Origin: Candidatus Latescibacterota bacterium | GTDB lineage: Bacteria; Latescibacterota; UBA2968; GCA-2709665 | Length of the DNA: 64,000 nucleotides | NCBI GenBank assembly: GCA_963662665.2 | Contig: CAXXJS010000019.1 | Location: 23,450-87,449 of the forward strand | Reading direction: 5' to 3' | In this document: in pieces, positions 1 through 64,000 of the stretch | How positions within the stretch are numbered: the first letter of the stretch is position 1 | Layout of the letters: every line of letters starts with the position of its first letter | Position numbers and translations under genes: made by a program | Notes under the pieces: model-generated | Seen by the model: only the letters and a program-made list of their open reading frames with translations | What the model was told of the DNA's origin: nothing | Database searches by the model: none

Positions 1-2
1 CG

Positions 3-227
3 CTTGTCCGGGGCATACCGTGCAAAATCAACGTAATACCATGGAATCCAATCGATGGCGCACCCTTTGAACGGCCACCCCAGGACGCCGTAAACCGGTT
101 TGTGGAGATCCTGAGGAACGCGCACCTGACAACAACCGTGCGGTACAGCAGGGGCGTGGATATTGCGGCAGGATGCGGGCAGCTCTATATCCATCCCGAT
201 GTGGTTCTGACGGCGCCCGAAGTCTGA
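3..227 (+). CDS. rlmN: 23S rRNA/tRNA m2A methyltransferase RlmN, 3' end only (cut by window edge)
   Basis: Manual translation of frame 3 gives KINVIPWNP...VRYSRGVDIAAGCGQL, the RlmN C-terminal motifs; stop TGA at 225-227. Confidence 0.85.
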   Translation, partial: LVRGIPCKINVIPWNPIDGAPFERPPQDAVNRFVEILRNAHLTTTVRYSRGVDIAAGCGQLYIHPDVVLTAPEV

Positions 228-293
228 ATGGCCGGGCACGCGGAGGTCGGGGTCCTGTCGCAGACGACCCGGTCGGCTGCGGCGAAAATTCCC

Positions 294-322
294 TTGATTT
301 TTCTCTAAAGATATGTTATAAT
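294..322 (+). promoter_or_regulatory. sigma-70 promoter for murA
   Basis: TTGATT-17 nt-TATAAT with TGn extended -10, in an AT-rich intergenic region. Confidence 0.7.
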
Positions 323-389
323 GTAACTTATATAGATGTATACACGTTATCCGTTCTCCTGATCGAGCGTCATCGGAGCGCGCGTTTTT

Positions 390-1682
390 ATGGAACAATT
401 CGTAATTGAAGGCGGGTTTCCACTCTCCGGAACAATCACGCCTTTCGGAAACAAGAATGCCGCGCTCACACTCCTTGCGGCAACGCTCTTGACGGACGAG
501 ACGGTGGTCTTGAAGAACGCCCCGCCCATCGGAGACGTACTTACCCTCATCAAACTCCTGCAGGACCTGGGTGTCTCGGTTCAACACACGAGCAGGGCCG
601 AACTGACCGCGTCCGCCGCTTCCCTTAGCAAGACCGCGCTAAATCCGGAGTTGTGCGGAAAGGCCCGGGGGAGCATTCTGCTTGCGGGGCCCCTCCTGGC
701 GCGACACGGCCGTGCGACAACGCCCAGGCCCGGGGGAGACAAGATCGGCCGGCGGCGCCTGGATACCCATCTACGGGCTCTGGAGGCCCTCGGCGCCCGT
801 ATCCACACCAATCATGTATACGAAATGCGGGCGCCGGACGGATTGAGGGGCGCAGACATTTTTCTGGATGAGCGGAGCGTGACCGGCACGGAGAACGTGA
901 TCATGGCTTCCACGTTGGCGGAAGGCACAACCGTCATCCGGAACGCGGCCTGTGAACCACACGTGCAGGAGTTGTGCCATCTGCTCAACGCCATGGGCGC
1001 CCGGATTTCAGGCGTGGGCACGAATGAGCTCACCATTGAAGGTGTAACGACGCTAGGTGGCGGCGAACACACCATCGGCCCGGATTACATGGAAGTGGGG
1101 AGCTTCATCGGCCTCGCGGCGGTAACCAACGGGGAGGTGCGGATCAGAGACGCCGCGCCGCATCATATGCGGCGTAGTCTGATGGTTTTCGAGCGGCTGG
1201 GCGTGGATGTGGTAGTTGACGGCGAGGACATTCTGGTTCCCGACAATCAAAGGCTGGAAATCGTCCGGGACGTTGGAGACGCGATCCCGAAGATTTTCGA
1301 CGATCCCTGGCCCGGTTTTCCCGCAGACCTGATGAGCATCGCGATTGTGGTGGCCACGCAGGCCCGGGGAACCGTCCTGTTTTTCGAAAAAATGTATGAG
1401 AGCCGGCTGTTCTGGCTGGATCGGTTAATTGAGATGGGAGCCGAGATTATCCTGTGCGACCCTCACCGGGCGGTTATCGTGGGGCCGTCGAAGCTATACG
1501 GTGAGCGGATAACGAGTCCCGATATCAGGGCCGGAATGGCGTTGCTGATTGCCAGCCTGTGCGCCGAAGGCCAGAGCGTTATCCGGAACATCGAGCAGAT
1601 AGATCGCGGGTACGATTCCATCGACGAGCGTCTTCGCGCGCTGGGCGCCCGGATCGAACGGGTTCCCGTTCCCCTGGAATAA
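390..1682 (+). CDS. murA: UDP-N-acetylglucosamine 1-carboxyvinyltransferase
   Basis: [16 protein letters not shown] (Asp at the position of the fosfomycin-reactive Cys), [26 protein letters not shown] motifs. Confidence 0.95.
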
Positions 1683-1687
1683 ACGCA

Positions 1688-3055
1688 ATGGCATCTGCTC
1701 GCGATACGGCAATCGAAGTGGTTCGACGCCTCCACGCGCGGGGATTCCGGGCGTTGCTGGCCGGCGGGTGCGTCAGGGATATCCTGCTGGGGCTCGAACC
1801 CCGGGACTACGACGTCGCGACCGATGCCGATCCCCAGCAGGTGATCGGCATTTTTCAGCGCGCCCGGCCCGTTGGAGCGCACTTCGGTGTGGTTGAGGTG
1901 CGGCTGGGGGGACACGCCTTCGAGGTGGCACGTTTCCGGCGCGACCTGGGCTACAGTGACGGGCGTCATCCCGATGCGGTCGAATTTGCGGACGAAACCG
2001 AGGATGCCCGGCGTCGTGATTTTACCGTGAACGGAATGTTCTGGGACCCCCTTTCGGACCGGGTGCTGGATTACGTGGGCGGACAGGCGGATTTGAAGGA
2101 TAAAGTGATCCGGACTATTGGCGCGCCCGAGGACCGGTTCACGGAAGACCGCCTGCGAATGATGAGGGCGTTGCGGTTCGGCTGCCGCTTCCAATGGCGG
2201 ATCGACGGCGACACGTTTGCGGCGATTGGGCGTCTGAGTGAAAATCTCGAGGAGGTCAGCAAAGAACGCGTCCGGGACGAATTTGTGAACATCCTGACCG
2301 AGGGTGGCGCGCCTCTGGGGGTGCGGTGGCTGATTGATTCCGGGTTGATGAACGAGGTCGTACCAGAGGTGCTGGCGCTCGATTGCGTCGCCCAGCCGCC
2401 TGAGTTTCATCCCGAAGGCGACGTGCTGACCCACACGTTGATTATGCTGGGACTGATGCGCAGGCCGTCCCCGGAATTGGCCATGGCGGTGCTTCTGCAC
2501 GACGTGGGCAAGCCGAGTACGTTTAAATCAGCGGACCGTATTCGATTTGACAACCACGTCCGCGTGGGCGCCGAGATGACACAAGAGATATGTCACAGGT
2601 TGCGGTTTTCAGGGGAGGCGAGCCGTCACATCGTTCGACTGGTGGCGGACCATCACCGCTTTATGCACGTTCGGCAGATGCGGAGGAGCAAATTGAAGCG
2701 CTTTCTGCGCGTGGAACGATTCGACGAACACCTGGAACTGCATCGGGTCGACTGTTTGTCAAGCCACGGGAATCTGGACAATTACCGGTTCTGCCGGGAA
2801 GCCCTGGAAACATTGGAGCCCGAGGAGATTCGTCCGGAGCCGTTGATTACCGGCCGGGACCTTATCGCACTCGGGTACCCGCCCGGGCCGGCTTTCAAGA
2901 CCGCGCTGAGGGCGGTGGAAGACGGCCAGCTGGAAGGCCGCGTGAGAGACAGGGAAGGTGCGTTGCTGTTCGCCCGGAATCTGTTTGAACGTGGCGCGAC
3001 CTCCGAGTGCGCCAGGCCCGCCGAAAACGGATCCGCTGCACAACAGACGGGATAG
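1688..3055 (+). CDS. CCA tRNA nucleotidyltransferase with HD domain
   Basis: GGCVRD, DYDVAT, RRDFTVN, EDRLRMMRA, LLHDVGK; start moved to ATG 1688 just after the murA stop. Confidence 0.9.
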   Translation: MASARDTAIEVVRRLHARGFRALLAGGCVRDILLGLEPRDYDVATDADPQQVIGIFQRARPVGAHFGVVEVRLGGHAFEVARFRRDLGYSDGRHPDAVEFADETEDARRRDFTVNGMFWDPLSDRVLDYVGGQADLKDKVIRTIGAPEDRFTEDRLRMMRALRFGCRFQWRIDGDTFAAIGRLSENLEEVSKERVRDEFVNILTEGGAPLGVRWLIDSGLMNEVVPEVLALDCVAQPPEFHPEGDVLTHTLIMLGLMRRPSPELAMAVLLHDVGKPSTFKSADRIRFDNHVRVGAEMTQEICHRLRFSGEASRHIVRLVADHHRFMHVRQMRRSKLKRFLRVERFDEHLELHRVDCLSSHGNLDNYRFCREALETLEPEEIRPEPLITGRDLIALGYPPGPAFKTALRAVEDGQLEGRVRDREGALLFARNLFERGATSECARPAENGSAAQQTG

Positions 3056-3216
3056 CGGCCCCTGGAGGCAAAAAACCGAAGGGTGTGGCCTCCTGGCTGG
3101 CACACGATTTGTCGCGTCGGCCGGCACGTTGGGAACCATTGCCGGGCAGGGGCGTTTCCAGATTGAGAGGCCCGATGCAATTACCCGTTTCGCACCCACT
3201 TCTATACAGGTGTCCG

Positions 3217-3792
3217 ATGCCAGGTCTGATCCGATCCGTTTTGACCATTGCAATTGTGTCCGTCTGGTCTGCGCAGCTTCAGGCGACAACTGTGGTGCGG
3301 TTCGCATTCGACTCGCTGTGTGAAAAAGCGGAGACGATCGCCCACGTTCAGTGTGTTTCTCGCAACAGCTTTATGGATGACGGCCGTGGAGAAATTGTAA
3401 CCCGGCACCGTTTCAGGGTAATCACACCCGTCAAGGGCAGTCCGGGCGGCGAGATCGTCCTCACGCTTCCGGGTGGCACCGTCGACGGCCGTCGGCTTTA
3501 CATACCGGGCATTCCCGAGTTCGAATTAGATGAAGAGGTCGTTCTATTTCTTACTTCCCCTGACAGGCATGGATCGGCATGGCCCCTGGGACTCGGACAG
3601 GGCTGCTATCGCGTACCCGAAACACACGAGGGCCCCGCACAGGTCAGGATGCAGCCAGGTACCACGCCTCTGCCCGCGGGGGCACTGTTCAAGCCTGCGC
3701 TCAACAGACCCTCCCGACCCTTCAATGTGCCGCTCCAGCGGTTCCTCCATCAGATTCTGCTGACGATTCCGGAATCATCCGACGAACGGTGA
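3217..3792 (+). CDS. secreted hypothetical protein
   Basis: Signal-like N-terminus ending LQA-TTV; PGG.V.G, P.F..DEEVVLFL and GLGQG pattern of a conserved uncharacterised family. Confidence 0.6.
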   Translation: MPGLIRSVLTIAIVSVWSAQLQATTVVRFAFDSLCEKAETIAHVQCVSRNSFMDDGRGEIVTRHRFRVITPVKGSPGGEIVLTLPGGTVDGRRLYIPGIPEFELDEEVVLFLTSPDRHGSAWPLGLGQGCYRVPETHEGPAQVRMQPGTTPLPAGALFKPALNRPSRPFNVPLQRFLHQILLTIPESSDER

Positions 3793-4109
3793 ACTGCCGA
3801 AGACGGTCCATCGTCGTTTCAAGGATTGCCGAAACCCGTACCGGAGAGCGACATCCGAATTCGCTGGAAGTTTTTTGAGATAGACGATTATCACGGGATC
3901 CAGGGAGAGAATCCTCGTCTTCCACTTCGGATCCTTTTTTATTTCTCTTGACTTTGATCCGGCATTTTTGCATCATATTTGCGTCGTTTATGTGCACGAT
4001 GTTGCGCGTGTAAGATTATGAATTTAAGTGACTTTGGTACTTTTGGCATGCTTCGAGGGCGGCGTAATGCCCTTTTTTTATTGGATTCGAACCGCAAGGA
4101 GGGGTCGTC

Positions 4110-5303
4110 ATGTTCAAGTTGCATTTTGACATTCGGGATATCTTTCGGGTGGTTCGGCTCGGATGGTCCGGCAAGAAGATCTGGGTGGGCTTGTGCGGCA
4201 CCCTGATCGCCTATGCCGGATATTCCATCCTGGCCATCGCCGACCACCTTCTGGCCGGGGCCACGATGGGAGAGCTCTGGCAACGGTACGGACTTTTCCC
4301 GGCGCCTGCTCCGTTTCCTGCCACACTGTCGGGTGCGGCCATCGACGTGGTTGCGATGCTTTACGCCTGGGTTGTGGTTTTTTTAACGGTGTGCATGATC
4401 TGCAAGATCACCTACCAGCAACTGAAGGGTGACGATTTTTATTCGTCGGGCGACGCATTCGCTTTCATCAGACAGAACTGGAGCGGCGTCGTATGGGGGC
4501 CGGTAGCCACGCTGGCGCTGTTGATATTCTTTATAATAGCCGGCATTGTTCTCGGATGGCTGGCAGGGATGATTCCCTGGGCGGGAGAATTGGCATTCGG
4601 GATTTTCTTCATTCCGATCTTCTTTGCCGCGCTGGTTGCTGTCTTTATATCCATCGCGTTTGTCGTGTCCGTTACCATGTCACCGGCGGTCGTGGGAACA
4701 GTGGGCGAGGACGCGCTCGAGGTGGCCATCCAGTCCTTTTCATTGGCCTGGAGCCAACCCTGGCGGCTGGTATTGTACATGCTTTGGATGAAGATTTCCG
4801 TCTTTGCAGGTTCTGTTTTGCTGGGATTTTTTATGGCGTCCGCCATGGGGTTGGTCACCTGGGCCTGCGGCCTGTTCATGAAGGAAAAGCTTGCCAATCT
4901 GGTCTACGTGGCGGGCCAATACGTTCCGTTTGATTTCACCCGGTTTGATTGGTTGTTCACGGACATTACGGTTTTTCTGCCGCCGGCAGGCACCCCTTCC
5001 GCTTCCGAACTGCTGGCTGGCGGAATTCTTGGCGTAATGTTGATTCTACTCACTGTAGTCTTCAGTTCTTACGTGTTGTCCGCCTATGCTTCGGGAATCA
5101 GCCTGATTTACGTAATTCTTCGGAAACGCAAGGACGACGAGAATTTGCTCGAGTGGGACGATGACGAGGCGGAAGAAGATGAGGAACACCCAGCAGAAGC
5201 GGAGGCGCCGGGGAACGGAGGAGAGGAGACCGGCGAGGGCGCGTCCGTGGAATCGGAGAACGGAGACGGTGAGTCGTCGGACACGCAAGCCAAACAGGAA
5301 TGA
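4110..5303 (+). CDS. multi-pass membrane protein with acidic C-terminal tail
   Basis: RBS AAGGAGG; several hydrophobic segments; D/E-rich tail. Confidence 0.75.
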   Translation: MFKLHFDIRDIFRVVRLGWSGKKIWVGLCGTLIAYAGYSILAIADHLLAGATMGELWQRYGLFPAPAPFPATLSGAAIDVVAMLYAWVVVFLTVCMICKITYQQLKGDDFYSSGDAFAFIRQNWSGVVWGPVATLALLIFFIIAGIVLGWLAGMIPWAGELAFGIFFIPIFFAALVAVFISIAFVVSVTMSPAVVGTVGEDALEVAIQSFSLAWSQPWRLVLYMLWMKISVFAGSVLLGFFMASAMGLVTWACGLFMKEKLANLVYVAGQYVPFDFTRFDWLFTDITVFLPPAGTPSASELLAGGILGVMLILLTVVFSSYVLSAYASGISLIYVILRKRKDDENLLEWDDDEAEEDEEHPAEAEAPGNGGEETGEGASVESENGDGESSDTQAKQE

Positions 5304-5334
5304 AAACCGGCATACCGGAAATGTAATTGCCGAT

Positions 5335-6318
5335 GTGGCGGCCGATGCGCGCCTGGCCGAAGGTCCGGAAGGCGTTCGTCGTATCTTGAGAGCCATTTAC
5401 CGTGCGGGAACGCTGCCGATTCGCGACCTGTCGCGGCAGACGGGTCTGCCGGTTCCGGTGGTGGCGGCGGTTCGAGGCGAGTTGGAAACAAGGGGTTGGG
5501 TGGAGAGGCGAGGGGGCGCTGTGCTGTCCATCGCCGGTCGGAATGCGGTTGAAAAACAGTTGGGTCTGGGTTGCCGGCGGCGTTTCGAGAGGCCCGTCTT
5601 TCCCATGCTGGACGACGAGATGCGGGCGTTGCGCTCTCGGATGGAGGCATTTGGTACACAAAGGCCTGCTGTCGACGTTCGGCTGGATCAATCCCATGCC
5701 ACGGCGGAAACCGCGTTGCGGCGCGCCGTATATCTGTATGAAAACGACGGGCTTGAAGGCCGCGACATCCTGATTCTCGGTGACGACGACCTGACTTCTC
5801 TGGCAATCGGGCTTCTGGCGGACTTCCTGGGGATTTCAGTTCGCAGCGTGGTGGTGCTCGAATGCGACCCGCGTCTGGTGGTCTATCTGAACGCCGCGTC
5901 GCGACAAACGGGACAGGCCGTCGAAGCTCTCGAACACGATTTGAGGTCGGAACTGCCCTGCGATCTGTCCGCCGGTTTCGATCTGTTTTTCACCGATCCA
6001 CCCTATACGCTTGCGGGATTGTCCCTGTTCGTGTCCCGAGGCGCATCCGGGCTTCGGCCGGAGGTGGGCAAGCAGGGATTTATCTGCTTCGGAAACCGCA
6101 GGCCCGAGGAGACTGCAGCGGCCGTGAGTACAATCACGGACACCGGACTGGCGCCCGTCGAGATCGTTCCGGATTTCAATCGGTACGTTGGCGCGCAGAT
6201 GCTGGCCGGTGTCAGTCACATGATTCGTACGGTGGCGACGGCACGGCTGACCCCCCGTGTCCGTGGTTTCTATGAGGGTACGCTTTACACGGCCGACCGA
6301 ACACGGAAGACGGGATGA
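5335..6318 (+). CDS. branched-chain polyamine synthase (BpsA/DUF43-like) with N-terminal HTH
   Basis: LDQSHAT, LGDDDLTSLA, FFTDPPYT motifs; start uncertain (GTG 5335, or ATG 5300 with an indel). Confidence 0.8.
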   Translation: MAADARLAEGPEGVRRILRAIYRAGTLPIRDLSRQTGLPVPVVAAVRGELETRGWVERRGGAVLSIAGRNAVEKQLGLGCRRRFERPVFPMLDDEMRALRSRMEAFGTQRPAVDVRLDQSHATAETALRRAVYLYENDGLEGRDILILGDDDLTSLAIGLLADFLGISVRSVVVLECDPRLVVYLNAASRQTGQAVEALEHDLRSELPCDLSAGFDLFFTDPPYTLAGLSLFVSRGASGLRPEVGKQGFICFGNRRPEETAAAVSTITDTGLAPVEIVPDFNRYVGAQMLAGVSHMIRTVATARLTPRVRGFYEGTLYTADRTRKTG

Positions 6319-7223
6319 ACCTGCCGTTCGAAGCCGAACCCATTCACCCGCGGCATACGCGCCGATTGCAGGAGATATTCGCGTCCGCCCTGAAGAACGC
6401 GTGGTGTTACTACGCCCCCTTTCTTTGTTGTTTCAGCCTGCCTCCGGCACGGGAGGTGTTCGTGGCGGAACACGGAGGCGCGCTTTGGCTTCCCGTGCGT
6501 CGCGCCGCCGGAAATGGCCGCGTCTGGTTCGATCTGGTCGTACCTCCAATTCCAATGTCGCCTGAACCACTCGCTTCGATGCTGGACGAAATGCGTTTAA
6601 TAAACGGCGGCCGTTGTCCGCGCATTTTGTGGCTTGATGATGCGGACAGACGGCGCCTGCCGCCGGGCCGGCTGGAGGTCCGGATCAAGTCGCACGAATA
6701 TCTGTACGATCCCTTGAAGGTCGTGGCGGCCACTGGACGGCCGTACCGGGACCTGCGCAAGAAACTGAGGCGATTCCGACGGGAGGCGGATCCGCATTTT
6801 CGGGAGATGACGCCAGCCGACGTCCCGGCATGTCAGGCGCTTCTGCGACATTGGCGGAAACGGCAGGGGCGCAGGAGGGATTTCCTCCTGGACTGGGGAT
6901 ATACCCGGTCGGCGTTATCGATGTACGGACACTGGACTTCCGAGGAACTTCAGGGCTGGTGCGTGGCGTTGGAGGATCAGGTCGCGGCATTTGCAATCGC
7001 CGGGCGGATGCACGCGGGGATGGCCAACTTCTTTATCGCGAAGACCGACCCCGACGTCCCCGGATTGTCGGAATATTTGCGAACGGAGGTCTATCGGGCC
7101 TTGATGGATTACGATTGTGTCAATGACGCCGGTGACCTGGGGCTGCCGGGGTTGCGTCAGCACAAACGAAAATTCCGGCCCGTCGAGCGGATTCCGGTAT
7201 ACAGCGCGTCGTTTTCGGATTGA
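6315..7223 (+). CDS. DUF2156 / phosphatidylglycerol-lysyltransferase-like (GNAT fold) protein
   Basis: EYLYD, FIAKTDPDVPGLSEY, VNDAGDLGLPGLRQHKRKFRP; ATGA overlap with the upstream stop. Confidence 0.75.
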   Translation: MNLPFEAEPIHPRHTRRLQEIFASALKNAWCYYAPFLCCFSLPPAREVFVAEHGGALWLPVRRAAGNGRVWFDLVVPPIPMSPEPLASMLDEMRLINGGRCPRILWLDDADRRRLPPGRLEVRIKSHEYLYDPLKVVAATGRPYRDLRKKLRRFRREADPHFREMTPADVPACQALLRHWRKRQGRRRDFLLDWGYTRSALSMYGHWTSEELQGWCVALEDQVAAFAIAGRMHAGMANFFIAKTDPDVPGLSEYLRTEVYRALMDYDCVNDAGDLGLPGLRQHKRKFRPVERIPVYSASFSD

Positions 7224-7315
7224 CGGCCGTTTTTGCGCCAGTCCACGCTGGCCGGATCGAGCGCCGGCAAAACCGGCAGGTTGCATTAAACCTTTCCGAA
7301 TCAAGGAGGCGGTTC

Positions 7316-7945
7316 TTGAAGGCAGCGAAAGCAACCAATATTGTGTGGCATGAAGGCCATGTGAGTCGCCCGGAGCGGGAGCGTCTGTTGGCGCAGGCGG
7401 GGTGCCTGGTGTGGTTAACCGGTCTGCCTTCCTCCGGGAAAAGCACCATTGCGTTTACGGTTGAGCACGCGCTGATTGCGAGAGGACGGATGGCATATGT
7501 GCTGGATGGAGACAATATCCGGCACGGGCTCAACAGGAACCTGGGTTTTTCGGCCGAGGACAGGGCCGAGAATATACGCCGTATCGGCGAGGTCGGAAAA
7601 CTCTTTGTGGACGCCGGAATCCTTACGATAAGCAGTTTCGTGAGTCCGTACAGGAAAGACAGGGACGGCGTTCGCGGAATGCTGGACCCGGGAGACTTCC
7701 TGGAAGTTTTCATCGATACGCCGATCGAGGTCTGCGAAGAAAGGGACCCCAAGGGACTCTACAAAAAGGCGCGGGCCGGCGAGATACCGGATTTCACCGG
7801 GGTCTCGGACCCGTACGAGCCGCCGGAGAATCCTGAACTCGTTATAATGGCTGCCGAGTGTTCTCCCCGGGCGGCGGCACGGCAGATTCTCGATCTGCTT
7901 GCGTCGCATGGCAGGATTTCGAAGTCGGCCGGGCGCGAGCCGTGA
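7316..7945 (+). CDS. cysC: adenylyl-sulfate kinase
   Basis: WLTGLPSSGKST, LDGDNIRHGLN, RDPKGLYKKA; RBS AAGGAGG before TTG 7316. Confidence 0.95.
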   Translation: MKAAKATNIVWHEGHVSRPERERLLAQAGCLVWLTGLPSSGKSTIAFTVEHALIARGRMAYVLDGDNIRHGLNRNLGFSAEDRAENIRRIGEVGKLFVDAGILTISSFVSPYRKDRDGVRGMLDPGDFLEVFIDTPIEVCEERDPKGLYKKARAGEIPDFTGVSDPYEPPENPELVIMAAECSPRAAARQILDLLASHGRISKSAGREP

Positions 7946-9318
7946 CGTCGCTCGAAGGGCGCCGTGTGCTCGTCATGGGCCTGGGGTTGTTCGGCGGCGG
8001 CGTCGGTGCGGTGCGGTTTCTGTGCAGCGAGGGAGCGCGGGTGACCGTAACCGATCTACGACCCGCAGAGGCGCTGCGGGAGTCGCTTTCGGCACTGGAG
8101 TCGCTGCCAGTTGTCTACCGCCTGGGCGGACACGAGGCGTCGGACTTCGGGGAGGCGGATCTTGTCGTGGCCAATCCCGGCGTTCCCCGGACATCCCGGT
8201 TCCTGAGTATAGCCAGGGAAAAGGGAATCCCCGTAACAACGGAGATATGCCTCTTTATCGAACGTTGTAGAGCGCCGGTCGTTGGGGTTACGGGCAGCAG
8301 CGGAAAGACAACGACCACGTCGCTTGTCGGAGAGATGATGCGATGCAAGACGCCGGCGACGATGGTAGGCGGAAATATCGGGGGGTCCCTGCTGGATCGG
8401 CTGGAGGAGATCACCCCGGACACTCGGGTTGTCCTTGAATTGTCCAGCTTTCAACTCGACCGTCTGACCGAACTGAAATGGAGTCCGCAAACTGCCGTCA
8501 TAACGAATTTTGCCCCCAATCACCTGGATATCCACGGTTCATTGGAGGCCTACAAACAGGCGAAACGGCAGATCATCGCCCATCAGGGAGCGGATGACGT
8601 CGTGGTATTGAATGGAGACGACCCGGAAATCCGGCAGTGGTCAGGGGGCGGGCGCCGTATCGTCTTCAGCACGAAACGGACGTTGGGGTGCGACGTCTAC
8701 CTGGACGACGGGGATTTAAAACACAGGGTTGGCCATTCCGAAAAAACCGTCTGTCCGGCCGATGCGTTGGCATTGCCAGGCCGGCATAATCTTGCGAACG
8801 CGATGGCCGCCTGCGGCGCGGCGCTTTACAACGGCGTGCCGGAAGCTGATATTGCAACCGTCCTCCGTACGTTCAATGGTATGCCGCACCGGCTTGAGCG
8901 TGTGGCGGAAATCGGAGGTGTCACGTATTATAACGATTCGATTGCGACGAGTCCGGATCGCACGCAGGTGGCGCTTGCGGCCCTGCCCCCGGGTGTGGTG
9001 TTGATCGCGGGGGGATACGACAAGGGTCTCGCATACGACGCGCTTGGTTCCGATATTGGACGCAGAGTGTCGTATCTGATCCTGACGGGCCGGTCGTCGG
9101 ACGCGATAGCGGCTTCGGTACCGGCCGGATCCCCAACCCGTGTCGTGCGGGTGGATTCACTGGACGACGCCGTGTCTGCCGCGGCGCGGAGGTCAGGGTC
9201 GGGCAATACCGTGTTGTTCTCTCCGGCGTCTGCCAGCTATGACCGCTTCAGGAATTTCGAAGAGCGAGGTGACCGGTTCAGAACGCTCGTTATGGATATG
9301 AGGGGTTCCGATGTCTGA
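7942..9318 (+). CDS. murD: UDP-N-acetylmuramoyl-L-alanine--D-glutamate ligase
   Basis: GVTGSSGKTTT, ELSSFQL, NHLD, YNDSIAT, SPASASYD.FRNFEERG. Confidence 0.92.
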   Translation: MTSLEGRRVLVMGLGLFGGGVGAVRFLCSEGARVTVTDLRPAEALRESLSALESLPVVYRLGGHEASDFGEADLVVANPGVPRTSRFLSIAREKGIPVTTEICLFIERCRAPVVGVTGSSGKTTTTSLVGEMMRCKTPATMVGGNIGGSLLDRLEEITPDTRVVLELSSFQLDRLTELKWSPQTAVITNFAPNHLDIHGSLEAYKQAKRQIIAHQGADDVVVLNGDDPEIRQWSGGGRRIVFSTKRTLGCDVYLDDGDLKHRVGHSEKTVCPADALALPGRHNLANAMAACGAALYNGVPEADIATVLRTFNGMPHRLERVAEIGGVTYYNDSIATSPDRTQVALAALPPGVVLIAGGYDKGLAYDALGSDIGRRVSYLILTGRSSDAIAASVPAGSPTRVVRVDSLDDAVSAAARRSGSGNTVLFSPASASYDRFRNFEERGDRFRTLVMDMRGSDV

Positions 9319-10150
9319 AATAATCGACCTGCGGTCCGTCGCACCAACCGTTGCCCGTGTACTCAACGTGCCCCCGCCCGGCGGCGCGGAGGCTGCGCCA
9401 ATTGCGGAAGTCGTGGAGACACTGCATGCCGCCGACAGGCTCGCGTTGGTGGTGGTTGACGGTTTCGGCTCGTCGTTGTGGGCGTATGTACGCGACGCCG
9501 TTCCGATATTGAACCGGATTGCCGAGCTTCGGCACCTCGAGATCCAATCCGTGCTGCCGTCGATGACCTATATCTGCATATCGACGATGTTGACCGGCGT
9601 GTCTCCATCCTCGCACGGCGTCACGGATTTACAGTCCATGATCCTCGCCACGCGTTCCGCCGATCCGGATACCGTCTTCAACCGGGTGAGAGACGCTGGC
9701 GGACAAACGTTGATGGCCGTGCACAAGCGGGACGTGGAGGGGCTGGATATAGAGCGATTCGCCGACCGAACGGTACTGGCCGAAGAGCGGAACGATCTGG
9801 AGATATATGGCAGGGTTCCAGGTTTAATCGTTGAAAACTCGCCCACGTTCGCGTTTGTACACCTGCTGGACATCGACGAAGCCGGTCACAGATACGGTCC
9901 TTACACGCCGGAGGTCCGGCAGTCCGCCATAGAGATGGACCGGCATCTGAAGGGCCTGCTGGCCTGTCTTGCAACCGCCGGATACGCAACAATGATCCTG
10001 GCGGATCACGGAATGCACGAGTCTCCTCGGGGAGCTTCCGATGCGGAGGGGAATCGGGGAATGCACGATGGTTCGGTTCCTGAGGACTTGCTCATTCCAC
10101 TGCTGTGGGCGACGGCGGAAGAACTGGGTGATATTGTTAATGGCGGTTAG
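9311..10150 (+). CDS. alkaline phosphatase superfamily metalloenzyme
   Basis: VVDG, PSMT nucleophile region, DEAGH, ADHG, GMH metal ligands. Confidence 0.8.
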   Translation: MSEIIDLRSVAPTVARVLNVPPPGGAEAAPIAEVVETLHAADRLALVVVDGFGSSLWAYVRDAVPILNRIAELRHLEIQSVLPSMTYICISTMLTGVSPSSHGVTDLQSMILATRSADPDTVFNRVRDAGGQTLMAVHKRDVEGLDIERFADRTVLAEERNDLEIYGRVPGLIVENSPTFAFVHLLDIDEAGHRYGPYTPEVRQSAIEMDRHLKGLLACLATAGYATMILADHGMHESPRGASDAEGNRGMHDGSVPEDLLIPLLWATAEELGDIVNGG

Positions 10151-10158
10151 TTATGAGA

Positions 10159-10191
10159 TTGAGGCCGGACGTTCCACCCGTCCGGCCTCAA
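10159..10191. terminator. hairpin between convergent genes, probable bidirectional terminator
   Basis: TTGAGGCCGGAC...GTCCGGCCTCAA perfect 12-bp inverted repeat. Confidence 0.7.
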
Positions 10192-10218
10192 GTTTCCTGC
10201 CCGTTGTACGGTCTCTGT

Positions 10219-11082
10219 TCACGCGCCGTCGGAAAAGGGCATAAGTTTACGCCCTCTGGTGGGATGTCGGAGCTTTCGGAGCGCCTTTTCCTTGATCTGG
10301 CGGATGCGTTCACGGGTAAGCCTGAACCGGATGCCGATTTCTTCAAGTGTCATTTCGGCATCGCCGCCCAGGCCGAAATAGAGTCGAATGACTTCGCGTT
10401 CCCTTTCTTCCAGTGTTTCCAGCGCCGCGAAGATCTCATCTTCAAGTGAATTCTGCAGGAGAAGACGGTCGGGCGATTCCTGATTTTCATCCGTCATGAT
10501 TTCGAGCAGGCTGTTTTCCTCGTCTTCGCCGAAGGTCATGTCGAGCGAAAGGACGCGCTGCCCGCTGGCGAGGGTATCGACGACCTGTTCGACCGAGATG
10601 TCCAGTTCCTCCGCGATTTCTTCTTCGGGAGGTCGCCCGGACGTCTCCTGCTGCCGGTTGTTCACATAGCGGGAGATGCGCCGCAGAAGGTCCACCCGGT
10701 TGAGCGGAAGACGCACGACCCTGGAATGTTCCGCCAGGGTCTGGAGGATAGACTGGCGAATCCACCAGACCGCGTAGGAAATAAACTTGAACCCCCTGGT
10801 CTCGTCGAACCGTTCCGCCGCCGTGATGAGCCCCAGGTTGCCCGCACTGATTAAATCCGCAAGCGGTACGCCCTGGTTCTGATACTCGCGGGCCACGGTA
10901 ATGACAAAACGAAGATTGGCCTCGACAAGCTTCCTGCGTGCTTCGAGGTCTCCCTTCTTGATGCGGCGGGCGAGAAAGACTTCCTCCTGGGCCGTCAGGG
11001 GCTCGGACGAGGCAACGTCTTCCAGATAGCGGTGCAATGAATCTTTCGACCCATCGCGGTAGATTCCGCTCTTTCCGGCCAC
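10219..11082 (-). CDS. RNA polymerase sigma-70 factor, short RpoD/SigA type
   Basis: ANLRFVITVA, DETRGFKFISYAVWWIRQSI, LTRERIRQIKEKALRKLR; GTG 11082 with GAGGTGA RBS. Confidence 0.92.
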   Translation of the reverse strand: MAGKSGIYRDGSKDSLHRYLEDVASSEPLTAQEEVFLARRIKKGDLEARRKLVEANLRFVITVAREYQNQGVPLADLISAGNLGLITAAERFDETRGFKFISYAVWWIRQSILQTLAEHSRVVRLPLNRVDLLRRISRYVNNRQQETSGRPPEEEIAEELDISVEQVVDTLASGQRVLSLDMTFGEDEENSLLEIMTDENQESPDRLLLQNSLEDEIFAALETLEEREREVIRLYFGLGGDAEMTLEEIGIRFRLTRERIRQIKEKALRKLRHPTRGRKLMPFSDGA

Positions 11083-11482
11083 GATGATCACCTCGAATGG
11101 ATGCGCGATTGGTGGATGGGATTCTGAAACCGGCGGGAGGATGTATGGCATGATACCAAAATTAAATATTTGGCGTTTCCGTTGAGTTGTCAAGCGAAAT
11201 TTCCGATGCGTACTGCGGACTTCCTCTTCTGACTCAATGCGGCCCTTCCGCCGGCGCCAGACGGCGTAATTTCCCGTTCGCTACGTTGCCGTTTCAGCTC
11301 GTTCCATTGCCGGAGCCAGCCGCAATACAGGCGGTACGGCCGGGCCTGGACTGACTGCGAATTTCGTCTGGTGTAAATTACGCTCTCCCGTTTCAGATCA
11401 CTGTTTCCAATTACGTCACATGTGTTTCGTCCGATTCCGCACTGCGCTGCGCGGCGGATGACGGCGCGTGGAGGCATACCAA

Positions 11483-12541
11483 ATGGACGTGCCAATTGAT
11501 GGTTCCCGTTTATTGAAGTTGCTGGAAAAACTCCTGATGGCCCATGCCCCCCCGGGGGCCGAAGGCGAAGTCGACGCCATTGTGATGGATGAGGTGGGAT
11601 CCCTGACGGCGTCGGTCTGGCAGGATGCGGCAGAGAGCATCGTGGTTCATTTCAAGGGCCGCGGGGATGGCGCGCCGGTTGCCGTCACCGCCCATAAGGA
11701 CGAGATCGGCCTTATGGTCAAGCGCGTACAGGACGACGGGCGTCTGCGCGTCCGTCCGCTGGGCGGGCTCCATCCATGGGCGGTGGGCGAGGGGCCGGTC
11801 GACGTCTTGACCGAAGGCGATACGGTGGCTGGCATCCTGTCCGTAGGTTCCAAGCATGTTTCCGAAGAGAGTCCGGCTGGTTCACTGAAAGCGGGCAAGG
11901 CGATAAAATGGGAGACGTTCTGGATCGAGACCAAACGTTCCGCCGGGGATCTGCGGGATCTGGGTGTGCATCGGGGCAGTAAGGCCGTCCTGGCGCGGTC
12001 GCGAAAACAACCCGTGTTCATGGGGGATTTCATTTGCGGATACAATCTCGATTGCAGGGCCGGGCTGGCCGTCCTGCTCGAGGCGGCAAGGCAACTGGCC
12101 GAAACGCCGCCGCCGCGCGATGTGTATCTTATCGCAAGTTCCGAGGAGGAGATCGGCGCGCAGGGCGCCGCCTTTTCGATCGGACAACTGCCCGCTCAAA
12201 CGGCGATCGCGCTGGATATCGCACCGGTGGCCGAAGAATACCAGCTTGAGAATTGCGCTGATCCGGTTCTGCTTTGGGGGGATGCATCGGGGGTTTACCA
12301 CGAACGCACGTTGCGTCACCTGGACGGGCTGGCGTCCCGCATGGGTTTCGAAACGCAGCCGGCGGTCGTGACTTCCTACGGGAGCGACGCAAGTATTTCG
12401 AAGCGGACCGGGTCGGCCGGCCGGTCGGCCTGCATTGCGTATCCCGGCGAGAATACCCACGGGTACGAGATCTGTTCGGTGGAAGGGATTCTGAATTCGG
12501 CGCGGCTGCTGATTGCGTATCTGATGCATCCGCTGGATTGA
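11483..12541 (+). CDS. M42 family metallo-aminopeptidase
   Basis: AHKDEIG, LDCRAG, EEEIG, LDIA, NTHG metal-binding motifs. Confidence 0.85.
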   Translation: MDVPIDGSRLLKLLEKLLMAHAPPGAEGEVDAIVMDEVGSLTASVWQDAAESIVVHFKGRGDGAPVAVTAHKDEIGLMVKRVQDDGRLRVRPLGGLHPWAVGEGPVDVLTEGDTVAGILSVGSKHVSEESPAGSLKAGKAIKWETFWIETKRSAGDLRDLGVHRGSKAVLARSRKQPVFMGDFICGYNLDCRAGLAVLLEAARQLAETPPPRDVYLIASSEEEIGAQGAAFSIGQLPAQTAIALDIAPVAEEYQLENCADPVLLWGDASGVYHERTLRHLDGLASRMGFETQPAVVTSYGSDASISKRTGSAGRSACIAYPGENTHGYEICSVEGILNSARLLIAYLMHPLD

Positions 12542-12590
12542 GTATCGACACGCGGGCGGAAGGAGAGCCGGGTCATCGGTAAAATTAACT

Positions 12591-13340
12591 ATGCTTTTTG
12601 AGAATAAAAAAGGTCAATATCGATTCCTGAAGGGAATAGATCCATATTCATGCGGCGTCGTTTCCGTCCCCGGTTACGAGGTCATCCACGCGACGTTCGA
12701 GGACGCGCAGCCATGGCGTGACGGGTTTGAAAGGGTGGACGCACATCTGCGTGAACGGGGCCGCGAGAGGCATGCGCTGTGCGGAGTGGTACTGCGCTGC
12801 CCGAAACCGCATCCGATGGAAGGGTTTATAAGGTTCAACGAAGCCTATTGCGGTCTCTTGAGATCCTGGTCCCTGCATGTGGACGGGATGAACCCGGTGG
12901 CGCGAACCAATGTTGCACCGCTGTACGGTCCGCCGGGAGAGACGGTGATGCACGGGTTTTCATACACCAGGCCTTGCCGCGAAGAAAACGGCCGTACGTT
13001 CGTTATTGCGGGCGCGGGTGAGCTGTTTGAAGGCGAATTGGTTAACGACGGCATCGTGAGGCGGGGCGAGACTGGCGCGGACGCGATGCGGGAGAAGGCG
13101 GCATACGTGGTGCAGGTGATGGCGGATCGGCTGGCGGGTCTGGGGGCGACCTGGGATCAGGTGACAACCGTGGATGTTTACACGGCGCACCGGTTGGGCC
13201 GTGGGCTGGACGAGGTCGTTTTGTCTGGCGTTGGAGCGGCGCAGCGTCACGGCCTCAGGTTGTATCGGGCGCGACCGCCCGTGCTCGGGATTGAATTCGA
13301 GATGGATATACGGGGCGTCAGGCGTGAAATCCGCATTTGA
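12591..13340 (+). CDS. CnbZ-like (2-amino-5-chloromuconate deaminase family / RidA-like) protein
   Basis: PYSCGV, GF..FN..Y, NPVARTNV, AGAGE, RPPV..IEFEMD pattern. Confidence 0.7.
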   Translation: MLFENKKGQYRFLKGIDPYSCGVVSVPGYEVIHATFEDAQPWRDGFERVDAHLRERGRERHALCGVVLRCPKPHPMEGFIRFNEAYCGLLRSWSLHVDGMNPVARTNVAPLYGPPGETVMHGFSYTRPCREENGRTFVIAGAGELFEGELVNDGIVRRGETGADAMREKAAYVVQVMADRLAGLGATWDQVTTVDVYTAHRLGRGLDEVVLSGVGAAQRHGLRLYRARPPVLGIEFEMDIRGVRREIRI

Positions 13341-13449
13341 GGTCGCCTGCCGGCCAGGGCTCCGGGCCTCCTCAGGGGTGCGATTCGCCAGCATTCACGA
13401 GACGGGATGAATCGGCGGTCGAATGGTGAGGAATTTTTGGGACAGAACA

Positions 13450-14418
13450 CTAAGGGATCAGGAGTACCTTTCCCTTCGTTCGCCTGCCTTCAAGTAGCAG
13501 GTGGGCTTCCCGGGCATCCGAAAGGGGCAGCGTACGGTCGATCCGCAGATTGAGCTTCCCGGATTGAATCCAGCCAAGCACTTCCCCGGCGCGAAGTTCC
13601 AATTCCTCCCGGCTCGCAGTGTAGTCGACGAGGGTCGGGCGCGTCATGAAGATTGAACCGAGACGGCTAAGCAGCAGCGGATCGACCGGCGGCACCGGAC
13701 CGCTGGCATTGCCGAAAAGCACGAGGTAGCCCCTGGGACTCAGGCAATTCATGCTCTTTTCCCACGTGGTTTTCCCCACCGAGTCGTATGCGACGTGTAC
13801 GCCCCGGCCGCCCGTGAGCCGTTTGACTTCGGCTTCGAAATCCTGTTCGGTGTATCTTATGATTTCATCCGCTCCGGCGTCCCGGGCCAGTTGCGCCTTT
13901 TCTTCCGTCGACACCGTCCCGATGACGCGCGCGCCCCGCATTTTCGCCATCTGAACCAGAATGAGTCCCACGCCCCCCGCGGCTGCGTGGATAAGAACGG
14001 TGTCTCCTTCCAAAACGACGCACGTACTGTGAACGAGATAGTGGGATGTCATCCCCTGGAGCATTGCGGCCGCTCCGGCGGCGGCATCCACGCCATCAGG
14101 AAGTTTGACGAGGCTCTTCTGTGGAGCGGCCACGAATTCGGCATATGAGCCGGGAACGCTGGCGTAGGCTACGCGGTCACCCGGCTGGAAGTCGGTGACT
14201 CCCGAACCCGGCGCCGCCACCGTGCCGGCGGCCTCGAGGCCGGGGATAAATGGCAAGTCGAGCGGATAGAGGCCGGTGCGGTGGTAGGTGTCTATATAAT
14301 TCAGACCGATCGCTTCGATTTCGACCAGGACCTCACCCGGGCCGGGTTCAGGAGTCGGCACTTCAATGTAGTTCAGTACTTCAGGTCCGCCGGTGCGGGA
14401 AACTTGAATCGCTTTCAT
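13450..14418 (-). CDS. qor: NADPH:quinone oxidoreductase (zeta-crystallin type)
   Basis: GLNYIDTY.R.GLY, HAAAGGVG, YDSVGK, FGNASG, TRPTL. Confidence 0.9.
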   Translation of the reverse strand: MKAIQVSRTGGPEVLNYIEVPTPEPGPGEVLVEIEAIGLNYIDTYHRTGLYPLDLPFIPGLEAAGTVAAPGSGVTDFQPGDRVAYASVPGSYAEFVAAPQKSLVKLPDGVDAAAGAAAMLQGMTSHYLVHSTCVVLEGDTVLIHAAAGGVGLILVQMAKMRGARVIGTVSTEEKAQLARDAGADEIIRYTEQDFEAEVKRLTGGRGVHVAYDSVGKTTWEKSMNCLSPRGYLVLFGNASGPVPPVDPLLLSRLGSIFMTRPTLVDYTASREELELRAGEVLGWIQSGKLNLRIDRTLPLSDAREAHLLLEGRRTKGKVLLIP

Positions 14419-14437
14419 GGAAGTCTCCTTACTGTGT

Positions 14438-16651
14438 TCAGTGCGTGGCCGTTATGCCGAGAGAGATGCGTCTGGGAGACGCCAGATTTCGTTCGACAAC
14501 GGCGTAATTGTAAGCCAGGGCGTTATGTGCCTTCAGTACCACCTGGACCTGTCCCAGCGCGTATGCGGCCGAGAGGTCGAGCAGATAAACCGGTATGAGA
14601 TCACGGTTCCCTTCGGGCAGGAGTCCGGACGCTCGCAGGATTCGGCTTCTGAACCTGAACCGGCCTTCCAGGGTGAGCCGACGGAACGAGGTCTGCAATC
14701 CGGCGGAGGCAACGTGCCGGGGGCGATAGGGCAGCGGCATGTCGCCCCCGGGCAGATTCTCGGTCGCGCTGATGAAGGTATAGTTCCCTTCGAGGCGCAC
14801 CGGATCCACCGCTGCTGCCAGGCTCGTCTCGAGGCCGGCGGTTCGGCCCCTGCCGACGTTCCTGAAACTGACGCGTCCCGTTGCGTCCGGCCGGGCTTCG
14901 ACAAGCTCGTGAAAGCGGCTCCAGAATACTGCGGCACTGACGTGTGACCATGATGTCGGACGGTGATCGAGGGCGACTTCCGTGGAGATGCTTCTTTCCG
15001 CCACAAGGCCGGTATTGGGAACGATTGGAATGGCGGAGAAGGTGGCGTTGGTGTAGATTTCCGCGATCGAGGGGCCTCTGAACCCCCATCCGAAAGTCGA
15101 GCGCAACGTGGTACGCCTGGACGTGCGATAGGAGAAACCCAGCTTGGGGCTGAGACGATTTTCGGCGTCCCGGTCGTCGGTGCGATACCGGTCGAAGCGG
15201 CTGCCCGCTGACAGCGTAACCCGATCCGCGGCATCGATTTCCGCCTGGGCATAGGCGGCCAGATTTAGCCCGGTGTGATTGCCGAAGAGGTGGTCCGAAG
15301 AATGTACGACGTCGTAAATCCACTGCGTTCCAACGGTTAACGCCACCTTGCCGGCGGGCTGGAGGTCCAGCTGGAGTTCCTGGCCGAGCTTGTACGCTTC
15401 CGACGACGTTCGACGGCCGATTTCGTTGTCGAATTCCGTGCGATACACAAACGACTTGAGCCTGTAGCCCGAATGCGGGTTGAGCAGGTGATAAAAGTCG
15501 ACGTTCAGGTTCAACTTCTGGGATATGGTTTTATCGTTTTTTGCACTGTCAGGCACTTCCAGGGGCTCGTTCCGGTCTTTCCACAGGACGAAGGTTCCGT
15601 GATCGTCAAGGGCCCAGTTGCAGGTTGCGGTGAACGTTGCCGCGGCCTCGAAGCGATGCCTGAGTTTACCGAAGAGTTTATATCTCCTGTGCCACGCGTT
15701 TTCTCTGAATCCGTTGGTCCACTTCTGGCCTGCGCCAAGAATGAAGCCGGTGTTGCCGGACCGCCTGGAGTGGCTGACGTCAGTGCCCTCGAAGTACCGC
15801 CCGGTCGACGACCATCGCCACTCCGGATGGCCGGGTTCGCTGTATCGCCCTCCCAGAAACCGGAAGGTCGTCTCCGGCTCGGGCGACGGATTTCTGGTGA
15901 TGACGTTGATGATGCCGCCGAGCGCGCCGGTGCCGTATAGAGCGGACCCGGCCCCCTTGATGATTTCAACCCGGGCGATCTGATCGATAGGGATGGCGTC
16001 CCACTTGACGTCGGCGTTGTCTGCAGATAGCGCCGGAAAGCCGTCGATCAGCATAAGCACGCGGCTTCCCGTTCCCCTGGAATAACCGCTGGACCCCCTG
16101 ATATTAACCTGCCCTCCCACCATATTTACACCGGGCACATATTCCAGGGATTCGTTCAGAGTGACGGAATTGTCCGACTGGAGTTCCTCGGCGCCGATGA
16201 GCGATACGCTGGTCGGCGCGTCGACGACGTTTCGCGCTCGCTTGCTGGCGGAGACCACGATGGCGGGGATCTGTATAGGTGTGGACGCGAGTCGGACGGA
16301 CAGCCGGAGGGTTTCCTCCGCGGTTACCAGAACGTCTTTGGATACATGCGGTGCATATCCCAGCAACGAGACGGACACGGTGTAGACGCCCGGCGGCAGA
16401 CCGGTCAGGCTGAACCCGCCGGAGACGTCGGTTTCCGTTCCGATGCCGGTGCCGAGCAAAACGATGCTGGCGCCCGGCAGCGGTTCACCGGTTTTCTCGT
16501 CGGTTGTTCGTCCGACCATCGTACCGGTGGTTTCCGCCCGCAGCGCTGAGCCCGGAAAGAGAAGGCAGAGGAGGCAGAAAACCCGTGCAAATGTGCCGGT
16601 CAGGCCGATCGGCGCCCTGCACGAGGTCGAAATAGGTTTGAATGTCGACAT
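14438..16651 (-). CDS. TonB-dependent outer-membrane receptor with N-terminal carboxypeptidase-regulatory-like domain
   Basis: GEPLPGASI, IVVSASK, plug NIRGS and RVEIIKGAGSALYG.GALGGIINVIT, barrel strands; start uncertain. Confidence 0.9.
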   Translation of the reverse strand: MSTFKPISTSCRAPIGLTGTFARVFCLLCLLFPGSALRAETTGTMVGRTTDEKTGEPLPGASIVLLGTGIGTETDVSGGFSLTGLPPGVYTVSVSLLGYAPHVSKDVLVTAEETLRLSVRLASTPIQIPAIVVSASKRARNVVDAPTSVSLIGAEELQSDNSVTLNESLEYVPGVNMVGGQVNIRGSSGYSRGTGSRVLMLIDGFPALSADNADVKWDAIPIDQIARVEIIKGAGSALYGTGALGGIINVITRNPSPEPETTFRFLGGRYSEPGHPEWRWSSTGRYFEGTDVSHSRRSGNTGFILGAGQKWTNGFRENAWHRRYKLFGKLRHRFEAAATFTATCNWALDDHGTFVLWKDRNEPLEVPDSAKNDKTISQKLNLNVDFYHLLNPHSGYRLKSFVYRTEFDNEIGRRTSSEAYKLGQELQLDLQPAGKVALTVGTQWIYDVVHSSDHLFGNHTGLNLAAYAQAEIDAADRVTLSAGSRFDRYRTDDRDAENRLSPKLGFSYRTSRRTTLRSTFGWGFRGPSIAEIYTNATFSAIPIVPNTGLVAERSISTEVALDHRPTSWSHVSAAVFWSRFHELVEARPDATGRVSFRNVGRGRTAGLETSLAAAVDPVRLEGNYTFISATENLPGGDMPLPYRPRHVASAGLQTSFRRLTLEGRFRFRSRILRASGLLPEGNRDLIPVYLLDLSAAYALGQVQVVLKAHNALAYNYAVVERNLASPRRISLGITATH

Positions 16652-17051
16652 TTTTCGTGGTTTCACCCAGTTGAACCCGAACCGGTGTGGGCAGGGTGTC
16701 GTTGCCAACGTGGTAACAGCCGAGCAGGGAGTCGAAATTCCAGAAGCCGCCATCGGGACGCCAGGCCACCACAATCCACTCGTAAGCGCCGGGCTCTTCA
16801 AGGGGAACGAAATATTCGTAACGCACCGCGCCGATGGTCACGGTCGTGTCCCAGCCCGCGATACTAAAGAAATCGGCCAGGGTCTGCGGGCGGCGCCTGT
16901 AGACCGCCACGGCGACGTCGGCGGTCTCCGGCGGCCATTCGCCATTAAAAATCAGGGTTCCCTTGATGCCCGTACCGTCGGGAGGCCCCGGACCCAGGCC
17001 GCCGCCACAGGCGGTCAGCACGAGAAGGACCATTGGAATGAAGCGTTTCAT
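16485..17051 (-). CDS. hypothetical lipoprotein
   Basis: MKRFIPMVLLVLTAC lipobox; precedes and overlaps the TonB receptor. Confidence 0.65.
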   Translation of the reverse strand: MKRFIPMVLLVLTACGGGLGPGPPDGTGIKGTLIFNGEWPPETADVAVAVYRRRPQTLADFFSIAGWDTTVTIGAVRYEYFVPLEEPGAYEWIVVAWRPDGGFWNFDSLLGCYHVGNDTLPTPVRVQLGETTKNVDIQTYFDLVQGADRPDRHICTGFLPPLPSLSGLSAAGGNHRYDGRTNNRRENR

Positions 17052-17199
17052 GTCGGATACGCGGCCGGCTGGCGGCGTTTCAGAATTCGTGCGGAATGGT
17101 TGCCGCCACGCTGGTTTTCCTTGACATGGCCCGGGGTTCAAAATAAGTTTCATCAGGATGTCAACGTGTCTGTTCGGCGTTCAATCGGGAGGTCGCTCA

Positions 17200-18294
17200 A
17201 TGACAATTTCAGCGCTTCGGGCAGCCAAACTGGCGGCGGGCGCGGTTTTCGAACGGATTGACGGCACGGAGACGGCAGCTCACTACGGCGATGCCGCATC
17301 CGAGTACGCTTCGGTTCGAGAAGCCGCGGGTCTGGTCGATCGGTGCGACAGGGGCCATCTGTTCGTTACCGGCACGGACCGTGCGCGTTTTTTGCATGGG
17401 ATGTTGAGCAATACGGTCGAAGGGCTGGCAGCGGGAGAGGGAAACTATGCGACGATGACGACACCTCGGGGCCAGACATTGACCGACGTATGGGTCTATC
17501 GGAACGCGGAAGGGTTCCTGCTGGAGACGGAGCCCGGTTTGCAGGTGAAGCTGATGGCGTCCCTGGATAAATACCTTATTGCGGATGACGTCGATATAAA
17601 GGACGTTACAGGGGAACTGGCGATATTGGGCGTACACGGCCCCGGCGCCCGCGCGCTCATTGTGCCTTTGGTGGGTGATGTGCCCACCGGACTTGCGGAT
17701 TGCCATACCGTCGTCCACATGATGGATGGCGTGGATGTGTCCGTGACCGCGCGCTCCTATACGGGAGAGCCCGGCTACGATCTCCGGGTAATGGCTGACA
17801 AGGCCCCGCGGCTGTGGAATGCCCTGATGTCTGCGGGCGCACGCCCCATTGGGTTTCAGGCAATGGAAGCGTTGCGAATAGAGTCCGGAATTCCACGTTA
17901 CGGAGCGGACGTGGACGAGCGGGTTGTACCGCTGGAAGCAGGCCTCCATCATGCGGTCGATTTCACAAAGGGATGTTTTATTGGCCAGGAAACTATCGCC
18001 AAGATGCAGAATCTGGGCAAACCCAGACGGTATCTGGTCGGCCTGCGCCTTGAGACAGAGAAAGTTCCGCCGGCTGAGACACCCCTCCGTGACGGCGAAA
18101 AACAGGTCGGGTGGATTACGAGCAGCATTCGTTCCCCTGCCACGGGGCGGACGGTTTCGCTCGCCTCCGTCCGCCGCGGATACGAACAGCCCGGCCGATC
18201 TCTGTCTGTCGATGGGGAAGGTCGGGCCGAAGTCGTCGAACTGCCGTTTTTTCGTCGACACGAAGCACGACCCGGACCCGATCCATCAACCTAG
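17200..18294 (+). CDS. GcvT/YgfZ-type folate-binding aminomethyltransferase family protein
   Basis: G.DRARFLHG, LRIESGIP, KGCFIGQE (YgfZ motif); TTGACA-17-TAAGTT upstream at 17121. Confidence 0.88.
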   Translation: MTISALRAAKLAAGAVFERIDGTETAAHYGDAASEYASVREAAGLVDRCDRGHLFVTGTDRARFLHGMLSNTVEGLAAGEGNYATMTTPRGQTLTDVWVYRNAEGFLLETEPGLQVKLMASLDKYLIADDVDIKDVTGELAILGVHGPGARALIVPLVGDVPTGLADCHTVVHMMDGVDVSVTARSYTGEPGYDLRVMADKAPRLWNALMSAGARPIGFQAMEALRIESGIPRYGADVDERVVPLEAGLHHAVDFTKGCFIGQETIAKMQNLGKPRRYLVGLRLETEKVPPAETPLRDGEKQVGWITSSIRSPATGRTVSLASVRRGYEQPGRSLSVDGEGRAEVVELPFFRRHEARPGPDPST

Positions 18295-18387
18295 GATAAA
18301 GGTGGAATTCGGCGATGTCAAGGTCTTTCTGTCAAAACAGGCCCCAACTGCAGGTGGCGGCCTTTTTGGCCGGAATCCAGAGGGTTG

Positions 18388-18416
18388 TTGACTCTGCACA
18401 TTTGTTCATTTATATT
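18388..18416 (+). promoter_or_regulatory. sigma-70 promoter for the fol/pan operon
   Basis: TTGACT-17 nt-TATATT. Confidence 0.6.
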
Positions 18417-18531
18417 GATTATTGATAGCGGGACGAGAGTGGCGCCTCCCCGACGGCGCCGGTATCGTAACATGAGGCAATTTGAGACGTGCAAGGTAGC
18501 CGGCATCCGCTGGTGATGGCTGAGATTGGCA

Positions 18532-18888
18532 ATGGGAAACGACGTGTTGCGCCTGAGAAATATGAAGTTTTTCGCCTACCATGGGCTATTTCCCGAAGAG
18601 GCGAAATTGGGGCAGTGGTTTGAGGTGGACGTGGAAGTCTTCGCGGACTTTCGGGGATATGCCCGCGACGGCGCCGCTGCAGCCGTCGACTATTCGCGGA
18701 TCTACGAAACGACGCAGGCGGTTGTAACGGGGGAACGCTTCGGTCTGGTGGAGGCCCTGGCCGACCGCATCGCGGAGGTGCTGCAGTCGAACCTTCAGCT
18801 GAAGCGCCTGCGGGTACGGGTTCGCAAACCCAATCCGCCCATACAGGCGGTATTCGATGGCGTGGAAGTCGAAGTGGAGCGGGGATGA
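18532..18888 (+). CDS. folB: dihydroneopterin aldolase
   Basis: FFAYHG.FPEE..LGQ.F.VD, VDYS, VRKPNPP. Confidence 0.92.
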   Translation: MGNDVLRLRNMKFFAYHGLFPEEAKLGQWFEVDVEVFADFRGYARDGAAAAVDYSRIYETTQAVVTGERFGLVEALADRIAEVLQSNLQLKRLRVRVRKPNPPIQAVFDGVEVEVERG

Positions 18889-18893
18889 CCTGT

Positions 18894-19038
18894 CAGCCCG
18901 TTGATAAAGTCCATCCGGGCTGCGTCCGGACCTTGTGACCGAATCACTGCGTTGCACACCCTCGCCGAATCCCCGATTCGACGCGGTCGCACGCCTTGTC
19001 TTCGGGCTCGCCTGCCGTGCGACTTTTTCAACGGACCG
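18894..19038. mobile_element. MITE copy 1 (145 bp)
   Basis: Ends CAGCCCGTTGATAAAGTC...GACTTTTTCAACGGACCG, flanked by CTGT/CTAT; shares internal sequence with the copies at 29483 and 56266. Confidence 0.8.
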
Positions 19039-19040
19039 CT

Positions 19041-19553
19041 ATGGCGCTCGCTTACATCGGTGTGGGGGCGAATCTTGAAGACCGTGCGGCCGCGTTACGC
19101 AGGGCGACGGCCACGTTGGACGCGCACGATAGACTTGAAGTGAGAGGCGCCTCTCCGGTTTATGAAACTGCGCCTGTCGGGGTAACCGAACAGCCGATGT
19201 TTCTGAACGCGGTGCTTGCCCTGGAAACAGACCTCGACGCGCATTCACTGCTGGAATGTCTGATGGATGTGGAAAGGCGGTTCGGAAGAATCCGCCGGCT
19301 GAGGTGGGGTCCGCGGATCCTGGACCTGGATATCCTTCTCTACGGTAATGAGTTAATCCGGAGTCAAGGTTTGCAGATACCCCATCCGAGGTTACACAAG
19401 CGGGCTTTCGTTCTGGTACCGCTTTGCGACTTGACGCCGGAAGGTCGTCATCCCGTGTTCGGCAAGACCTTCGCGGACCTGGCCGAATCGATCGGTCCCT
19501 CGCAGGTTGTTCGAAGACTGGATGGAGTTTCGCTGTTATCTGTTTGCACATAA
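19041..19553 (+). CDS. folK: HPPK
   Basis: YIGVGAN, YETAPVG, QPMFLNAV, WGPRILDLDILLY, IPHP. Confidence 0.93.
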   Translation: MALAYIGVGANLEDRAAALRRATATLDAHDRLEVRGASPVYETAPVGVTEQPMFLNAVLALETDLDAHSLLECLMDVERRFGRIRRLRWGPRILDLDILLYGNELIRSQGLQIPHPRLHKRAFVLVPLCDLTPEGRHPVFGKTFADLAESIGPSQVVRRLDGVSLLSVCT

Positions 19554-19564
19554 AGGCGCAATTA

Positions 19565-20206
19565 GTGGCCGTACGCTATCTCGCAATCGAAGGGCCCCCT
19601 TGCGTGGGCAAGACCGAACTTGCCCGCCTGCTCGGAAGGTCCATGCAGGCGCGCCTGGTTCTCGAAGAGGCGGAAGAGAATCCTTTTCTGCCCCTTTTTT
19701 ACGAAAATCCCGAACACTACGGGTTTCAGACGCAGGTCTTCTTCATGCTCCACCGGTACCGGCAGCAGCAGGACTTGCACCAGATGGACCTGTTCGAATC
19801 CACGGTGGTCAGCAACTACCTGTTCGCCCGGAGCGGCATTTACGCCCATGTGTGCCTGAACGACGCTGAGCTGTCCCTGTACGAGCGGATGGCAGAGACG
19901 CTTCAGGAGAAGGTACCGAATCCCGACCTGGTAATATACCTCCACAATTCGACCGAGGATCTTCTGCAGCGAGTTCGAAAGCAGACGCCGGCGTACGAAC
20001 GCCTGATGACCGAAGCCTACCTTGCGCGGCTTGTCGAGGCGTACACCCATTTCTTCTTTCACTATACCGAGTCGCCGTTGCTCATCATCAACGTGTCACA
20101 GGTCGACCTCGTACGGAATCCGGAGGGCCTGGAGGCATTGCTGCAGCAAGTGAAGGCGCCACCTGCCGGCACCCGCTACTACAGTCCGTTTCAAATTGAG
20201 GCCTGA
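19565..20206 (+). CDS. deoxynucleoside kinase family protein
   Basis: IEGPPCVGKT, ENPFL..FY, TQ.FF...R, PDLVIYL; typical folK neighbour. Confidence 0.88.
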   Translation: MAVRYLAIEGPPCVGKTELARLLGRSMQARLVLEEAEENPFLPLFYENPEHYGFQTQVFFMLHRYRQQQDLHQMDLFESTVVSNYLFARSGIYAHVCLNDAELSLYERMAETLQEKVPNPDLVIYLHNSTEDLLQRVRKQTPAYERLMTEAYLARLVEAYTHFFFHYTESPLLIINVSQVDLVRNPEGLEALLQQVKAPPAGTRYYSPFQIEA

Positions 20207-20257
20207 AGGCGGCATGCGGTTATGGAACTGGGATTTACAGATAAGGGAGTTCGAAGC

Positions 20258-21100
20258 GTGTCCGACGAGGAAATGCGTACAGTCCCAGGTTTTCTGGTGG
20301 AGATGAAGAGGAGGGGCGAACCGATCGCCATGCTGACGTGCTACGATTTTCCAACCGCCATCCTGCAGGATGCATCCGAAGTGGATGTCATCCTTGTCGG
20401 CGATTCGTTGGGGATCAATGTACTGGGTTACGAGAGTCCCCAACAGGTTACCATGGCGGATATGCTTCACCATACCCGCGCGGTAAAACGAGGCGTTCAG
20501 AGGGCAATCCTGTTGGCGGATCTGCCTTACCGGTCCTATGAGACAGATTCCCAGGCCGTCAGCAACGCCCGGCTGATGGAGGACGCGGGGGCCGATATGG
20601 TAAAACTCGAAGGCGCCGAGGACGTGGCCGGACGGATCGCGGCGATTACGGCCGAAGGCATTCCGGTGGTCGGCCACGTAGGCCATTTGCCTCAGACCTG
20701 GAAGGGAAACCGGCATGTCTACGGAGACCGTGCGGACGAGGCAGCGCTTGTCCTCGAGGGCGCGCTCGCCCTCGAGGCCGCTGGCGCGGTCGCCGTGGTG
20801 CTGGAATGTGTTCCCGAGCAGGTGGCCGGCGTTGTTTCGCGCGCATTAAACATTCCCACGATTGGTATCGGATCGGGTCGACGGTGCGACGGGCAGGTAC
20901 TCGTGGCGCCGGATCTGCTGGGCCTGAATGACTTATCATTCCGCTATTCCAAACGGTACGCGGAACTGGGAAGCGCCATTCGCAAGGCCTTTTCTACGTA
21001 CGTCGAGGATGTAAAGGCGAAGCGGTATCCTGCCGGGGAGCATCGTTATCGAATCAGGAACGAAGAGTTGCGGAAGTTCAAGGCCCTCGCGGAGGACTGA
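20258..21100 (+). CDS. panB: 3-methyl-2-oxobutanoate hydroxymethyltransferase
   Basis: MLTCYD, LVGDSLG, VKLEG, PTIGIGSG..CDGQVLV. Confidence 0.95.
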   Translation: MSDEEMRTVPGFLVEMKRRGEPIAMLTCYDFPTAILQDASEVDVILVGDSLGINVLGYESPQQVTMADMLHHTRAVKRGVQRAILLADLPYRSYETDSQAVSNARLMEDAGADMVKLEGAEDVAGRIAAITAEGIPVVGHVGHLPQTWKGNRHVYGDRADEAALVLEGALALEAAGAVAVVLECVPEQVAGVVSRALNIPTIGIGSGRRCDGQVLVAPDLLGLNDLSFRYSKRYAELGSAIRKAFSTYVEDVKAKRYPAGEHRYRIRNEELRKFKALAED

Positions 21101-21190
21101 ACACATCGTCCATGCATTCAGCGACAATCCGGCGGGGCGGGGATCTCTCGCACCGCCATTTATTTTTCCGTGAAAGGCAGGCGGCGGAGC

Positions 21191-22048
21191 ATGGGAACGG
21201 TCGGGGTCATACGGACGGTGGTGGAAATGCACGGCGTTGCAGACGAGATGCGGCGCGAAGGTTTGCGGATCGGGCTGGTTCCGACCATGGGCTATCTGCA
21301 CGCTGGTCACTCGAGTCTGATACGCCAGGTACGGAGGATGTCCGACCGGACGGTCGTCAGTATATTCGTCAATCCGGAGCAATTCGGTCCGGATGAGGAT
21401 TTCGCGACCTATCCGCGCGATTTCGAACGAGACCGGGAAATCGTGAGGGGAGAGGGCGGCGACCTGATCTTCGCGCCTTTTCCGGATGAGATGTACCCTG
21501 ACGGTTATGCGTCGTACGTCGAGACGGAACGGCTGGCGGACCACCTGTGCGGGGCATCACGACCGGGTCATTTCAGGGGTGTGGCCACTGTGGTGACGAA
21601 GCTCTTCGCGGCCGTCAAACCGCACGTGGCCATATTCGGACAGAAAGACGCCCAGCAGGCAGGCGTCGTCCGCCGGCTGGTGAGGGATCTGAATCTCGAC
21701 GTGGACGTCCTGATAGCGCCGACGGTGAGAGAGGCGGACGGGTTGGCCAGAAGCTCCCGGAACGTCTACCTGACGCCCTGCCATCGCCTCTGCGCCACGG
21801 TGCTTTACACGGCCCTGCAGGAAGGAAGGGATATGGCGCTGGCGGGCGAACGGCGCGCGTCCGTGGTCGTTGACGCCATGTCCCGCCGAATACGCCGGAG
21901 AACGGGCGCGGAGGTCCATTACGTCGCGGCGGTCGACGCCGAGGATTTTCAGCCCGTAGTCAGGATGGAAGGCAGGATACTTCTGGCGGTGGCCGTGCGG
22001 TTCGGTCAATCCCGACTCATCGACAATATCGTAGTGGAAACCGAATGA
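21191..22048 (+). CDS. panC: pantoate--beta-alanine ligase
   Basis: VPTMGYLHAGH, IFVNPEQF, RPGHFRGV, FGQKDAQQ, SSRN, RLIDN. Confidence 0.95.
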   Translation: MGTVGVIRTVVEMHGVADEMRREGLRIGLVPTMGYLHAGHSSLIRQVRRMSDRTVVSIFVNPEQFGPDEDFATYPRDFERDREIVRGEGGDLIFAPFPDEMYPDGYASYVETERLADHLCGASRPGHFRGVATVVTKLFAAVKPHVAIFGQKDAQQAGVVRRLVRDLNLDVDVLIAPTVREADGLARSSRNVYLTPCHRLCATVLYTALQEGRDMALAGERRASVVVDAMSRRIRRRTGAEVHYVAAVDAEDFQPVVRMEGRILLAVAVRFGQSRLIDNIVVETE

Positions 22049-22112
22049 ACGGCGGTACGTGAAATAAGATAAGTGTAAGTTTTTGTTATAAGTAAGTGGG
22101 GATGGAAATCGC

Positions 22113-22141
22113 TTGACCTTGCGCCTGGAGTTCGTTATATT
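22113..22141 (+). promoter_or_regulatory. sigma-70 promoter for sod
   Basis: TTGACC-17 nt-TATATT. Confidence 0.6.
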
Positions 22142-22212
22142 TTGTCCCCAATCATTACGATTGTATAGTCTGGATCCTTCGTCCATCCTCATTCAACTAA
22201 GGAGTGTACTCA

Positions 22213-22827
22213 ATGGCCTATTCACTGCCCGATCTGCCGTACGGTTATGATGCGCTGGAACCTCATATCGACGCCCGGACAATGGAGATTCACCACAGCA
22301 GGCATCATAACACCTATATCACGAATTTGAATAACGCACTCGAGGGGCACGCCGGTCTGGCCGACCAGAGCGTTGAAGATCTCGTCGGCAATCTTGACAG
22401 TGTTCCGGAGGCCATTCGAACGGCGGTCCGGAACAATGGCGGCGGTCACGCCAATCACAGTCTTTTCTGGACGGTGATGTCGCCCGGTGGCGGCGGAGAC
22501 CCCTCCGGAGACCTGGCTGACGCGATCAACGACGCGTTTGGAAGCCTCGATGGGGCGCGCGATCAGTTCGCCCAGGCGGCTACCACCCGTTTCGGCAGCG
22601 GATGGGCCTGGGTGGTCGTGAATGACGGTAAACTGGAAATCCTCAGCACCGCGAACCAGGACAGCCCGCTGATGACCGGAGAAGGGACGCCCATACTCGG
22701 GCTGGACGTCTGGGAGCACGCCTACTATCTGAATTATCAGAACCGGCGCCCCGATTATATCGAGGCGTGGGGCAACGTTATCAACTGGGACGCCGTTGCC
22801 GCCCGATTCGCGGACGCGACTTCCTAG
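22213..22827 (+). CDS. sodA: Mn-type (Fe/Mn family) superoxide dismutase
   Basis: [27 protein letters not shown]. Confidence 0.93.
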
Positions 22828-23090
22828 TGTCCTTTCCCAAAAATACCTTACCATTCTTCCGCAGATTCATCCCGTCTCGCTGCGTTGCCATCGCTCGCCG
22901 ACCGTGGCAGGTCGCCTGCGCTTTGGCGCCATGCGTGCCGGGCGACTCTGCGGCCGAATTCAGGCAACTTATTTCCGGGACAGAACACTAGCACGTTTCA
23001 CCGGAACCAGGCGCCGGGTTCAAGTTTACAGGTGCGGTCGTACCTGGTATCAAGGGCCGGAATTCCGGATTTTCACGAAAGGATCATCCG

Positions 23091-23567
23091 ATGGGGCTGA
23101 ATGTAGGCGATCAGGCGCCGGACTTCACGTTGAAGAGCAAACGCGGCGACCTGGAAGATGTTACGTTGAGCAGTTTCAGGGGAAACAAGAACGTCGTGTT
23201 GCTGTTTTTTCCATTGGCGTATACTTCGGTATGTACAGACGAAATGTGTTCGGTGAGCGGAGGTCTGTCGGATTACGATGACCTCACTGCGCAGGTGCTG
23301 GGCATTAGCGTGGACAGCCCGTTCGCGCAGGAGGCCTGGGCGGACCAGAACAACCTGTCTTTTCAACTGCTGAGCGATTTCAACAAAGAGGTGAGTGCCG
23401 CCTATGGAGCTCAATATCAGGACTTATTGGGTTTCAAGGGTGTCGCGAAACGCGCGGCGTTCGTTGTAGACAGAGAAGGGATTATCCGGTACGCGGAAGT
23501 ATCGGAAGACGCTACCGTATTGCCTGACTTCGACGCTGTAAAACGCTGTCTTTCGACAATCGGCTGA
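23091..23567 (+). CDS. peroxiredoxin (AhpC/TSA family, AhpE-like)
   Basis: [11 protein letters not shown] (PxxxTxxC), ISVDS, LLSDF. Confidence 0.88.
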
Positions 23568-23607
23568 ACGGAGGCCCATACAGGTCTTCCGGAAGATTGA
23601 GGGCACA

Positions 23608-23931
23608 ATGGTTACGGTTACCGAGGCTGCGGCGATAAAGATCAGAGACCTGCTGGAACGTGAAGGCGTTCCAGAGTCCGGTCTCCGCATGAAGGTGGTC
23701 GGAGGCGGATGTTCCGGGTTGCAGTACCAGTTGGGATTCGAAGGCGGTCCCCGCGAAGATGACGACACCATCGAATGCAACGGCGTCAGGGTATTTGTGG
23801 ACATGAAGAGTGCGCTCTATCTCGCGGGGTCCGAACTGGATTACGACGATGGGCTGATGGGCGCGGGCTTCCGGGTAGTGAATCCCAATGCCACGAATCA
23901 GTGTGGCTGTGGGGAGTCATTTGGTGTATAA
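23608..23931 (+). CDS. A-type Fe-S carrier (IscA/ErpA/HesB family)
   Basis: GGGCSG and NPNA...CGCGESF. Confidence 0.93.
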   Translation: MVTVTEAAAIKIRDLLEREGVPESGLRMKVVGGGCSGLQYQLGFEGGPREDDDTIECNGVRVFVDMKSALYLAGSELDYDDGLMGAGFRVVNPNATNQCGCGESFGV

Positions 23932-23933
23932 TC

Positions 23934-23973
23934 AAACAAACCGGCTTGTTTTGCTGCAGCGGTCGGTTTGTTT
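23934..23973 (+). terminator. hairpin after the iscA-like gene
   Basis: AAACAAACCGGC...GTCGGTTTGTTT inverted repeat. Confidence 0.55.
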
Positions 23974-24236
23974 CAGGATAACGGGAGGGAGGGGTCCGGG
24001 TCGGATGCCTCCCTTTGTTGTCCGATCGACCAGTTGAACCGGAGCGCTATGTTGTTTTTGTTGCACATTGCAAGCCTGCTCCCGTACGGGTGCCGGCAGC
24101 AATTGGCTCTAATTCGGAATTCCGGAGAACCGGCGTCGCATTGCCGCGAGGTGCAAGAGCGACAATTCCCTGTGGGGCCAAATGTGCGTAAATCGAACGA
24201 CCTGGATCTGGATTTTTTCGAACACGGGAGGCTTCA

Positions 24237-26036
24237 ATGGCGCTGGATGCATACTCAGTTTGTCTTGCCATTGCATGCGCGTTTCTCCTCTTCGCTGCCG
24301 GGTGGTTATTGTGCGCGAGGCTCAAAGCCCGCAAGATTCAGGAAATTGAACACCACACCGAGCGTCGGATTTCAAAAATGGTTGAGAAGGCGGGCCGGGA
24401 GCGCAGAGCGATATTTCTCGAAGAGAAGAACAAGTGGTACGACGCCAAGACGACGTTCGAGCGGGAACTGGATAGCAAGAAGCGCGAAATGGAGCGGCGG
24501 GATGAGGAACTCGATGAAAAAGTAAACGGCATACAGGAGAAGCACGAAAACCTCAAACAGCGAAACAAGGAACTGAATCGCTGGGAGCGGGACGTCCGGC
24601 AGCGCGCGGTACGTCTGGATCAGAATCAGCAGGAACTCGAACAGGTGCTGTCCGAGCAGCGCGCCCAACTGGAACGCATATCCGGCATGAATGTGGATCG
24701 TGCCCGGGAAATGCTTCTGGAAAATATCGAGACCGATCTCCGGCATACGGCAACCGCGATGGGTATGGAGATCATAGACCAGGCCAGGGAGCGGTCCGAA
24801 CGGGAGTCGAAAAAGATCATTGCTCAGGCGATCGAGCGTTGTTCAACGGATCAGACCGTACAATCTTCAATTTCGGTGGTGGCGCTGCCCGACGATGATA
24901 TCAAGGGCCGGATCGTGGGCAAAGAGGGGCGGAATATAATCTCATTCGAGGCTGCGACCGGTGTTAAAGTGATCGTCAACGATACGCCGGAAGCCGTTGT
25001 GCTCTCCAGCTTCGATCCGGTAAAGCGGGATGTGGCCAGGTTGGCAATGGAGCAGTTGGTCAAGGAGGGACGAATCAATCCCGGCAGGGTGGAAGAGGTC
25101 GTGGCCGATTGTGAGAATCGTATCGAGGCCCTTGTCGAAGAGGAGGGCCGGCGTGCGGTCAAAGAAGTGGGTATCGACAATATGCGCCCGGAGCTGATCA
25201 CGACGTTGGGACGCCTGAAGTATCGCACCAGTTACGGGCAAAGCGTGTTGGGACATTCCAAGGAGGTTGCGTTCCTGGCAGGCGCAATGGCCGCGGAACT
25301 GCGGATGGACGAAATGTTGGCGCGGCGGGCCGGATTGCTGCACGACATCGGTAAGGCGGTCGATCAGGAACAGGAAGGGACGCACACCGACATCGGCGTG
25401 GCTATGGTGCGCCAGCACGGTGAAGGACCCGAGGTGGGCAATGCGATACTCTATCACCATGGCGACGCCGAAGCCAGTTCTCCAATTTCCTTCCTGGTGA
25501 AGGCTGCGGACGCCATTTCGTCCTCCCGTCCGGGCGCCCGCAGGGACGACGCGGAAGGGTATGTTCGAAGGGTGCGCGATCTGGAGGATATCGCGAGGGG
25601 CTTTCATGGGGTACGCGACGCATATGCCATCAATGCCGGCAGGGAAATACGGGTGATGGTGAATGCGGGCCGGGTGGACGATGAACGCGCCAGGAGCCTG
25701 TCATTCGAAATTGCACAGCGCATCCGGGAGGGAATGACTTATCCCGGCGAGATTCAAGTTACAATTATAAGACAGACAGTCGCTACCCAGTGGGCGGGAC
25801 GTTCCAATAAACGGCGGAAAGGCAGATCCCGAAACAGGAGAGGAGAACGTCGACATGAAAAAGGTCGGTCACGAAATGACACTGACCGAAAAAATGTACC
25901 TTCCGGCAATCACGAAGGGTCTGTCTCTGACCTTCAGGCATCTGCTCGGCAAGAAGATCACGATGCAGTATCCGGAAGAAACATGGACAAAACCCAGCGG
26001 GTACCGAGGGCTGCACAAGCTAACGAAGGACGATAG
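24237..26036 (+). CDS. rny: ribonuclease Y (C-terminus abnormally extended)
   Basis: N-terminal TM, coiled coil, KH KGRIVGKEGRNI, RTSYGQ, LLHDIGK, AADAIS.SRPGAR, GREIRV, YPGEI. Confidence 0.93.
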   Translation: MALDAYSVCLAIACAFLLFAAGWLLCARLKARKIQEIEHHTERRISKMVEKAGRERRAIFLEEKNKWYDAKTTFERELDSKKREMERRDEELDEKVNGIQEKHENLKQRNKELNRWERDVRQRAVRLDQNQQELEQVLSEQRAQLERISGMNVDRAREMLLENIETDLRHTATAMGMEIIDQARERSERESKKIIAQAIERCSTDQTVQSSISVVALPDDDIKGRIVGKEGRNIISFEAATGVKVIVNDTPEAVVLSSFDPVKRDVARLAMEQLVKEGRINPGRVEEVVADCENRIEALVEEEGRRAVKEVGIDNMRPELITTLGRLKYRTSYGQSVLGHSKEVAFLAGAMAAELRMDEMLARRAGLLHDIGKAVDQEQEGTHTDIGVAMVRQHGEGPEVGNAILYHHGDAEASSPISFLVKAADAISSSRPGARRDDAEGYVRRVRDLEDIARGFHGVRDAYAINAGREIRVMVNAGRVDDERARSLSFEIAQRIREGMTYPGEIQVTIIRQTVATQWAGRSNKRRKGRSRNRRGERRHEKGRSRNDTDRKNVPSGNHEGSVSDLQASARQEDHDAVSGRNMDKTQRVPRAAQANEGR

Positions 26037-26352
26037 GGGTCGTCCGAAATGCGTCGCATGCTACATGTGCGCCACGGCCTGTCCGGCGAAATGCATCGTC
26101 ATCGAGGCCGAGGAAGCGCCGTGGGAGGATCGGGAGAAACAACCCAGGCGGTTCGATATCGATATGCTGCGGTGCATTTTCTGCGGCATGTGCGTCGAGG
26201 CCTGTCCCGAAGACGCGATCGTAATGACAGAGCGGACCGAACTTGCAGCGGAGAGCCGCGCTGAACTGATCTATACCAAAGAACAGCTGCTGGCCGTGGA
26301 AGACCGGGTGACGCTTACGCCGCCTCGAAGGCCGCTTGAAAACACACGATGA
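25855..26352 (+). CDS. nuoI: NADH-quinone oxidoreductase subunit I-like protein
   Basis: TMQYPEE, YRGLH, two 4Fe-4S motifs CVACYMCATACP and CIFCGMCVEACP. Confidence 0.9.
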   Translation: MKKVGHEMTLTEKMYLPAITKGLSLTFRHLLGKKITMQYPEETWTKPSGYRGLHKLTKDDRGRPKCVACYMCATACPAKCIVIEAEEAPWEDREKQPRRFDIDMLRCIFCGMCVEACPEDAIVMTERTELAAESRAELIYTKEQLLAVEDRVTLTPPRRPLENTR

Positions 26353-26373
26353 GCCGACGGGTGGTTGGGCCCC

Positions 26374-26754
26374 ATGGCTGAGATCTATAGCGAAATTGCC
26401 CTCGATCATTTCAAGAATCCGCGCAATTCCGGCACCATGCACGATGCGGACGCCGTCGGCTCCGTCGAGAATCCGGCATCGGGAGCGGTGGTTTCGCTTC
26501 AATTGAAAATCGTCGATGAGCGGATTGTCGGGGCGGTGTTTCAGGCCCAGGGTTGTACGGCCACCATCGCCGCCGCGTCCGTATTAACGGAAATGGTGGC
26601 GGGCCTGTCGGTTTCGGCAGCGGAGGCGATCAACCGGGCGGACGTGGAGGCCGGGTTGGGCGGGCTGCCGCCAACAAGAAAACATGCGGCCGCGCTGGCC
26701 AGCGATGCGGTCAGGGCGGCAGTTGCGGATTTCAGAGCCCGGGTGAGGGCCTGA
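26374..26754 (+). CDS. IscU/NifU-N scaffold-like protein with only one Cys
   Basis: YSE..LDHFKNPRNSG, F.AQGC.ATIAAAS, LGGLPP..KH. Confidence 0.8.
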   Translation: MAEIYSEIALDHFKNPRNSGTMHDADAVGSVENPASGAVVSLQLKIVDERIVGAVFQAQGCTATIAAASVLTEMVAGLSVSAAEAINRADVEAGLGGLPPTRKHAAALASDAVRAAVADFRARVRA

Positions 26755-26777
26755 TGGCGTTGATGTTGTTGAACAGT

Positions 26778-26810
26778 AAAGGACAGGGTACGTCCGTTCC
26801 CTGTCCTTTT
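26778..26810 (+). terminator. intrinsic terminator
   Basis: AAAGGACAGGG-loop-CCCTGTCCTTTT. Confidence 0.75.
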
Positions 26811-26833
26811 GGGCGTATTTGGCGGCCATAGCG

Positions 26834-28078
26834 ATGGATCCTGAAGCCGAAAAGCGCAAATTGACCGCGCAAATCAAGCGCAAGGCGGGGGGGATGGGTT
26901 TCAATCCCGTCGGGTTTGCGCCCGCGGGGCCGCCGGAGCACCTGGGATTTTACCTGGACTGGCTGGCGCGGGGGTATGCAGGCCAGATGGCTTATCTTGG
27001 CCGGAATCTCGAACGCAGGTCGGATCCGAGGCAGGTACTCCCGGGCGCCAGAACGGTCCTGTGTGTGGGGATGAATTACAATCAGGGGGCTGGCACGCCC
27101 CGTGCGGACGGGGTGCCGCGGGGAAAGGTCTCCCGGTATGCCAGGGGCGACGACTATCACGACCTGATGAACGACCGCCTGAAGCGTCTGCTGGCGTGGA
27201 TCCAACGTCTGCGGCCGGAGGTGAACGGACGGGTATACGTGGATACCGGGCCTGTGCTGGAACGTGATTTCGCCGCCCTGGCCGGTCTTGGGTGGTTCGG
27301 CAAACACACAAACCTTATCAATAAGCGCAGAGGGTCGTGGTTTTTCCTCGGAGAAATTCTGCTGACGATACCCCTGGTCTACGACCGTCCCGTTGCCGAC
27401 CATTGCGGGTCCTGCACGCTGTGTATGGATGCCTGTCCGACCGAAGCGATTCCACAGCCATACGTGCTGGATTCCAATCGTTGTATCTCGTACCTGACGA
27501 TTGAGTTGAAAGGCGCGATTCCCAGGCCTTACCGGGAAAAAATCGGTGATTGGGTATACGGATGCGATATATGCCAGGAGGTCTGCCCGTGGAACCTGAA
27601 ACATGCCAGGCCGACCGACGAGCCGACGCTGAAGGCCCGCGACGGCATGGACGGGCCCGACCTCTCCCGATTACTGGCCATGGACCAGCCGACATTCAGC
27701 CGGAGGTTTCGCGGAAGCCCCATAAAACGCGCCAAGCGGCGCGGGATGTTGCGGAACGCAGCCGTGGCTCTGGGCAATAGCGGTACGGCGGCAGATATTC
27801 CCGCTCTATCGGCCGCGCTAACCGATCATGAACCCCTTGTCCGCGGTCATGCGGCCTGGGCGCTGGGCCGCATCGGCGGGCCGGATGCGCGTCGAGTGCT
27901 TTCGGTAGCCCTTGGTACCGAGACGGACGCCGACGTCATCGAGGAAATCGGCCTGGCGATAAACGAGATCGACTCCGGGCGCGATTCGAGACCGTTCCGC
28001 GAAGTGAAGCGGAAATCTCTAAAATCACCGAAGACCGACACTCATTCTGGAGAACCGCATGCGGCTTCTGGAAATTGA
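26834..28078 (+). CDS. queG: tRNA epoxyqueuosine reductase with HEAT-like tail
   Basis: SRYARG.DYH, YVDTGPVLER, CGSCTLCMDACPT, CISYLTIE, GCDICQEVCPWN. Confidence 0.95.
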   Translation: MDPEAEKRKLTAQIKRKAGGMGFNPVGFAPAGPPEHLGFYLDWLARGYAGQMAYLGRNLERRSDPRQVLPGARTVLCVGMNYNQGAGTPRADGVPRGKVSRYARGDDYHDLMNDRLKRLLAWIQRLRPEVNGRVYVDTGPVLERDFAALAGLGWFGKHTNLINKRRGSWFFLGEILLTIPLVYDRPVADHCGSCTLCMDACPTEAIPQPYVLDSNRCISYLTIELKGAIPRPYREKIGDWVYGCDICQEVCPWNLKHARPTDEPTLKARDGMDGPDLSRLLAMDQPTFSRRFRGSPIKRAKRRGMLRNAAVALGNSGTAADIPALSAALTDHEPLVRGHAAWALGRIGGPDARRVLSVALGTETDADVIEEIGLAINEIDSGRDSRPFREVKRKSLKSPKTDTHSGEPHAASGN

Positions 28079-29435
28079 ACGACAGTCGGGCATTTCCGTT
28101 ACGGATGAAGTGAACCTGCCCGTTTCCGGCGCAGCGCGCAAGGTCTATATAGAAACCTATGGCTGCCAGATGAACGTATCGGATACCGAACTTATGATGG
28201 GTGTACTTAATAAAGCCGGATTCCGTCGGGCACGCGGCTTCGATGACGCGGACGTGGTGCTGTTGAACACGTGCGCCATTCGAGAGCGGGCCGAGGAGCG
28301 GGTGGTGGGCCGACTTTCTCAGCTGAGCCATGCGAAGCGGGCCCGCCCCGACCTCGTACTCGGCGTGAGCGGATGCATGGCCAAGCACCTTTCCGAGCAA
28401 CTTCTGAACGAGTTGCCGTACGTCGATCTCGTGGTCGGCCCCGATTCCTATCGTCGCCTGCCCGAACTGATCGAAGAGGCGGCCGGAAATCCCGCACTGG
28501 ACGTACGGCTCGACCGTCACGAGGATTATCTGGAACTCGATCCCGTTCGGCAGGAAGGTACAAACGCCTGGATTACAATTATGCGCGGCTGCGACAAGTT
28601 CTGCACTTTTTGCATTGTCCCCTACGTGCGGGGTCGGGAGCGGAGTGTTCCCGCCGGCAACCTGTTGCGGCAGGTCCGGATGGCTGCGTCGGAAGGATTC
28701 CGGGAGGTGACCCTGCTAGGGCAGACGGTGAATTCCTACTGCGACGGAAAAGCGGATTTCGCAGATCTCCTGAAGATGGTGGCAGGCGTGGACGGTATAC
28801 GGCGGATTCGCTTCACGTCGCCGCATCCCAGCGATTTCTCGGAGAAACTGATCGGTACAATGGCGGAAGAGCGCAAGATCTGCCGTTTCATTCATCTGCC
28901 GGTGCAGTCCGGTTCAGACGCGGTCTTGAAGTCCATGAAGCGAACCTATTCCGCGGAACAGTACCTGAACCTGGTCGCGCGCCTGCGAATGGCCCTGCCG
29001 GGGCTTTGTCTCTCCACGGATGTCATCGTGGGTTTCCCGGGAGAGACACAGTCCGATTTCGAGTTGACATTGAAGCTTATGCGGCACGTCCGGTACGATT
29101 CCGCGTTTATGTTCAAATACTCGCCCAGAAAGGGTACCGTAGCCTACCGGGAGATTCCCGATACGGTTTCGGAAACCGAAAAGGCACGGCGTCTCGAGTC
29201 CGTAATTGTCCAGCAGACGAAAATATCGGGCGAGATCAACCGGGGCTACGTCGGACGGTTGCAGGAGGTGCTTGTGGAGGGCGACGCGAGGCGGGGACAA
29301 GGACAGGCTATAGGAAAATCGGACGGATTCAAAACCGTCGTGTTTCCGAGGAACGGAGTCAGAACCAATGCATTCGTTAACGTCCGAATCACGGATGCAA
29401 CGTCACACACGTTGCTAGGTCAATCGGTATACTGA
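28059..29435 (+). CDS. miaB: tRNA methylthiotransferase MiaB
   Basis: TYGCQMN, NTCAIRE.AE, GCDKFCTFCIVP..RG.ERS, IRFTSPHP, TRAM tail. Confidence 0.95.
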   Translation: MRLLEIERQSGISVTDEVNLPVSGAARKVYIETYGCQMNVSDTELMMGVLNKAGFRRARGFDDADVVLLNTCAIRERAEERVVGRLSQLSHAKRARPDLVLGVSGCMAKHLSEQLLNELPYVDLVVGPDSYRRLPELIEEAAGNPALDVRLDRHEDYLELDPVRQEGTNAWITIMRGCDKFCTFCIVPYVRGRERSVPAGNLLRQVRMAASEGFREVTLLGQTVNSYCDGKADFADLLKMVAGVDGIRRIRFTSPHPSDFSEKLIGTMAEERKICRFIHLPVQSGSDAVLKSMKRTYSAEQYLNLVARLRMALPGLCLSTDVIVGFPGETQSDFELTLKLMRHVRYDSAFMFKYSPRKGTVAYREIPDTVSETEKARRLESVIVQQTKISGEINRGYVGRLQEVLVEGDARRGQGQAIGKSDGFKTVVFPRNGVRTNAFVNVRITDATSHTLLGQSVY

Positions 29436-29482
29436 GCGGTTGTGCGCGACTTTACAAGAGATCGTGCGTCGGCAGGCCTTAT

Positions 29483-29640
29483 CAACCCGAGAAAAAAGTC
29501 CATCCGGGCTGCGTCCGGCCCTTGTGGCCGAATTACCGCGATGCGCTCCCCCCCGAATCCCCGATTCGACGTGGTCGCGCGCCTTGTCTTCGGCCACAAT
29601 GACACGGCCTCGCCTGCAGAGCGACTTTCTCGACGGACTG
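29483..29640. mobile_element. MITE copy 2 (158 bp)
   Basis: Degenerate terminal inverted repeats; exact TTAT direct repeat on both flanks. Confidence 0.8.
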
Positions 29641-29642
29641 TT

Positions 29643-30530
29643 ATGGTGTTACAAATCGAAAACCAGAACCCGAAGAAAAACCGGCGGTTGCCGGACTGGT
29701 TCCGGGTACCCGCGCCCGGAAATGCCGCGTACCGGGAATTGAAACGCCTCCTGCGGCAACTGGATCTGCACACCGTTTGCGAGAGCGCCAGGTGTCCGAA
29801 TATTGGAGAATGCTGGCAGGCCGGCACGGCCACGTTCATGATTCTGGGAGACATCTGTACCCGAAGTTGCGGGTTTTGCGCGGTCAAGACCGGGAGGCCC
29901 GAAGGCCTCGACGTGGACGAGCCCGGCCGGGTCGCCGAGGCCGTCCGGCGGCTGGGGCTGGGACACGCCGTTGTGACATCTGTGAACCGGGACGAGTTGC
30001 CGGATGGTGGAGCGTCGATATTTGCAGCCACTATCCGGACGATCAGGAGGCTGAGTCCGGAGACCCGGGTGGAAGTGTTGATTCCCGATTTTCGCGGAAA
30101 CTGGCGGGCGTTGCAGACGGTGATGTCCGCCTGTCCGGACATTCTGAACCACAACGTGGAAACGCCGCCACGGCTGTATCGCCTGATGCGTCCCCAGGCG
30201 AATTATGCGCAGTCACTGGAATTGCTGCGCAGAGCAGGGATGGCCAGCACCGGCATCACAACGAAGTCCGGCATAATGGTTGGCGCGGGCGAGACCCTGG
30301 AAGAGGTTTACCAGACCATCGGCGACATTGCCCAACAGGGAACTGACATTCTCACGGTTGGTCAGTATCTGCAGCCATCGCCGGCCCACGTTTCCATTGC
30401 CAGATTCTACCATCCGGAAGAATTCGAAAAAATCCGGATCTTCGCGGAAATGCGCGGATTCCGTCACGTGGAGTCGGGTCCGCTGGTACGGAGTTCCTAC
30501 CACGCCGCAAACCACGTGGTTGCAAGGTGA
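29643..30530 (+). CDS. lipA: lipoyl synthase
   Basis: [32 protein letters not shown]. Confidence 0.95.
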
Positions 30531-30534
30531 GACC

Positions 30535-30927
30535 GTGTTCAAGTTGAATCGATGGCGTCCGCAACGCGAGTGCCGGGCCGGTCAGTCCTCACCTGGCGGC
30601 TCAGGGCGAGGCCAGCGATTTTTTCGTGTGGCTTCGATGCATGAAATTCCGCCCGGTACCGGCAAGCTGGTGATGATGATGGGCCGCGAAATCGGGCTCT
30701 TCAACGTTGGCGGCAGCATTGAGGCAATTGACAACATCTGTCCGCACAACCAGCGACCCATCGGAATAGATGGGATCATGGGCGGCACAGTGACGTGTTT
30801 CTGGCACAACCTGAGGTTCGATCTCGTATCCGGCGCTTGTCCTGAAGCGCCGCATTTCAGAGTCATAAAATACCCGGTGCGTATCCAGGAGGATGAGATT
30901 TTCGTTTCTCCCGACGCTGGGATCTGA
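30535..30927 (+). CDS. Rieske 2Fe-2S ferredoxin
   Basis: DNICPH ... VTCFWH..RFDL.SG. Confidence 0.8.
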   Translation: MFKLNRWRPQRECRAGQSSPGGSGRGQRFFRVASMHEIPPGTGKLVMMMGREIGLFNVGGSIEAIDNICPHNQRPIGIDGIMGGTVTCFWHNLRFDLVSGACPEAPHFRVIKYPVRIQEDEIFVSPDAGI

Positions 30928-31065
30928 GGGGTTGCCGGGTGCTTTGGAGTTGACTTGAATGTTGGAGTTCAATACATTGCCTGTTTCCGCCCGGCGTGGA
31001 ACGTTCTCCGCCCGCAGTCTATTTCCGGCCGTCAAAAGCATCAACCAATCTCGGAGACCCTGGAA

Positions 31066-32442
31066 ATGAGAAACACGAAACGCATTTGGATGGGCGTCCT
31101 GTTGTTTGCGGGCGCTTCGTTCTGGTTCACGCAGGGGCACTGCGAGGAGACGCAGCGCGTGGACCTGCCGATGATGGGGGAAGGAGATCTGGCATTTTTC
31201 ACAGATACTGCCGGATTCCAGGCGTCAGACGGATATACCCGCCAGGAATTATACATACTTCTGGACGCGAGTCAGTTGAAATTCAGACGAAAGAGAAAGC
31301 GGTATGAGGCTGAAATGGAATTGGCTGTCTCTCTGGCCGATTCGGGGGGGGGCATCGTCAGCGAAGAGACCTGGAAGCGAAAGGTCTGGGTGGAAAACGC
31401 CGATGACGTTGAAGGCGCGGGTCTGCCTTTTCGCGATATGATCGGCTTCGACTTGAAGCCGGGTCCCTATCGGATGAAACTCTCCGTTCGAGACCTCAAG
31501 CAGGATTATAAGGCTGTGGCGGAAGGGGTTTTGGAGGTCCGGAATTTCGAGAGGCAGGCCTTGAAATCCAGCGATCTCCTGTTCGCATCCGGGCTGTCCA
31601 GAGCGGAAAAGGAAAGCAGGTTTTCGAGATACGGCTGGCTGGTGACCCCTAACGTGACGCGGACCTATCCCGCCGGCGGAGATATCGAAGTCTATTTCGA
31701 GATCTATAACCTGTCACCCCCCGTGGAGGGAGCAGACAACACATTCATCCTGGGTTACAGCGTGCTGGATACAGCCGGTGCCACGCTGATGACTTTCGAC
31801 CACCAGCGGCTGCTGAAGCCAGGTACAAGTGCCGTAAAGACAGACGTCTTCGGTGCCGGGGACCTGCCGCCGGGCTCCTATTACCTTCAAGTGGAGGTAC
31901 TTGACCGGGGCAACCGGGCGGTCCACAGGGCGAGACGGATGGTTTCGCTGGCCCGAAAGCAGAAGGTTGTTGAGTTGACGCAGGAGGAACGGGACAATGT
32001 TCGCTATTACAAAGACATTCGATACGTCGCCGCGGGTTCCAGGTTCAAGGAATACAGGAAACTGAAGAATAGACAGGACCAGATGGCGTATTTGAAGACA
32101 TTCTGGAAGGATATGGATCCGACGCCGGCAACCGACGAGAACGAACGCCTGATCCAGCATATCCAGCGAATGCGGTTTGCCGACAACAACTACGCGGCCG
32201 GCCGGGGTAAGCGTGGATCGGATACGGACAAGGGTCGAATCTACGTCAAGTTCGGGGAGCCGAGCGACATTCAGTACAACTTGGCGGCTTCCAATGAGAA
32301 ACCCTTTGAAGTCTGGACTTACGAAAATCAGAGGGGTGTCCGGTTCATCTTCATGGATCGGCGCGGCGCGGGTGTGTTTGAACTGGTACACTCCACGCAT
32401 CCAGCCGAAACGTACAACCCGCATTGGCGGCTGATCGAGTAG
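31066..32442 (+). CDS. GWxTD-domain secreted protein
   Basis: Signal peptide; FWK..DPTP.T.ENE, G.DTDKGRIYVKFGEP, EVWTY. Confidence 0.82.
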   Translation: MRNTKRIWMGVLLFAGASFWFTQGHCEETQRVDLPMMGEGDLAFFTDTAGFQASDGYTRQELYILLDASQLKFRRKRKRYEAEMELAVSLADSGGGIVSEETWKRKVWVENADDVEGAGLPFRDMIGFDLKPGPYRMKLSVRDLKQDYKAVAEGVLEVRNFERQALKSSDLLFASGLSRAEKESRFSRYGWLVTPNVTRTYPAGGDIEVYFEIYNLSPPVEGADNTFILGYSVLDTAGATLMTFDHQRLLKPGTSAVKTDVFGAGDLPPGSYYLQVEVLDRGNRAVHRARRMVSLARKQKVVELTQEERDNVRYYKDIRYVAAGSRFKEYRKLKNRQDQMAYLKTFWKDMDPTPATDENERLIQHIQRMRFADNNYAAGRGKRGSDTDKGRIYVKFGEPSDIQYNLAASNEKPFEVWTYENQRGVRFIFMDRRGAGVFELVHSTHPAETYNPHWRLIE

Positions 32443-32538
32443 GGCTCGGACCCGGACCGGGAAGCCCGATGGCGGTACGGTTCCGGGTTTGCGGTAAAAT
32501 TTCGTGGTCGAGCGGTCACCCACCCTAAGGAAATCACT

Positions 32539-35500
32539 GTGGATCCGAGATTTCTCCTGGAAGATGGCGTTGGGATCTTTACCGGCAATGAGCTCATTGT
32601 CAAAGGCGGGCTGGAGCACCGCATGGGTATGCTGACCGGGTATCCCGGTTCTCCGGTCGCGGAAGTCTTCGATGCTGCGGAACGAATCCGGGAACTGCTG
32701 GTTGACAAGGGTGTGGTGGTGCAGATCGCCAACAACGAAGCGCTCAGCGCCGCGCGGTTGAACGGTACCCAGATGACGCCCGTCCGCGCGATGGCGGTAA
32801 TGAAGAGTGTGGGTGTACACGTTGCGTCCGACGGGCTTGCGCTGGGAAATATGGCGGGTACGGCGCCCGGCGGGGCGGCGGTGGCGGTTTTCGGCGACGA
32901 TACGTGGTCCGAAGGCACCCAGGTACCGGCCGATTCCCGGTTTATCGCCAGGCATCTTTTCATGCCCATCCTGGAGCCCAGTACGTTCCAGGAAATAAAA
33001 GACTGGATCGGAGTCGCGTTCGATCTTTCAGAAAAAACCCGCCTCTATGTTGCCTTTCTCATTACCTCCAACCAGGCGGATGGGGGCGGCACCGTTACGG
33101 TCGGGCCGAATCGTTTCCCGGACCTGACGGCGCAAACGCCCGTTACCATCGACACCAGCTCGATTCCCCTCGACGACCGGGTGATCATTCCGCCCAGCAC
33201 GGCCGTCAAAGAAGAGGATGTACTTCATCGACGGATGCCGGCGATGCTCGAATACGCCCGCGAATACAATCTCAACCGGATTCTGTATCCGCCTGTTTCG
33301 GGGAAGAAGCGTATCGGATTCATCAGTTCCAGCCTCGCCTACTGCTACCTGGAACACGTGATGAATATGGTGGGCCTGGAAGGCAGCATTCCCATTTTGA
33401 AATATGGTCTGACGCATCCCGTGGACCCTGAAATTCTAAAGGCCTTCGTATCTCTGGTCGACGATATATACGTGGTTGAAGAGAAGCGCGGGTTTCTGGA
33501 AGGGCAGGTCACGGGTGCTTTGCAGGGATTGCATCAGGATGGCGAGATCGGCCCGTTCCGCATCTGGGGGAAGCGCTTTCCAAAGGGTCAACCGGGTTTT
33601 CCGGACAGCAAGGGTATGAATCCATCCATACTGCTCCAGGCGTTGGCGCCCATACTGTTGGACCTGGACGACGCCACAGTGCCAATCGACCGGGAGCGGA
33701 TTGCGAGGGAGGTCGATCTCGTTAACGAAACGGCCGACTACCAGGTGCAGGCGGCCGTTCGCACCCCCTCCTTCTGCCCGGGCTGCCCGCATCGGGATTC
33801 GGCCAGTGTGTTGAATCGGGTCATCGACGATTTCGGCAGTACGGATTATATGCGGAAACACCATCAGAGAGACCCCGCCGACCTGGTGTTTCATGGAGAT
33901 ATCGGCTGTTATTCCCTGTTGAAATACAAGCCCTTTGACCGGCTCATGCACAATTTGTCCGGGATGGGGCTGGGCGGGGGGTACCGGCGCCGGTATCGAT
34001 CCGTATATCGACAACAAGCAGCTTGTCTTTATGGGAGACTCGACCTTCTTTCACAGCGGAATGGCGGCGATTTCCGATTCGATAAAACACGGCCAGGACA
34101 TTACCTACGTCATCCTGGACAACAAGACAACGGCAATGACAGGCCACCAGCCCACGCCGGGAGTAGACGTGGATATCCTGGGCAAGCCGACATTCGCCCA
34201 GGATATCGAACAAGTTGTACGCGGCATGGCCGGCACGGGGGACAGCGTGTATATTGCGCGTATGAATCCGGCGGAACGGACGTCCTACCGGCAGACACTG
34301 GAGAGCGCGCTATTGAAGGACGGCGTTAAGATCGTTATCGCCGACAAGGAGTGTGGAATCACGTTCCACCGCAGGCAGCGCTCATTGCAGAACGAGATTG
34401 TGCGCCATAAGGGATATCTTCCCGAGGAACGGCATATCAACGTCACGCCGGAGGTCTGCGAATATTGCCTCGAGTGCACGCGTGCAACCGGCTGCAGCGG
34501 ATTGACGGTCGAGGAGACGTTGCACGGGCCGAAGATCGCCACGGATCTCTCCCTGTGTGTGGCGGACGGAGCATGCACCAGGGTGACCGTTTCAAATGGC
34601 GATGGCACCTGCCCGTCGTTTGAGGAGGTCATTATAAAACGTACCAGGCCGGCGCAAAGAGAGACGGAAGCCGTCGACCTTTCGAATTTGCCTGCGCCGG
34701 AAGTGAAAGCATTCAACGCCACCTGGTACGCGTACATTGCCGGGGTGGGCGGCATGGGCATCAATACCATCGCCGCGATTCTCTCCGTAGCCGGCGCACG
34801 GCAGGGTTATACCGTTCGGTTTACCAATAAGAAGGGGCTGGCCATCCGAAACGGGGCAGTGTATTCACATGTGAGTTTTGCGAAGGGCGACCGCGTGATT
34901 TCTCAAATCACGCCGTATGGGCATGCCGATCTGCTACTCGGCCTGGATATCCTCGAGGCTGTGCGCGGGCTGGAATCCATGGGTAACGGGCGAGTGGCCA
35001 GCCCGGGACATACGACCGCGGTGGTGGAGACAGGCAAGCGGCACACGGTACTGACACTTACGGGCCAGGACGAATTTGACACGTCCGAACTGGAGGACGT
35101 GCTGAAGCGGCACACGAAGTCCGACGGGTATTTCGGGATGGCACTGGGGGAGGTTTCGGAGCGTTTCCTGGGCAACAAGATCTATGCCAACAGCATCCTT
35201 CTCGGTGTTGCCTTTCAGCGGGGCGTATTGCCGCTGGAACTGGAACACATAAAATGGTCGATGGAGCGTAACATCAAACGCAGCGATCTCGAGCCCAATC
35301 TGAAAGCGTTCGACCTCGGGCGTAAAATCGCCGTCGATCCGGAAGCCGTGGCACAGGAGAAACCAGCACTTTCCTGCGGGGAATTGATCGAAGACAAGGC
35401 TGGCATTCTCGAACGCGGAAAGGGCAGGAGCGCGCGCGCCGCTTTTCTTGAATTGGCGTCCACGGTGGAGCTATTGCCTCTGGATGAAGAGGACCGCCTG

Positions 35501-36145
35501 CAGTTTGCCCTTGGCGTATACGATCTGATGCAGTGGGACGGAGCGGACTACGCCAGGTCTTACGTACGACGGGTGCGGAAGGTGTTCAAGTGCGACCGGC
35601 CGGAGGAGGGGTACGAGGCAACCCGGGCGGTCATCAGGTACCTGCCTCGCGTAATGGCTTACAAAGATGAAGTGTACGTCGCGCATCTGCTGACGAGCGA
35701 AGAGAAATACCGGCGCGATTGCGAGCGATACAAAGTGTGCGCCGAGCGCGGAGACCGGATTGCGTACCGCCACTTCAACAGAGGTAATTTCAACATTCTG
35801 GGATTCAACGTCTACCTCAAACTGACAACCCGGGATTGGATGCTGAAGCTGATGAAACGCATGAAGTTTCTGCGCAAATTGCTGCCGTCGTGGCATAAGG
35901 AGGAGAAAGCTTACCGCGATTGGTACGTCGAGTTCGTCGATCGGTTCGAATTCGATCACGAGGAACGGTACGGGGAATATGTCCGCGTGTTCCGGGTGCC
36001 GGACGAGGTGCGCGGCTATCGCGAGGTGATCCGTCCCAAAATCGAGGCCGCGTATCAGGCGGCATCGGCGATGATGGACGGCAACGGACGTCCCCCGGTT
36101 ACCGAACCCTATCTTTCCATCGAGCCAGTCGCTGAACGGGTCTGA
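32539..36145 (+). pseudogene. fused indolepyruvate:ferredoxin oxidoreductase family protein, split by an extra base in a G6 run (33976-33981)
   Basis: TGYPGSP, NEA, FCPGCPH, GDIGC in ORF1; MGDSTFFHSG, LDN.TTAMTGHQ, Fe-S Cys, GVGGMG, AYKDE in ORF2; removing one G restores MGLGGGTGAGI. Confidence 0.85.
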
Positions 36146-36166
36146 AACGGAAGCCGGGACAGAGTT

Positions 36167-37216
36167 ATGTTGAACGTAGGGGTGGCTGGTTTGAGACGCG
36201 GGCGAAGCCTCGCAAATACGTTTCAGAACCATCGTGAAACGCGCCTGGCGGCAATCTGCGAACCGGATACCGAACGGCGGGAACAGGCGTCCGAAGCATT
36301 CGGCGTCGATCTGGCGTACGCCGATTTCGACGGATTTCTTGCGGCAGACCTGGATGTGATTGTCGTCGCGACTCCGGCGCCCCTGCATGCGAAACAATCC
36401 ATTCGTGCAATGGAGGCCGGAGCACATGTTCTGAGCGAGGTGCCTGCAGCATGGACTTTGGAGGAGTGTGACGCGCTGGCCGCGACCGTTCGCAGCACCG
36501 GGCGGATCTACATGATGGCGGAGAATATGAACTTCTACCATTATGTCCAGGACTGGAAGACAAGAATTCAGTCGGGTGCGATCGGACGTGTCTTCTACGC
36601 GGAAGCGGAGTATATACACGATTGCCGGAAACTGATGCGCGGCCAGGGAGGGCAACTGACCTGGCGGGCGTCGATGCCGCCCATCTACTATTGTACGCAT
36701 AGCCTGGGTCCGGTGTTGGATATCCTGGACGATCGTTGCGTATCCGCCGTGGGCATGTCAACCGGCACGCATACCGCACCTGAGATCGGGTCGATTGACA
36801 TGGAGGTGGGTTTGTTTCGGACGGAGAAGGGATGCGTTATCAAGATCCTTTGCGGATTTACCGTGACCCGGGAGCCTGCGATGCACTGGCAGGTCTTCTA
36901 CGGAACCGAGGGAACCCTGGAGAATCGACGGGCGCCGTGGGAAGAGGCTAAGATTTCCCTTGCGGGGGAGGGGCCGATGGCGACAATCCCGGCTGAAGAC
37001 TCGGACCCCAACGCGCCCGATGAGGCGCTGGCGGGCGGGCACGGTACCTCTGAATATTTCATGGTGGACCGGTTCGTGCGGGCCGTAACCGGTCGAGGGC
37101 CCGTACCGATAGACGTTTACCGGTCGCTTGACTTTTCAATACCGGGTCTGTGCGCGCATCTGTCCGCCGAGCGGGGAAGCGTGCCGGTTGACGTGCCGGA
37201 TTACTGGGTCCATTGA
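36167..37216 (+). CDS. Gfo/Idh/MocA oxidoreductase
   Basis: Rossmann start, ATP..LH, HVLSEVP, MMAEN, EAEYIHD, YCTHSLGP, GGHG. Confidence 0.88.
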   Translation: MLNVGVAGLRRGRSLANTFQNHRETRLAAICEPDTERREQASEAFGVDLAYADFDGFLAADLDVIVVATPAPLHAKQSIRAMEAGAHVLSEVPAAWTLEECDALAATVRSTGRIYMMAENMNFYHYVQDWKTRIQSGAIGRVFYAEAEYIHDCRKLMRGQGGQLTWRASMPPIYYCTHSLGPVLDILDDRCVSAVGMSTGTHTAPEIGSIDMEVGLFRTEKGCVIKILCGFTVTREPAMHWQVFYGTEGTLENRRAPWEEAKISLAGEGPMATIPAEDSDPNAPDEALAGGHGTSEYFMVDRFVRAVTGRGPVPIDVYRSLDFSIPGLCAHLSAERGSVPVDVPDYWVH

Positions 37217-37421
37217 GTCCTGCCTGATACAAGACGCCAGGCGACGGAACAGGCGGGCGAACGCACCGTATTTCGGGTCCTCGTTTGCATTCTTGAATCG
37301 GTCGACCCGATTGTGTATATTCGACGGGTAATCAGGGGGGAAATTCTGAGACGGGTCCGGTCGAAGCCACCGGGGGCCGACAGAATCGAACCCTGTTTTC
37401 CAATTTCAAGGAGGGCGTGTT

Positions 37422-38567
37422 TTGGCTGCTAAAGAGTGGACGACGTTCAATGCTTCGGGGAGTCTGCGCGTGGTGGGCACCAAGGAGCTTCCTGGCGACC
37501 GCTGGCTGAAGATTCTGGAACAGGCGGACTGTTGCGTTGAATACAGTACCTCCACCCGGATATTGCAGGTGAATGAAATCGAGGCGGCAATCGGCGACAG
37601 GTGCGACGCCGTGATCGGGCAGCTTACAGAAGATTGGGGCGAGCCCCTCTTTTCCGCACTGAAAGCGGCCGGCGGCAGGGCGTACAGCAACTATGCGGTT
37701 GGTTACAACAATGTGGACGTGGATGCGGCCACACGGAATGGAATTCCGGTAGGAAATACGCCCGGCGTATTGACGGAAACCACGGCGGAGATGGCGGTCG
37801 CCCTTACGTTTTCGGCCGCGCGCCGCGTGGTAGAGGCCGATGAATATATGCGCGGCGGCAGGTACGAGGGATGGTTGCCTACCCTGTTCCTCGGGCAGTT
37901 GCTGAACCGGAAGACCGTTGGCGTGATCGGCGCAGGACGGATCGGCGCGACGTACGCGCGAATGATGGTCGAAGGGTTCAAGATGAACTTTATATATTAC
38001 GATCCCTATCCCAACGAGTGGCTTGAGAACTACATTCGGAATTACGCGGCGTTTCTTGAGGGGCAGGGTGAAGAACCGGTAAGCGTTACCCGGGCGCACT
38101 CCGTGGCCGAGGTGTTGCGCGAGGCAGACGTGGTCAGCCTGCATCCGCTTCTCGATCCGTCGACCCACCACCTGATGAACGAGGAAACACTCAACCAGAT
38201 GAAGCCTGATGCGATTCTCGTGAATGCCAGCCGGGGTCCGGTCATCGACGAAACCGCGCTCGTGGCGCATTGCGGAAAAAATCCCGACTTCCGTGTAGGT
38301 CTCGATGTCTTCGAAGACGAGCCGGAAATGAAACCCGGATTGAATGACTTGAACAACGTGGTGATTGTTCCCCATATTGCATCGGCAACGAGCTGGACCC
38401 GCGAAGGCATGGCAACACTCGCCGCCAGCAACGTGGCCGGCATTCTGAGGGGCCTTCCCACGTGGGCGGACCAGAACGACATTCTCCCGTTTTTGGGCGA
38501 CGACGCGCCAAACGCGTGTCCGAGTATTGTGAATGCCGAGGAATTGGGACTGCCGGTCGCCGGGTAG
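37422..38567 (+). CDS. D-glycerate dehydrogenase / hydroxypyruvate reductase (plant HPR1-like)
   Basis: IGQLTEDWG, AVGYNNVDV, NTPGVLTETTAE, GAGRIG, SRGPVIDE, PHIASA..WTREGMATLAA. Confidence 0.9.
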   Translation: MAAKEWTTFNASGSLRVVGTKELPGDRWLKILEQADCCVEYSTSTRILQVNEIEAAIGDRCDAVIGQLTEDWGEPLFSALKAAGGRAYSNYAVGYNNVDVDAATRNGIPVGNTPGVLTETTAEMAVALTFSAARRVVEADEYMRGGRYEGWLPTLFLGQLLNRKTVGVIGAGRIGATYARMMVEGFKMNFIYYDPYPNEWLENYIRNYAAFLEGQGEEPVSVTRAHSVAEVLREADVVSLHPLLDPSTHHLMNEETLNQMKPDAILVNASRGPVIDETALVAHCGKNPDFRVGLDVFEDEPEMKPGLNDLNNVVIVPHIASATSWTREGMATLAASNVAGILRGLPTWADQNDILPFLGDDAPNACPSIVNAEELGLPVAG

Positions 38568-38669
38568 AAGAGCAAGTCCAAATGCGGAATATCAGGAATG
38601 CAGCGGCGGGGTTCTGCGCAAACCAGGCGTGAAATCCCGCCGCTTCGGTTTATTGAGGCACGCCGTCGG

Positions 38670-39527
38670 TCACGCCGTTATCTTTGCGATTGCAATTCCG
38701 GATTCACCTGCAACCGAGTAGAGGAGATAGCAGTCGGGCCCCTCGCGGAAGATCCCGGGATCACGAAGCTGGCGCACCCGCTCCGGGGACCAGCCGCGCT
38801 TCGAGGGTTGCAGAGGCAGGTCGGCGCCTTCGTAGACGGTTTCAGGTTCGAGGACGACCTCAGCCTTTGACGCCCGCCAGTTCATCCAGTCCGACGTCAG
38901 GTCGATTCTGGACACCAGAATGCGTTCGGGGCAGTCGTGCGCGTTGGAATAGAAGACCGAGAGTGTGCTGTCGTCCAGTTTCAGGGCGGTGTGTCGCTGG
39001 TCTTCGGAGAATAGCGAGGGACCTTCGCGGAAGTCCGTGAGGCCATCCCGCGATCGATAGAAGATGCCGGGCATTCCAAGCGCGTACGTCGCGCGCTGCC
39101 ACTGGAAGACCCGGAAATAGGAATTGCCGAGGTCTTCCGGGCGAGCGGTGAAGTGAATCCCGTCGGCAGACCGCGCAACCTTCGACTGTTGGCCGCGGCC
39201 CGGTACCGGACCGTGATAGTACATCCTGAATTCACGATTCCCGTCGTCCACGTGGACGTCCGGCGAGGCGAGATGGCCCGTCGTGTAGCCGTCGTTCAGG
39301 TGCAGTACACCGGGTTCGTACGTCTTCCACGGGCCGGTTAGGCGGTCTGAATAGGCGAGGCGGATATACTCGCCTCTATGGTGTGCAAAATAGAGGTAGT
39401 ATTTCCCGAGGGGATCCGGAAGCCAGTCGGGCGCCAGGACGAGCGACGGGCCGTTGACGTTGGCTCCCATCCGGGAGTCCATATGCGGGCGGATGATGGG
39501 GTTGTTCGGAAGGCGTTCAACGCGCAT
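38670..39527 (-). CDS. five-bladed beta-propeller hydrolase-like protein
   Basis: NGPS, YYLYFAHH.G.YIRLAY, ASPDV, QLRDP.IF. Confidence 0.65.
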   Translation of the reverse strand: MRVERLPNNPIIRPHMDSRMGANVNGPSLVLAPDWLPDPLGKYYLYFAHHRGEYIRLAYSDRLTGPWKTYEPGVLHLNDGYTTGHLASPDVHVDDGNREFRMYYHGPVPGRGQQSKVARSADGIHFTARPEDLGNSYFRVFQWQRATYALGMPGIFYRSRDGLTDFREGPSLFSEDQRHTALKLDDSTLSVFYSNAHDCPERILVSRIDLTSDWMNWRASKAEVVLEPETVYEGADLPLQPSKRGWSPERVRQLRDPGIFREGPDCYLLYSVAGESGIAIAKITA

Positions 39528-39655
39528 TGGCAATATCTCCCTGAGATCTGCGGCGAAAACCGACTGTCGCGGCTTACCGGACGGGCGGGGGTTCACCTGA
39601 ACCGGGGTCTGAAGGCATCGAGAACAGAATCAACAGACGCCTGTCGGTTGCGCCA

Positions 39656-40597
39656 ATGATGGATTGGACGGACAGGCACGAGCGATATTTCCTCAGGTTG
39701 TTTTCACGGAACATCCTGCTCTATACCGAGATGATTACCGTGGATGCCGTCCTTCGCGGTCGACGTGAGCAGCTTCTGAAACATCATCGTCGGGAGCATC
39801 CGGTCGCGCTTCAACTGGGAGGGTGCGACCCGGCGGCGCTGGCGCGCTGTGCGCGGATCGGCGAAGAATTCCAGTATGACGAGGTCAATCTGAACGTCGG
39901 ATGCCCGAGCGACCGCGTTCAGGCCGGCCGGTTCGGCGCGTGCCTCATGGCGGAGCCCGAACTGGTCGCCCGGTGCGTGGCGGCGATGCGCGAAGCAGTT
40001 GGTGTTCCGGTAACCGTCAAGACAAGGATTGGAATTGATGGCCGGGATACATACGCCGACCTCGTCAATTTCGTACGCACCGTTTCCGAAGGCGGATGCC
40101 GGACCTTTGTCATCCACGCCAGAAAGGCCTGGCTTCAGGGATTGAGTCCAAGGCAGAACCGCGAAATCCCGCCATTGCGATACAACGTCGTATATCGGAT
40201 GAAACAGGACTTCCCGGACCTCGAGGTTATTCTGAACGGAGGAATTACGACCCTGGAACAACTGCGCCGGCACCTCGATAACGTCGATGGCGTGATGATC
40301 GGGCGCGAGGCCTATCAGAATCCCTATTTTCTGGCTTCCATGGATCAGATGTTCTACGGCGATACCCGTCCGGTGCCCGGGCGTCGGGAGATTCTGGACC
40401 GTTTTTGCGATTACGTCGAAGATCAGTTGCAACAGGGGATGCCGCTGGCTGGCATGACGCGGCACATCCAGGGCCTTTTCCAGGGAGTGCCGGGGGCTCG
40501 AGCCTGGCGCCGCCATCTGAGCGAGAACGCGCACAGGCCTGGATCGGGCGTGGAAGTGATTCAGCAGGCCGCGGCGTTTGTTCGCGGGCCGTCATAG
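39656..40597 (+). CDS. dusA: tRNA-dihydrouridine(20/20a) synthase
   Basis: (SVAP)MMDWTDRH, NLNVGCPSDRVQ.G.FGACLM, HARKAWL.GLSP..NREIPPL; the true start probably lies slightly upstream. Confidence 0.93.
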   Translation: MMDWTDRHERYFLRLFSRNILLYTEMITVDAVLRGRREQLLKHHRREHPVALQLGGCDPAALARCARIGEEFQYDEVNLNVGCPSDRVQAGRFGACLMAEPELVARCVAAMREAVGVPVTVKTRIGIDGRDTYADLVNFVRTVSEGGCRTFVIHARKAWLQGLSPRQNREIPPLRYNVVYRMKQDFPDLEVILNGGITTLEQLRRHLDNVDGVMIGREAYQNPYFLASMDQMFYGDTRPVPGRREILDRFCDYVEDQLQQGMPLAGMTRHIQGLFQGVPGARAWRRHLSENAHRPGSGVEVIQQAAAFVRGPS

Positions 40598-40642
40598 GTC
40601 GCAGCGAACAGCAACGTGAACGAGGCCCCTTCCCCCGTGTTT

Positions 40643-41428
40643 TTACGTTCGCGCCGCCTGCCGGCAGGCGGAGACCAGGTCGGTGTGGGACGTCGTATAT
40701 CCGACGTTGACTTCCGTGTCGATTACGGCCGCACGCGACAGGTCCAGATTTTCGGATGTTTCCGCGACTTCAATGGCCGTGGTGCAGTCCCTTATAAGGA
40801 TGATGCCGTAGCCGCGGTCCTTCATGGCCCTCATACCGTAGTCCCTGAAGGGAACGCACATGTTGGCGGCGAAGCCGGCGTAGAACAGGTGCAGGATCCC
40901 TTTGTGTCTGAGGAGGCGGTGCAGTTGGGCGCCGGTAACGATTACGTCGTCGCCTTCGAGGGGTTCGGCTTCGGGAATGACGCGGCGGTTCCTGATTATG
41001 TCTTCGAAGATCCGATCGTGCGGGTCCTTCGGCTGTGCGAGCGCTTCATACTCGCCCGTTTTGGATCGGAATTCCGCGGGCGGCCAGTCGTCGGCAGGCG
41101 GCGACGAACGGCCGAAGACTTCCTCGTCGCCGGCGAAACGGGTCCACGACGCATAGCGTTTGGCGCAGTCGGGGCTGGGTGCGTGGATTACGGCCGCTCC
41201 GACGGATCGGAAGGCGTCCGCAACGGGAAGAATGCGTTCAAGAGTAATGTCTCTTCCCCGCTGCAGGTGGGTGGCCACGTAGTGGTCGCTCCATACGTCC
41301 ACCAGCACCAGCGCGATCCGGTTCACGGGGTATTCATGCCTCAGGACCTTGAGATGGAAGTCTTCCTCATTGACGTAGGCCGTCCTGGTGAGGTGGTAAT
41401 ACCGGACATCCAGTTGAATGGACTTCAT
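40643..41428 (-). CDS. isochorismatase-like cysteine hydrolase
   Basis: LVLVDVW, YAGFAANMCV, LIRDCT. Confidence 0.75.
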   Translation of the reverse strand: MKSIQLDVRYYHLTRTAYVNEEDFHLKVLRHEYPVNRIALVLVDVWSDHYVATHLQRGRDITLERILPVADAFRSVGAAVIHAPSPDCAKRYASWTRFAGDEEVFGRSSPPADDWPPAEFRSKTGEYEALAQPKDPHDRIFEDIIRNRRVIPEAEPLEGDDVIVTGAQLHRLLRHKGILHLFYAGFAANMCVPFRDYGMRAMKDRGYGIILIRDCTTAIEVAETSENLDLSRAAVIDTEVNVGYTTSHTDLVSACRQAART

Positions 41429-41655
41429 AGGTGTCCCTTTCGGTGCTTGGCGGGGATTGTTTTCCTGATGGTGCATGTGCAATATGGGAAAGATCGATTG
41501 CAGGTGTCAAGGGTAACCCGTGGCCGGGCGGTCGCCTGAATCGGGTTTCCGGCTCGGCGCAATAGCTGTCAGCGGGCTGCCCCGAATCAGGCCCACGTGG
41601 CTGTACCTCACCGGTCAGGGACGGGTAATCCAATACGCGAAAGGCGGTTACTGCG

Positions 41656-43026
41656 ATGAAGAGAGAACACATCTGGGCGCACCATGAATGGGATGCAACG
41701 ATAAACTGGAAATTGATGGAGGGCGGTTATGCGGACCTGCAGAGCGTGAGGCCCGGTGAGGAGATTGCGTTTCACATATCAAATTCACGTTCGTACTACG
41801 AGATATTCATCTTCCGCGAAGGCGCCAGGCGGGAGTTGGTGAAGACAATCGAGGGCCTGCGGGGAACGCTTCAGGACGTCCCTGAGATGGGCTATCAGGA
41901 TGGATTCGGGTGGGCACGTACCGTGTCGTTCGTTGTTCCGGATTCATGGAAGAGCGGAATCTATATAGCAACGTTTCCCACGGGACAGGGTCTGCGGGAG
42001 ATCTTTTTCGTAGTACGCCCCGGGACTCCGGAAGCGCCTTTGCTGCTGACGGTTGCGACGAATACCTACCAGGCCTACAACAACGTTGGCGGCAAGTGCT
42101 TCTACGACTACATCTCCACCGAGCGGCAGCACGCCAAGCTGCTGAGTTTCGAACGCCCCCTTCAAATGGAATGCCTGGGCAACTTCTACATCTGGGATCA
42201 GTTTTTCACGTCCTGGCTGGACGCGGAGGGATACAGCGCTGACTACTGCGTAAACGGCGACCACGACGCGGAACCCGACATCCTGAAAGACTACCGGGCG
42301 AACGTGCGTTTCTGTCACGATGAATACAACAGCCGCAACGAATGCGAACAGTCGCAGCGATTCGTTCAGGATGGGGGCAATCTGATTCTGTTCGGGGGAA
42401 ATTGTTTCTGCAACGAGATCGAATTGAGAAATCAGGGAAGGCAGATCTATTGTTCAAAACCCTACTATCATGATCATCCCACACCGGAACGGCCCGACAC
42501 GTCGTTTCTGTGTTTTCTGGATGATTTGCGCCAGCGTACAATCGGCGTGTTCTATACCTCGTTTATCCACACCAAGACACCGGATCCGAACGTGTTCCTT
42601 GCCCCCACTACAGAGGACTGGGGGTACTACCGCGTATGCGATCCGGACCACTGGGTATTTGAGGGTACGGGATTGGCCGAGGGGGACGAATTCGGACGTG
42701 AGGATTCGATCGTCGGCGTGGAGGCGGATGCGGCCGACCTGAAATTCGAAAACGGACGGCCGCGGTACACCGGAACGGACGGCGTGTCTCCTGAATACAA
42801 AATCGTGGCCATTGCGAATTGCATGACGCCCGACGGGCACCGTCTGGTCAAGGAGGGGGGAAAGGAGGGCGTTGTCCCATGCTACGGAACGGTGGCCATA
42901 AATGAAACCGAATTCAAGGGTACGGTCTTCAACGCCGCCACAATCGAATGGGCCCACGGGTTGTACCGTGACGGGAGCATGGTGGCCACGATCACGCGTA
43001 ACGTTCTGAACAGGCTGGCGACGTAG
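41656..43026 (+). CDS. N,N-dimethylformamidase beta-subunit-like domain protein
   Basis: SVRPGEEI.FH, WKSGIY, TNTYQAYN..GG, LSFERP, HDEY, DHWVF.GTGL..GD.FG, ITRNVL. Confidence 0.8.
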   Translation: MKREHIWAHHEWDATINWKLMEGGYADLQSVRPGEEIAFHISNSRSYYEIFIFREGARRELVKTIEGLRGTLQDVPEMGYQDGFGWARTVSFVVPDSWKSGIYIATFPTGQGLREIFFVVRPGTPEAPLLLTVATNTYQAYNNVGGKCFYDYISTERQHAKLLSFERPLQMECLGNFYIWDQFFTSWLDAEGYSADYCVNGDHDAEPDILKDYRANVRFCHDEYNSRNECEQSQRFVQDGGNLILFGGNCFCNEIELRNQGRQIYCSKPYYHDHPTPERPDTSFLCFLDDLRQRTIGVFYTSFIHTKTPDPNVFLAPTTEDWGYYRVCDPDHWVFEGTGLAEGDEFGREDSIVGVEADAADLKFENGRPRYTGTDGVSPEYKIVAIANCMTPDGHRLVKEGGKEGVVPCYGTVAINETEFKGTVFNAATIEWAHGLYRDGSMVATITRNVLNRLAT

Positions 43027-43086
43027 CGCGAGTCGATCGGAATTCAAGCTGCATCGCTTCCGGAATCTTTAAACCGGGTACCAATA

Positions 43087-44754
43087 ATGTCGGACGTGGT
43101 TGTTCGAATTCAACTGGACCTGAGAATCCCGATGAGAGACGGGGTGAACCTCTACGGAACGGTATACCGCCCCCCGGAGGGAGAGCGGTTTCCCGTTCTG
43201 CTGATCCGGTCGCCCTACAGTACGCAGCACCCCAGGTACGTGGAATGGGGGGTGCGTTTCGCCAGGTCGGGATACGCGGTCGTGATGGTCGACAGCAGGG
43301 GGCGTTACGAGTCGGAGGGGCAGTGGCGGGCGTACGTGGACGAGGCACGCGACGGCTATGACACGCAGCAATGGATCGGGGCGCAGGGGTGGTGCGACGG
43401 GAATATCGGGATGTTCGGGATTTCCTATCCGGGGTTTACCCAGATCCTGCCGGCACCGTTTCGAAGTCCGTTCGTGAAGGGACTTATGCCCATCGCGAAC
43501 CAGGAGGACAATTACGGGCACCTGCGCTACAACGGCGTCCTCCAGTTGCAGAATGCAATGAACTGGATCTGGCTCGGCGAACGGACGAACCAGAATGCCC
43601 CGCGTGACCTGCTGGACTGGGATCGGATCTACCGCCGGCTGCCGCTGGTCTCGGCAATGGACGGCATCGCGGACCGACCGTTCTTCAGGGAGGTGGTCAG
43701 GCACAATGAATTTGACGCGTTCTGGTCGTCATACAGCATGAAGGGCCGGTACAGAGACGTGGAAACGCCGGCCTATTTCGTGACCGGCTGGTATGATAAT
43801 CTTGTACACGAGGGATTCAAGTGTTTCCGCGGCTGGCGAAAGCAGGCGGGAAACGCCAGCGCCCGTCGACTGACCCGTCTGATGGTCGGGCCCTGGACGC
43901 ACTCGGGTATCGGCAGCGCTGAACCGTTTGGGGAAATCGATTTCGGTTCGAACGCTGCAGTGGATATTCCCGGTGAACATCTGCGATGGTACGATCAGCG
44001 GCTGCGCGGGATCGATACCGGGATCGATTCGGAACCGTCTGTCCGAATTTTCGTGATGGGCGCGGACGTCTGGCGCTGGGAAAACGAGTGGCCTTTGGCG
44101 CGAACGAAGTATACAAGGTACTATCTACACAGCGGCGGCAGAGCCAATTCGCTCCACGGCGATGGGGAACTCAATCTTGAAGCTCCGGAAGACGAACACG
44201 CTGATCGGTTCGACTACGACCCCCATGATCCGGTACCGACCGTGGGCGGGCAGAGCATGTTCCCGGCCAACACGGGTCCAAGAGATCGACGAGCCGTGGA
44301 AGGCCGGGATGATGTGCTGGTATATACGACGGATACGTTGGCGTCGGACGTGGAAGTGACCGGCCTGGTGGAACTCATCCTGTTTGCCGCGTCGGATGCA
44401 CGCGATACAGATTATACGGCTACCCTCGTTGATGTATATCCGGATGGCAGGGCGATTCAGATTACGGAGGGCATCGTGCGGGCTCGATTCCGGAAATCAT
44501 TTTCCAAACCGAGTCTGATTCGGCCAGGGGCGGTGGTGGAATTCCGGATCGTACTCTGGGAAACCAGCAATCTGTTCAGGGCTGCCCATCGGATCCGGCT
44601 GGAAGTTTCCAGCAGTAATTTTCCGCGTTTCGACCGGAATCTGAACACGGGAAATACCCCGGGGCTGGACGATGACGTAAGGGTCGCCCGCCAGACGATT
44701 CATCATAGCAGCCAATATGCTTCTTACATGCGTTTGCCGGTGATTCCCGGATGA
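43087..44754 (+). CDS. CocE/NonD (X-Pro dipeptidyl-peptidase-like) serine hydrolase
   Basis: MRDGV.L, RSPY, GISY.G, GWYD, GPWTH, SSSNFPRFDRN. Confidence 0.92.
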   Translation: MSDVVVRIQLDLRIPMRDGVNLYGTVYRPPEGERFPVLLIRSPYSTQHPRYVEWGVRFARSGYAVVMVDSRGRYESEGQWRAYVDEARDGYDTQQWIGAQGWCDGNIGMFGISYPGFTQILPAPFRSPFVKGLMPIANQEDNYGHLRYNGVLQLQNAMNWIWLGERTNQNAPRDLLDWDRIYRRLPLVSAMDGIADRPFFREVVRHNEFDAFWSSYSMKGRYRDVETPAYFVTGWYDNLVHEGFKCFRGWRKQAGNASARRLTRLMVGPWTHSGIGSAEPFGEIDFGSNAAVDIPGEHLRWYDQRLRGIDTGIDSEPSVRIFVMGADVWRWENEWPLARTKYTRYYLHSGGRANSLHGDGELNLEAPEDEHADRFDYDPHDPVPTVGGQSMFPANTGPRDRRAVEGRDDVLVYTTDTLASDVEVTGLVELILFAASDARDTDYTATLVDVYPDGRAIQITEGIVRARFRKSFSKPSLIRPGAVVEFRIVLWETSNLFRAAHRIRLEVSSSNFPRFDRNLNTGNTPGLDDDVRVARQTIHHSSQYASYMRLPVIPG

Positions 44755-46847
44755 ATGAACCATCGTATCGAATCGGCGCCGATGTCGGCGGAACGTTCAC
44801 CGACGTGATCCTCATGGATCGTGAGGGGAACATATGGACTCACAAGATCCCCTCCACGCCGCCGAATTTCGAGCGGTCCGTACTGGATGCAATCGGGCGA
44901 CTGCTGCGGCAGTCCGCCGTACCCGGAGGCTCGATTCGGGACGTATCACATGGGACCACCGTGGCGACCAACGCCGTCTTGGAGCGTCGAGGCGCTACGA
45001 CAGCGCTGATTACCACCCGCGGATTTCGCGACGTGCTGGAATTGCGGCGCATCAGGGCGCCACAGATGTACGATCTGTTTTTCGACAAGCCCGAGCCCAT
45101 CGTGGAGCGGTTTCTGAGGTTTGAGGTGACGGAGCGCATTACCGCTGGCGGGGACGTATTGGCGCCCCTGGATGAAGTGGAACTCGAGGCCGTCAGAGCG
45201 GCTTTGGTACAGGAGCAGGTGGAGTCGATTGCGGTCTGCACGCTCCACTCCTACGCCTATCCGCGCCACGAACAGGCCATCGGCGAATTTCTCCGAAACG
45301 CGCTTCCGGACGTACCGGTGTCTCTATCCTCTGAGATTCTTCCGGAACGGCGGGAGTACGAGCGTACGGCAACCACGGTTCTGAACGCCTACGTGCGTCC
45401 GGTGATGCAGCGTTATCTCCGGGCAATGCGGGACGGTTTGCAGGGGGAGGGAATTCTGGCGCCGGTGCTGATTATGCAGTCGGCGGGCGGGTTGACGCCG
45501 GAGGCGGATGCGGCGAGTCGACCGGTCTTTGTACTCGAGTCCGGCCCGGCGGCGGGAGTCTTTGCGGCCCGTTCCGCGGGAGAACAACTTGGTATCGGCG
45601 ACCTGATCACGTTCGATATGGGAGGCACTACGGCAAAGGCGTCCATCGTCGAAGAAGGGGAGATTTCCTACAGCCCGGAATACGAAGTGGGTGCAACCGT
45701 GTCGGCCGGAAACAGGCTGGTGGGTGGAGGCGGTGAGCTTATCCGCGCGCCGAGTATCGACATCGCGGAGGTGGGATCGGGTGGTGGCAGCGTGGCCTAC
45801 CTGGATCGTGCGGGCGGGCTGCGGGTTGGCCCCAGAAGCGCGGGGGCGGTGCCGGGTCCCGCCTGTTACGGCCGCGGGGGGAAGGAGCCCACCGTTACCG
45901 ACGCGAACGTGGTGCTGGGATATATCCGGCCGGGCGAACTGGCCGACGGGAAAGTTTCCGTAGACCCTGAGGCCGCGAGAAGGATCGTCCAGGATCGGAT
46001 CGCGGATCCTCTGGGCCTGGACCTGTTCGAAGCCGCCGAAGGCATACACCGGATCGCCAATGCCCGGTCCATGCGGGCGCTTCGGGCCGTGTCCACGGAG
46101 CGGGGCCGTGATCCGAGGGCGTTCTCCCTGATTGCGTTTGGGGGTTCCGGTCCGATTCATGCCGCGGGACTGGCGAGGGAGCTTCTCAGTCCCAGCGTCT
46201 TCGTGCCTCCGTTGCCGGGGTTGTTCAGCGCGCTGGGGCTTCTGTACTCGGGCGTAGAGCATCACGACGTGTTCAGTTGCCTGCTCTCCGGCGACGGCCT
46301 GAATGCCGGAACGCTGGGTGCAATTCAGAAGAATCTGAAAGAGAGGATGCTGGCCCGGTTCGAGTTTGAGGGTTTTGCTTCCGAACGGGTGGCGATGAAT
46401 GACAGTGTCGACGTGCGCTTCAGAGGCCAGGCTTCGGAAATCCGGATTCCCGTGCCGGATTCGCCGGCAACGGATGCCACTGTACACGGGCTCCGCAAGG
46501 CATTTAAAAGCGCGCACGTGCAGCAGTACGGACATTCGTCGGACGCCGACAATCCGATTGAGGTGGTTGCCGCTCGTCTGATCGGAAGAACCGCACAGCC
46601 CGAACGGAGTGGACGGATACGATCGGCGCCGCGGGGTGGGCGAAAGACGTCCGCACGTACGGCATATTTCGGTAAGCCATGGGGAAGGATGGAAACCCCT
46701 GTGATCGAACGCGCAGAGCTTACCGAGCCCCGGGTCGGACCCCTGCTGATCGACGAGTACGACTCAACGATTGTGGTCCCTCCCGACATGCGCGTGTATC
46801 GAGACAGGCGGGACTTTGTGACCCTGGAGGCGACCGGGGCGTCGTGA
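44751..46847 (+). CDS. hydantoinase A / oxoprolinase subunit
   Basis: DVGGTFTD, HGTTVATN, ESGPAAG, DMGGTT, SAGA.PGPACY, FGGSGP.H. Confidence 0.93.
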   Translation: MNEPSYRIGADVGGTFTDVILMDREGNIWTHKIPSTPPNFERSVLDAIGRLLRQSAVPGGSIRDVSHGTTVATNAVLERRGATTALITTRGFRDVLELRRIRAPQMYDLFFDKPEPIVERFLRFEVTERITAGGDVLAPLDEVELEAVRAALVQEQVESIAVCTLHSYAYPRHEQAIGEFLRNALPDVPVSLSSEILPERREYERTATTVLNAYVRPVMQRYLRAMRDGLQGEGILAPVLIMQSAGGLTPEADAASRPVFVLESGPAAGVFAARSAGEQLGIGDLITFDMGGTTAKASIVEEGEISYSPEYEVGATVSAGNRLVGGGGELIRAPSIDIAEVGSGGGSVAYLDRAGGLRVGPRSAGAVPGPACYGRGGKEPTVTDANVVLGYIRPGELADGKVSVDPEAARRIVQDRIADPLGLDLFEAAEGIHRIANARSMRALRAVSTERGRDPRAFSLIAFGGSGPIHAAGLARELLSPSVFVPPLPGLFSALGLLYSGVEHHDVFSCLLSGDGLNAGTLGAIQKNLKERMLARFEFEGFASERVAMNDSVDVRFRGQASEIRIPVPDSPATDATVHGLRKAFKSAHVQQYGHSSDADNPIEVVAARLIGRTAQPERSGRIRSAPRGGRKTSARTAYFGKPWGRMETPVIERAELTEPRVGPLLIDEYDSTIVVPPDMRVYRDRRDFVTLEATGAS

Positions 46848-46878
46848 CTGCCGGCGCAAGGATTTCGGAGAAACTCAA

Positions 46879-48636
46879 TTGATGACTGAAATCGATCCCA
46901 TTACCCGTGAGATCATGCAGAATGCGCTTTCCGCGGCTGCGGACGAAATGGGCGCCGCGTTGTATCGTACGGCCTATTCTACCATTGTGCGTGATTGCCT
47001 GGATTATTCCACGTCGCTGTGCAACGCGGAGGGCCGGATGATCGCGCAGGGCGTGACGATACCGCTGCATCTGGGCTCGGTCCCGTACGCGATGGCAGCG
47101 CTGTTCGAACGCTTCGAGGACGAAATTGACCCCGGAGACGTGTTTATTCTGAACGATCCCTTCGACGGCGGGATGCACATACCGGACATCTTTATTGTGC
47201 AACCCGTCTTCTGGGAAGGCGAGCGCGTGGCCTTTGCGGTGAGTACCGCGCATCACCTGGACCTGGGCGGTCGCCTGCCGGGCAGTTCCGCGTGCGACAA
47301 CACCGAGATCTTCCAGGAAGGCATTCGAATTCCGTGGCTGAAGCTCTATCGCGGCGGCGAGGCCGATGAGTCCATATTTGAGCTGATCCGGGCGAATGTG
47401 CGGGTGCCGCAGATGACAATAGGGGACATCCGGGCGCAGTTGGCGGCCTGCCACATCGGTGAGCGGGCGGTGCATACGCTGATTGAGAGGTACGGACGAG
47501 AAAGGTTTCTGGCCTCCGCCGATGACCTGATTGACTACACGGAGCGGTTGGTACGTGCCGAGATCGCTTCCTGGCCCGATGGATCCCATTCTTTTACCGA
47601 CTACCTGGACAGCGATGGGGTGGGCGGACCCCGGGTGCGAATCCGGGTGAAAATAACCGTACAGGGAGATTCGCTCACTGCCGATTTTACGGGTACGGAC
47701 CCGCAGGTCTCCGGGGCGGTCAACAGTACGCTCTCGTTTACAGCCGCCGTGGTGGCCCTGTGCGTGCGTGCCGTAATGCGCGAAGAAATTCCGAACACGG
47801 AAGGGATGTTCCGGCCGCTGGAGATCATCGCGCCCGAGGGCACGCTGGTGAATGTCCGGATGCCGGGGGCGTCGTCGATGCGCGGCGTGACCGGGTTCCG
47901 GATGACGGACGTGGTATTCGGGGCGCTGTCCGGGCTGCTCCCCGACCGGGTTCTGGCGGCGGGCGAGGGGGGCAATACGCTGGTCATCATCGGCGGACAG
48001 CGGCAGGACCGGTCGCCCTACGTCTACTACGAGTTGCTCTCCGGTACCTGGGGCGCGCGGCCCGACAGGGACGGGAACGACGGTTTGTGCAATCCCGCGA
48101 ACGTGGCCAGCAATATTCCCGTTGAACAGGCGGAGTGCGAATATCCGGTCAGAATCGACAGGTACGGACTGGTCTGCGACAGCGGGGGCGCCGGTAGATA
48201 TCGGGGCGGGCTGGCGATCGAGCGGGAGTGGACCCTGCTCGCCGGCAAGGCGCATCTGGCGATCCGGTCCGACCGAAGAGACCACCTGCCATATGGATTG
48301 TACGGGGGCGGGCCGGCGACGGGATCCACCAACGTGCTGTATGGTAAGGATGGCTGCGAGGTGTTGCCGACCATGATTTCAACGACGATGTCGGCAGGCG
48401 ACCGGATCTATCACCGGCAGGCAGGCGGCGGTGGATGGGGCAATCCGACGGATCGGGATCCCGCGGCGGTCGCGCGGGACGTGAAGAACGGAAAGGTTTC
48501 GGTGAACCACGCGCGGGAGCAGTACGGCGTCGTGATGGATCGTACAACCCTGAAGATAGACGAAACGGAAACCGCGGACACGCAACAACGGATGGCGAGC
48601 CAAGACGCCAGGCGTGATCGTCGGGATTCGGGTTGA
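46879..48636 (+). CDS. hydantoinase B / oxoprolinase subunit
   Basis: HLGS, NDPF.GGMH.PD, HH.D.GG..PGS, DSGGAG.YRGG, GGGGWG.P..RD. Confidence 0.93.
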   Translation: MMTEIDPITREIMQNALSAAADEMGAALYRTAYSTIVRDCLDYSTSLCNAEGRMIAQGVTIPLHLGSVPYAMAALFERFEDEIDPGDVFILNDPFDGGMHIPDIFIVQPVFWEGERVAFAVSTAHHLDLGGRLPGSSACDNTEIFQEGIRIPWLKLYRGGEADESIFELIRANVRVPQMTIGDIRAQLAACHIGERAVHTLIERYGRERFLASADDLIDYTERLVRAEIASWPDGSHSFTDYLDSDGVGGPRVRIRVKITVQGDSLTADFTGTDPQVSGAVNSTLSFTAAVVALCVRAVMREEIPNTEGMFRPLEIIAPEGTLVNVRMPGASSMRGVTGFRMTDVVFGALSGLLPDRVLAAGEGGNTLVIIGGQRQDRSPYVYYELLSGTWGARPDRDGNDGLCNPANVASNIPVEQAECEYPVRIDRYGLVCDSGGAGRYRGGLAIEREWTLLAGKAHLAIRSDRRDHLPYGLYGGGPATGSTNVLYGKDGCEVLPTMISTTMSAGDRIYHRQAGGGGWGNPTDRDPAAVARDVKNGKVSVNHAREQYGVVMDRTTLKIDETETADTQQRMASQDARRDRRDSG

Positions 48637-48661
48637 CTATTTACGCCTGGCAGGATATATT
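48633..48661 (+). promoter_or_regulatory. sigma-70 promoter for the ankyrin lipoprotein gene
   Basis: TTGACT-17 nt-TATATT. Confidence 0.6.
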
Positions 48662-48705
48662 TTAATGAACGGAATTATCGGTGATAAAAGAATAGGAGAT
48701 GGCTT

Positions 48706-49497
48706 ATGCGCCGGACGATAGGACGATCTGCCGTATTGTCGATGTTGTTGGGCGCGGTGGGTTGCAGCGCCTCGCTGATGGACCTGTCAGAGCGCGGAGA
48801 CGCCAAGGGCGTTCAGAGGGCCCTGGATCGCGGCAGCGACGTGAATGCCAGGACGCTCCAGGGACACAGCCCGTTGACGCTGGCCGCCAGAGATGGTCGC
48901 CTGGATATTGTCCTCGCCCTGATTGAGGCCGGTGCCGATCTCCACGCCGTGGCCTGGACCGTTGGCGCCCATACAGTCGAAACGCAGGATCGACATGGCG
49001 GATACGCATTCATCAGGGAACGGTACGTCAACCCCGACAGTTCCGGGCCCCAGTCCAGGTTTATGGCGCAGCGTACACGCGGTTCGGCGAGTTGGGTGCT
49101 GAGAGACGGGAAAACAGCGTTGATGCTTGCCGCCGAGGGCGGTCACCTGGACGTGGTCGAGGCGCTCGTTGAAAGCGGCGCCGACCTGTTCGCGACAAGC
49201 GGCGGTGAGATCGTGACATCCGGAATGCCTTCGTATAAGGACTATGACGGGATTATCTCGGGTTACACCGGTGCGCAACCGGAAGATATCGGTCGCGAAG
49301 AGGACAAACATGGCGGCAGTTACTACGGACCGGAGCACGGCCGCGTTCTGTATTACGATACCGTCGATTCAGATGGTCCTTCCTGGTCGATCGGCGGCAG
49401 CACGGCGCTGGATTTTGCGTACCGGAACGGACATAAGGAAATCATCGATTTTCTCCTGGAATCGGGCGCGGGGATGACGCCGTCGAGTTCAAAATAG
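48706..49497 (+). CDS. ankyrin-repeat lipoprotein with long loop insertions
   Basis: Lipobox AVGC; GHSPLTLAA, GKTALMLAA, GSTALDFA, GADL motifs. Confidence 0.85.
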   Translation: MRRTIGRSAVLSMLLGAVGCSASLMDLSERGDAKGVQRALDRGSDVNARTLQGHSPLTLAARDGRLDIVLALIEAGADLHAVAWTVGAHTVETQDRHGGYAFIRERYVNPDSSGPQSRFMAQRTRGSASWVLRDGKTALMLAAEGGHLDVVEALVESGADLFATSGGEIVTSGMPSYKDYDGIISGYTGAQPEDIGREEDKHGGSYYGPEHGRVLYYDTVDSDGPSWSIGGSTALDFAYRNGHKEIIDFLLESGAGMTPSSSK

Positions 49498-49677
49498 GAC
49501 CGTGGAGCGGTCTTCGCCGTTAGTGATCCGGTCTCGTAAAATCGTAAATTTGCGAGACCGTTTTCTATCATGTGCCAGTTGGTTCCCCGGAGTTCGGGAA
49601 TGACAGCGACGAATTGTGGAATTGGTCATTTTGGGCCGGCCGACGAGTGAAGGGTGGGAAAAACGTCAAACGATTCC

Positions 49678-49725
49678 CCCTGAGCCTGTCGAAGGGCAGG
49701 GAAGCGCGCATTCGTCAAGCTCGGC
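49678..49725. repeat. degenerate REP-like palindrome
   Basis: CCCTGAGCCTGTCGAAGGG...TTCGTCAAGCTCGG imperfect inverted repeat. Confidence 0.5.
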
Positions 49726-49809
49726 ACACACTACGAAGTAAATCGAAATGAATCGTCGGAAGAATGGCGACGGATTTCCGGGTGGACACCCGGTCGGTGG
49801 AACGTACTG

Positions 49810-50472
49810 ATGAAATTTACTTTACTGTTGTTGTCGTTATACCTGGGCGCATCACCTGCTTTTGCGCAGGATTCGGACGTGGATTCCACACGGAGTGAGC
49901 GACCGACATTTTCGATGACGCCTACGTGAACGGGCTGACCCGGCGAAGGCGCACCGCTCCGGGGGAGTGGCATCCATACGAAATTCACGTTTTCCGGACG
50001 TTTTGTAGATACAAGCCTGGACCGACCTCAGTGGCGGTTCACGGCCAATTACATGCTTCATCATCGCCTGCAGGTCGGGGTTGAGCTCAATCCGAAAGCA
50101 AAAGAGGCAGGACCTCTTGCGACGCTTTTCTTATATACCGAGACCGAAACACGGCCTGCGCTTTTTCTGGGCACGAGTTCGGATCGAATCGGTTCTCCGG
50201 TGGGCGAACAATCTTACTTCGCGACAATCAGCAAATATATCCCCCGTCTGCGGACTTCGCTGTACGCCAGTTTGAATTATTCGGAATGGGATGACAGGCT
50301 CAACGTTCCCTTCGGCGTGGGAGTGGAATTGGGCGGAGGGTTTTCATTTCGACCCATGTACGATGGCGACAGGGGGCACCTGATGCTGAATTATTACGCC
50401 GCCCGATACGGGGCGAGCCTGATGTACGTATGGCTTGAAACCATGGGTATTTCGTTTTCCGCCGGATTCTGA
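49810..50472 (+). CDS. candidate di-selenoprotein (U40-T-G-U43), secreted beta-barrel-like outer-membrane protein, 220 aa
   Basis: ATG 49810 with signal peptide MKFTLLLLSLYLGASPAFA; in-frame TGA at 49927 and 49936; frame continuous with ORF 50053..50472, ending GISFSAGF; hairpin at 49954-49970. Confidence 0.78.
49954..49970 (+). promoter_or_regulatory. candidate bacterial SECIS element
   Basis: CCGCTCC-GGG-GGAGTGG stem-loop; loop starts 22 and 31 nt after the two TGAs. Confidence 0.65.
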
Positions 50473-50484
50473 CCTGGAGGTTCA

Positions 50485-51168
50485 ATGCATTTTCGCGGTC
50501 TGCTGTTCCTGATCGCTCTGGCCGTTCCGGTTGCACCTTCAGCCGAGGGCCGGATTCCCGATAAGGCGCTTTGCAGTGTCTGCGCCTTGAAAGGCGGCGA
50601 GACAGAGTTGGAAAAGGTCAGAGCCCACTCTGAACATGACGGCAAGGCGTACTTCTTTTGTTCCAGGAACTGCAAAAAGGAATTCGACGCGGATCCGATT
50701 GCTTTTTTGCCCCCCGTATTCCCGCGCCCCGCCCCGGCCTTCGTCGTTGAAACGCTGGAGGGCGCGGACCGGACGCTGGCGGACCTGAAAGGCAAGGTCG
50801 CACTTCTTGATTTCTGGGCGACGTGGTGCGAACCCTGTCTTGAGACGATGCCCCGATTGCAGAAGACCTACGCCGCTTTTACAGACAGGGGTTTCGAGGT
50901 GTGGGGGGTGTCCATCGATGAGGATAAGGATCGGATCCGAAAGATCCGGAAGATGGCGGACAAGCTGGGTATTGCGTATCCCGTCTTCGTCGACGCGAAA
51001 CAGACACCGGCCTGGTACCGGTTCAGGGTGAAGGCGATTCCCGCAATGTACCTTCTCAATAGAGACGGTCAGATCGTGGCACAATGGACGGGAAAGATAG
51101 ATTACGAGGAAGTGGAGGAGGAAATTCTGAGACTCCTGGAGAAAAGGGTCAGAGTCAAAGGGCAATGA
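50485..51168 (+). CDS. secreted YHS/TRASH domain + TlpA thioredoxin fusion
   Basis: Signal peptide; CSVC, GKAYFFCSRNC...F..DP; DFWATWCEPC, AIP. Confidence 0.88.
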   Translation: MHFRGLLFLIALAVPVAPSAEGRIPDKALCSVCALKGGETELEKVRAHSEHDGKAYFFCSRNCKKEFDADPIAFLPPVFPRPAPAFVVETLEGADRTLADLKGKVALLDFWATWCEPCLETMPRLQKTYAAFTDRGFEVWGVSIDEDKDRIRKIRKMADKLGIAYPVFVDAKQTPAWYRFRVKAIPAMYLLNRDGQIVAQWTGKIDYEEVEEEILRLLEKRVRVKGQ

Positions 51169-51273
51169 ACGAATTAGTCCAGATGTATTCCGGCAGTATC
51201 GTGGCGGTGGAGATCCCGTTGGACTGTTATCGCACGCCTTCACCCCGGGTTACGGAATCGACTGGAAGCAATC

Positions 51274-52863
51274 ATGGACCTGGTCATTTCCGGCGGAACG
51301 GTAGTTGACGGTACCGGCGCCGTTCCCGTCTCCGGGGACGTGGCCGTTGCGGACGGGCGGATCGTCGGCGTCGGCCGGATTCCTCGACCCGACGGCGTGC
51401 CGTGCGTGGATGCGGCCGGTTGCTACGTGACGCCGGGATTCATCGATATCCACAGTCATTCGGATTTTACCCTGATGGTCGATCCCCGGGCGGTGAGTTC
51501 GATCATGCAGGGTGTGACGCTGGAGGTGGTGGGCAACTGCGGGCACGGAAGCGCACCCATTGGCGATCCGTCGCGCACCCGTTCGAATATATACGGTTGC
51601 AGGTCAGGGTATGAGATCGGCTGGCGCACCGTTGGCGAGTATCTGGATCGCCTGGAGGGTCGGCGACCGGCCGTAAACGTCATGACGCTGGTGCCCAACG
51701 GAAATCTGAGACTGGCAGCATGCGAAGCGTTGGACCGTCCGTCCACGCCGGACGAACTGGAGAAGATGAAACGCCTGCTGGCTCAGGGGATGGAGGAAGG
51801 GGCCGTGGGGTATTCCACGGGCCTGGAATACGGTCCGGAAAGGGACTGCCCCGAAGAAGAGATTTCAGATCTATGCGCGATCGCGACGGAATACGGCGGG
51901 GTCTACACGACCCATACCCGCAACCGAATGGGGCAGGCGGAGGAAGCCGTCGCTGAGGCGATCCGTACCGCCGAAACGGCCGATGCGCCCCTGCAGATTT
52001 CGCACATTTCGTCCGTTGCCAGGCTGTCGGACGACGGCGGATGGGCGGTCGATCAGGCGCTCGAACAGGTCGACCGGGCGCGCAGCAACGGGCTGGACGT
52101 GCAGTTCGACATGCACACGCGGCTTTTCGGGACAACCAACCTGAGCGCGGCTCTGCCGCTGTGGGTGCTGGAGGGAATTTCGAAGGTGATTGCGGGTCGC
52201 CTGCGCGATCCATCCGTTCGTCGCGAAATGGAAAGCTGCGAAAGTATCGTTACCTCTCTGGCGCAGGGAGACTGGGAGCGGATCGTCATCTTCCACTCGC
52301 CCGCGCAACCGGAGCTTGCGGGAAAGAGTATTGCCGAACTTGCCGCCGCCGGAACCGGCAGTGCCAGTGACGCCATCTGCGACATTTTATATGCGGCATC
52401 CGACCGGTTGCACGAAGTTATGGTGATCGCGTTCAGCTATCGCGAGGCAGACGTCCGACCGGCGTTCGAACACCCGTTCTGTATGGTCGGCTCCGATGCC
52501 ACCGCGCTCTCAACGGATGGGCCCTTGAAGGACGACACGTTTCACGGCGCCTATACGTGGGCATCCTGGTTCTTCCGGCATTTCGTCCGGGACCGGAAAG
52601 TGTTCAGCCCGCAGGAAGCCGTGCGCAGGCTGACGATGCTGCCGGCTTCCCGGCTGGGGTTGTCCGACCGGGGCGTGATCCGCAATGGGGCGCATGCGGA
52701 CCTGGCCATTTTCGATCCAAACGTATTCTCCGAACGGGGAACCACGTACGAGCCCAACCGGACGGCCGCGGGGATGCGCCACGTGCTGGTAAACGGCGGC
52801 ATCGCGATGACGGACGGCGTCCTTACGGGCCAGCGGTACGGCCGGGTGTTGCGGCGCGCTTGA
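51274..52863 (+). CDS. N-acyl-D-amino-acid deacylase family amidohydrolase
   Basis: PGFIDIHSHSD, GNCG, STGLEY, ISH, GSD, ADL.IFDP. Confidence 0.9.
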   Translation: MDLVISGGTVVDGTGAVPVSGDVAVADGRIVGVGRIPRPDGVPCVDAAGCYVTPGFIDIHSHSDFTLMVDPRAVSSIMQGVTLEVVGNCGHGSAPIGDPSRTRSNIYGCRSGYEIGWRTVGEYLDRLEGRRPAVNVMTLVPNGNLRLAACEALDRPSTPDELEKMKRLLAQGMEEGAVGYSTGLEYGPERDCPEEEISDLCAIATEYGGVYTTHTRNRMGQAEEAVAEAIRTAETADAPLQISHISSVARLSDDGGWAVDQALEQVDRARSNGLDVQFDMHTRLFGTTNLSAALPLWVLEGISKVIAGRLRDPSVRREMESCESIVTSLAQGDWERIVIFHSPAQPELAGKSIAELAAAGTGSASDAICDILYAASDRLHEVMVIAFSYREADVRPAFEHPFCMVGSDATALSTDGPLKDDTFHGAYTWASWFFRHFVRDRKVFSPQEAVRRLTMLPASRLGLSDRGVIRNGAHADLAIFDPNVFSERGTTYEPNRTAAGMRHVLVNGGIAMTDGVLTGQRYGRVLRRA

Positions 52864-52911
52864 TGGACTTGACGTCTCTTCACAGTTGTTGATCGGGAAG
52901 TGAGGAGTTCT

Positions 52912-53913
52912 ATGGTTCAAAACTCGATTTCAGGACGGATCCGCTGGTCGTTCAGCGATGGAAACCCGGTGATCGCTCCGGGCCAGTTGCACGCGGATAT
53001 GGATAGCCGGCGCGCCGGCGCCGCCCACGTCGTGCAGCTTGGAGACCGGTACCGGATGTACTATTGGGGAACCGGGGCGAACGGGTTTCACCGCATTCTG
53101 ATTGCCGAGAGCCCTGTGGACGAACCCAACGACTGGAAGCCCGTGGGCGTCGCGCTCAGCCGGCAGCGGGACACGGCTTATAACGACGAGGGGCCGGGTT
53201 TCCCGTTCGTGGTTCCGAGAGACGACGGCCCCTGGCTCCTGTATTTCTGTGGTTGGGGGAAACCCAGAGAGGACGGCAAGCTTCCCAATACCACGGGCGT
53301 GGCAGTCAGCGTTGACGGCGGGTACCGGTTCCGCTATCCGAATCGGGAACCGATTCTGCCGTTGGACCGGGACTGGGACCGGGAGGGAACCGGAAGCGTA
53401 TGTGTCTTGCGGGTCGATGGCCGTTACCATATGTATTATACGTCTATAGGGGCCTATTTCAACCGCCCCGAAGGTGCTGTCACGGGCCACGGAAATGTAA
53501 TTCCCCGCATCGGTGTTGCCTATGCCGCATCGCCGGACGGGACGGTGTGGACAAAGCCGGTGAATGGTCTGATGGTCGGACCGAGGGGCTTCGACACCGA
53601 ACCCTACGAGTACATCTGTTCAAAGCCCTTCGTCCTGCGGGAACCCGGCGGCTACCGGATGTGGGTGAATACGTTCGGCACCGCCTATCGGATGAGGAGT
53701 CTGGTCGGACCGGACGGCATGGACTGGCGCTGGTGCGACAGCGGGCCTGACGGGGAGTTCGGTGTTGGCGCGAAGGGCGCGTTCGACGACAGGCAGCGGT
53801 GTTACGGGAGTATCGTCAAATACGGCGAGGAATACCGGTGTTGGTACACGGGAAACGGTTTCGGCGCAACGGGGATGGGTTACGCCGTAGGGAAGATTGA
53901 GGGTGAGCGATGA
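52912..53913 (+). CDS. five-bladed beta-propeller glycosidase-like protein
   Basis: Repeated Y.MYY/W blades and Asp-box-like S.DG..W motifs. Confidence 0.7.
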   Translation: MVQNSISGRIRWSFSDGNPVIAPGQLHADMDSRRAGAAHVVQLGDRYRMYYWGTGANGFHRILIAESPVDEPNDWKPVGVALSRQRDTAYNDEGPGFPFVVPRDDGPWLLYFCGWGKPREDGKLPNTTGVAVSVDGGYRFRYPNREPILPLDRDWDREGTGSVCVLRVDGRYHMYYTSIGAYFNRPEGAVTGHGNVIPRIGVAYAASPDGTVWTKPVNGLMVGPRGFDTEPYEYICSKPFVLREPGGYRMWVNTFGTAYRMRSLVGPDGMDWRWCDSGPDGEFGVGAKGAFDDRQRCYGSIVKYGEEYRCWYTGNGFGATGMGYAVGKIEGER

Positions 53914-54009
53914 TCGCGGATCGTCCAATGGTGATTCAGCCGACGCATTTCATCGCAGGAATCGTCGTTGGCGTTCTATCTTCAGTGAGGGTGTTCGGGA
54001 GGCAGGTTC

Positions 54010-54732
54010 GTGGATCTTGACGAGTCGAAATTGCAGCATTACGAGCAAGAAGGATATACAACGGTTGAAGGGTTGATTTCGACCCGGGAAGCGGTCGCGG
54101 CGCGGAAGCGCCTTCTGGAACTACTGGAGGGTGAGCACGACTGGCCGGACCTTCACTTTCAGGTCCTGGACCCCGCGAAGTTCCACAACAGCAGGGGTGG
54201 ATTCGTTCCCATCGGCGTCCAAAGACCCGCCAGACAGGAGGCCGTCTTCCGGGAGATTGCGGACCACGTCAATTTGCAGGAGGCGATGTCCCGGCTTCTG
54301 GGCGGTCCGGTGAAGCGATTTACGGACCAGGCCCTGATCAAGAACCGGGCAATCGACGGGCAGTCGTTCTATCACCAGGATTCCTATTACTGGAAGATCG
54401 AGCCGGGTCGGGGGTGCAACGCCTGGATCGCACTGGATGAAGTGGGGGTGGACGCCAGCGCACTGGGTATTCTGCCGGGAACCCACAGGGATTGGACACT
54501 GAAAACCCACGAGCGTTATTACGATGAGCCCAATTATTACGCCGCGCGGACGGGCGAAGCATTTACCCGGTGGCGGATCCCGACGGATGGACTGGACCTG
54601 TCCCGTGAAGTGGTGCTGCCAATGCAGCCCGGCGACGCGGCGTTTTTCTCGAATTACACGTGGCATCGTTCGGAGGTAAACCGTTCGGGCGAACACAAGA
54701 CGGCCTACGCGATCGCGTATCAGCTGCGATAG
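54010..54732 (+). CDS. phytanoyl-CoA dioxygenase (PhyH) family Fe/2OG enzyme
   Basis: YEQEGY, HQD.YYW, WIALD, LPGTH, WHRS..N.S. Confidence 0.9.
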   Translation: MDLDESKLQHYEQEGYTTVEGLISTREAVAARKRLLELLEGEHDWPDLHFQVLDPAKFHNSRGGFVPIGVQRPARQEAVFREIADHVNLQEAMSRLLGGPVKRFTDQALIKNRAIDGQSFYHQDSYYWKIEPGRGCNAWIALDEVGVDASALGILPGTHRDWTLKTHERYYDEPNYYAARTGEAFTRWRIPTDGLDLSREVVLPMQPGDAAFFSNYTWHRSEVNRSGEHKTAYAIAYQLR

Positions 54733-54807
54733 AACCCGAAACCGGCGGCGATACGAGCGGCTCACCGGCGCCCGCGGTGCGTCATTGATTTCTGAGAGAG
54801 GGTCCGG

Positions 54808-56265
54808 ATGGTTCGAAGAACGGAACGCGCGCCGACCTCCCGCGTACGCTTCGGCTTTGCGCGCGTGGACATAACGCCGCCCGTGGGGATCTATCACCGC
54901 ATGTGGGGTGCGGCCAGGCACGACAGGGCAACGGGCGTTCATCGCCCGATACTGGGCGACGTAATGGTTTTCGGGTCGGCGGAGGCACCGGGGGAGATTC
55001 TCCTGGTTCGGGCGCATCTGGACCTGGTCGGCCTGGTTGCACAACAGTATGCGGCGCTTGTCGAGGCGCTCGGCGATGCCGCGGGGGTCGGTCCGGATCG
55101 GGTGGACGTGGCGTTTTCACACACCCATGCGTCCGGATGGTACGCACCGGATCGTTTCGGCATGCCCGGTGGCGAGCTGATCGAGCCGTTTCTGAAGGAC
55201 GTGGAGAATAAGGTGGCGGAGGCTTGCGGGGAGGCGATTTCGGATGTGCGGGAGGTGCTGATTACCTATGCCTCCGGTCACTGCGGAATGGCGGCAGACC
55301 GGGACTGCCGGGATGAGGCATTCGATGGATACGTCTGCGGGTACAATCCGGAAGGCAACGGCGACGATACCCTGCTGGTGGGACGTCTGAGTGAAGGAGA
55401 AGGCAGGACCGTGGCGACGGTGGTGAATTACGCGTGCCACCCGACCACACTTGCTTGGGAAAATACCCTGATCAGTCCGGATTACGTGGGTGCGATGCGG
55501 GGAGAAGTCGAGCGGGTGACCGGGGCGCCCTGCACGTTCTCGCTGGCGCCCTGCGGGGATTTAGGTCCGAAAGACGGTTTCGTGGGAAGTCTCGACGTCG
55601 CAGAAAAGAACGGACGCCAGCTTGGGTTTGCAGCGCTTTCCGTTCTGATGTCGATGGGACCGCCGGGCACGGATTTCGAATACCGGGGTCCCGTAGTTTC
55701 GGGCGCCACGATTGGCACGTGGGCGCACGCGGCATTTGGACGAGGTCGTTTGTGCGAGGTATCCGTTTTCGCCGGCGGCGTGTATTCCGTGGACCTGCCG
55801 ATGAAAAAACGGCAGGATCCGGAATCGCTCCAGGATGAGGTGGCGAGGTGGTCGGAAGCCGAACGGGCGGCCGATGCAACCGGAGACCCTGCGGCGGCTC
55901 GATCCTGCGGCGCGAGGGCGGAGCGGGCTAGGCGATGGCTCGCGCGGATCGCGAACCTGCCGCACGGCGATACATACCCCTATCGTTTCTCCGTATACCG
56001 TATGGGTGATGCAATATGGGTGACCTGCGGCGGGGAACCCTACAGCGATCTTCAGGTGGAGTTGCGCCGGCGATTTCCCAGGTTCGCGATTCTGGTTTCT
56101 CCTCTGGCGGGCAATGTACAGGTCGCTTACCTGTTGCGGAAAGACGCGTACGGCAAGGGACTCTACCAGGAGGAGCCGTCGAGTCTTGCACCCGGCTGTC
56201 TGGAGATCCTGACCGGTGCTATCGCTGAGCGAATCGAAGAGATCGCAGCTGAAAAAACGTGTTAG
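54808..56265 (+). CDS. neutral/alkaline ceramidase-like amidohydrolase
   Basis: DITPP, SHTHA, NYACHPT, ISPDY.G, GEPY. Confidence 0.75.
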   Translation: MVRRTERAPTSRVRFGFARVDITPPVGIYHRMWGAARHDRATGVHRPILGDVMVFGSAEAPGEILLVRAHLDLVGLVAQQYAALVEALGDAAGVGPDRVDVAFSHTHASGWYAPDRFGMPGGELIEPFLKDVENKVAEACGEAISDVREVLITYASGHCGMAADRDCRDEAFDGYVCGYNPEGNGDDTLLVGRLSEGEGRTVATVVNYACHPTTLAWENTLISPDYVGAMRGEVERVTGAPCTFSLAPCGDLGPKDGFVGSLDVAEKNGRQLGFAALSVLMSMGPPGTDFEYRGPVVSGATIGTWAHAAFGRGRLCEVSVFAGGVYSVDLPMKKRQDPESLQDEVARWSEAERAADATGDPAAARSCGARAERARRWLARIANLPHGDTYPYRFSVYRMGDAIWVTCGGEPYSDLQVELRRRFPRFAILVSPLAGNVQVAYLLRKDAYGKGLYQEEPSSLAPGCLEILTGAIAERIEEIAAEKTC

Positions 56266-56345
56266 CAGTCCGTTGAAAAAGTCGCTCTGCAGTAGTTCGG
56301 CCACAAGGGCCGGACGCAGCCTGGATGGACTTTTTCAACGGGCTG
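56266..56345. mobile_element. MITE copy 3 (80 bp, internally shortened, inverted orientation)
   Basis: CAGTCCGTTGAAAAAGTC...GACTTTTTCAACGGGCTG flanked by exact TTAG repeats. Confidence 0.85.
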
Positions 56346-56363
56346 TTAGACGGAGGAACGAAA

Positions 56364-57248
56364 ATGGCCGAACTCGTGTATTGCCCGGCTAACGACACGT
56401 ATCAATTCGAGACGGAGGCGATGACCGGTGAAATTCGCGCGTCGGGAGACTACCACGGGGTGTGGACGCTTACGGACAAGGTGAGTGGCCGGCAGGTGAT
56501 CCATCCGAAATATTCGGCATTGAACCTGTTCCGGTTGTTCGCGGTTCACCAGGGACTGGATCAACCGCGCCTGATGGACCGGACAGTCGAAGCGCGGGGC
56601 AACGCCATTGAGATATATTGGCCCGTTACTGAAACACATCAAGGTGAGCTGACCGCCCGTTACGAGATTTTCGAGCCAAATCAAGTCGACCTGACGGTGA
56701 CGGTGATGTGCGAAGGGACCTATTCAGGATATGAGCTTTTCCTCTCCAATTATTTCGACAAGACAATGCGGCCTCATATCTATCTCCACGGCAGCCGGTA
56801 CGGCCGGGCGAGCGCGGAACCCGAACGGATTGTGCCCATGGTGAACGACGTCTTTCGCGGGACCGTCATCGTGTTTCCGCGGGACCCGCATGCCGCGAGA
56901 CGTTGCGTCGACGGACGGTGGAATCGCAGTGAGAGCAACTCGCCTACCGTGCAGATGTGCCCGGTTCGGTACTACGGCCATCCGTTCTCGTTCCTGACGG
57001 ATCCCGGGAATCGGTTGGGCGTTGTGTTGATGTCGACGGAAGCGGACTGTTATGCCATCAGTACGCGTTACCACGTGGCCGACGAAGCCGATCGCATGAC
57101 GGATTACAGTGCGTTTGATTTTTCTCTCTTCGGCGACGACCTGGTGCCCGGCAGCACGCGCACGGTACGCATGCGGCTGGTTTTGACCGAAGTAGATGAG
57201 GAAATGTCCCAGCCGCTGGCGCAATATCGTGCGTTTGCCGGCGATTGA
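56364..57248 (+). CDS. hypothetical protein
   Basis: GGAGG RBS before ATG 56364; long ORF, beta-rich composition, no family recognised. Confidence 0.65.
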   Translation: MAELVYCPANDTYQFETEAMTGEIRASGDYHGVWTLTDKVSGRQVIHPKYSALNLFRLFAVHQGLDQPRLMDRTVEARGNAIEIYWPVTETHQGELTARYEIFEPNQVDLTVTVMCEGTYSGYELFLSNYFDKTMRPHIYLHGSRYGRASAEPERIVPMVNDVFRGTVIVFPRDPHAARRCVDGRWNRSESNSPTVQMCPVRYYGHPFSFLTDPGNRLGVVLMSTEADCYAISTRYHVADEADRMTDYSAFDFSLFGDDLVPGSTRTVRMRLVLTEVDEEMSQPLAQYRAFAGD

Positions 57249-57488
57249 CGGCGGGATTCGCGGTTCGGCTCAAGATGAATTTAGCCGGATCACATCGGGT
57301 AAACCGTAGGCGCAACGGGCAGGCGCGAGGCATCGCCGACCATCGGTTTTGTACCTCGAATTGGCAGAAATCATCGCCCGATTCAATTTGAGGTTGAATC
57401 GGCGCCTTATTGTACCTATTTTTTGGTGACAAATGGCCCCTGGCGCTGGGCCGCATCTGCTCCACGTATAGTGATCGATTAAATACGG

Positions 57489-58685
57489 ATGATGAAAATC
57501 CTCGGACATGTACGGTTTCGGTACCTGTCGATGTTCGGCCTGTTCCTGGCTTTGGCTGCCTGCGGAAAGACGCCGCCCACAGTGGACGACGATCTTTACG
57601 AAGAGTACCCCGGGTTGCCCTACGGGATCATGATCACCATCGCCGGCACCGGAGATGCCGGCAGGAATGCGGCGGGATCGGGTCCACTCGATGCGGAACT
57701 GTATTTCCCCCAGGATATGGCCGTCGGTCCCGACGGTCGGACCTACATCCTGGACTGGAACAACAATCGGGTTGTCGTGATCGATAACGGAATCGTGCGT
57801 CCCCTGATCGGCAACGGCGAACCGGGCGAGGCGCTTGCTGGTTCAGCGCTGGAGGTAGGGGTCGATCATCCGTCCCATATTTCATTCGATCCGCAGGGAC
57901 GGCTGGTCCTGTCGGCCTGGCAGAATTCAAGGATCCTGAGGTACGACTTCACCACGCGCCGCGTCGAGCCCATTGCCGGCCGGGGCGATCGTGGGTTTGA
58001 AGGTGATGGCGGCCCTGCACTCGAGGCCTCGTTGAATCTGCCGAGTTCCACGGTCTTCGGTCCGTCCGGCCGCATGTATATCTCAGACCAGGGCAACCTC
58101 CGCATTCGCATGGTCGATCTGGATGGTATGATCACCACTGTTGCGGGTACCGGACGGGAGGGACTTGCCGGGGACGGCGGTCCTGCTATTCTGGCCGATC
58201 TCTATGCACCGACTGGTGGCGCGGCGCAGCCCGGCGGACGAATTGCCATGGATAGCCGCGGCAACCTTTATATCGCAGATACGTTCAACAATCGCATCCG
58301 CATGGTGGATACTTCGGGCAGGATCAGCACGGTTGCCGGCGGCGGAAGTATCGGACCCACTGCCGGAACCTATTCGGGAGATGGCGGCCCCGCAACCGAG
58401 GCCAATCTTTCGCGCCCCAGCGACGTGGTCGTCGATGCGGAGGGAAACCTGTATATAGCCGATACCGGTAACCACTGCATCCGCAAGGTGGATACGAAGG
58501 GGATAATTACCACCCTTGCCGGTCGGTGCGGTGAGCCGGGTTTCAAGGGTGACAGCGACCATCCCCGATGGGGGAAACTCCGGAGTCCCTATGGGGTCGC
58601 GCTGGATCAGGACGAGAATCTGTACATCGCCGATACATTCAACCACCGGATCCGCATGGTGTACAAACACATCGCCGAAAGATGA
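57489..58685 (+). CDS. NHL-repeat (teneurin-like) beta-propeller lipoprotein
   Basis: Lipobox LAAC; repeated GDGGPA..A.L..P and GNLYIADT.NHRIR. Confidence 0.9.
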   Translation: MMKILGHVRFRYLSMFGLFLALAACGKTPPTVDDDLYEEYPGLPYGIMITIAGTGDAGRNAAGSGPLDAELYFPQDMAVGPDGRTYILDWNNNRVVVIDNGIVRPLIGNGEPGEALAGSALEVGVDHPSHISFDPQGRLVLSAWQNSRILRYDFTTRRVEPIAGRGDRGFEGDGGPALEASLNLPSSTVFGPSGRMYISDQGNLRIRMVDLDGMITTVAGTGREGLAGDGGPAILADLYAPTGGAAQPGGRIAMDSRGNLYIADTFNNRIRMVDTSGRISTVAGGGSIGPTAGTYSGDGGPATEANLSRPSDVVVDAEGNLYIADTGNHCIRKVDTKGIITTLAGRCGEPGFKGDSDHPRWGKLRSPYGVALDQDENLYIADTFNHRIRMVYKHIAER

Positions 58686-58750
58686 TCTTTCAGCCGATAG
58701 ACGGGCGACTCCGAATTCGTGTATGGATACCGTTCCCTGGAGGAGTGGTT

Positions 58751-59254
58751 ATGGGCGTGATTAAACTGGCTCTGTTCACCGGGGTTGTGCTGGGGGCGGG
58801 CTTCATTGTGTGCTTCCGCGACGCGGGGGCCGCAAAGGTCGAGAAATCCAATCCGCTGCCCAGGGTGCAGGTTGTGACGCTGGAGGGAGATACGCTGAGT
58901 CTGGCCGAAGTCTGCGAAGGCAAGACGTCATTCATTTATCTGTGGGCTACCTGGTGCAAGACCTGCAAGAAAGATATGAAGCACGTTTTCAAGTTGAGGG
59001 AGAAATTCGGAGACAACGTGCAGGTCTTCGGAATCGCCTGGAAGAACAGCGCGGAGGAAATTCAGACCTATTTCGCAAACAGGAAGAAAGTCCTGCACAG
59101 TTACATCGACTCGGATGGCAGGGTGTTCGAGGCCTTCGAGACCCGGTTGACGCCCACGGTTGTAATTGTAAATGCCCGGGGCGAGGTCCTTTATTCGGGT
59201 TACGGCTCCTTTCGGAAATACAGAAAAATTCTGAACAAGGCATTGAAGGGATAG
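58751..59254 (+). CDS. TlpA-family thiol-disulfide oxidoreductase with N-terminal signal/anchor
   Basis: GGAGGAG RBS; WATWCKTC; TP cis-Pro motif. Confidence 0.85.
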   Translation: MGVIKLALFTGVVLGAGFIVCFRDAGAAKVEKSNPLPRVQVVTLEGDTLSLAEVCEGKTSFIYLWATWCKTCKKDMKHVFKLREKFGDNVQVFGIAWKNSAEEIQTYFANRKKVLHSYIDSDGRVFEAFETRLTPTVVIVNARGEVLYSGYGSFRKYRKILNKALKG

Positions 59255-59297
59255 TCTTCAGTTGAACATTGACTTCACCGTTTGAGGAGTGTGGACG

Positions 59298-60272
59298 ATG
59301 AGACGACTATTGGTGGTTCTCCCGCTGATCCTGTTCACTCACCTGTTTTTCGGAAACAGATCCGCCCTGGCGCAGCCCGGCGTAAGCTGACGCCGTCCCG
59401 TACTCCCGGGCGGGAGAATGCTTCAGGGAAGTCTGATTACCAAGGATCTCCTGGTTCTGAGCTTGAACTACGAGTACGAATATCTGGGCGATGCGATGTT
59501 CGGTACCGGCCCGATCCCCAACATCAACCAGGAAGTGACCAGCATATCAACGGTTTCGGTATTCGCGAGTTACGGGGTCACGGAATGGTTCGGCGCAGCC
59601 GTGGTGCTTCCGTTTCGATCCATAACCAACGACAAGATTCTTCTTCCCGGTCAGTACGACAACCAGTATCAGGGCGGTAAATATGTCCGTCATGCCGCCG
59701 GTCTCAGCGACGTCGTTCTGATGTTGAACATCGTGCCACCTCTGCCGGAGGCATTGCCCGGACTACTGTTTTCTGCAGGTGTCAAGCTCGCGAACGGGTC
59801 CACCCACGCGGTCGACGAATACGGCCAGCGTTTCGCCGACCTGCTGCAAGTGGGATCCGGCAGCGTGGACCCCATTTTCTCCGTCAGTCTGTCGCGCGCA
59901 TTCGATAACCTGTTCTTCTCCGGCATGCTGTTCACGCGGATCATCTCCCGTGAGAATGTCTACGGGTACAAATACGGGAACGAGGTTCAGGGCATCTTTT
60001 CGATGGATTATATGCACGGTGACGTATTTATCGCGGGGTTCAGCGTAAATCACGTTCACACGGCTCGCGATTATTTCCAATATGGTAAGATCGCCCGAAA
60101 ACGCGGTGGCACGTGGCTCTATCTGGCGCCGAAACTAGGCGTACGGGCAATGGAGAATCTGAGCCTTGAAGCCAGATTGCCTCTTCCCGTATACCAGAAC
60201 GTGAACGAAAGCCAGCTGACCTCCGATTACCAGTTCCACGTGGGCGCAACATATCATTTCTTCGCCAGATAA
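59298..60272 (+). CDS. candidate selenoprotein (U31), outer-membrane beta-barrel 'transporter' (MetA-pathway-like), 324 aa
   Basis: GAGGAG RBS, ATG 59298, signal peptide ending ALA-Q; single in-frame TGA at 59388; continuous with ORF 59418..60272 (GLSD, GVKLANG, QVGSGSVD, YKYG, LPVYQ); hairpin at 59403-59416. Confidence 0.78.
59403..59416 (+). promoter_or_regulatory. candidate bacterial SECIS element
   Basis: CTCCC-GGGC-GGGAG stem-loop; loop starts 17 nt after the TGA. Confidence 0.62.
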
Positions 60273-60321
60273 AGGGCGAAAATACACCGCATCGCGTGGT
60301 TTCGGTCGTGAGGGGGCTGCC

Positions 60322-61053
60322 GTGGCACCGAAAGAAGCCGAAAAGATGTGGGCGGAACTGGCGCCTTACTACGATGTTCTCTACCAGTGGAAAGACTACA
60401 GGTCCGAAGCCGCAAGGATTCATCAACTGATCCAATCGCATCGATTGTCATCGGGTAATGCCCTCCTGGATGTCGCATGCGGAACCGGAGAACATACCCG
60501 GTTTCTGCGCGAACACTATTGTGTAACGGGAATCGATCTCAATCCCGAAATGCTGAAAGTTGCCCGCAGAAAAATCCCCGGGATATCATTCCTTCGCCGC
60601 GACATGGCTTCTTTCGACCTGAAACGCCGCTTCGATGCCATTGTCTGCCTTTTCAGTTCGATTGCCTACGTGAGGACCTACCGGCATCTGAGGCGGACGA
60701 TCGCCTGTTTTGGCAAACATTTGAAACCGGGTGGCATTCTTGTCATAGAGCCCTTTTTCACAACCAGGACGTTTCTACCGGGATCGATCCAGGGCGGCAC
60801 CATGGAGGGAGAGGGCGTCAGAATCTCCAGGCACAGCGTGAGCAGACGTCGGGGAAATCTGGCTGTTCTCGAATTCCATTTTCTTCTATCCACGAAAAAG
60901 GGCGTGCGGTACTTCCGAGACACCCACGAATTGGCCTTGTTCGACTGCGAGCGACTTCTGAAGACTCTGGAGGATGAGGGACTCCGGCCGGAATTCGCCA
61001 AACATGGATTGATGCAAGATAGGGGACTCTATCTCGCGTTGAAAGACAATTGA
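60322..61053 (+). CDS. class I SAM-dependent methyltransferase (TylM1/DesVI-like)
   Basis: YD..Y..KDY, LLDVACGTG, FDAIVCLFSSI.Y, HLKPGG. Confidence 0.85.
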   Translation: MAPKEAEKMWAELAPYYDVLYQWKDYRSEAARIHQLIQSHRLSSGNALLDVACGTGEHTRFLREHYCVTGIDLNPEMLKVARRKIPGISFLRRDMASFDLKRRFDAIVCLFSSIAYVRTYRHLRRTIACFGKHLKPGGILVIEPFFTTRTFLPGSIQGGTMEGEGVRISRHSVSRRRGNLAVLEFHFLLSTKKGVRYFRDTHELALFDCERLLKTLEDEGLRPEFAKHGLMQDRGLYLALKDN

Positions 61054-61230
61054 ATCAGCGGGCTTGACGACGCTGAATTGGAAGACAAACATACGCCTCC
61101 ATTAATCTTACACGGGTCTTTGAAAGCACAAAAGACATCCAACCGCCCGCTATCCGTTCAGGGATGGAAGGCGCCTGAGAATCCCGAAGCGCCAGTGTCC
61201 TCCTCGATTTCCCCCGCGCCGTTTCCTCCT

Positions 61231-61323
61231 TTGACATGACGCGCCCATTCCGTATTATCTAGCAAATTCCAATTTGCAAAAAACAACAAATCGCTTTGGT
61301 ACGCCTCGCAATTCAATAATTGC
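61231..61323 (+). promoter_or_regulatory. promoter with two palindromic operator-like sites
   Basis: TTGACA-16-TATTAT, then GCAAATT-CC-AATTTGC (61262-61277) and GCAATT-CAAT-AATTGC (61308-61323). Confidence 0.55.
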
Positions 61324-61372
61324 AGGTGGCGAGGCAGCCAATTCCCCGATTCGAAACCGGGAGTGATTCCTC

Positions 61373-62743
61373 ATGGAAGCCCACGGAGAAATTGGTCACG
61401 GTAACGGAATACCCGACCGGAATCCGCAGGTTCTGGGCAAGAATTTCATGTTTCCGCCTCACGTGATCGACGATATACACATCAAGGCGAATCTGGGCAG
61501 GTACCGCATGCGCGGCATGGCGCTCTTTAAGACGATCCCATCGTGGGACGACCTCACGTTTCTGCCGGGCACACTCACCCGGTTCGTCATCGAGGGGTAC
61601 CGTGAAAAATGCGAAACCCGGACGGTGCTTGGGCCGAAGGCCGAACGCCCGCTGGTACTGGACATTCCGGTTTATATCACGGGAATGAGTTTCGGCGCGC
61701 TGTCGTACGAAGCGAAGGTGGCGCTGGCCAGAGGGGCCACGATGGCGGGCACCGCGACCTGTTCGGGAGAAGGCGGAATGTTGCCCGACGAGCGCCGGTA
61801 TTCGGAGAAGTGGCTGTACCAGTGCATTCAGTCCCGCTACGGGTTCAATCCTCACCATATGCGTCTTGCAGACGGTGTGGAGTTTTTTATCGGTCAGGGA
61901 TGCAAGGTTGGACTCGGCGGGCATCTGATGGGCCAGAAGGTGACCGACCAGGTGGCTGAAATGCGTTCGTTGCCGGCGGGAATCGACCAGCGATCGCCGG
62001 CCAGGCACCCCGACTGGCTGGGGCCGGACGATCTGGCATTAAAGATCGAGGAGATTCGTGAGGCGACCAACTGGCAAATACCCATCCAGTTGAAACTTGG
62101 CGCGGCGCGGGTTTACGACGATGTGCGGATGGCGGCCAAGACCGGGCCCGACAGCATCTATATGGACGGGATGGAGGGCTCGACGGGAGCCGGGCCCCAC
62201 CTGGCCACCGAGGAGACGGGCGTACCGGGCATCGCGGCCATCAGGCAGGCCAGAAAGGCACTCGACGACGTGGGCAAGACCGGGGAAATTACGCTGGTCT
62301 ATGCCGGCGGGATCCGAAACGGCGCCGACGTTGCCAAGGCGCTTGCTCTCGGAGCCGATGCGGTCGCGATCGGCACTGCGGCGATGGTGGCGCTGAATTG
62401 CAACAAGGATATCCCGGAGGCAGACTACGAGGGTACGGTCGGCGTTCCGGCGGGTTACTGCTACCATTGTCATACCGGGCTGTGTCCGGTGGGCGTGGCC
62501 ACCCAGGATCCGGTGCTTCGAAGCCGCCTGGACCCGGATGAGGCGGCCGAACGGGTGTATAACTTCCTGCATACCCTGGCCATCGAATGCCAGATGTTCG
62601 CCAGGGCCTGCGGAAAGACCGACGTCCATTCCCTGGAGCCGGAGGACCTTGCCGCGCTGACGATGGAAGCATCCGCCATGGCGGAGGTGCCGCTTGCGGG
62701 CACCCGCTATACGGTGGGGCAGCCAGAAATGAACAGGTATTAA
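61373..62743 (+). CDS. FMN-binding glutamate synthase family protein (MgsC/GlxD-like)
   Basis: EGYREKC, MSFGALS, SGEGG, RSPARHPDW.GPDDL, GGIR.G.D..KA.ALGAD, C..CHTG.CPVGVATQD. Confidence 0.88.
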   Translation: MEAHGEIGHGNGIPDRNPQVLGKNFMFPPHVIDDIHIKANLGRYRMRGMALFKTIPSWDDLTFLPGTLTRFVIEGYREKCETRTVLGPKAERPLVLDIPVYITGMSFGALSYEAKVALARGATMAGTATCSGEGGMLPDERRYSEKWLYQCIQSRYGFNPHHMRLADGVEFFIGQGCKVGLGGHLMGQKVTDQVAEMRSLPAGIDQRSPARHPDWLGPDDLALKIEEIREATNWQIPIQLKLGAARVYDDVRMAAKTGPDSIYMDGMEGSTGAGPHLATEETGVPGIAAIRQARKALDDVGKTGEITLVYAGGIRNGADVAKALALGADAVAIGTAAMVALNCNKDIPEADYEGTVGVPAGYCYHCHTGLCPVGVATQDPVLRSRLDPDEAAERVYNFLHTLAIECQMFARACGKTDVHSLEPEDLAALTMEASAMAEVPLAGTRYTVGQPEMNRY

Positions 62744-62764
62744 ACGGCGGAAGGACGCAAGTAG

Positions 62765-62795
62765 AAGGAAAAAGGAAAAAGGAAAAAGGAAGAAG
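62765..62795 (+). repeat. purine heptamer tandem repeat (AAGGAAA) x~4
   Basis: AAGGAAAAAGGAAAAAGGAAAAAGGAAGAAG directly visible. Confidence 0.7.
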
Positions 62796-62862
62796 ACCAC
62801 AGCCTGCACCACCGGCCTGGTATTCTTCTTCCCCGGACGGGGCACCGCTACAGGAGAATCCG

Positions 62863-63279
62863 ATGGACGAAACCAAAGACGTGAACTACTACCTGAAGTC
62901 CACGGGGCTCGACTCGGACCGCGAGAAGGAAATCGGACAGCACATCGGATATCGGTACGACGTGAACCTGCCGCCGGACTATACGCTTCTGACGCCGTAC
63001 CTGAAGCGGTACATGGAGGCGATGGGGTGGCGGGACCTGAACTGGCTGGAAGATGTACATATGGGATACGAAGACGGAAAGCCCGCGGTATTCGATCGGA
63101 ATATCAACGGCTGGGTGCTGGTCCCCGAAGATGTGGCGTTGCCGGACAACCAACAGGAGCGCGACATGATTGCGCGTGAACTGCTGGTCAAGTTTCAGAT
63201 GTCCGAAAAGCATCCCGTCATGGAACTTGGCGACGCGTACGGAATAAAACTTGAAGACGACGGCGGAGCGCGCGGGTAG
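62863..63279 (+). CDS. hypothetical protein
   Basis: AGGAGA RBS; 138 aa, globular composition (YRYDVNL, LNWLEDVHMGYE). Confidence 0.7.
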   Translation: MDETKDVNYYLKSTGLDSDREKEIGQHIGYRYDVNLPPDYTLLTPYLKRYMEAMGWRDLNWLEDVHMGYEDGKPAVFDRNINGWVLVPEDVALPDNQQERDMIARELLVKFQMSEKHPVMELGDAYGIKLEDDGGARG

Positions 63280-63328
63280 CGCGTGGTCGAGTCGCAAACT
63301 CGGCATCGCAATTGAACCTGGAGGCGTT

Positions 63329-64000
63329 ATGGGCAAATCGAAGATGTGGGGTCCTGATGCGTTTTGGGGTCTGGACTACGACTGGGACCCCCAGTGGGTA
63401 TTGACGCACGAGCAGGAGGCGCTTCAGGAGAAGCTGATCGACCTTTGCCGGACGACGCTGCGGGATAACGCGGTAGAGAGCGATCGCGACCTCGTGTTCC
63501 CTCGGAAGAACTTCGAGGCGCTGGCTTCGCTGGGCCTGCTGGGATTGAACGTGCCGCGGGAATGGGGAGGTCTGGGAGAAAACCATACCTGTACCGCGAT
63601 GGTGGTGGAGACGATCGCGCGTTACGGCTGCGCCAGTACGGCGATGTGTTATACCATGCACATTGGGGCCGTGGCCGCCGCCTTGTTCCGGGCGCACGAC
63701 AACGCGACGCTACAGGACCTCATGAAGCGCCTCGACAGGGACGTCCTGGTGGGCACGTTGTCCTATTCGGACCCCGAGACGGGTTCTCACTTCTGGTATC
63801 CAATATCGTCAGGAGCGGAACGGGTGGCGGGTGGCTGGAAGGTGCGCAAAAAGGCGTCGTGGACGACGTCAGCGGGTTTTGCCGACTGGTACATCGTGCA
63901 GACGACAAGTCCTGATTTCGGCGGTGATTACTCGAATCTGTCCTGTTTTCTCGTCATGGCCGAGGAGGTGATAGCGGAGCCGTCCCTGTGGGACGGCCTG
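63329..64000 (+). CDS. acyl-CoA dehydrogenase family protein, 5' part (runs off window)
   Basis: Manual translation from ATG 63329 (GGAGG RBS): GLLGLNVP.EWGGLG, CASTAMCY.MH, SYSDPETGS, KKASWTTS. Confidence 0.85.
   Translation, partial: MGKSKMWGPDAFWGLDYDWDPQWVLTHEQEALQEKLIDLCRTTLRDNAVESDRDLVFPRKNFEALASLGLLGLNVPREWGGLGENHTCTAMVVETIARYGCASTAMCYTMHIGAVAAALFRAHDNATLQDLMKRLDRDVLVGTLSYSDPETGSHFWYPISSGAERVAGGWKVRKKASWTTSAGFADWYIVQTTSPDFGGDYSNLSCFLVMAEEVIAEPSLWDGL

What the first reader, a model, noticed from the sequence alone, without database searches (positions are those of the whole stretch)
48706..61053. Candidate new system: selenocysteine-tipped outer-membrane barrels paired with exported TlpA redoxins, present twice
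Two loci about 9 kb apart share the same logic. Locus 1: ankyrin lipoprotein, UxxU barrel, YHS-TlpA (12 nt gap). Locus 2: NHL lipoprotein, TlpA, U barrel (43 nt gap), methyltransferase. Seen in sequence: in both barrels the TGA(s) sit in the short segment after the signal peptide, the proteins contain no Cys, and a similar hairpin follows. Inference: an N-terminal Sec plug binds or reduces a soft metal/metalloid or redox-gates the pore, and is recycled by the periplasmic CxxC partner. The YHS domain supports a metal link. Standard gene callers would truncate both genes.
Basis: partly seen in the sequence, partly recalled or inferred. Interest (0 to 1): 0.92.

Follow-up and report, generated by a model that had tools for sequence, protein, structure and literature searches.

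The report
Selenocysteine outer-membrane barrels with redoxin partners
Two unrelated outer-membrane channel proteins in this bacterium each carry selenocysteine on the short arm behind their export signal and sit beside an exported thiol reductase, which points to an undescribed envelope system, probably for handling a metal, that ordinary gene finders cut in half.

Summary
B1 (49810-50472) has in-frame TGAs at codons 40 and 43. B2 (59298-60272) has one at codon 31. Both follow a signal peptide, and neither protein has a Cys.

Both are genuine selenoprotein genes:
- The genome has selA, selB, tRNA-Sec and a Sec-type selD.
- TGA-TGA is kept in 78 of 80 B1 loci from many phyla; the other two lack the N-terminus.
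- All 34 B2-family matches that cover the site keep the TGA.
- A hairpin with compensatory changes follows each TGA.
- Distant homologues have Cys at the same columns.

AlphaFold models give 12-stranded outer-membrane barrels. B2 resembles COG4313/PF13557 channels, whose N-terminal segment plugs the lumen. B1 and B2 are not homologous.

B1's only conserved neighbour is a YHS-TlpA fusion, directly downstream in 66 of 77 loci. In a Cys sister clade the YHS domains are fused to the barrel instead, and a plain TlpA-like gene follows in 3 of 4 loci.

The best reading is a periplasm-facing selenol site, serviced by the reductase, that handles a soft metal. That function is inferred, not shown.

Neither family is in a 2026 inventory of 119 selenoprotein families or in NCBIfam. 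This scan found B1 before on other DNA (e1-5219701). B2 appears new to it.

The parts
48706..49497 (+). Ankyrin-repeat lipoprotein upstream of B1. It is context only and is not conserved outside the genus.
   Evidence: Pfam Ank 77.6 bits. tblastn hits occur only in same-genus loci. It is not among the conserved neighbour clusters.
49810..50472 (+). B1: a 220-aa selenoprotein made of a signal peptide (1-19), a flexible arm carrying TPT-U40-T-G-U43-PGEGAPLRGSG, and a roughly 12-stranded outer-membrane barrel (59-220).
   Evidence: Translation. TGA-TGA is kept in 14 of 14 full-length relatives and in 78 of 80 loci. AlphaFold barrel at pLDDT about 90. Foldseek matches to FapF, KdgM, NanC and OEP21.
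49927..49938 (+). The two Sec codons of B1: TGA 49927-49929 and TGA 49936-49938.
   Evidence: Cys aligns to both positions in the sister clade. Contigs of 4 runs show no variant letters here.
49954..49970 (+). SECIS-like hairpin of B1: a 7-bp stem with a GGG loop. The loop starts 31 nt after UGA1 and 22 nt after UGA2.
   Evidence: 98.5% of 532 cells are paired and 16 cells have changes on both sides. 0 of 500 shuffles reach the percentage paired, the double-change cell count or the covariation score. Slid controls reach 30-69%. RNAalifold predicts the same stem.
50485..51168 (+). Exported YHS-TlpA fusion. It has a signal peptide, a four-Cys YHS/TRASH-like domain (C30, C33, C59, C63) and a ResA/TlpA-type redoxin with WC115EPC118.
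   Evidence: Pfam AhpC-TSA 81.5, Redoxin 65.9 and YHS 32.4 bits, all above their cut-offs. PDB best match ResA 4nmu at E 1.8e-22, with TlpA 1jfu and 4txo also matched. Invariant Cys residues in 61 sequences. Directly downstream of B1 in 66 of 77 loci.
57489..58685 (+). NHL-repeat beta-propeller lipoprotein (lipobox LAAC) upstream of TlpA2 and B2.
   Evidence: Pfam NHL 100 bits and TEN_NHL 111.8 bits. Conserved with TlpA2 and B2 in 16 of 16 orthologous loci, including another genus at 63% identity.
58751..59254 (+). TlpA2: a membrane-anchored TlpA/ResA-like redoxin with WATWCKTC. The start may instead be 58682.
   Evidence: Pfam Redoxin 54.9 and AhpC-TSA 48 bits. GGAGGAG lies 5 nt before the ATG at 58751; ATG 58682 overlaps the NHL stop. 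Present in 16 of 16 B2 orthologue loci.
59298..60272 (+). B2: a 324-aa selenoprotein made of a signal peptide (1-25), an arm QPGVS-U31-RRPVLPGG, and a COG4313/PF13557-like 12-stranded barrel.
   Evidence: Translation. One TGA in 33 of 33 close matches covering the site and in a 30%-identical relative. AlphaFold model. Foldseek FapF at E 1.9e-12 and COG4313 channel 4rl8 at E 2.3e-10, TM 0.62/0.73. A 52%-identical relative hits PF13557 above its cut-off.
59388..59390 (+). The Sec codon of B2.
   Evidence: It aligns with the first Cys of a CxxxxC motif in distant homologues.
59403..59416 (+). SECIS-like hairpin of B2: a 5-bp stem with a GGGC loop that starts 17 nt after UGA. The spacing is the same as the hairpin behind the TGA of this genome's own selD.
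   Evidence: 91.9% of cells are paired and 7 cells have changes on both sides; 0 of 500 shuffles reach the percentage paired, that cell count or the covariation score. selD control.
60322..61053 (+). Class-I SAM methyltransferase downstream of B2. It is context and is conserved only within the genus.
   Evidence: Pfam Methyltransf_25 66.3 bits. Present in 15 of 15 same-genus loci but not in the other-genus locus L042.

Best explanation
B1 and B2 are two unrelated, previously uncatalogued selenoprotein families. Both are 12-stranded outer-membrane beta-barrels, and in both the only chalcogen residues are selenocysteines on the short segment between the signal-peptide cleavage site and the first strand.

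Each UGA is decoded as Sec with the help of a hairpin 17-31 nt downstream.

Both ends of such barrels normally lie in the periplasm, and in the solved COG4313 channel this very segment folds into the lumen. The Sec arm is therefore expected at the periplasmic mouth or plug of the channel. There it would be a client of the co-encoded exported TlpA/ResA-type reductase, which keeps the selenols reduced in the oxidising periplasm.

For B1 the unit has three parts: the U/C-x-G-U/C arm, the barrel, and YHS metal-binding domain(s) plus TlpA. Most likely the diselenolate takes up or hands over a soft metal ion, with copper the first guess and iron or others not excluded, at the entrance of the channel. 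B2 would use a single selenol on its plug in an analogous but independently evolved arrangement.

What is shown: Sec coding, fold class, gene linkage and domain shuffling.
What is inferred: topology of the arm, reduction by TlpA, the identity of the ligand and the direction of transport.
For: Sec decoding:
- selB (371.7 bits), selA (560.3 bits) and tRNA-Sec (73.6 bits) lie together on contig C16. selD has an in-frame TGA.
- TGA is the commonest ordinary stop, ending 970 of 1817 long frames, so the codon is not generally reassigned.
- B1: 14 of 14 full-length relatives have 2 TGAs. So do 78 of 80 loci found through the pattern S[LV]NYSEWD, which cannot bias the result.
- B2: 33 of 33 close matches have 1 TGA, as does one 30%-identical relative with AVAURRPTLPGE.
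- The Sec motif is the most conserved part of each protein.
- Hairpins with compensatory changes at synonymous sites follow the TGAs. B2's loop sits exactly where the loop of the hairpin behind the own selD TGA sits.
- In a 26-32%-identical sister clade (PTCAGCAGEAR), Cys aligns to both B1 Sec positions. Cys also aligns to B2's Sec in CxxxxC homologues.
- Contigs of 4 runs show no variant at the TGAs.

Fold. The COG4313 N-terminal segment occludes the lumen from the periplasmic side (PMC4493636, passages read).

Linkage:
- The YHS-TlpA cluster is the only conserved neighbour of B1, present in 71 of 77 loci.
- It lies directly downstream, with FWATWCxPC, in 66 of 77 loci.
- In the Cys clade, 4 representatives carry YHS domains above Pfam's cut-off fused to the barrel, and a fifth is just under it.
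- In 3 of 4 flanked metagenome loci a plain redoxin gene follows immediately.
- B2: TlpA2 is adjacent in 16 of 16 orthologues. In a distant lineage the order is barrel, lipoprotein, then two TlpA-like genes.

Metal link:
- Four invariant Cys in the YHS domain plus the WCxPC motif.
- YHS, TRASH and ATPase metal-binding-domain hits.
- A published precedent: in the C. jejuni Fet iron-uptake cluster, a YHS/CXXC protein co-occurs with periplasmic thioredoxins (PMC10783030, passages read).
Against: - No experiment, and no complex model, links TlpA to the arm.
- The AlphaFold confidence for both arms is below 50, so their position (periplasm, lumen or surface) is not modelled.
- 7 of the B1 loci with at least 4 kb of downstream sequence have no redoxin nearby. 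One Cys-clade locus of 4 has none either.
- B2's paralogue clade (15 of 15 genomes) has a beta-propeller lipoprotein but no TlpA within 2 kb.
- Two B2 homologues carry Ser at the Sec position, so the selenol is not indispensable for every family member.
- No copper, iron or mercury gene is a conserved neighbour. The metal is a guess from domain families.
- Three database relatives of B1 show W at both Sec positions, and one shows C..W. These are probably calls under genetic code 4 (TGA read as Trp) on short contigs, but their DNA could not be read.
- The redoxins score far below NCBIfam's TlpA equivalog cut-off (63.8 vs 230 bits).
Confidence: 0.6

Rival explanations
1. A redox relay or redox gate rather than a metal site. 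The diselenide/diselenol of B1, or the selenol of B2's plug, would cycle between oxidised and reduced states. That would either open and close the channel or pass reducing equivalents from TlpA towards the outer leaflet or surface. The YHS domain would be merely structural (for example zinc-bound).
For: - The UxxU spacing matches redox CxxC motifs.
- The dedicated reductase partner is conserved.
- The arm lies on the segment that plugs COG4313 channels.
- Most catalogued selenoproteins are redox proteins (PMC13188914, section 7 read).
Against: - The YHS domain hops between barrel and reductase and keeps four invariant Cys. That fits a ligand-binding role better than a passive one.
- No electron acceptor is encoded nearby.
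- B2 has a single Sec and no resolving Cys.
Confidence: 0.2
2. Chalcogen or metalloid traffic. The selenols would capture selenium, sulfur, tellurium or arsenic species as Se-Se or Se-S adducts for uptake or export through the barrel. For B2 this might act together with the neighbouring methyltransferase, with methylated hydrophobic species leaving through a COG4313-type channel.
For: - COG4313 channels are implicated in transport of hydrophobic molecules (PMC4493636, abstract and passages).
- A SAM methyltransferase follows B2.
- A Geobacter porin-like protein is linked to selenite and tellurite reduction (PMC5877670, title and abstract seen in the listing only).
Against: - The methyltransferase is generic: its best specific hits are far below their cut-offs.
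- It is conserved only within the genus.
- B1 has no such neighbour.
- YHS domains are linked to metals, not chalcogens.
Confidence: 0.08
3. The barrels are real selenoproteins but the redoxins are not their partners. On this view the TlpA-like genes serve general envelope tasks such as cytochrome c or copper-centre maturation and are neighbours by chance or shared regulation.
For: - TlpA/ResA/CcmG-type proteins have many clients; the PDB matches are ResA, DsbE, CcmG and TlpA.
- 7 B1 loci and the whole B2 paralogue clade lack a nearby redoxin.
Against: - The adjacency survives from 96% down to about 50% barrel identity across many phyla, with gaps mostly of 1-60 nt.
- It persists in the Cys clade even though the YHS domain has moved to the barrel.
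- It recurs with a different gene order for B2.
Confidence: 0.08
4. The TGAs are not Sec codons. They would be stops of short upstream ORFs, pseudogene lesions, sequencing errors, or TGA read as Trp or Gly.
For: - Four database relatives show W at Sec positions.
- Single-sequence hairpin energies are not better than shuffles.
Against: - The barrels would lack a signal peptide if translation began after the TGA.
- Frame, motif and TGAs are kept in 78 of 80 and in 34 of 34 covering loci.
- The Sec machinery is complete.
- TGA is the main stop codon of the genome, and B1's own stop is TGA.
- Cys aligns at the same columns in homologues.
- The hairpins covary.
- Independent contigs keep the TGAs.
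Confidence: 0.02

Closest known systems
COG4313 / PF13557 (Phenol_MetA_deg) outer-membrane channels, e.g. Pput2725 of Pseudomonas putida (PDB 4rl8)
   Same: - The B2 model superposes on 4rl8 (E 2.3e-10, TM 0.62/0.73).
- A 52%-identical relative of B2 passes the Pfam cut-off (28.6 vs 22 bits).
- Both are 12-stranded barrels with a short N-terminal segment before strand 1. In Pput2725 that segment fills the lumen from the periplasmic side.
   Different: - B2 itself gave no Pfam hit at E 0.1 or better.
- It has an invariant Sec on the N-terminal segment and a TlpA-like neighbour.
- Ordinary family members in the same phylum start AQGPPINTE with neither Cys nor Sec.
- No redox or selenium feature was seen in the passages of the COG4313 paper that were read.
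TlpA with its clients ScoI and CoxB in Bradyrhizobium (a periplasmic reductase that prepares Cys pairs for copper binding). The biology is recalled from memory; the structures 1jfu and 4txo were matched here.
   Same: - An exported ResA/TlpA-type redoxin with WCxxC is encoded beside a protein that has a paired Cys/Sec motif.
- The logic is the same: a reductase keeps a metal-binding pair reduced.
   Different: - The client here is an arm on an outer-membrane barrel, not a membrane-anchored Sco or a cytochrome oxidase subunit.
- The pair is Sec-x-Gly-Sec.
- The reductase carries an extra YHS domain.
- The NCBIfam TlpA equivalog cut-off is not met (63.8 vs 230 bits).
Campylobacter jejuni fetMP-fetABCDEF iron-uptake cluster (FetA with YHS and CXXC domains; thioredoxin-like FetE and FetF), PMC10783030
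   Same: A periplasmic YHS domain, CXXC motifs and TlpA/DsbE-like membrane-associated thioredoxins occur together in one conserved metal-uptake cluster (passages read).
   Different: - FetA is an inner-membrane protein with eight predicted helices.
- There is no outer-membrane barrel and no Sec.
- Homology to B1 was neither tested nor expected.
Catalogued outer-membrane or UxxU selenoproteins: the GSU2204-family MtrB/PioB-type barrel (NF041027), the TonB-dependent receptor of FCYXU type (NF049945), the metal-binding protein NF041115 (UxxU), the Prx-like and FmdB UxxU proteins, and the UGC-type TlpA
   Same: They show that Sec does occur in outer-membrane barrels and in UxxU metal-binding motifs (Table 1 of PMC13188914, read).
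   Different: - B1 and B2 match none of the NCBIfam models at E 0.1 or better.
- The listed families are large barrels or soluble proteins.
- None is a small 12-stranded barrel with Sec on the N-terminal arm.
- PF13557 does not occur in the paper's text.
Small 12-stranded barrels FapF, KdgM, NanC and OEP21 (fold only)
   Same: The B1 model's best Foldseek matches are FapF 5o68 (E 2.9e-5) and KdgM 4fqe (target TM 0.62), followed by NanC and OEP21.
   Different: - There is no sequence relationship: 0 PDB hits at E 1 or better with the B1 profile.
- None of these proteins has a Cys or Sec arm or a redoxin partner.

Membership tests
Bacterial selenoprotein (SelB/SECIS-dependent UGA decoding) | In-frame TGA conserved among orthologues, with conserved coding sequence on both sides | tested here: met
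   B1: 14 of 14 and 78 of 80 loci. B2: 33 of 33 close matches plus 1 distant one.
Bacterial selenoprotein (SelB/SECIS-dependent UGA decoding) | A stem-loop shortly downstream of the UGA. The 16-37 nt window and the G-containing loop are recalled from the bSECISearch criteria, not from a call. | tested here: met
   B1: a 7-bp stem, 98.5% paired, 16 double-change cells. B2: a 5-bp stem, 91.9% paired, 7 double-change cells. B2's spacing equals that of the own selD hairpin. No Rfam model matched.
Bacterial selenoprotein (SelB/SECIS-dependent UGA decoding) | selA, selB, selC and selD present in the genome | tested here: met
   All four score above their curated cut-offs. selB is also found in all 15 B1-positive relatives.
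Bacterial selenoprotein (SelB/SECIS-dependent UGA decoding) | Homologues with Cys at the Sec position | tested here: met
   B1: the PTCAGCAGEAR sister clade has Cys at both columns. B2: the first Cys of CxxxxC aligns in P0159 and P0161, but two closer homologues have Ser.
Bacterial selenoprotein (SelB/SECIS-dependent UGA decoding) | Selenium demonstrated in the protein | not testable with these tools
   This needs 75Se labelling or mass spectrometry.
PF13557 / COG4313 channel (B2) | Match to the Pfam model above the gathering score | tested here: not met
   B2 has no hit at E 0.1 or better. The relatives P0145 (28.6 bits) and P0160 (34 bits) pass the 22-bit cut-off. B2 is therefore a divergent relative, not a scored member.
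PF13557 / COG4313 channel (B2) | A 12-stranded barrel with the N-terminal segment inside the lumen | tested here: inconclusive
   The barrel fold is matched. The arm has pLDDT below 50, so its place is unknown.
TlpA/ResA/DsbE-type extracytoplasmic thiol-disulfide reductase (both partners) | Thioredoxin fold with WCxxC and an export signal or anchor | tested here: met
   Pfam AhpC-TSA and Redoxin above their cut-offs. WCEPC and WCKTC are seen in the sequence. PDB best matches are ResA, TlpA and DsbE.
TlpA/ResA/DsbE-type extracytoplasmic thiol-disulfide reductase (both partners) | NCBIfam equivalog score for TlpA or ResA | tested here: not met
   ResA subfamily 101.2 vs 170 bits; TlpA 63.8 vs 230 bits. 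They are TlpA-like, not equivalogs.
YHS domain (PF04945) | Pfam match above the gathering score, with conserved Cys | tested here: met
   32.4 vs 30.3 bits. C30, C33, C59 and C63 are invariant in 61 sequences. Sister-clade fusions score 47-75 bits.
Known UxxU or outer-membrane selenoprotein families (NF041115, NF041027, NF049945, TIGR02605) | Match to the NCBIfam model | tested here: not met
   No NCBIfam family at E 0.1 or better for B1 or B2.

The most novel reading that the evidence does not exclude
These would be the first outer-membrane channels that use selenocysteine as a working part of the transport path.

B1 would carry an obligate diselenol arm and B2 a selenol plug. In either case the site would act as a redox-switched gate or a soft-metal selectivity filter at the periplasmic mouth. 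A dedicated periplasmic reductase would reset it.

The B1-type unit, with its YHS domains, would be a widespread and so far unrecognised route for metal passage across the outer membrane in many uncultured phyla.
Probability: 0.3. Interest if true: 0.88.

Novelty: new variant of a known kind. Interest (0 to 1): 0.8.

Why it matters
Selenoproteins are almost all soluble redox enzymes. Here Sec sits on the arm of small outer-membrane barrels.

- In B1, no Cys form was seen among the 78 complete loci, from many phyla, that belong to the close family. Cys appears only in a 26-32%-identical sister clade.
- Because gene callers truncate these genes, nearly all of the 120 listed of 861 database relatives of B1 lack the functional arm. 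The family is invisible in annotations and missing from selenoproteome counts.
- Three parts recur with domain shuffling: the barrel, the YHS domain(s) and a TlpA-like reductase. Together they define a compact, testable envelope module of unknown function.
- If the module moves or senses a metal, it would add a new route across the outer membrane and a new class of client for TlpA-type reductases.
- It would also give a case for asking why selenium is preferred over sulfur in the oxidising periplasm.
- B2 adds an independent second example in the same genome, which suggests a general design principle rather than a one-off.

Tried and rejected
- Single-sequence folding of the regions after the TGAs: no better than shuffles (z 0.22 to 0.60). 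Alone it is not informative.
- Pfam and NCBIfam on B1 and B2: no hits.
- Rfam on 49700-60400 at E 5 or better: only a chance snoRNA hit, no SECIS model.
- B1 against B2 by profile comparison: not related (probability 3.8%).
- PDB sequence search with the B1 profile: 0 hits at E 1 or better.
- Word-based search with the B1 arm alone (residues 28-75): no candidates. This does not show absence, because the profile search later found Cys forms.
It was not repeated, so binding stays untested.
- RNA evidence: no RNA holder was listed among 24 runs, so nothing can be said on expression.
- A Sec-containing TlpA in the 7 B1 loci that lack a redoxin: translating with TGA read through found none.
- The genes between the two loci (amidohydrolase, GH43-like, PhyH dioxygenase, two unknowns): unrelated.
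- Supplementary files of the cited papers were not seen. The review's Table 1 was read in the main text only.

Full report
**What is in the sequence**

B1 runs from ATG 49810 to the stop TGA at 50470-50472. It has in-frame TGAs at 49927 and 49936, which are codons 40 and 43. B2 runs from ATG 59298 to TAA at 60270-60272, with an in-frame TGA at 59388, codon 31.

Read through, both begin with a typical signal peptide (…SPAFA|QDSD and …RSALA|QPGVSU). Neither contains a single Cys. Under the standard code the callable ORFs start only at 50053 (139 aa) and 59418 (284 aa), so they would lack any export signal.

- an ankyrin lipoprotein, then B1, then after a 12-nt gap a YHS-redoxin fusion;
- an NHL lipoprotein, then a TlpA-like redoxin, then after a 43-nt gap B2, then a methyltransferase.

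The second redoxin most likely starts at 58751, behind a GGAGGAG.

**Are the TGAs selenocysteine codons?**

The genome holds selA, selB and tRNA-Sec side by side on contig C16, and a selD with an in-frame TGA. All four score above their curated cut-offs. TGA is at the same time the commonest ordinary stop, ending 970 of 1817 frames of at least 400 codons. B1 itself ends in TGA. A general reassignment of the codon is therefore excluded.

B1 in relatives:
- In 61 related genomes B1 was found in 15. All 14 full-length matches, at 56-96% identity, carry two TGAs. The fifteenth is a 58-residue fragment.
- A scan of one genome per species found 87 relatives. Of the 80 loci kept, 78 have TGA…TGA at the two positions: 75 by a strict motif and 3 with small variants. 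One locus is cut by a contig end and one has lost its 5' half.
- These loci were found through the C-terminal pattern S[LV]NYSEWD. The other search pattern required a Cys codon, and none of the 78 loci that contain the motif has one there. The sample is therefore not biased towards TGA.
- By their depositors' labels the records come from Latescibacterota, Gemmatimonadota, Acidobacteriota/Thermoanaerobaculia, Calditrichia, Eisenbacteria, Krumholzibacteriia, KSB1, Planctomycetota and others.
- The segment PT-U-x-G-U-PGEGAPLRGSG is the most conserved part of the protein.

B2 in relatives:
- All 33 close matches that cover the site carry one TGA. They comprise 16 orthologues, 15 members of a 51-54%-identical paralogue clade that includes a second copy in this genome, and 2 fragments.
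- A 30%-identical relative from another family of the phylum reads AVAURRPTLPGE.

Independent reads: contigs of four sequencing runs from four studies, two of which may be the source of the window, show no alternative letter at the B1 TGAs. Adjacent positions do differ.

**SECIS elements**

Energies of the single sequences are unremarkable, but comparison across relatives is clear.

In 76 distinct B1 sequences a 7-bp stem with a GGG or GUG loop (window 49954-49970) is paired in 98.5% of 532 cells.
- Two pairs at synonymous codon positions switch together: G-C 45, G-U 18 and A-U 10 for one pair; C-G 69 and U-A 5 for the other.
- That gives 16 cells with changes on both sides.
- 0 of 500 shuffles reach the observed pairing or covariation score.
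- Sliding the partner by 1-3 columns drops pairing to 30-69%.
- RNAalifold finds the same stem.

B2's hairpin (59403-59416, CUCCC-GGGC-GGGAG) is paired in 91.9% of cells, with 7 double-change cells.

This genome's own selD has a hairpin (…CAGUCC-GGUC-GGACUG) behind its TGA. Its loop starts at the same distance from the UGA, 17 nt after it, as the B2 loop does. The B1 loop starts 22 nt after the second UGA and 31 nt after the first. These distances fit the published search window for bacterial SECIS as I recall it (16-37 nt; recalled, not from a call). Rfam has no matching model.

**Cys homologues**

A profile of 78 B1 sequences was searched against 1.84 billion cluster representatives. It found 229 proteins at E 1e-3 or better, 143 at 1e-10 and 37 at 1e-30.

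The full-length distant hits form a sister clade, 26-32% identical, with the motif (L/M)(A/M)PTCAGCAGEA(R/K). Cys aligns to both Sec columns. This is the usual signature of a true selenoprotein family.

Within the close family no Cys form was seen. Three database proteins show W at both positions and one shows C..W. Two of them lie on contigs of 1.0-1.5 kb, and all are most simply gene calls under genetic code 4 (TGA read as Trp). Their DNA could not be read here.

For B2, distant PF13557-type homologues carry CxxxxC right after the signal peptide, and the first Cys aligns to the Sec. Two closer homologues (47-50% identity) have Ser there.

**What the proteins are**

AlphaFold models built on alignments of 78 and 41 sequences give confident all-beta barrels. 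For B1, residues 59-220 have pLDDT about 90 and form 12 main strands. For B2, long strands run from residue 51. The Sec arms are below pLDDT 50 in both models.

Foldseek against the PDB gives:
- for B1: FapF, a designed 10-stranded barrel, KdgM (target TM 0.62), NanC and OEP21;
- for B2: FapF (E 1.9e-12, TM 0.63-0.74) and the COG4313 channel 4rl8 (E 2.3e-10, TM 0.62/0.73).

A 52%-identical B2 relative passes the PF13557 cut-off, although B2 itself does not.

In the COG4313 crystal structure the roughly 14 residues before the first strand fold into the lumen and occlude it from the periplasmic side (PMC4493636, abstract and passages read). B2's Sec is the sixth residue of the predicted mature protein, on exactly this segment.

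B1 and B2 are not detectably homologous.

**The partners**

I clustered all ORFs from the 4-kb flanks of 77 B1 loci. Only one conserved neighbour emerged, the redoxin, in 71 of 77 loci. The other recurring clusters are overlapping shadow frames or lineage-specific genes.

A gene with FWATWCxPC lies directly downstream in 66 of 77 loci. In 60 of these a strict YHS Cys pattern lies in front of it. Of the 11 loci without it, 4 end within 260 nt of the barrel, and 3 of those show the start of the gene. The other 7 have at least 4 kb of sequence and no redoxin, not even a Sec-containing one.

In 61 partner sequences four Cys of the YHS domain (C-x2-C…C-x3-C) and the WCxPC motif are invariant. The redoxin domain is closest to ResA, TlpA, DsbE and CcmG structures.

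The sister Cys clade supplies a Rosetta-stone argument.
- Four representatives carry one or two YHS domains above Pfam's cut-off, fused in front of the PTCAGC arm and barrel. A fifth scores 29.7 against a cut-off of 30.3 bits.
- In 3 of 4 metagenome loci with flanks, a plain 160-aa FWATWCxxC redoxin follows within a few bases.

So the same three parts recur, namely the C/U-x-G-C/U arm on a barrel, the YHS domain(s) and a TlpA-like reductase. The YHS domain sits on either protein.

For B2:
- NHL lipoprotein, TlpA2 and barrel are kept together in 16 of 16 orthologous loci, including another genus.
- The distant relative has the order barrel, lipoprotein, then two TlpA-like genes.
- The paralogue clade instead has a beta-propeller lipoprotein downstream in 15 of 15 genomes and no redoxin within 2 kb.

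The ankyrin gene and the methyltransferase are confined to the genus. B1 and B2 lie 9-10 kb apart in all 7 genus genomes that have both. B1 also occurs in genera without B2. The genes between the two loci are unrelated.

**How it most likely works**

Shown:
- Sec coding;
- barrel fold class;
- tight and ancient linkage of barrel, YHS and redoxin.

Inferred from established knowledge:
- Both termini of even-stranded outer-membrane barrels lie in the periplasm, so the arm is within reach of periplasmic proteins.
- TlpA/ResA-type proteins are reductases that keep client Cys pairs reduced, for example for copper insertion (recalled).
- YHS/TRASH domains are presumed metal-binding modules of copper ATPases and related proteins (recalled; the ATPase-cat_bd and TRASH hits are).

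My best reading (confidence 0.6) is that the selenol arm is a periplasm-facing ligand or redox site at the mouth of the channel, reset by the partner reductase. For B1 it would cooperate with the YHS domain in handling a soft metal.

A published parallel is the C. jejuni Fet iron-uptake cluster. It combines a YHS/CXXC membrane protein with periplasmic thioredoxins (PMC10783030, passages read).

The rivals, each with its test, are given in the Rival explanations section:
- a pure redox gate or relay (0.2);
- chalcogen or metalloid traffic (0.08);
- neighbourhood without partnership (0.08);
- not Sec at all (0.02).

**Novelty**

A 2026 review lists 119 prokaryotic selenoprotein families. I read its Table 1 in the main text (PMC13188914, section 7, parts 1-2). 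It includes:
- an MtrB/PioB-type barrel;
- a TonB-dependent receptor;
- UxxU forms of Prx-like, metal-binding and FmdB proteins;
- a YHS selenoprotein;
- a UGC-type TlpA.

It does not include a small barrel with a U-x-G-U arm or a PF13557-type channel, and the terms PF13557, porin and Latescibacter do not occur in its text. NCBIfam release 20 has no model that matches B1 or B2.

Full-text searches found nothing describing these proteins. The term sets were:
- selenoprotein + UxxU;
- selenocysteine + Latescibacteria;
- selenoprotein + outer membrane + beta-barrel + selenocysteine;
- YHS domain + TlpA;
- YHS domain + outer membrane.

Supplements were not available.

This scan has met the B1 module before in another genome (note e1-5219701). 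Its reading, a two-Sec barrel with a metal-binding/thioredoxin fusion partner and copper suggested, agrees with what I derived independently here. A related note (e1-5040949) describes a different TlpA, outer-membrane channel and UxxU metal-binding operon. B2 gave no look-alike in the scan's index.

**Verdict**

The two genes are real, undescribed selenoprotein families. The barrel-redoxin partnership is strongly supported for B1 and moderately for B2. The physiological role is open but directly testable.

Noticed in passing
G000 contig C40, locus L014 around position 1528: The genome's selD carries an in-frame TGA (…TCGUAAKISP…). It is followed by a hairpin with a GGUC loop that starts 17 nt after the UGA. 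This was used here as an in-genome SECIS control.
   Followed up: partly
G000 contig C34, locus L027 1492-2463 (- strand) and 408-1481 (- strand): A second B2-type selenoprotein barrel (GGVSURRPVLPGG, about 53% identical to B2) lies in the same genome. A beta-propeller lipoprotein (weak Lactonase/SGL hits) follows it. The pair is kept in 15 of 15 genomes of the genus, without a TlpA nearby.
   Followed up: partly
Proteins P0134 and P0141 (database relatives of B2): Two full-length homologues (47-50% identity) have Ser where B2 has Sec (…GAMSSRRPALLGG, …DGMGSRHPVLPGG). These are natural Sec-to-Ser variants, which is unusual for a catalytic Sec.
   Followed up: no
Proteins P0011, P0062, P0262, P0170 (database relatives of B1): They show W at the Sec positions (W..W, or C..W in P0170). 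Two of them lie on contigs of 1.0-1.5 kb. They are probably gene calls under genetic code 4 (TGA read as Trp). Their DNA could not be inspected.
   Followed up: no
L072 (4001-4660) and L139 (4001-4342): Two B1 copies look decayed. L072 has a stop inside the signal peptide, RESS instead of RGSG, and a broken hairpin. L139 lacks the 5' half of the gene.
   Followed up: no
L170 3793-5939 (- strand), beside a Cys-clade YHS-barrel: An OmpR-type response regulator and a HAMP histidine kinase are divergently transcribed next to the YHS-barrel-redoxin pair. They might be the sensor of the system's signal.
   Followed up: no
window 49936-49984, as seen in sequencing runs X1, X3, X7, X9: Extra short contigs, some at higher depth than the main contig, match only this 49-nt stretch (second TGA to hairpin) with 6-7 differences. 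Their unmatched flanks read …CCCACCTGAAGCGCG. They look like B1 homologues of other organisms in the same samples, also with TGA…TGA.
   Followed up: partly
window 44751-48636: Upstream of the finding lie two long ORFs that look like a hydantoinase/oxoprolinase A and B pair. This is judged by eye from the translations and was not searched.
   Followed up: no
Genus-level synteny: B1 and B2 lie 9-10 kb apart on the same contig in all 7 genomes of the genus that have both. Only 6 of the 14 other genus genomes, plus this one, have B1 at all. B1-YHS-TlpA therefore behaves as an accessory cassette.
   Followed up: partly

Follow-up and report, generated by a model that had tools for sequence, protein, structure and literature searches.

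The gene at positions 59298-60272 of the window, by which we mean the whole 64,000-nucleotide stretch of Candidatus Latescibacterota DNA that was analysed, very probably encodes one exported outer membrane β-barrel protein whose in-frame UGA at codon 31 would be decoded as selenocysteine (Sec) by SelB and tRNA-Sec via a hairpin in the message, making Sec residue 6 of the mature protein and its sole Sec or Cys. We regard this with considerable confidence as the best explanation of the locus overall. An initial annotation of the sequence had suggested a hidden selenoprotein composed of a signal peptide, a Sec residue and a barrel, a suggestion now strongly supported by a conserved TGA whose two flanks are both under selection as protein, by a covarying SECIS-like hairpin and by the Sec machinery of the genome.

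Architecture of the gene

The features of the gene and of its upstream neighbours are collected in Table 1. Codons 1-25 read MRRLLVVLPLILFTHLFFGNRSALA and are followed by QPGVS, the TGA and RRPVLPGGR; ATG 59298 is in frame with ATG 59418, and the frame closes with a stop codon at 60270-60272. This reading of the sequence agrees with that of the initial annotation, which had pointed to a strong ribosome-binding site, ATG 59298 and a leader followed by a TGA in frame with the open reading frame starting at 59418. Aligned loci likewise possess a hydrophobic leader ending in AxA and followed by Q, and in tblastn searches the closest loci match across residues 1-324.

Table 1. Features of the candidate selenoprotein gene and its upstream neighbours (positions in the window)
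Feature	Positions	Strand	Basis or remark
NHL-repeat β-propeller lipoprotein, lipobox LAAC at residues 22-25	57489..58685	+	Pfam NHL 2.9e-29, TEN_NHL 4.7e-32; lipobox from the translation
TlpA/ResA-like membrane-anchored thiol:disulfide oxidoreductase, WATWCKTC	58751..59254	+	Pfam Redoxin 8.8e-15, AhpC-TSA 1.2e-12, above cut-offs
Shine-Dalgarno-like GAGGAG	59284..59289	+	8 nt ahead of ATG 59298; sequence reading
Predicted selenoprotein gene, complete	59298..60272	+	324 codons and stop in a single reading frame; codon 31 is TGA, proposed to encode Sec
Predicted signal peptide, residues 1-25, ending ALA	59298..59372	+	Cleavage before Q26 expected from the AxA rule
Mature N-terminal segment, residues 26-50, with S-U-R-R-P-x-L-P-G-G; proposed lumen plug	59373..59447	+	Precedes the first barrel strand
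Proposed Sec codon (UGA), mature residue 6	59388..59390	+	TGA in 36/36 sequences
SECIS-like hairpin, stem CUCCC/GGGAG, loop GGGC	59403..59416	+	12 nt after the UGA; RNAalifold consensus
Predicted β-barrel domain, residues 51-324	59448..60269	+	AlphaFold2 model and Foldseek

Conservation of the TGA codon

Thirty-five further loci were retrieved with patterns drawn from the C-terminal half of the protein, the TGA site playing no part in their choice; they come from 24 genome records bearing the labels of several different phyla. TGA occupies the identical position in all 36 loci, and each of the 35 has an upstream hydrophobic leader and a start codon. Because the loci were picked blind to the site and yet all carry the TGA, its conservation is not a matter of chance. 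The flanks are conserved as protein (AQ[GP]GVS-U-RRPxLPGG), with S-U-R-R-P invariant or nearly so across 37-93% identity. The codons beneath these residues vary: the first Arg after the TGA is encoded by CGN in 28 loci and AGR in eight, the second by CGN in 33 and AGG in three, and the Ser before it by AGC or AGT in most loci and by TCC in L039. Such switching between codon families at the Arg and Ser positions indicates that selection maintains the encoded protein sequence through the TGA.

A covarying hairpin and the selenocysteine machinery

The hairpin downstream of the TGA comprises five base pairs (alignment columns 16-20/25-29) and an NGGN loop at +21 to +24, and is paired in all 30 distinct rows of the alignment (100% of cells). 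Pair 18:27 is CG in 24 rows, UA in four, AU in one and UG in one, the two columns being third positions of Leu and Gly codons, and pair 21:24 is GC in 23, AU in four, GU in two and UA in one; the compensatory changes in the hairpin fall on synonymous codon positions. None of 500 shuffles matched the observed values, and slid registers paired at 24-80% compared with 100%. The hairpin is visible in the alignment only, the single-sequence minimum free energy fold of 59380-59450 being no better than shuffles (z = 0.65), and a search of 59250-59550 against Rfam at E <= 10 returned nothing but a chance miRNA match. We note that the element overlaps the conserved coding stretch L-P-G-G, and part of its conservation thus reflects protein constraint. 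A crude scan of the window for further TGA-plus-hairpin sites gave nine places, of which those translated, at 4127 and 15600, look like non-coding frames.

The genome encodes selA, selB, selD and tRNA-Sec, with selA (483 bits), selB (372 bits) and the tRNA-SeC gene grouped on C16. The selD gene of this genome, which belongs to a well-established Sec family, also contains a TGA, and the hairpin that follows it has its GGUC loop at +21 to +24, the identical loop position to that of the barrel gene. Among the other carrier genomes tested, eight out of ten possess a selB above the curated cut-off, compared with two of 14 control genomes.

Predicted fold and relation to known channels

The AlphaFold2 model (mean pLDDT 79.9) has its first long strand from residue 51, and the protein is predicted to be a 12-stranded outer membrane barrel of the COG4313/FapF type. 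We note that the model places the N-terminal segment with little confidence (pLDDT 56-65 for residues 30-50). The best Foldseek match was FapF (5o65; E 6.6e-11, TM 0.63/0.68) at a sequence identity of 13-14%, and the COG4313 channel 4rl8 was also found (E 2.4e-10, TM 0.65/0.77, the 0.77 on the target). PF13557 matched eight of 29 family members weakly (best E 3e-6); the window protein matched no Pfam family at E <= 0.01, nor PF13557 even at E <= 1, staying below the gathering score, and no NCBIfam model at E <= 0.01, while a search of PDB sequences with the family profile yielded nothing relevant. The MetA-pathway-like barrel named in the initial annotation is thus backed by the fold (4rl8) and by the weak PF13557 matches of other members, but not by any match of the window protein itself.

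FapF, an amyloid secretion channel of Pseudomonas, is a 12-stranded barrel, as predicted for the window protein, and has a plug helix and a coiled-coil. A channel of its type would be expected in a fap operon alongside amyloid subunit genes. The other Sec-type loci contain β-propeller lipoproteins, FG-GAP/ASPIC proteins and esterases instead; no Fap gene is present among the Pfam-annotated window genes 57489-58685 (NHL propeller), 58751-59254 (TlpA-like) and 60322-61053 (a methyltransferase by Pfam). Pput2725 of Pseudomonas putida F1 (4rl8, COG4313/PF13557) shares with the window protein its 12 strands, a similar size and a segment before strand 1. The N-terminal 14 residues of Pput2725 occupy and occlude the lumen, and the word cysteine is absent from the main text of its description (PMC4493636). 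The corresponding segment of the window protein is longer (about 25 residues) and carries the predicted Sec. Channels of the Pput2725 type are tied to the uptake of hydrophobic compounds, whereas nothing in the window locus points there.

Two outer membrane barrels with a predicted Sec are already catalogued, the GSU2204/MtrB-PioB family (NF041027) and the FCYXU-type TonB-dependent receptor (NF049945) (PMC13188914 Table 1). Both are unrelated to the window protein, the common point being a predicted Sec in an outer membrane β-barrel, and they differ from it in that the Sec proposed here lies at the extreme mature N-terminus, outside any CxxU or UxxC. The present family was not found in the published selenoprotein catalogues that were consulted.

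Neighbouring genes and Cys-pair relatives

The NHL, TlpA-like and barrel genes form a conserved trio, the NHL gene occupying the same place in 12 of the 35 loci (L007-L017, L040) and the TlpA-like gene lying directly upstream of the barrel in 22. The TlpA that the initial annotation had placed directly upstream of the barrel is indeed there: the translated product of 58751-59254 has a hydrophobic N-terminus, and WATWCxxC is invariant in ten aligned orthologues. Its matches to the NCBIfam models for ResA, TlpA and DsbE all fall under their cut-offs, and as these equivalog thresholds are unreached we call it TlpA-like only. A gene for a β-propeller lipoprotein adjoins the barrel in 34 of the 35 loci, often overlapping or closely trailing the barrel stop codon. 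This partner propeller has no conserved Cys besides that of the lipobox, and its generic fold (YVTN, YncE, WD40) is uninformative on function. No metal-related gene was seen in the annotated Sec-type loci.

More distant relatives carry a Cys pair. Their CC-type profile matches both the window gene (9e-38) and the paralogue of that gene (2.5e-40), the homology being full-length. Their layout is that of the Sec barrels: the signal peptide is followed by AQ and a short Gly/Ser-rich segment with Pro at its end, and then by the barrel. Two Cys (Q-G-C-C-S-x-G-T-P) stand in that segment, compared with one proposed Sec (Q-G-G-V-S-U-R-R-P) in the Sec-type proteins. The partners differ as well: a β-propeller for the Sec type and, for the CC type, a DUF3179 lipoprotein encoded directly downstream (52 of 53 downstream open reading frames scanned). 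DUF3179 is in its turn catalogued as a Sec/Cys family of unknown function. CC-type neighbourhoods often include HMA, CusB-like or TonB-dependent receptor genes (HMA in 7/55, CusB-like with HMBD in 6/55, TonB-dependent receptors in 7/107 and further HMA domains in 7/107), whereas the Sec type has TlpA instead.

Sec families are usually recognised by homologues with Cys exactly where Sec stands, and no such homologue was found among close relatives. Of 188 database proteins in an HMM alignment, 24 show C in the Sec column, through gaps only; in the ungapped register from Q to P, the Cys pair of distant relatives precedes the Sec site by two to three residues. The weak point of the initial annotation is the simple Cys-to-Sec substitution that it envisaged for position 31, given this upstream pair and the Ser found in close relatives. 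Its statement that related 'transporter' barrels often have Cys motifs where the mature chain begins proved sound, CC, CxC or Cx2-5C occurring on the N-terminal segment of 67 out of 82 full-length distant representatives.

Proposed role of the selenocysteine residue

By analogy with Pput2725, the N-terminal segment may enter the barrel at its periplasmic end and fold up in the lumen, a placement that would put the selenol or selenolate in the channel path. The periplasmic TlpA-like reductase encoded at the same locus could keep the selenol reduced, or free it from a mixed Se-S bond, while the channel would cooperate with the β-propeller lipoprotein encoded alongside. The selenol would then bind or relay a substrate that is thiophilic, be it a soft metal or a reactive species of sulfur or selenium. 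As a whole this scheme, with its selenol in the lumen, TlpA-like reset, propeller partner and thiophilic substrate, is a tentative one to which we give somewhat less than an even chance, and we cannot choose between metal and chalcogen as the substrate. The invariant Arg-Arg beside Sec, we note, argues against cation binding at that spot. In a more specific and rather doubtful version, the single selenol that tips the plug would act as a transport relay across the outer membrane, covalent or coordinative, which delivers a soft metal or a chalcogen (selenide, selenite or polysulfide) to the lipoprotein and is reset by the dedicated periplasmic reductase.

Alternative explanations

The residue might instead serve redox catalysis, either in a peroxidase or reductase with a single Sec, held at the outer membrane and recycled by the TlpA-like protein, or as a redox latch whose mixed Se-S bond locks and unlocks the plug. 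The bacterial selenoproteins known so far are mostly redox enzymes (PMC13188914, section 7), and a CxxC reductase is conserved alongside a mature protein that has no resolving Cys. The Sec lies, however, in a short, poorly ordered segment with no peroxidase-like or reductase-like fold or motif around it, variants with Ser or Glu exist, and the Cys-pair relatives occur among metal-handling genes, all of which makes a catalytic role unlikely.

Sec could also be mainly regulatory, coupling synthesis of the channel to selenium supply while contributing little to the mature protein. Among full-length close relatives only P0013 and P0020 lack the TGA, and both have Ser at the site; Glu stands there in one more distant relative and Ala in others, and a barrel of this kind can therefore exist without the Sec residue. 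A mere switch would not, however, need a motif as nearly invariant as S-U-R-R-P is across the family, and a dedicated reductase gene would be superfluous to it; we hold this reading to be quite improbable.

We give still less credence to a UGA that is read through as something other than Sec, whether by near-cognate insertion of Trp or another residue at a leaky, hairpin-stimulated stop or under a code in which TGA is sense. The hairpin is short, the E. coli fdhF element having a longer stem than its five base pairs, and the missing exact Cys homologue would fit such a reading. Trp, which the initial annotation had listed with Arg and Gly as residues whose presence at the site in homologues would speak for a nonsense mutation or sequencing error, does nominally occur there in four database proteins (P0047, P0102, P0133 and P0138). 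These are all fragments, two of them running into unrelated sequence, and the DNA sequences closest to them (63-79% identity) have TGA, from which we infer that W is a TGA translated under a TGA=Trp code. Global recoding is contradicted by the ordinary use of TGA, the commonest stop of the window, which terminates 30 of its 48 long open reading frames, and this reading as a whole by the presence of exactly one TGA in the open frame of each gene copy, the C34 paralogue included, as well as by the full Sec machinery of this genome, the selB of most other carriers and the loop position shared with selD.

That the TGA is a nonsense mutation, a pseudogene lesion or a sequencing or assembly error, leaving as product the 284-aa open reading frame from ATG 59418 or none, is barely credible and, within the reach of sequence data, refuted: the annotation by gene callers and in public records agrees with it, but the TGA recurs at the same codon throughout the 24 genome records, the stretch between TGA and ATG is conserved as protein in a family of which several loci (e.g. 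L018) have no ATG soon after the TGA, and an outer membrane barrel starting at M41 would have no export signal. The initial annotation had called for a check of the TGA in sequencing data; positions 59200-59500 show no difference in the contigs of three public sequencing runs from three studies, the comparison being with assembled contigs rather than raw reads and one run possibly being the window's own source. Also considered and rejected was a TGA that ends a secreted peptide of 30 residues, the barrel being encoded by a gene of its own; the intervening region is protein-conserved and often without a start codon, and the barrel would lack a signal peptide.

Implications

Among 39 homologues in the protein database, 34 measure 200-289 aa and cover no more than 89% of the query, and every one of those aligned (13 in one set, 15 in another) starts downstream of the TGA. 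Public records of the selenium barrel family thus appear to be truncated at the TGA, with loss of the signal peptide. In Latescibacterota, KSB1, Fidelibacterota, Marinimicrobia and allied uncultured lineages the genes accordingly appear to be mis-annotated, as a 'transporter' or a 'hypothetical protein' that has no leader.

Bacterial selenoproteins are, to our knowledge, nearly all soluble redox enzymes. A Sec on the N-terminal tip of an outer membrane channel, with neither CxxU or UxxC nor a partner Cys, would be in an unusual place and of unusual chemistry, and would imply the export and barrel assembly of a Sec-bearing chain together with a dedicated periplasmic reductase. The pairing of a barrel bearing an N-terminal Cys or Sec with a lipoprotein suggests a two-part outer membrane system, and would give DUF3179 a first partner protein. 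Were the proposed relay to prove true, this would be the first outer membrane channel with selenium as a direct participant in transport.

Reading frame and conservation of the TGA codon

The ATG that opens the listed 284-aa barrel ORF (59418) shares its frame with an upstream ATG whose first 25 codons specify the leader MRRLLVVLPLILFTHLFFGNRSALA, followed by QPGVS, the TGA codon and RRPVLPGGR (see table). The initial annotation had proposed this frame, and its coordinates proved exact on the sequence; reading the TGA as selenocysteine (U31) gives a 324-residue product. GTG 59289, the start favoured by the ORF listing, was rejected because the codon overlaps the ribosome-binding site. An ATG lies 30 or 28 codons ahead of the TGA in most orthologues (20 of 35 loci).

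Coordinates of features of the barrel gene and of related loci (plain positions, window; L-handles, homologous loci; G000, the window's own genome)
Feature	Position	Strand	Basis or remark
Ribosome-binding site GAGGAG	59284-59289	+	read from sequence
Start ATG	59298	+	read from sequence
In-frame TGA	59388-59390	+	between QPGVS and RRPVLPGGR
Stop codon	60270-60272	+	end of barrel frame
Class I SAM methyltransferase	60322-61053		directly downstream of barrel
FG-GAP/ASPIC-UnbV	L019:1325-3154		domain annotation
FG-GAP/ASPIC-UnbV	L022:1376-3343		domain annotation
FG-GAP/ASPIC-UnbV	L033:1675-3441	minus	domain annotation
FG-GAP/ASPIC-UnbV	L039:6403-8148		domain annotation
NHL lipoprotein, tandem copies	L017:967-2187, L017:2187-3398
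selD locus (L043)	G000:C40:298599-302519		TGA at locus position 1528
Second Sec barrel locus (L045)	G000:C34:34711-38607	minus

A protein search returned 39 database homologues, 34 of which are 200-289 aa long with a query coverage of at most 89%, suggestive of starts lying after the TGA position. Thirteen of these short homologues were aligned once and 15 in a second alignment, and every one aligned starts downstream of the TGA. Related loci were fetched as DNA with two peptide patterns (GYKYGNE.., VNESQL..) from the C-terminal half, so that their choice was blind to the N-terminus. This yielded 35 loci with 37%-93% identity to the window protein, and 11 of the other carrier genomes contain two copies of the barrel gene. 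The 24 genome records concerned bear the labels Latescibacterota, Gemmatimonadota, KSB1, Calditrichaceae, Fidelibacterota, Marinimicrobia/Neomarinimicrobiota or plain 'bacterium'. Upstream of the called ORF, the window and all 35 loci keep an open frame as far as a hydrophobic leader with its start codon, broken only by one stop at an identical place in the context AQ[GP]GVS-stop-RRPxLPGG[SR]; all 36 sequences have TGA as this stop. Assembled contigs from three runs of three studies, one of which may be the window's source, show no differences over 59200-59500, a stretch that includes the TGA flagged initially for verification. With TGA in all 36 sequences and the contigs of three runs in agreement, a sequencing error or private nonsense mutation is excluded.

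Codon usage around the TGA bears on its translation. Of the 36 sequences, 28 encode the first Arg after it by CGN and 8 by AGR, and 33 encode the second by CGN and 3 by AGG; the preceding Ser codon is mostly AGC or AGT, and TCC in L039. Such switches of codon family indicate selection on the amino acids and not on RNA alone. Several loci, such as L018, have a long stretch after the TGA that lacks any ATG, and a barrel started there would be devoid of a signal peptide. Judged by this codon-family, missing-ATG and signal-peptide evidence from the sequences, the frame is translated across the TGA.

Evidence for selenocysteine decoding

Of the 48 long non-overlapping ORFs in the window, 30 end with TGA, which is thus an ordinary stop in this organism; the genome carries selA (483.5 bits), selB (371.7 bits, above cut-off) and tRNA-SeC clustered on contig C16, together with selD (355.6 bits), which has one internal TGA of its own. 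selB also scored above the curated cut-off in eight of ten other carrier genomes versus two of 14 control genomes; the two misses among carriers are small or fragmented assemblies, one with a match truncated by the end of a contig.

Across the 36 sequences, RNAalifold predicted one consensus helix downstream of the TGA (columns 16-20 with 25-29 of the alignment), which begins 12 nt past the TGA and closes a four-base loop, NGGN. All of its 180 cells (100%) are paired, including the loop-closing pair 21:24 (GC 23, AU 4, GU 2, UA 1). Pair 18:27 (CG 24, UA 4, AU 1, UG 1) joins the third positions of a Leu codon and the second Gly codon, so that its compensatory changes are synonymous and speak for RNA rather than protein. 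In 500 shuffles, pairing, covariation and the number of cells changed on both sides always stayed below the real values; with the register slid, 24-80% of cells paired. The genome's selD, a selenoprotein gene in its own right with the motif TCG-U-AAK, has a 7-bp hairpin downstream of its TGA. The GGUC loop of that hairpin lies at +21 to +24, exactly where the barrel hairpin has its loop (GGGC in the window, GGUC in L039). A crude scan of the window for TGA codons with a GG-loop hairpin and open flanking frames returned nine places, the barrel gene included; two that were translated, 4127 and 15600 (+), look non-coding.

Counting against the Sec reading, the stem is short, the fold of the single window sequence is unremarkable, and an Rfam search assigned no family to the hairpin region. 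So does W at the Sec site in four fragmentary database proteins, Trp, Arg or Gly having been named initially as residues that would point to a nonsense mutation or sequencing error. Two of these fragments pass into unrelated sequence, and the nearest DNA relatives of the four (63-79% identity) carry TGA; we infer that the W stems from a gene caller translating TGA under a TGA=Trp code. The conserved TGA, paired hairpin, Sec machinery and coding conservation across the TGA uphold the hidden selenoprotein of the initial annotation, and the barrel gene is very probably a true selenoprotein gene. We regard it as a genuine selenoprotein gene that has been mis-annotated, encoding a variant of the COG4313-like outer-membrane channels whose N-terminal segment bears a single selenocysteine.

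The accessible portions of a 2026 inventory of 119 prokaryotic selenoprotein families (PMC13188914) hold no PF13557/COG4313-type barrel, their only outer-membrane entries being the GSU2204/MtrB-PioB barrel and a FCYXU-type TonB-dependent receptor. Nothing matching was found in the searched text of a 2022 review (PMC9312934), of a preprint from 2022 that describes eight new families (10.1101/2022.07.06.499078) or of the deep-Sep paper (PMC12013277). Full-text searches for outer-membrane or beta-barrel selenoproteins, Latescibacter, and 'MetA-pathway' with selenocysteine likewise gave nothing relevant; supplementary tables could contain such candidates.

Predicted fold of the barrel, and its cysteine-containing relatives

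AlphaFold2, given a 29-row alignment with C in place of U, yielded a model (mean pLDDT 79.9, pTM 0.76) with strands over residues 51-324 (block pLDDT mostly 64-92). Ahead of these, residues 30-50 (pLDDT 56-65) contain a short bridge (30-31) and a helical turn (38-41). The Foldseek neighbours of the model are FapF (5o65, E 6.6e-11) and the COG4313 channel Pput2725 (4rl8, E 2.4e-10, TM 0.77 on target), with FadL, porins and autotransporter barrels far behind. The MetA-pathway-like barrel proposed initially is supported by the predicted fold near 4rl8 and by weak matches of PF13557 (Phenol_MetA_deg) to eight of 29 family members (best E 3e-6); the window protein itself matches no Pfam or NCBIfam entry. 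Among the 39 database homologues, 10 have a precomputed PF13557 match. According to the accessible portions of PMC4493636, Pput2725 is a 12-strand barrel whose N-terminal ~14 residues enter the lumen from the periplasmic side, nearly closing the channel. In the window protein the segment preceding strand 1 is longer, at ~25 mature residues, of which Sec is the sixth.

An exhaustive profile search retrieved 1921 superfamily representatives at E <= 1e-3, 430 at 1e-10 and 15 at 1e-30, indicating a small Sec family proper within a large superfamily. Among the 149 new representatives listed, a crude ad hoc rule called 82 full length with a leader; 67 of these carry a Cys pair within residues 13-50 (CC 45, CxC 8, Cx2-5C 14), five one Cys and ten none. 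The statement in the initial annotation that related barrels often bear Cys motifs at the mature N-terminus is thereby borne out. Its expectation of Cys at position 31 fared less well: the pair lies in the same segment, but in ungapped register two to three places upstream of Sec, and the two full-length close relatives that lack the TGA have Ser. The commonest Cys form, AQ-G-C-C-S-x-G-T-P, compares with AQ-G-G-V-S-U-R-R-P in the Sec family, Q to P spanning nine residues in both. A profile of 29 CC-type proteins matched the window gene (9.1e-38) and its paralogue (2.5e-40) over the full length, placing the homology of Sec and CC barrels beyond doubt, and three distant homologues (24-27% identity) have a C-G-S/Q-x-x-C motif after the signal peptide. 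Relatives with neither Sec nor Cys carry Ser (P0013, P0020, P0053), Glu (P0070) or Ala (P0096). The database proteins P0013 (324 aa) and P0020 (326 aa), full length with a signal peptide, could be natural Sec-loss variants. In P0013, LLGG replaces LPGG, and the hairpin may have decayed.

Gene neighborhoods of the Sec and Cys-pair barrels

A TlpA-like gene lies directly upstream of the Sec barrel in 22 of 35 loci, with WATWCxxC invariant and a cis-Pro TP motif in ten aligned orthologues. In 34 of the 35 loci, all but L030, which ends at a contig edge, a neighbouring gene encodes a beta-propeller lipoprotein. This is an NHL-repeat lipoprotein in 12 loci and in the window, where its gene precedes the TlpA-like gene; in 22 loci and at the window genome's paralogue, a different propeller lipoprotein lies immediately downstream of the barrel, its gene beginning 1-64 nt past the barrel stop or overlapping it. 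The latter has a predicted seven-bladed YVTN/YncE-like fold (model pLDDT 83.4), and its alignment shows no conserved Cys besides the lipobox. The paralogue (L045, 53% identity) has the same single TGA and hairpin, with the YVTN-like propeller gene next after the barrel; no TlpA-like gene was detected beside it. L017, which is the most distant of the window-type loci, carries a tandem duplication of the NHL lipoprotein gene, preceded by an FGE-sulfatase-like gene.

FG-GAP/ASPIC-UnbV proteins adjoin the module in four loci checked (L019, L022, L033, L039), three of them with a type IX secretion sorting domain and that of L039 with a dockerin domain in its place. The L019 and L022 genes either directly adjoin the TlpA-like gene or overlap with it, suggestive of a single operon. 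Synteny of the methyltransferase gene is limited to the closest relatives (L007-L016, L040) and absent in L017 and beyond, so that this gene is probably outside the module. No metal-related genes were seen in the Sec-type loci annotated.

A metagenome scan yielded 80 Cys-pair barrel loci, of which the 65 with usable flanks were analysed. The nearest downstream ORF lay within 600 nt in 57; four on the opposite strand, three of them short and in loci with little downstream flank, were left out, and 52 of the 53 scanned encode a DUF3179 (PF11376) lipoprotein, the exception being a MutS gene. The 55 nearest upstream ORFs include seven with an HMA domain and six CusB-like fusions with a heavy-metal-binding domain. 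Among 107 of the 113 second and third neighbours listed (L127 duplicates and two already-counted ORFs dropped) were seven TonB-dependent receptors, seven HMA, five MauE-like proteins and two P-type ATPases. GroEL and GroES also recur, and were taken as lineage synteny.

Proposed role of the selenocysteine

In the Sec-type module, genes for a dedicated CxxC reductase and for a lipoprotein accompany that of an exported barrel, whose single Sec lies close to the mature tip. By analogy with Pput2725 and with the Cys-pair relatives found among metal-handling genes, the N-terminal segment would sit in the barrel lumen, where a selenol(ate) in the substrate path would bind or relay something thiophilic; the TlpA-like protein would keep the selenol reduced in the oxidising periplasm or resolve a mixed Se-S bond, and the lipoprotein would deliver or receive substrate. 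We offer this mechanism as a whole only tentatively. The invariant Arg-Arg beside Sec suits a bare cation less well than an anionic partner, possible examples being an oxyanion, a polysulfide or polyselenide, and an acidic patch in the wall of the barrel; metal and chalcogen are for this reason both kept as candidate substrates. The mature window protein contains zero cysteines, making an internal Se-S bond impossible. That Sec serves instead as a catalytic redox residue or redox latch, next to a CxxC reductase, seems unlikely, and a purely regulatory use very improbable.

Beyond the Sec family, the Cys-Cys barrel and the DUF3179 lipoprotein form a near-obligate gene pair. A full-text literature search retrieved only three papers that mention DUF3179, two of them selenoprotein reviews, and Table 1 of the 2026 review, in its accessible portions (PMC13188914), lists it as a selenoprotein family (UxxC/T). 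The pairing with the barrel may be the first functional clue to this catalogued selenoprotein family.
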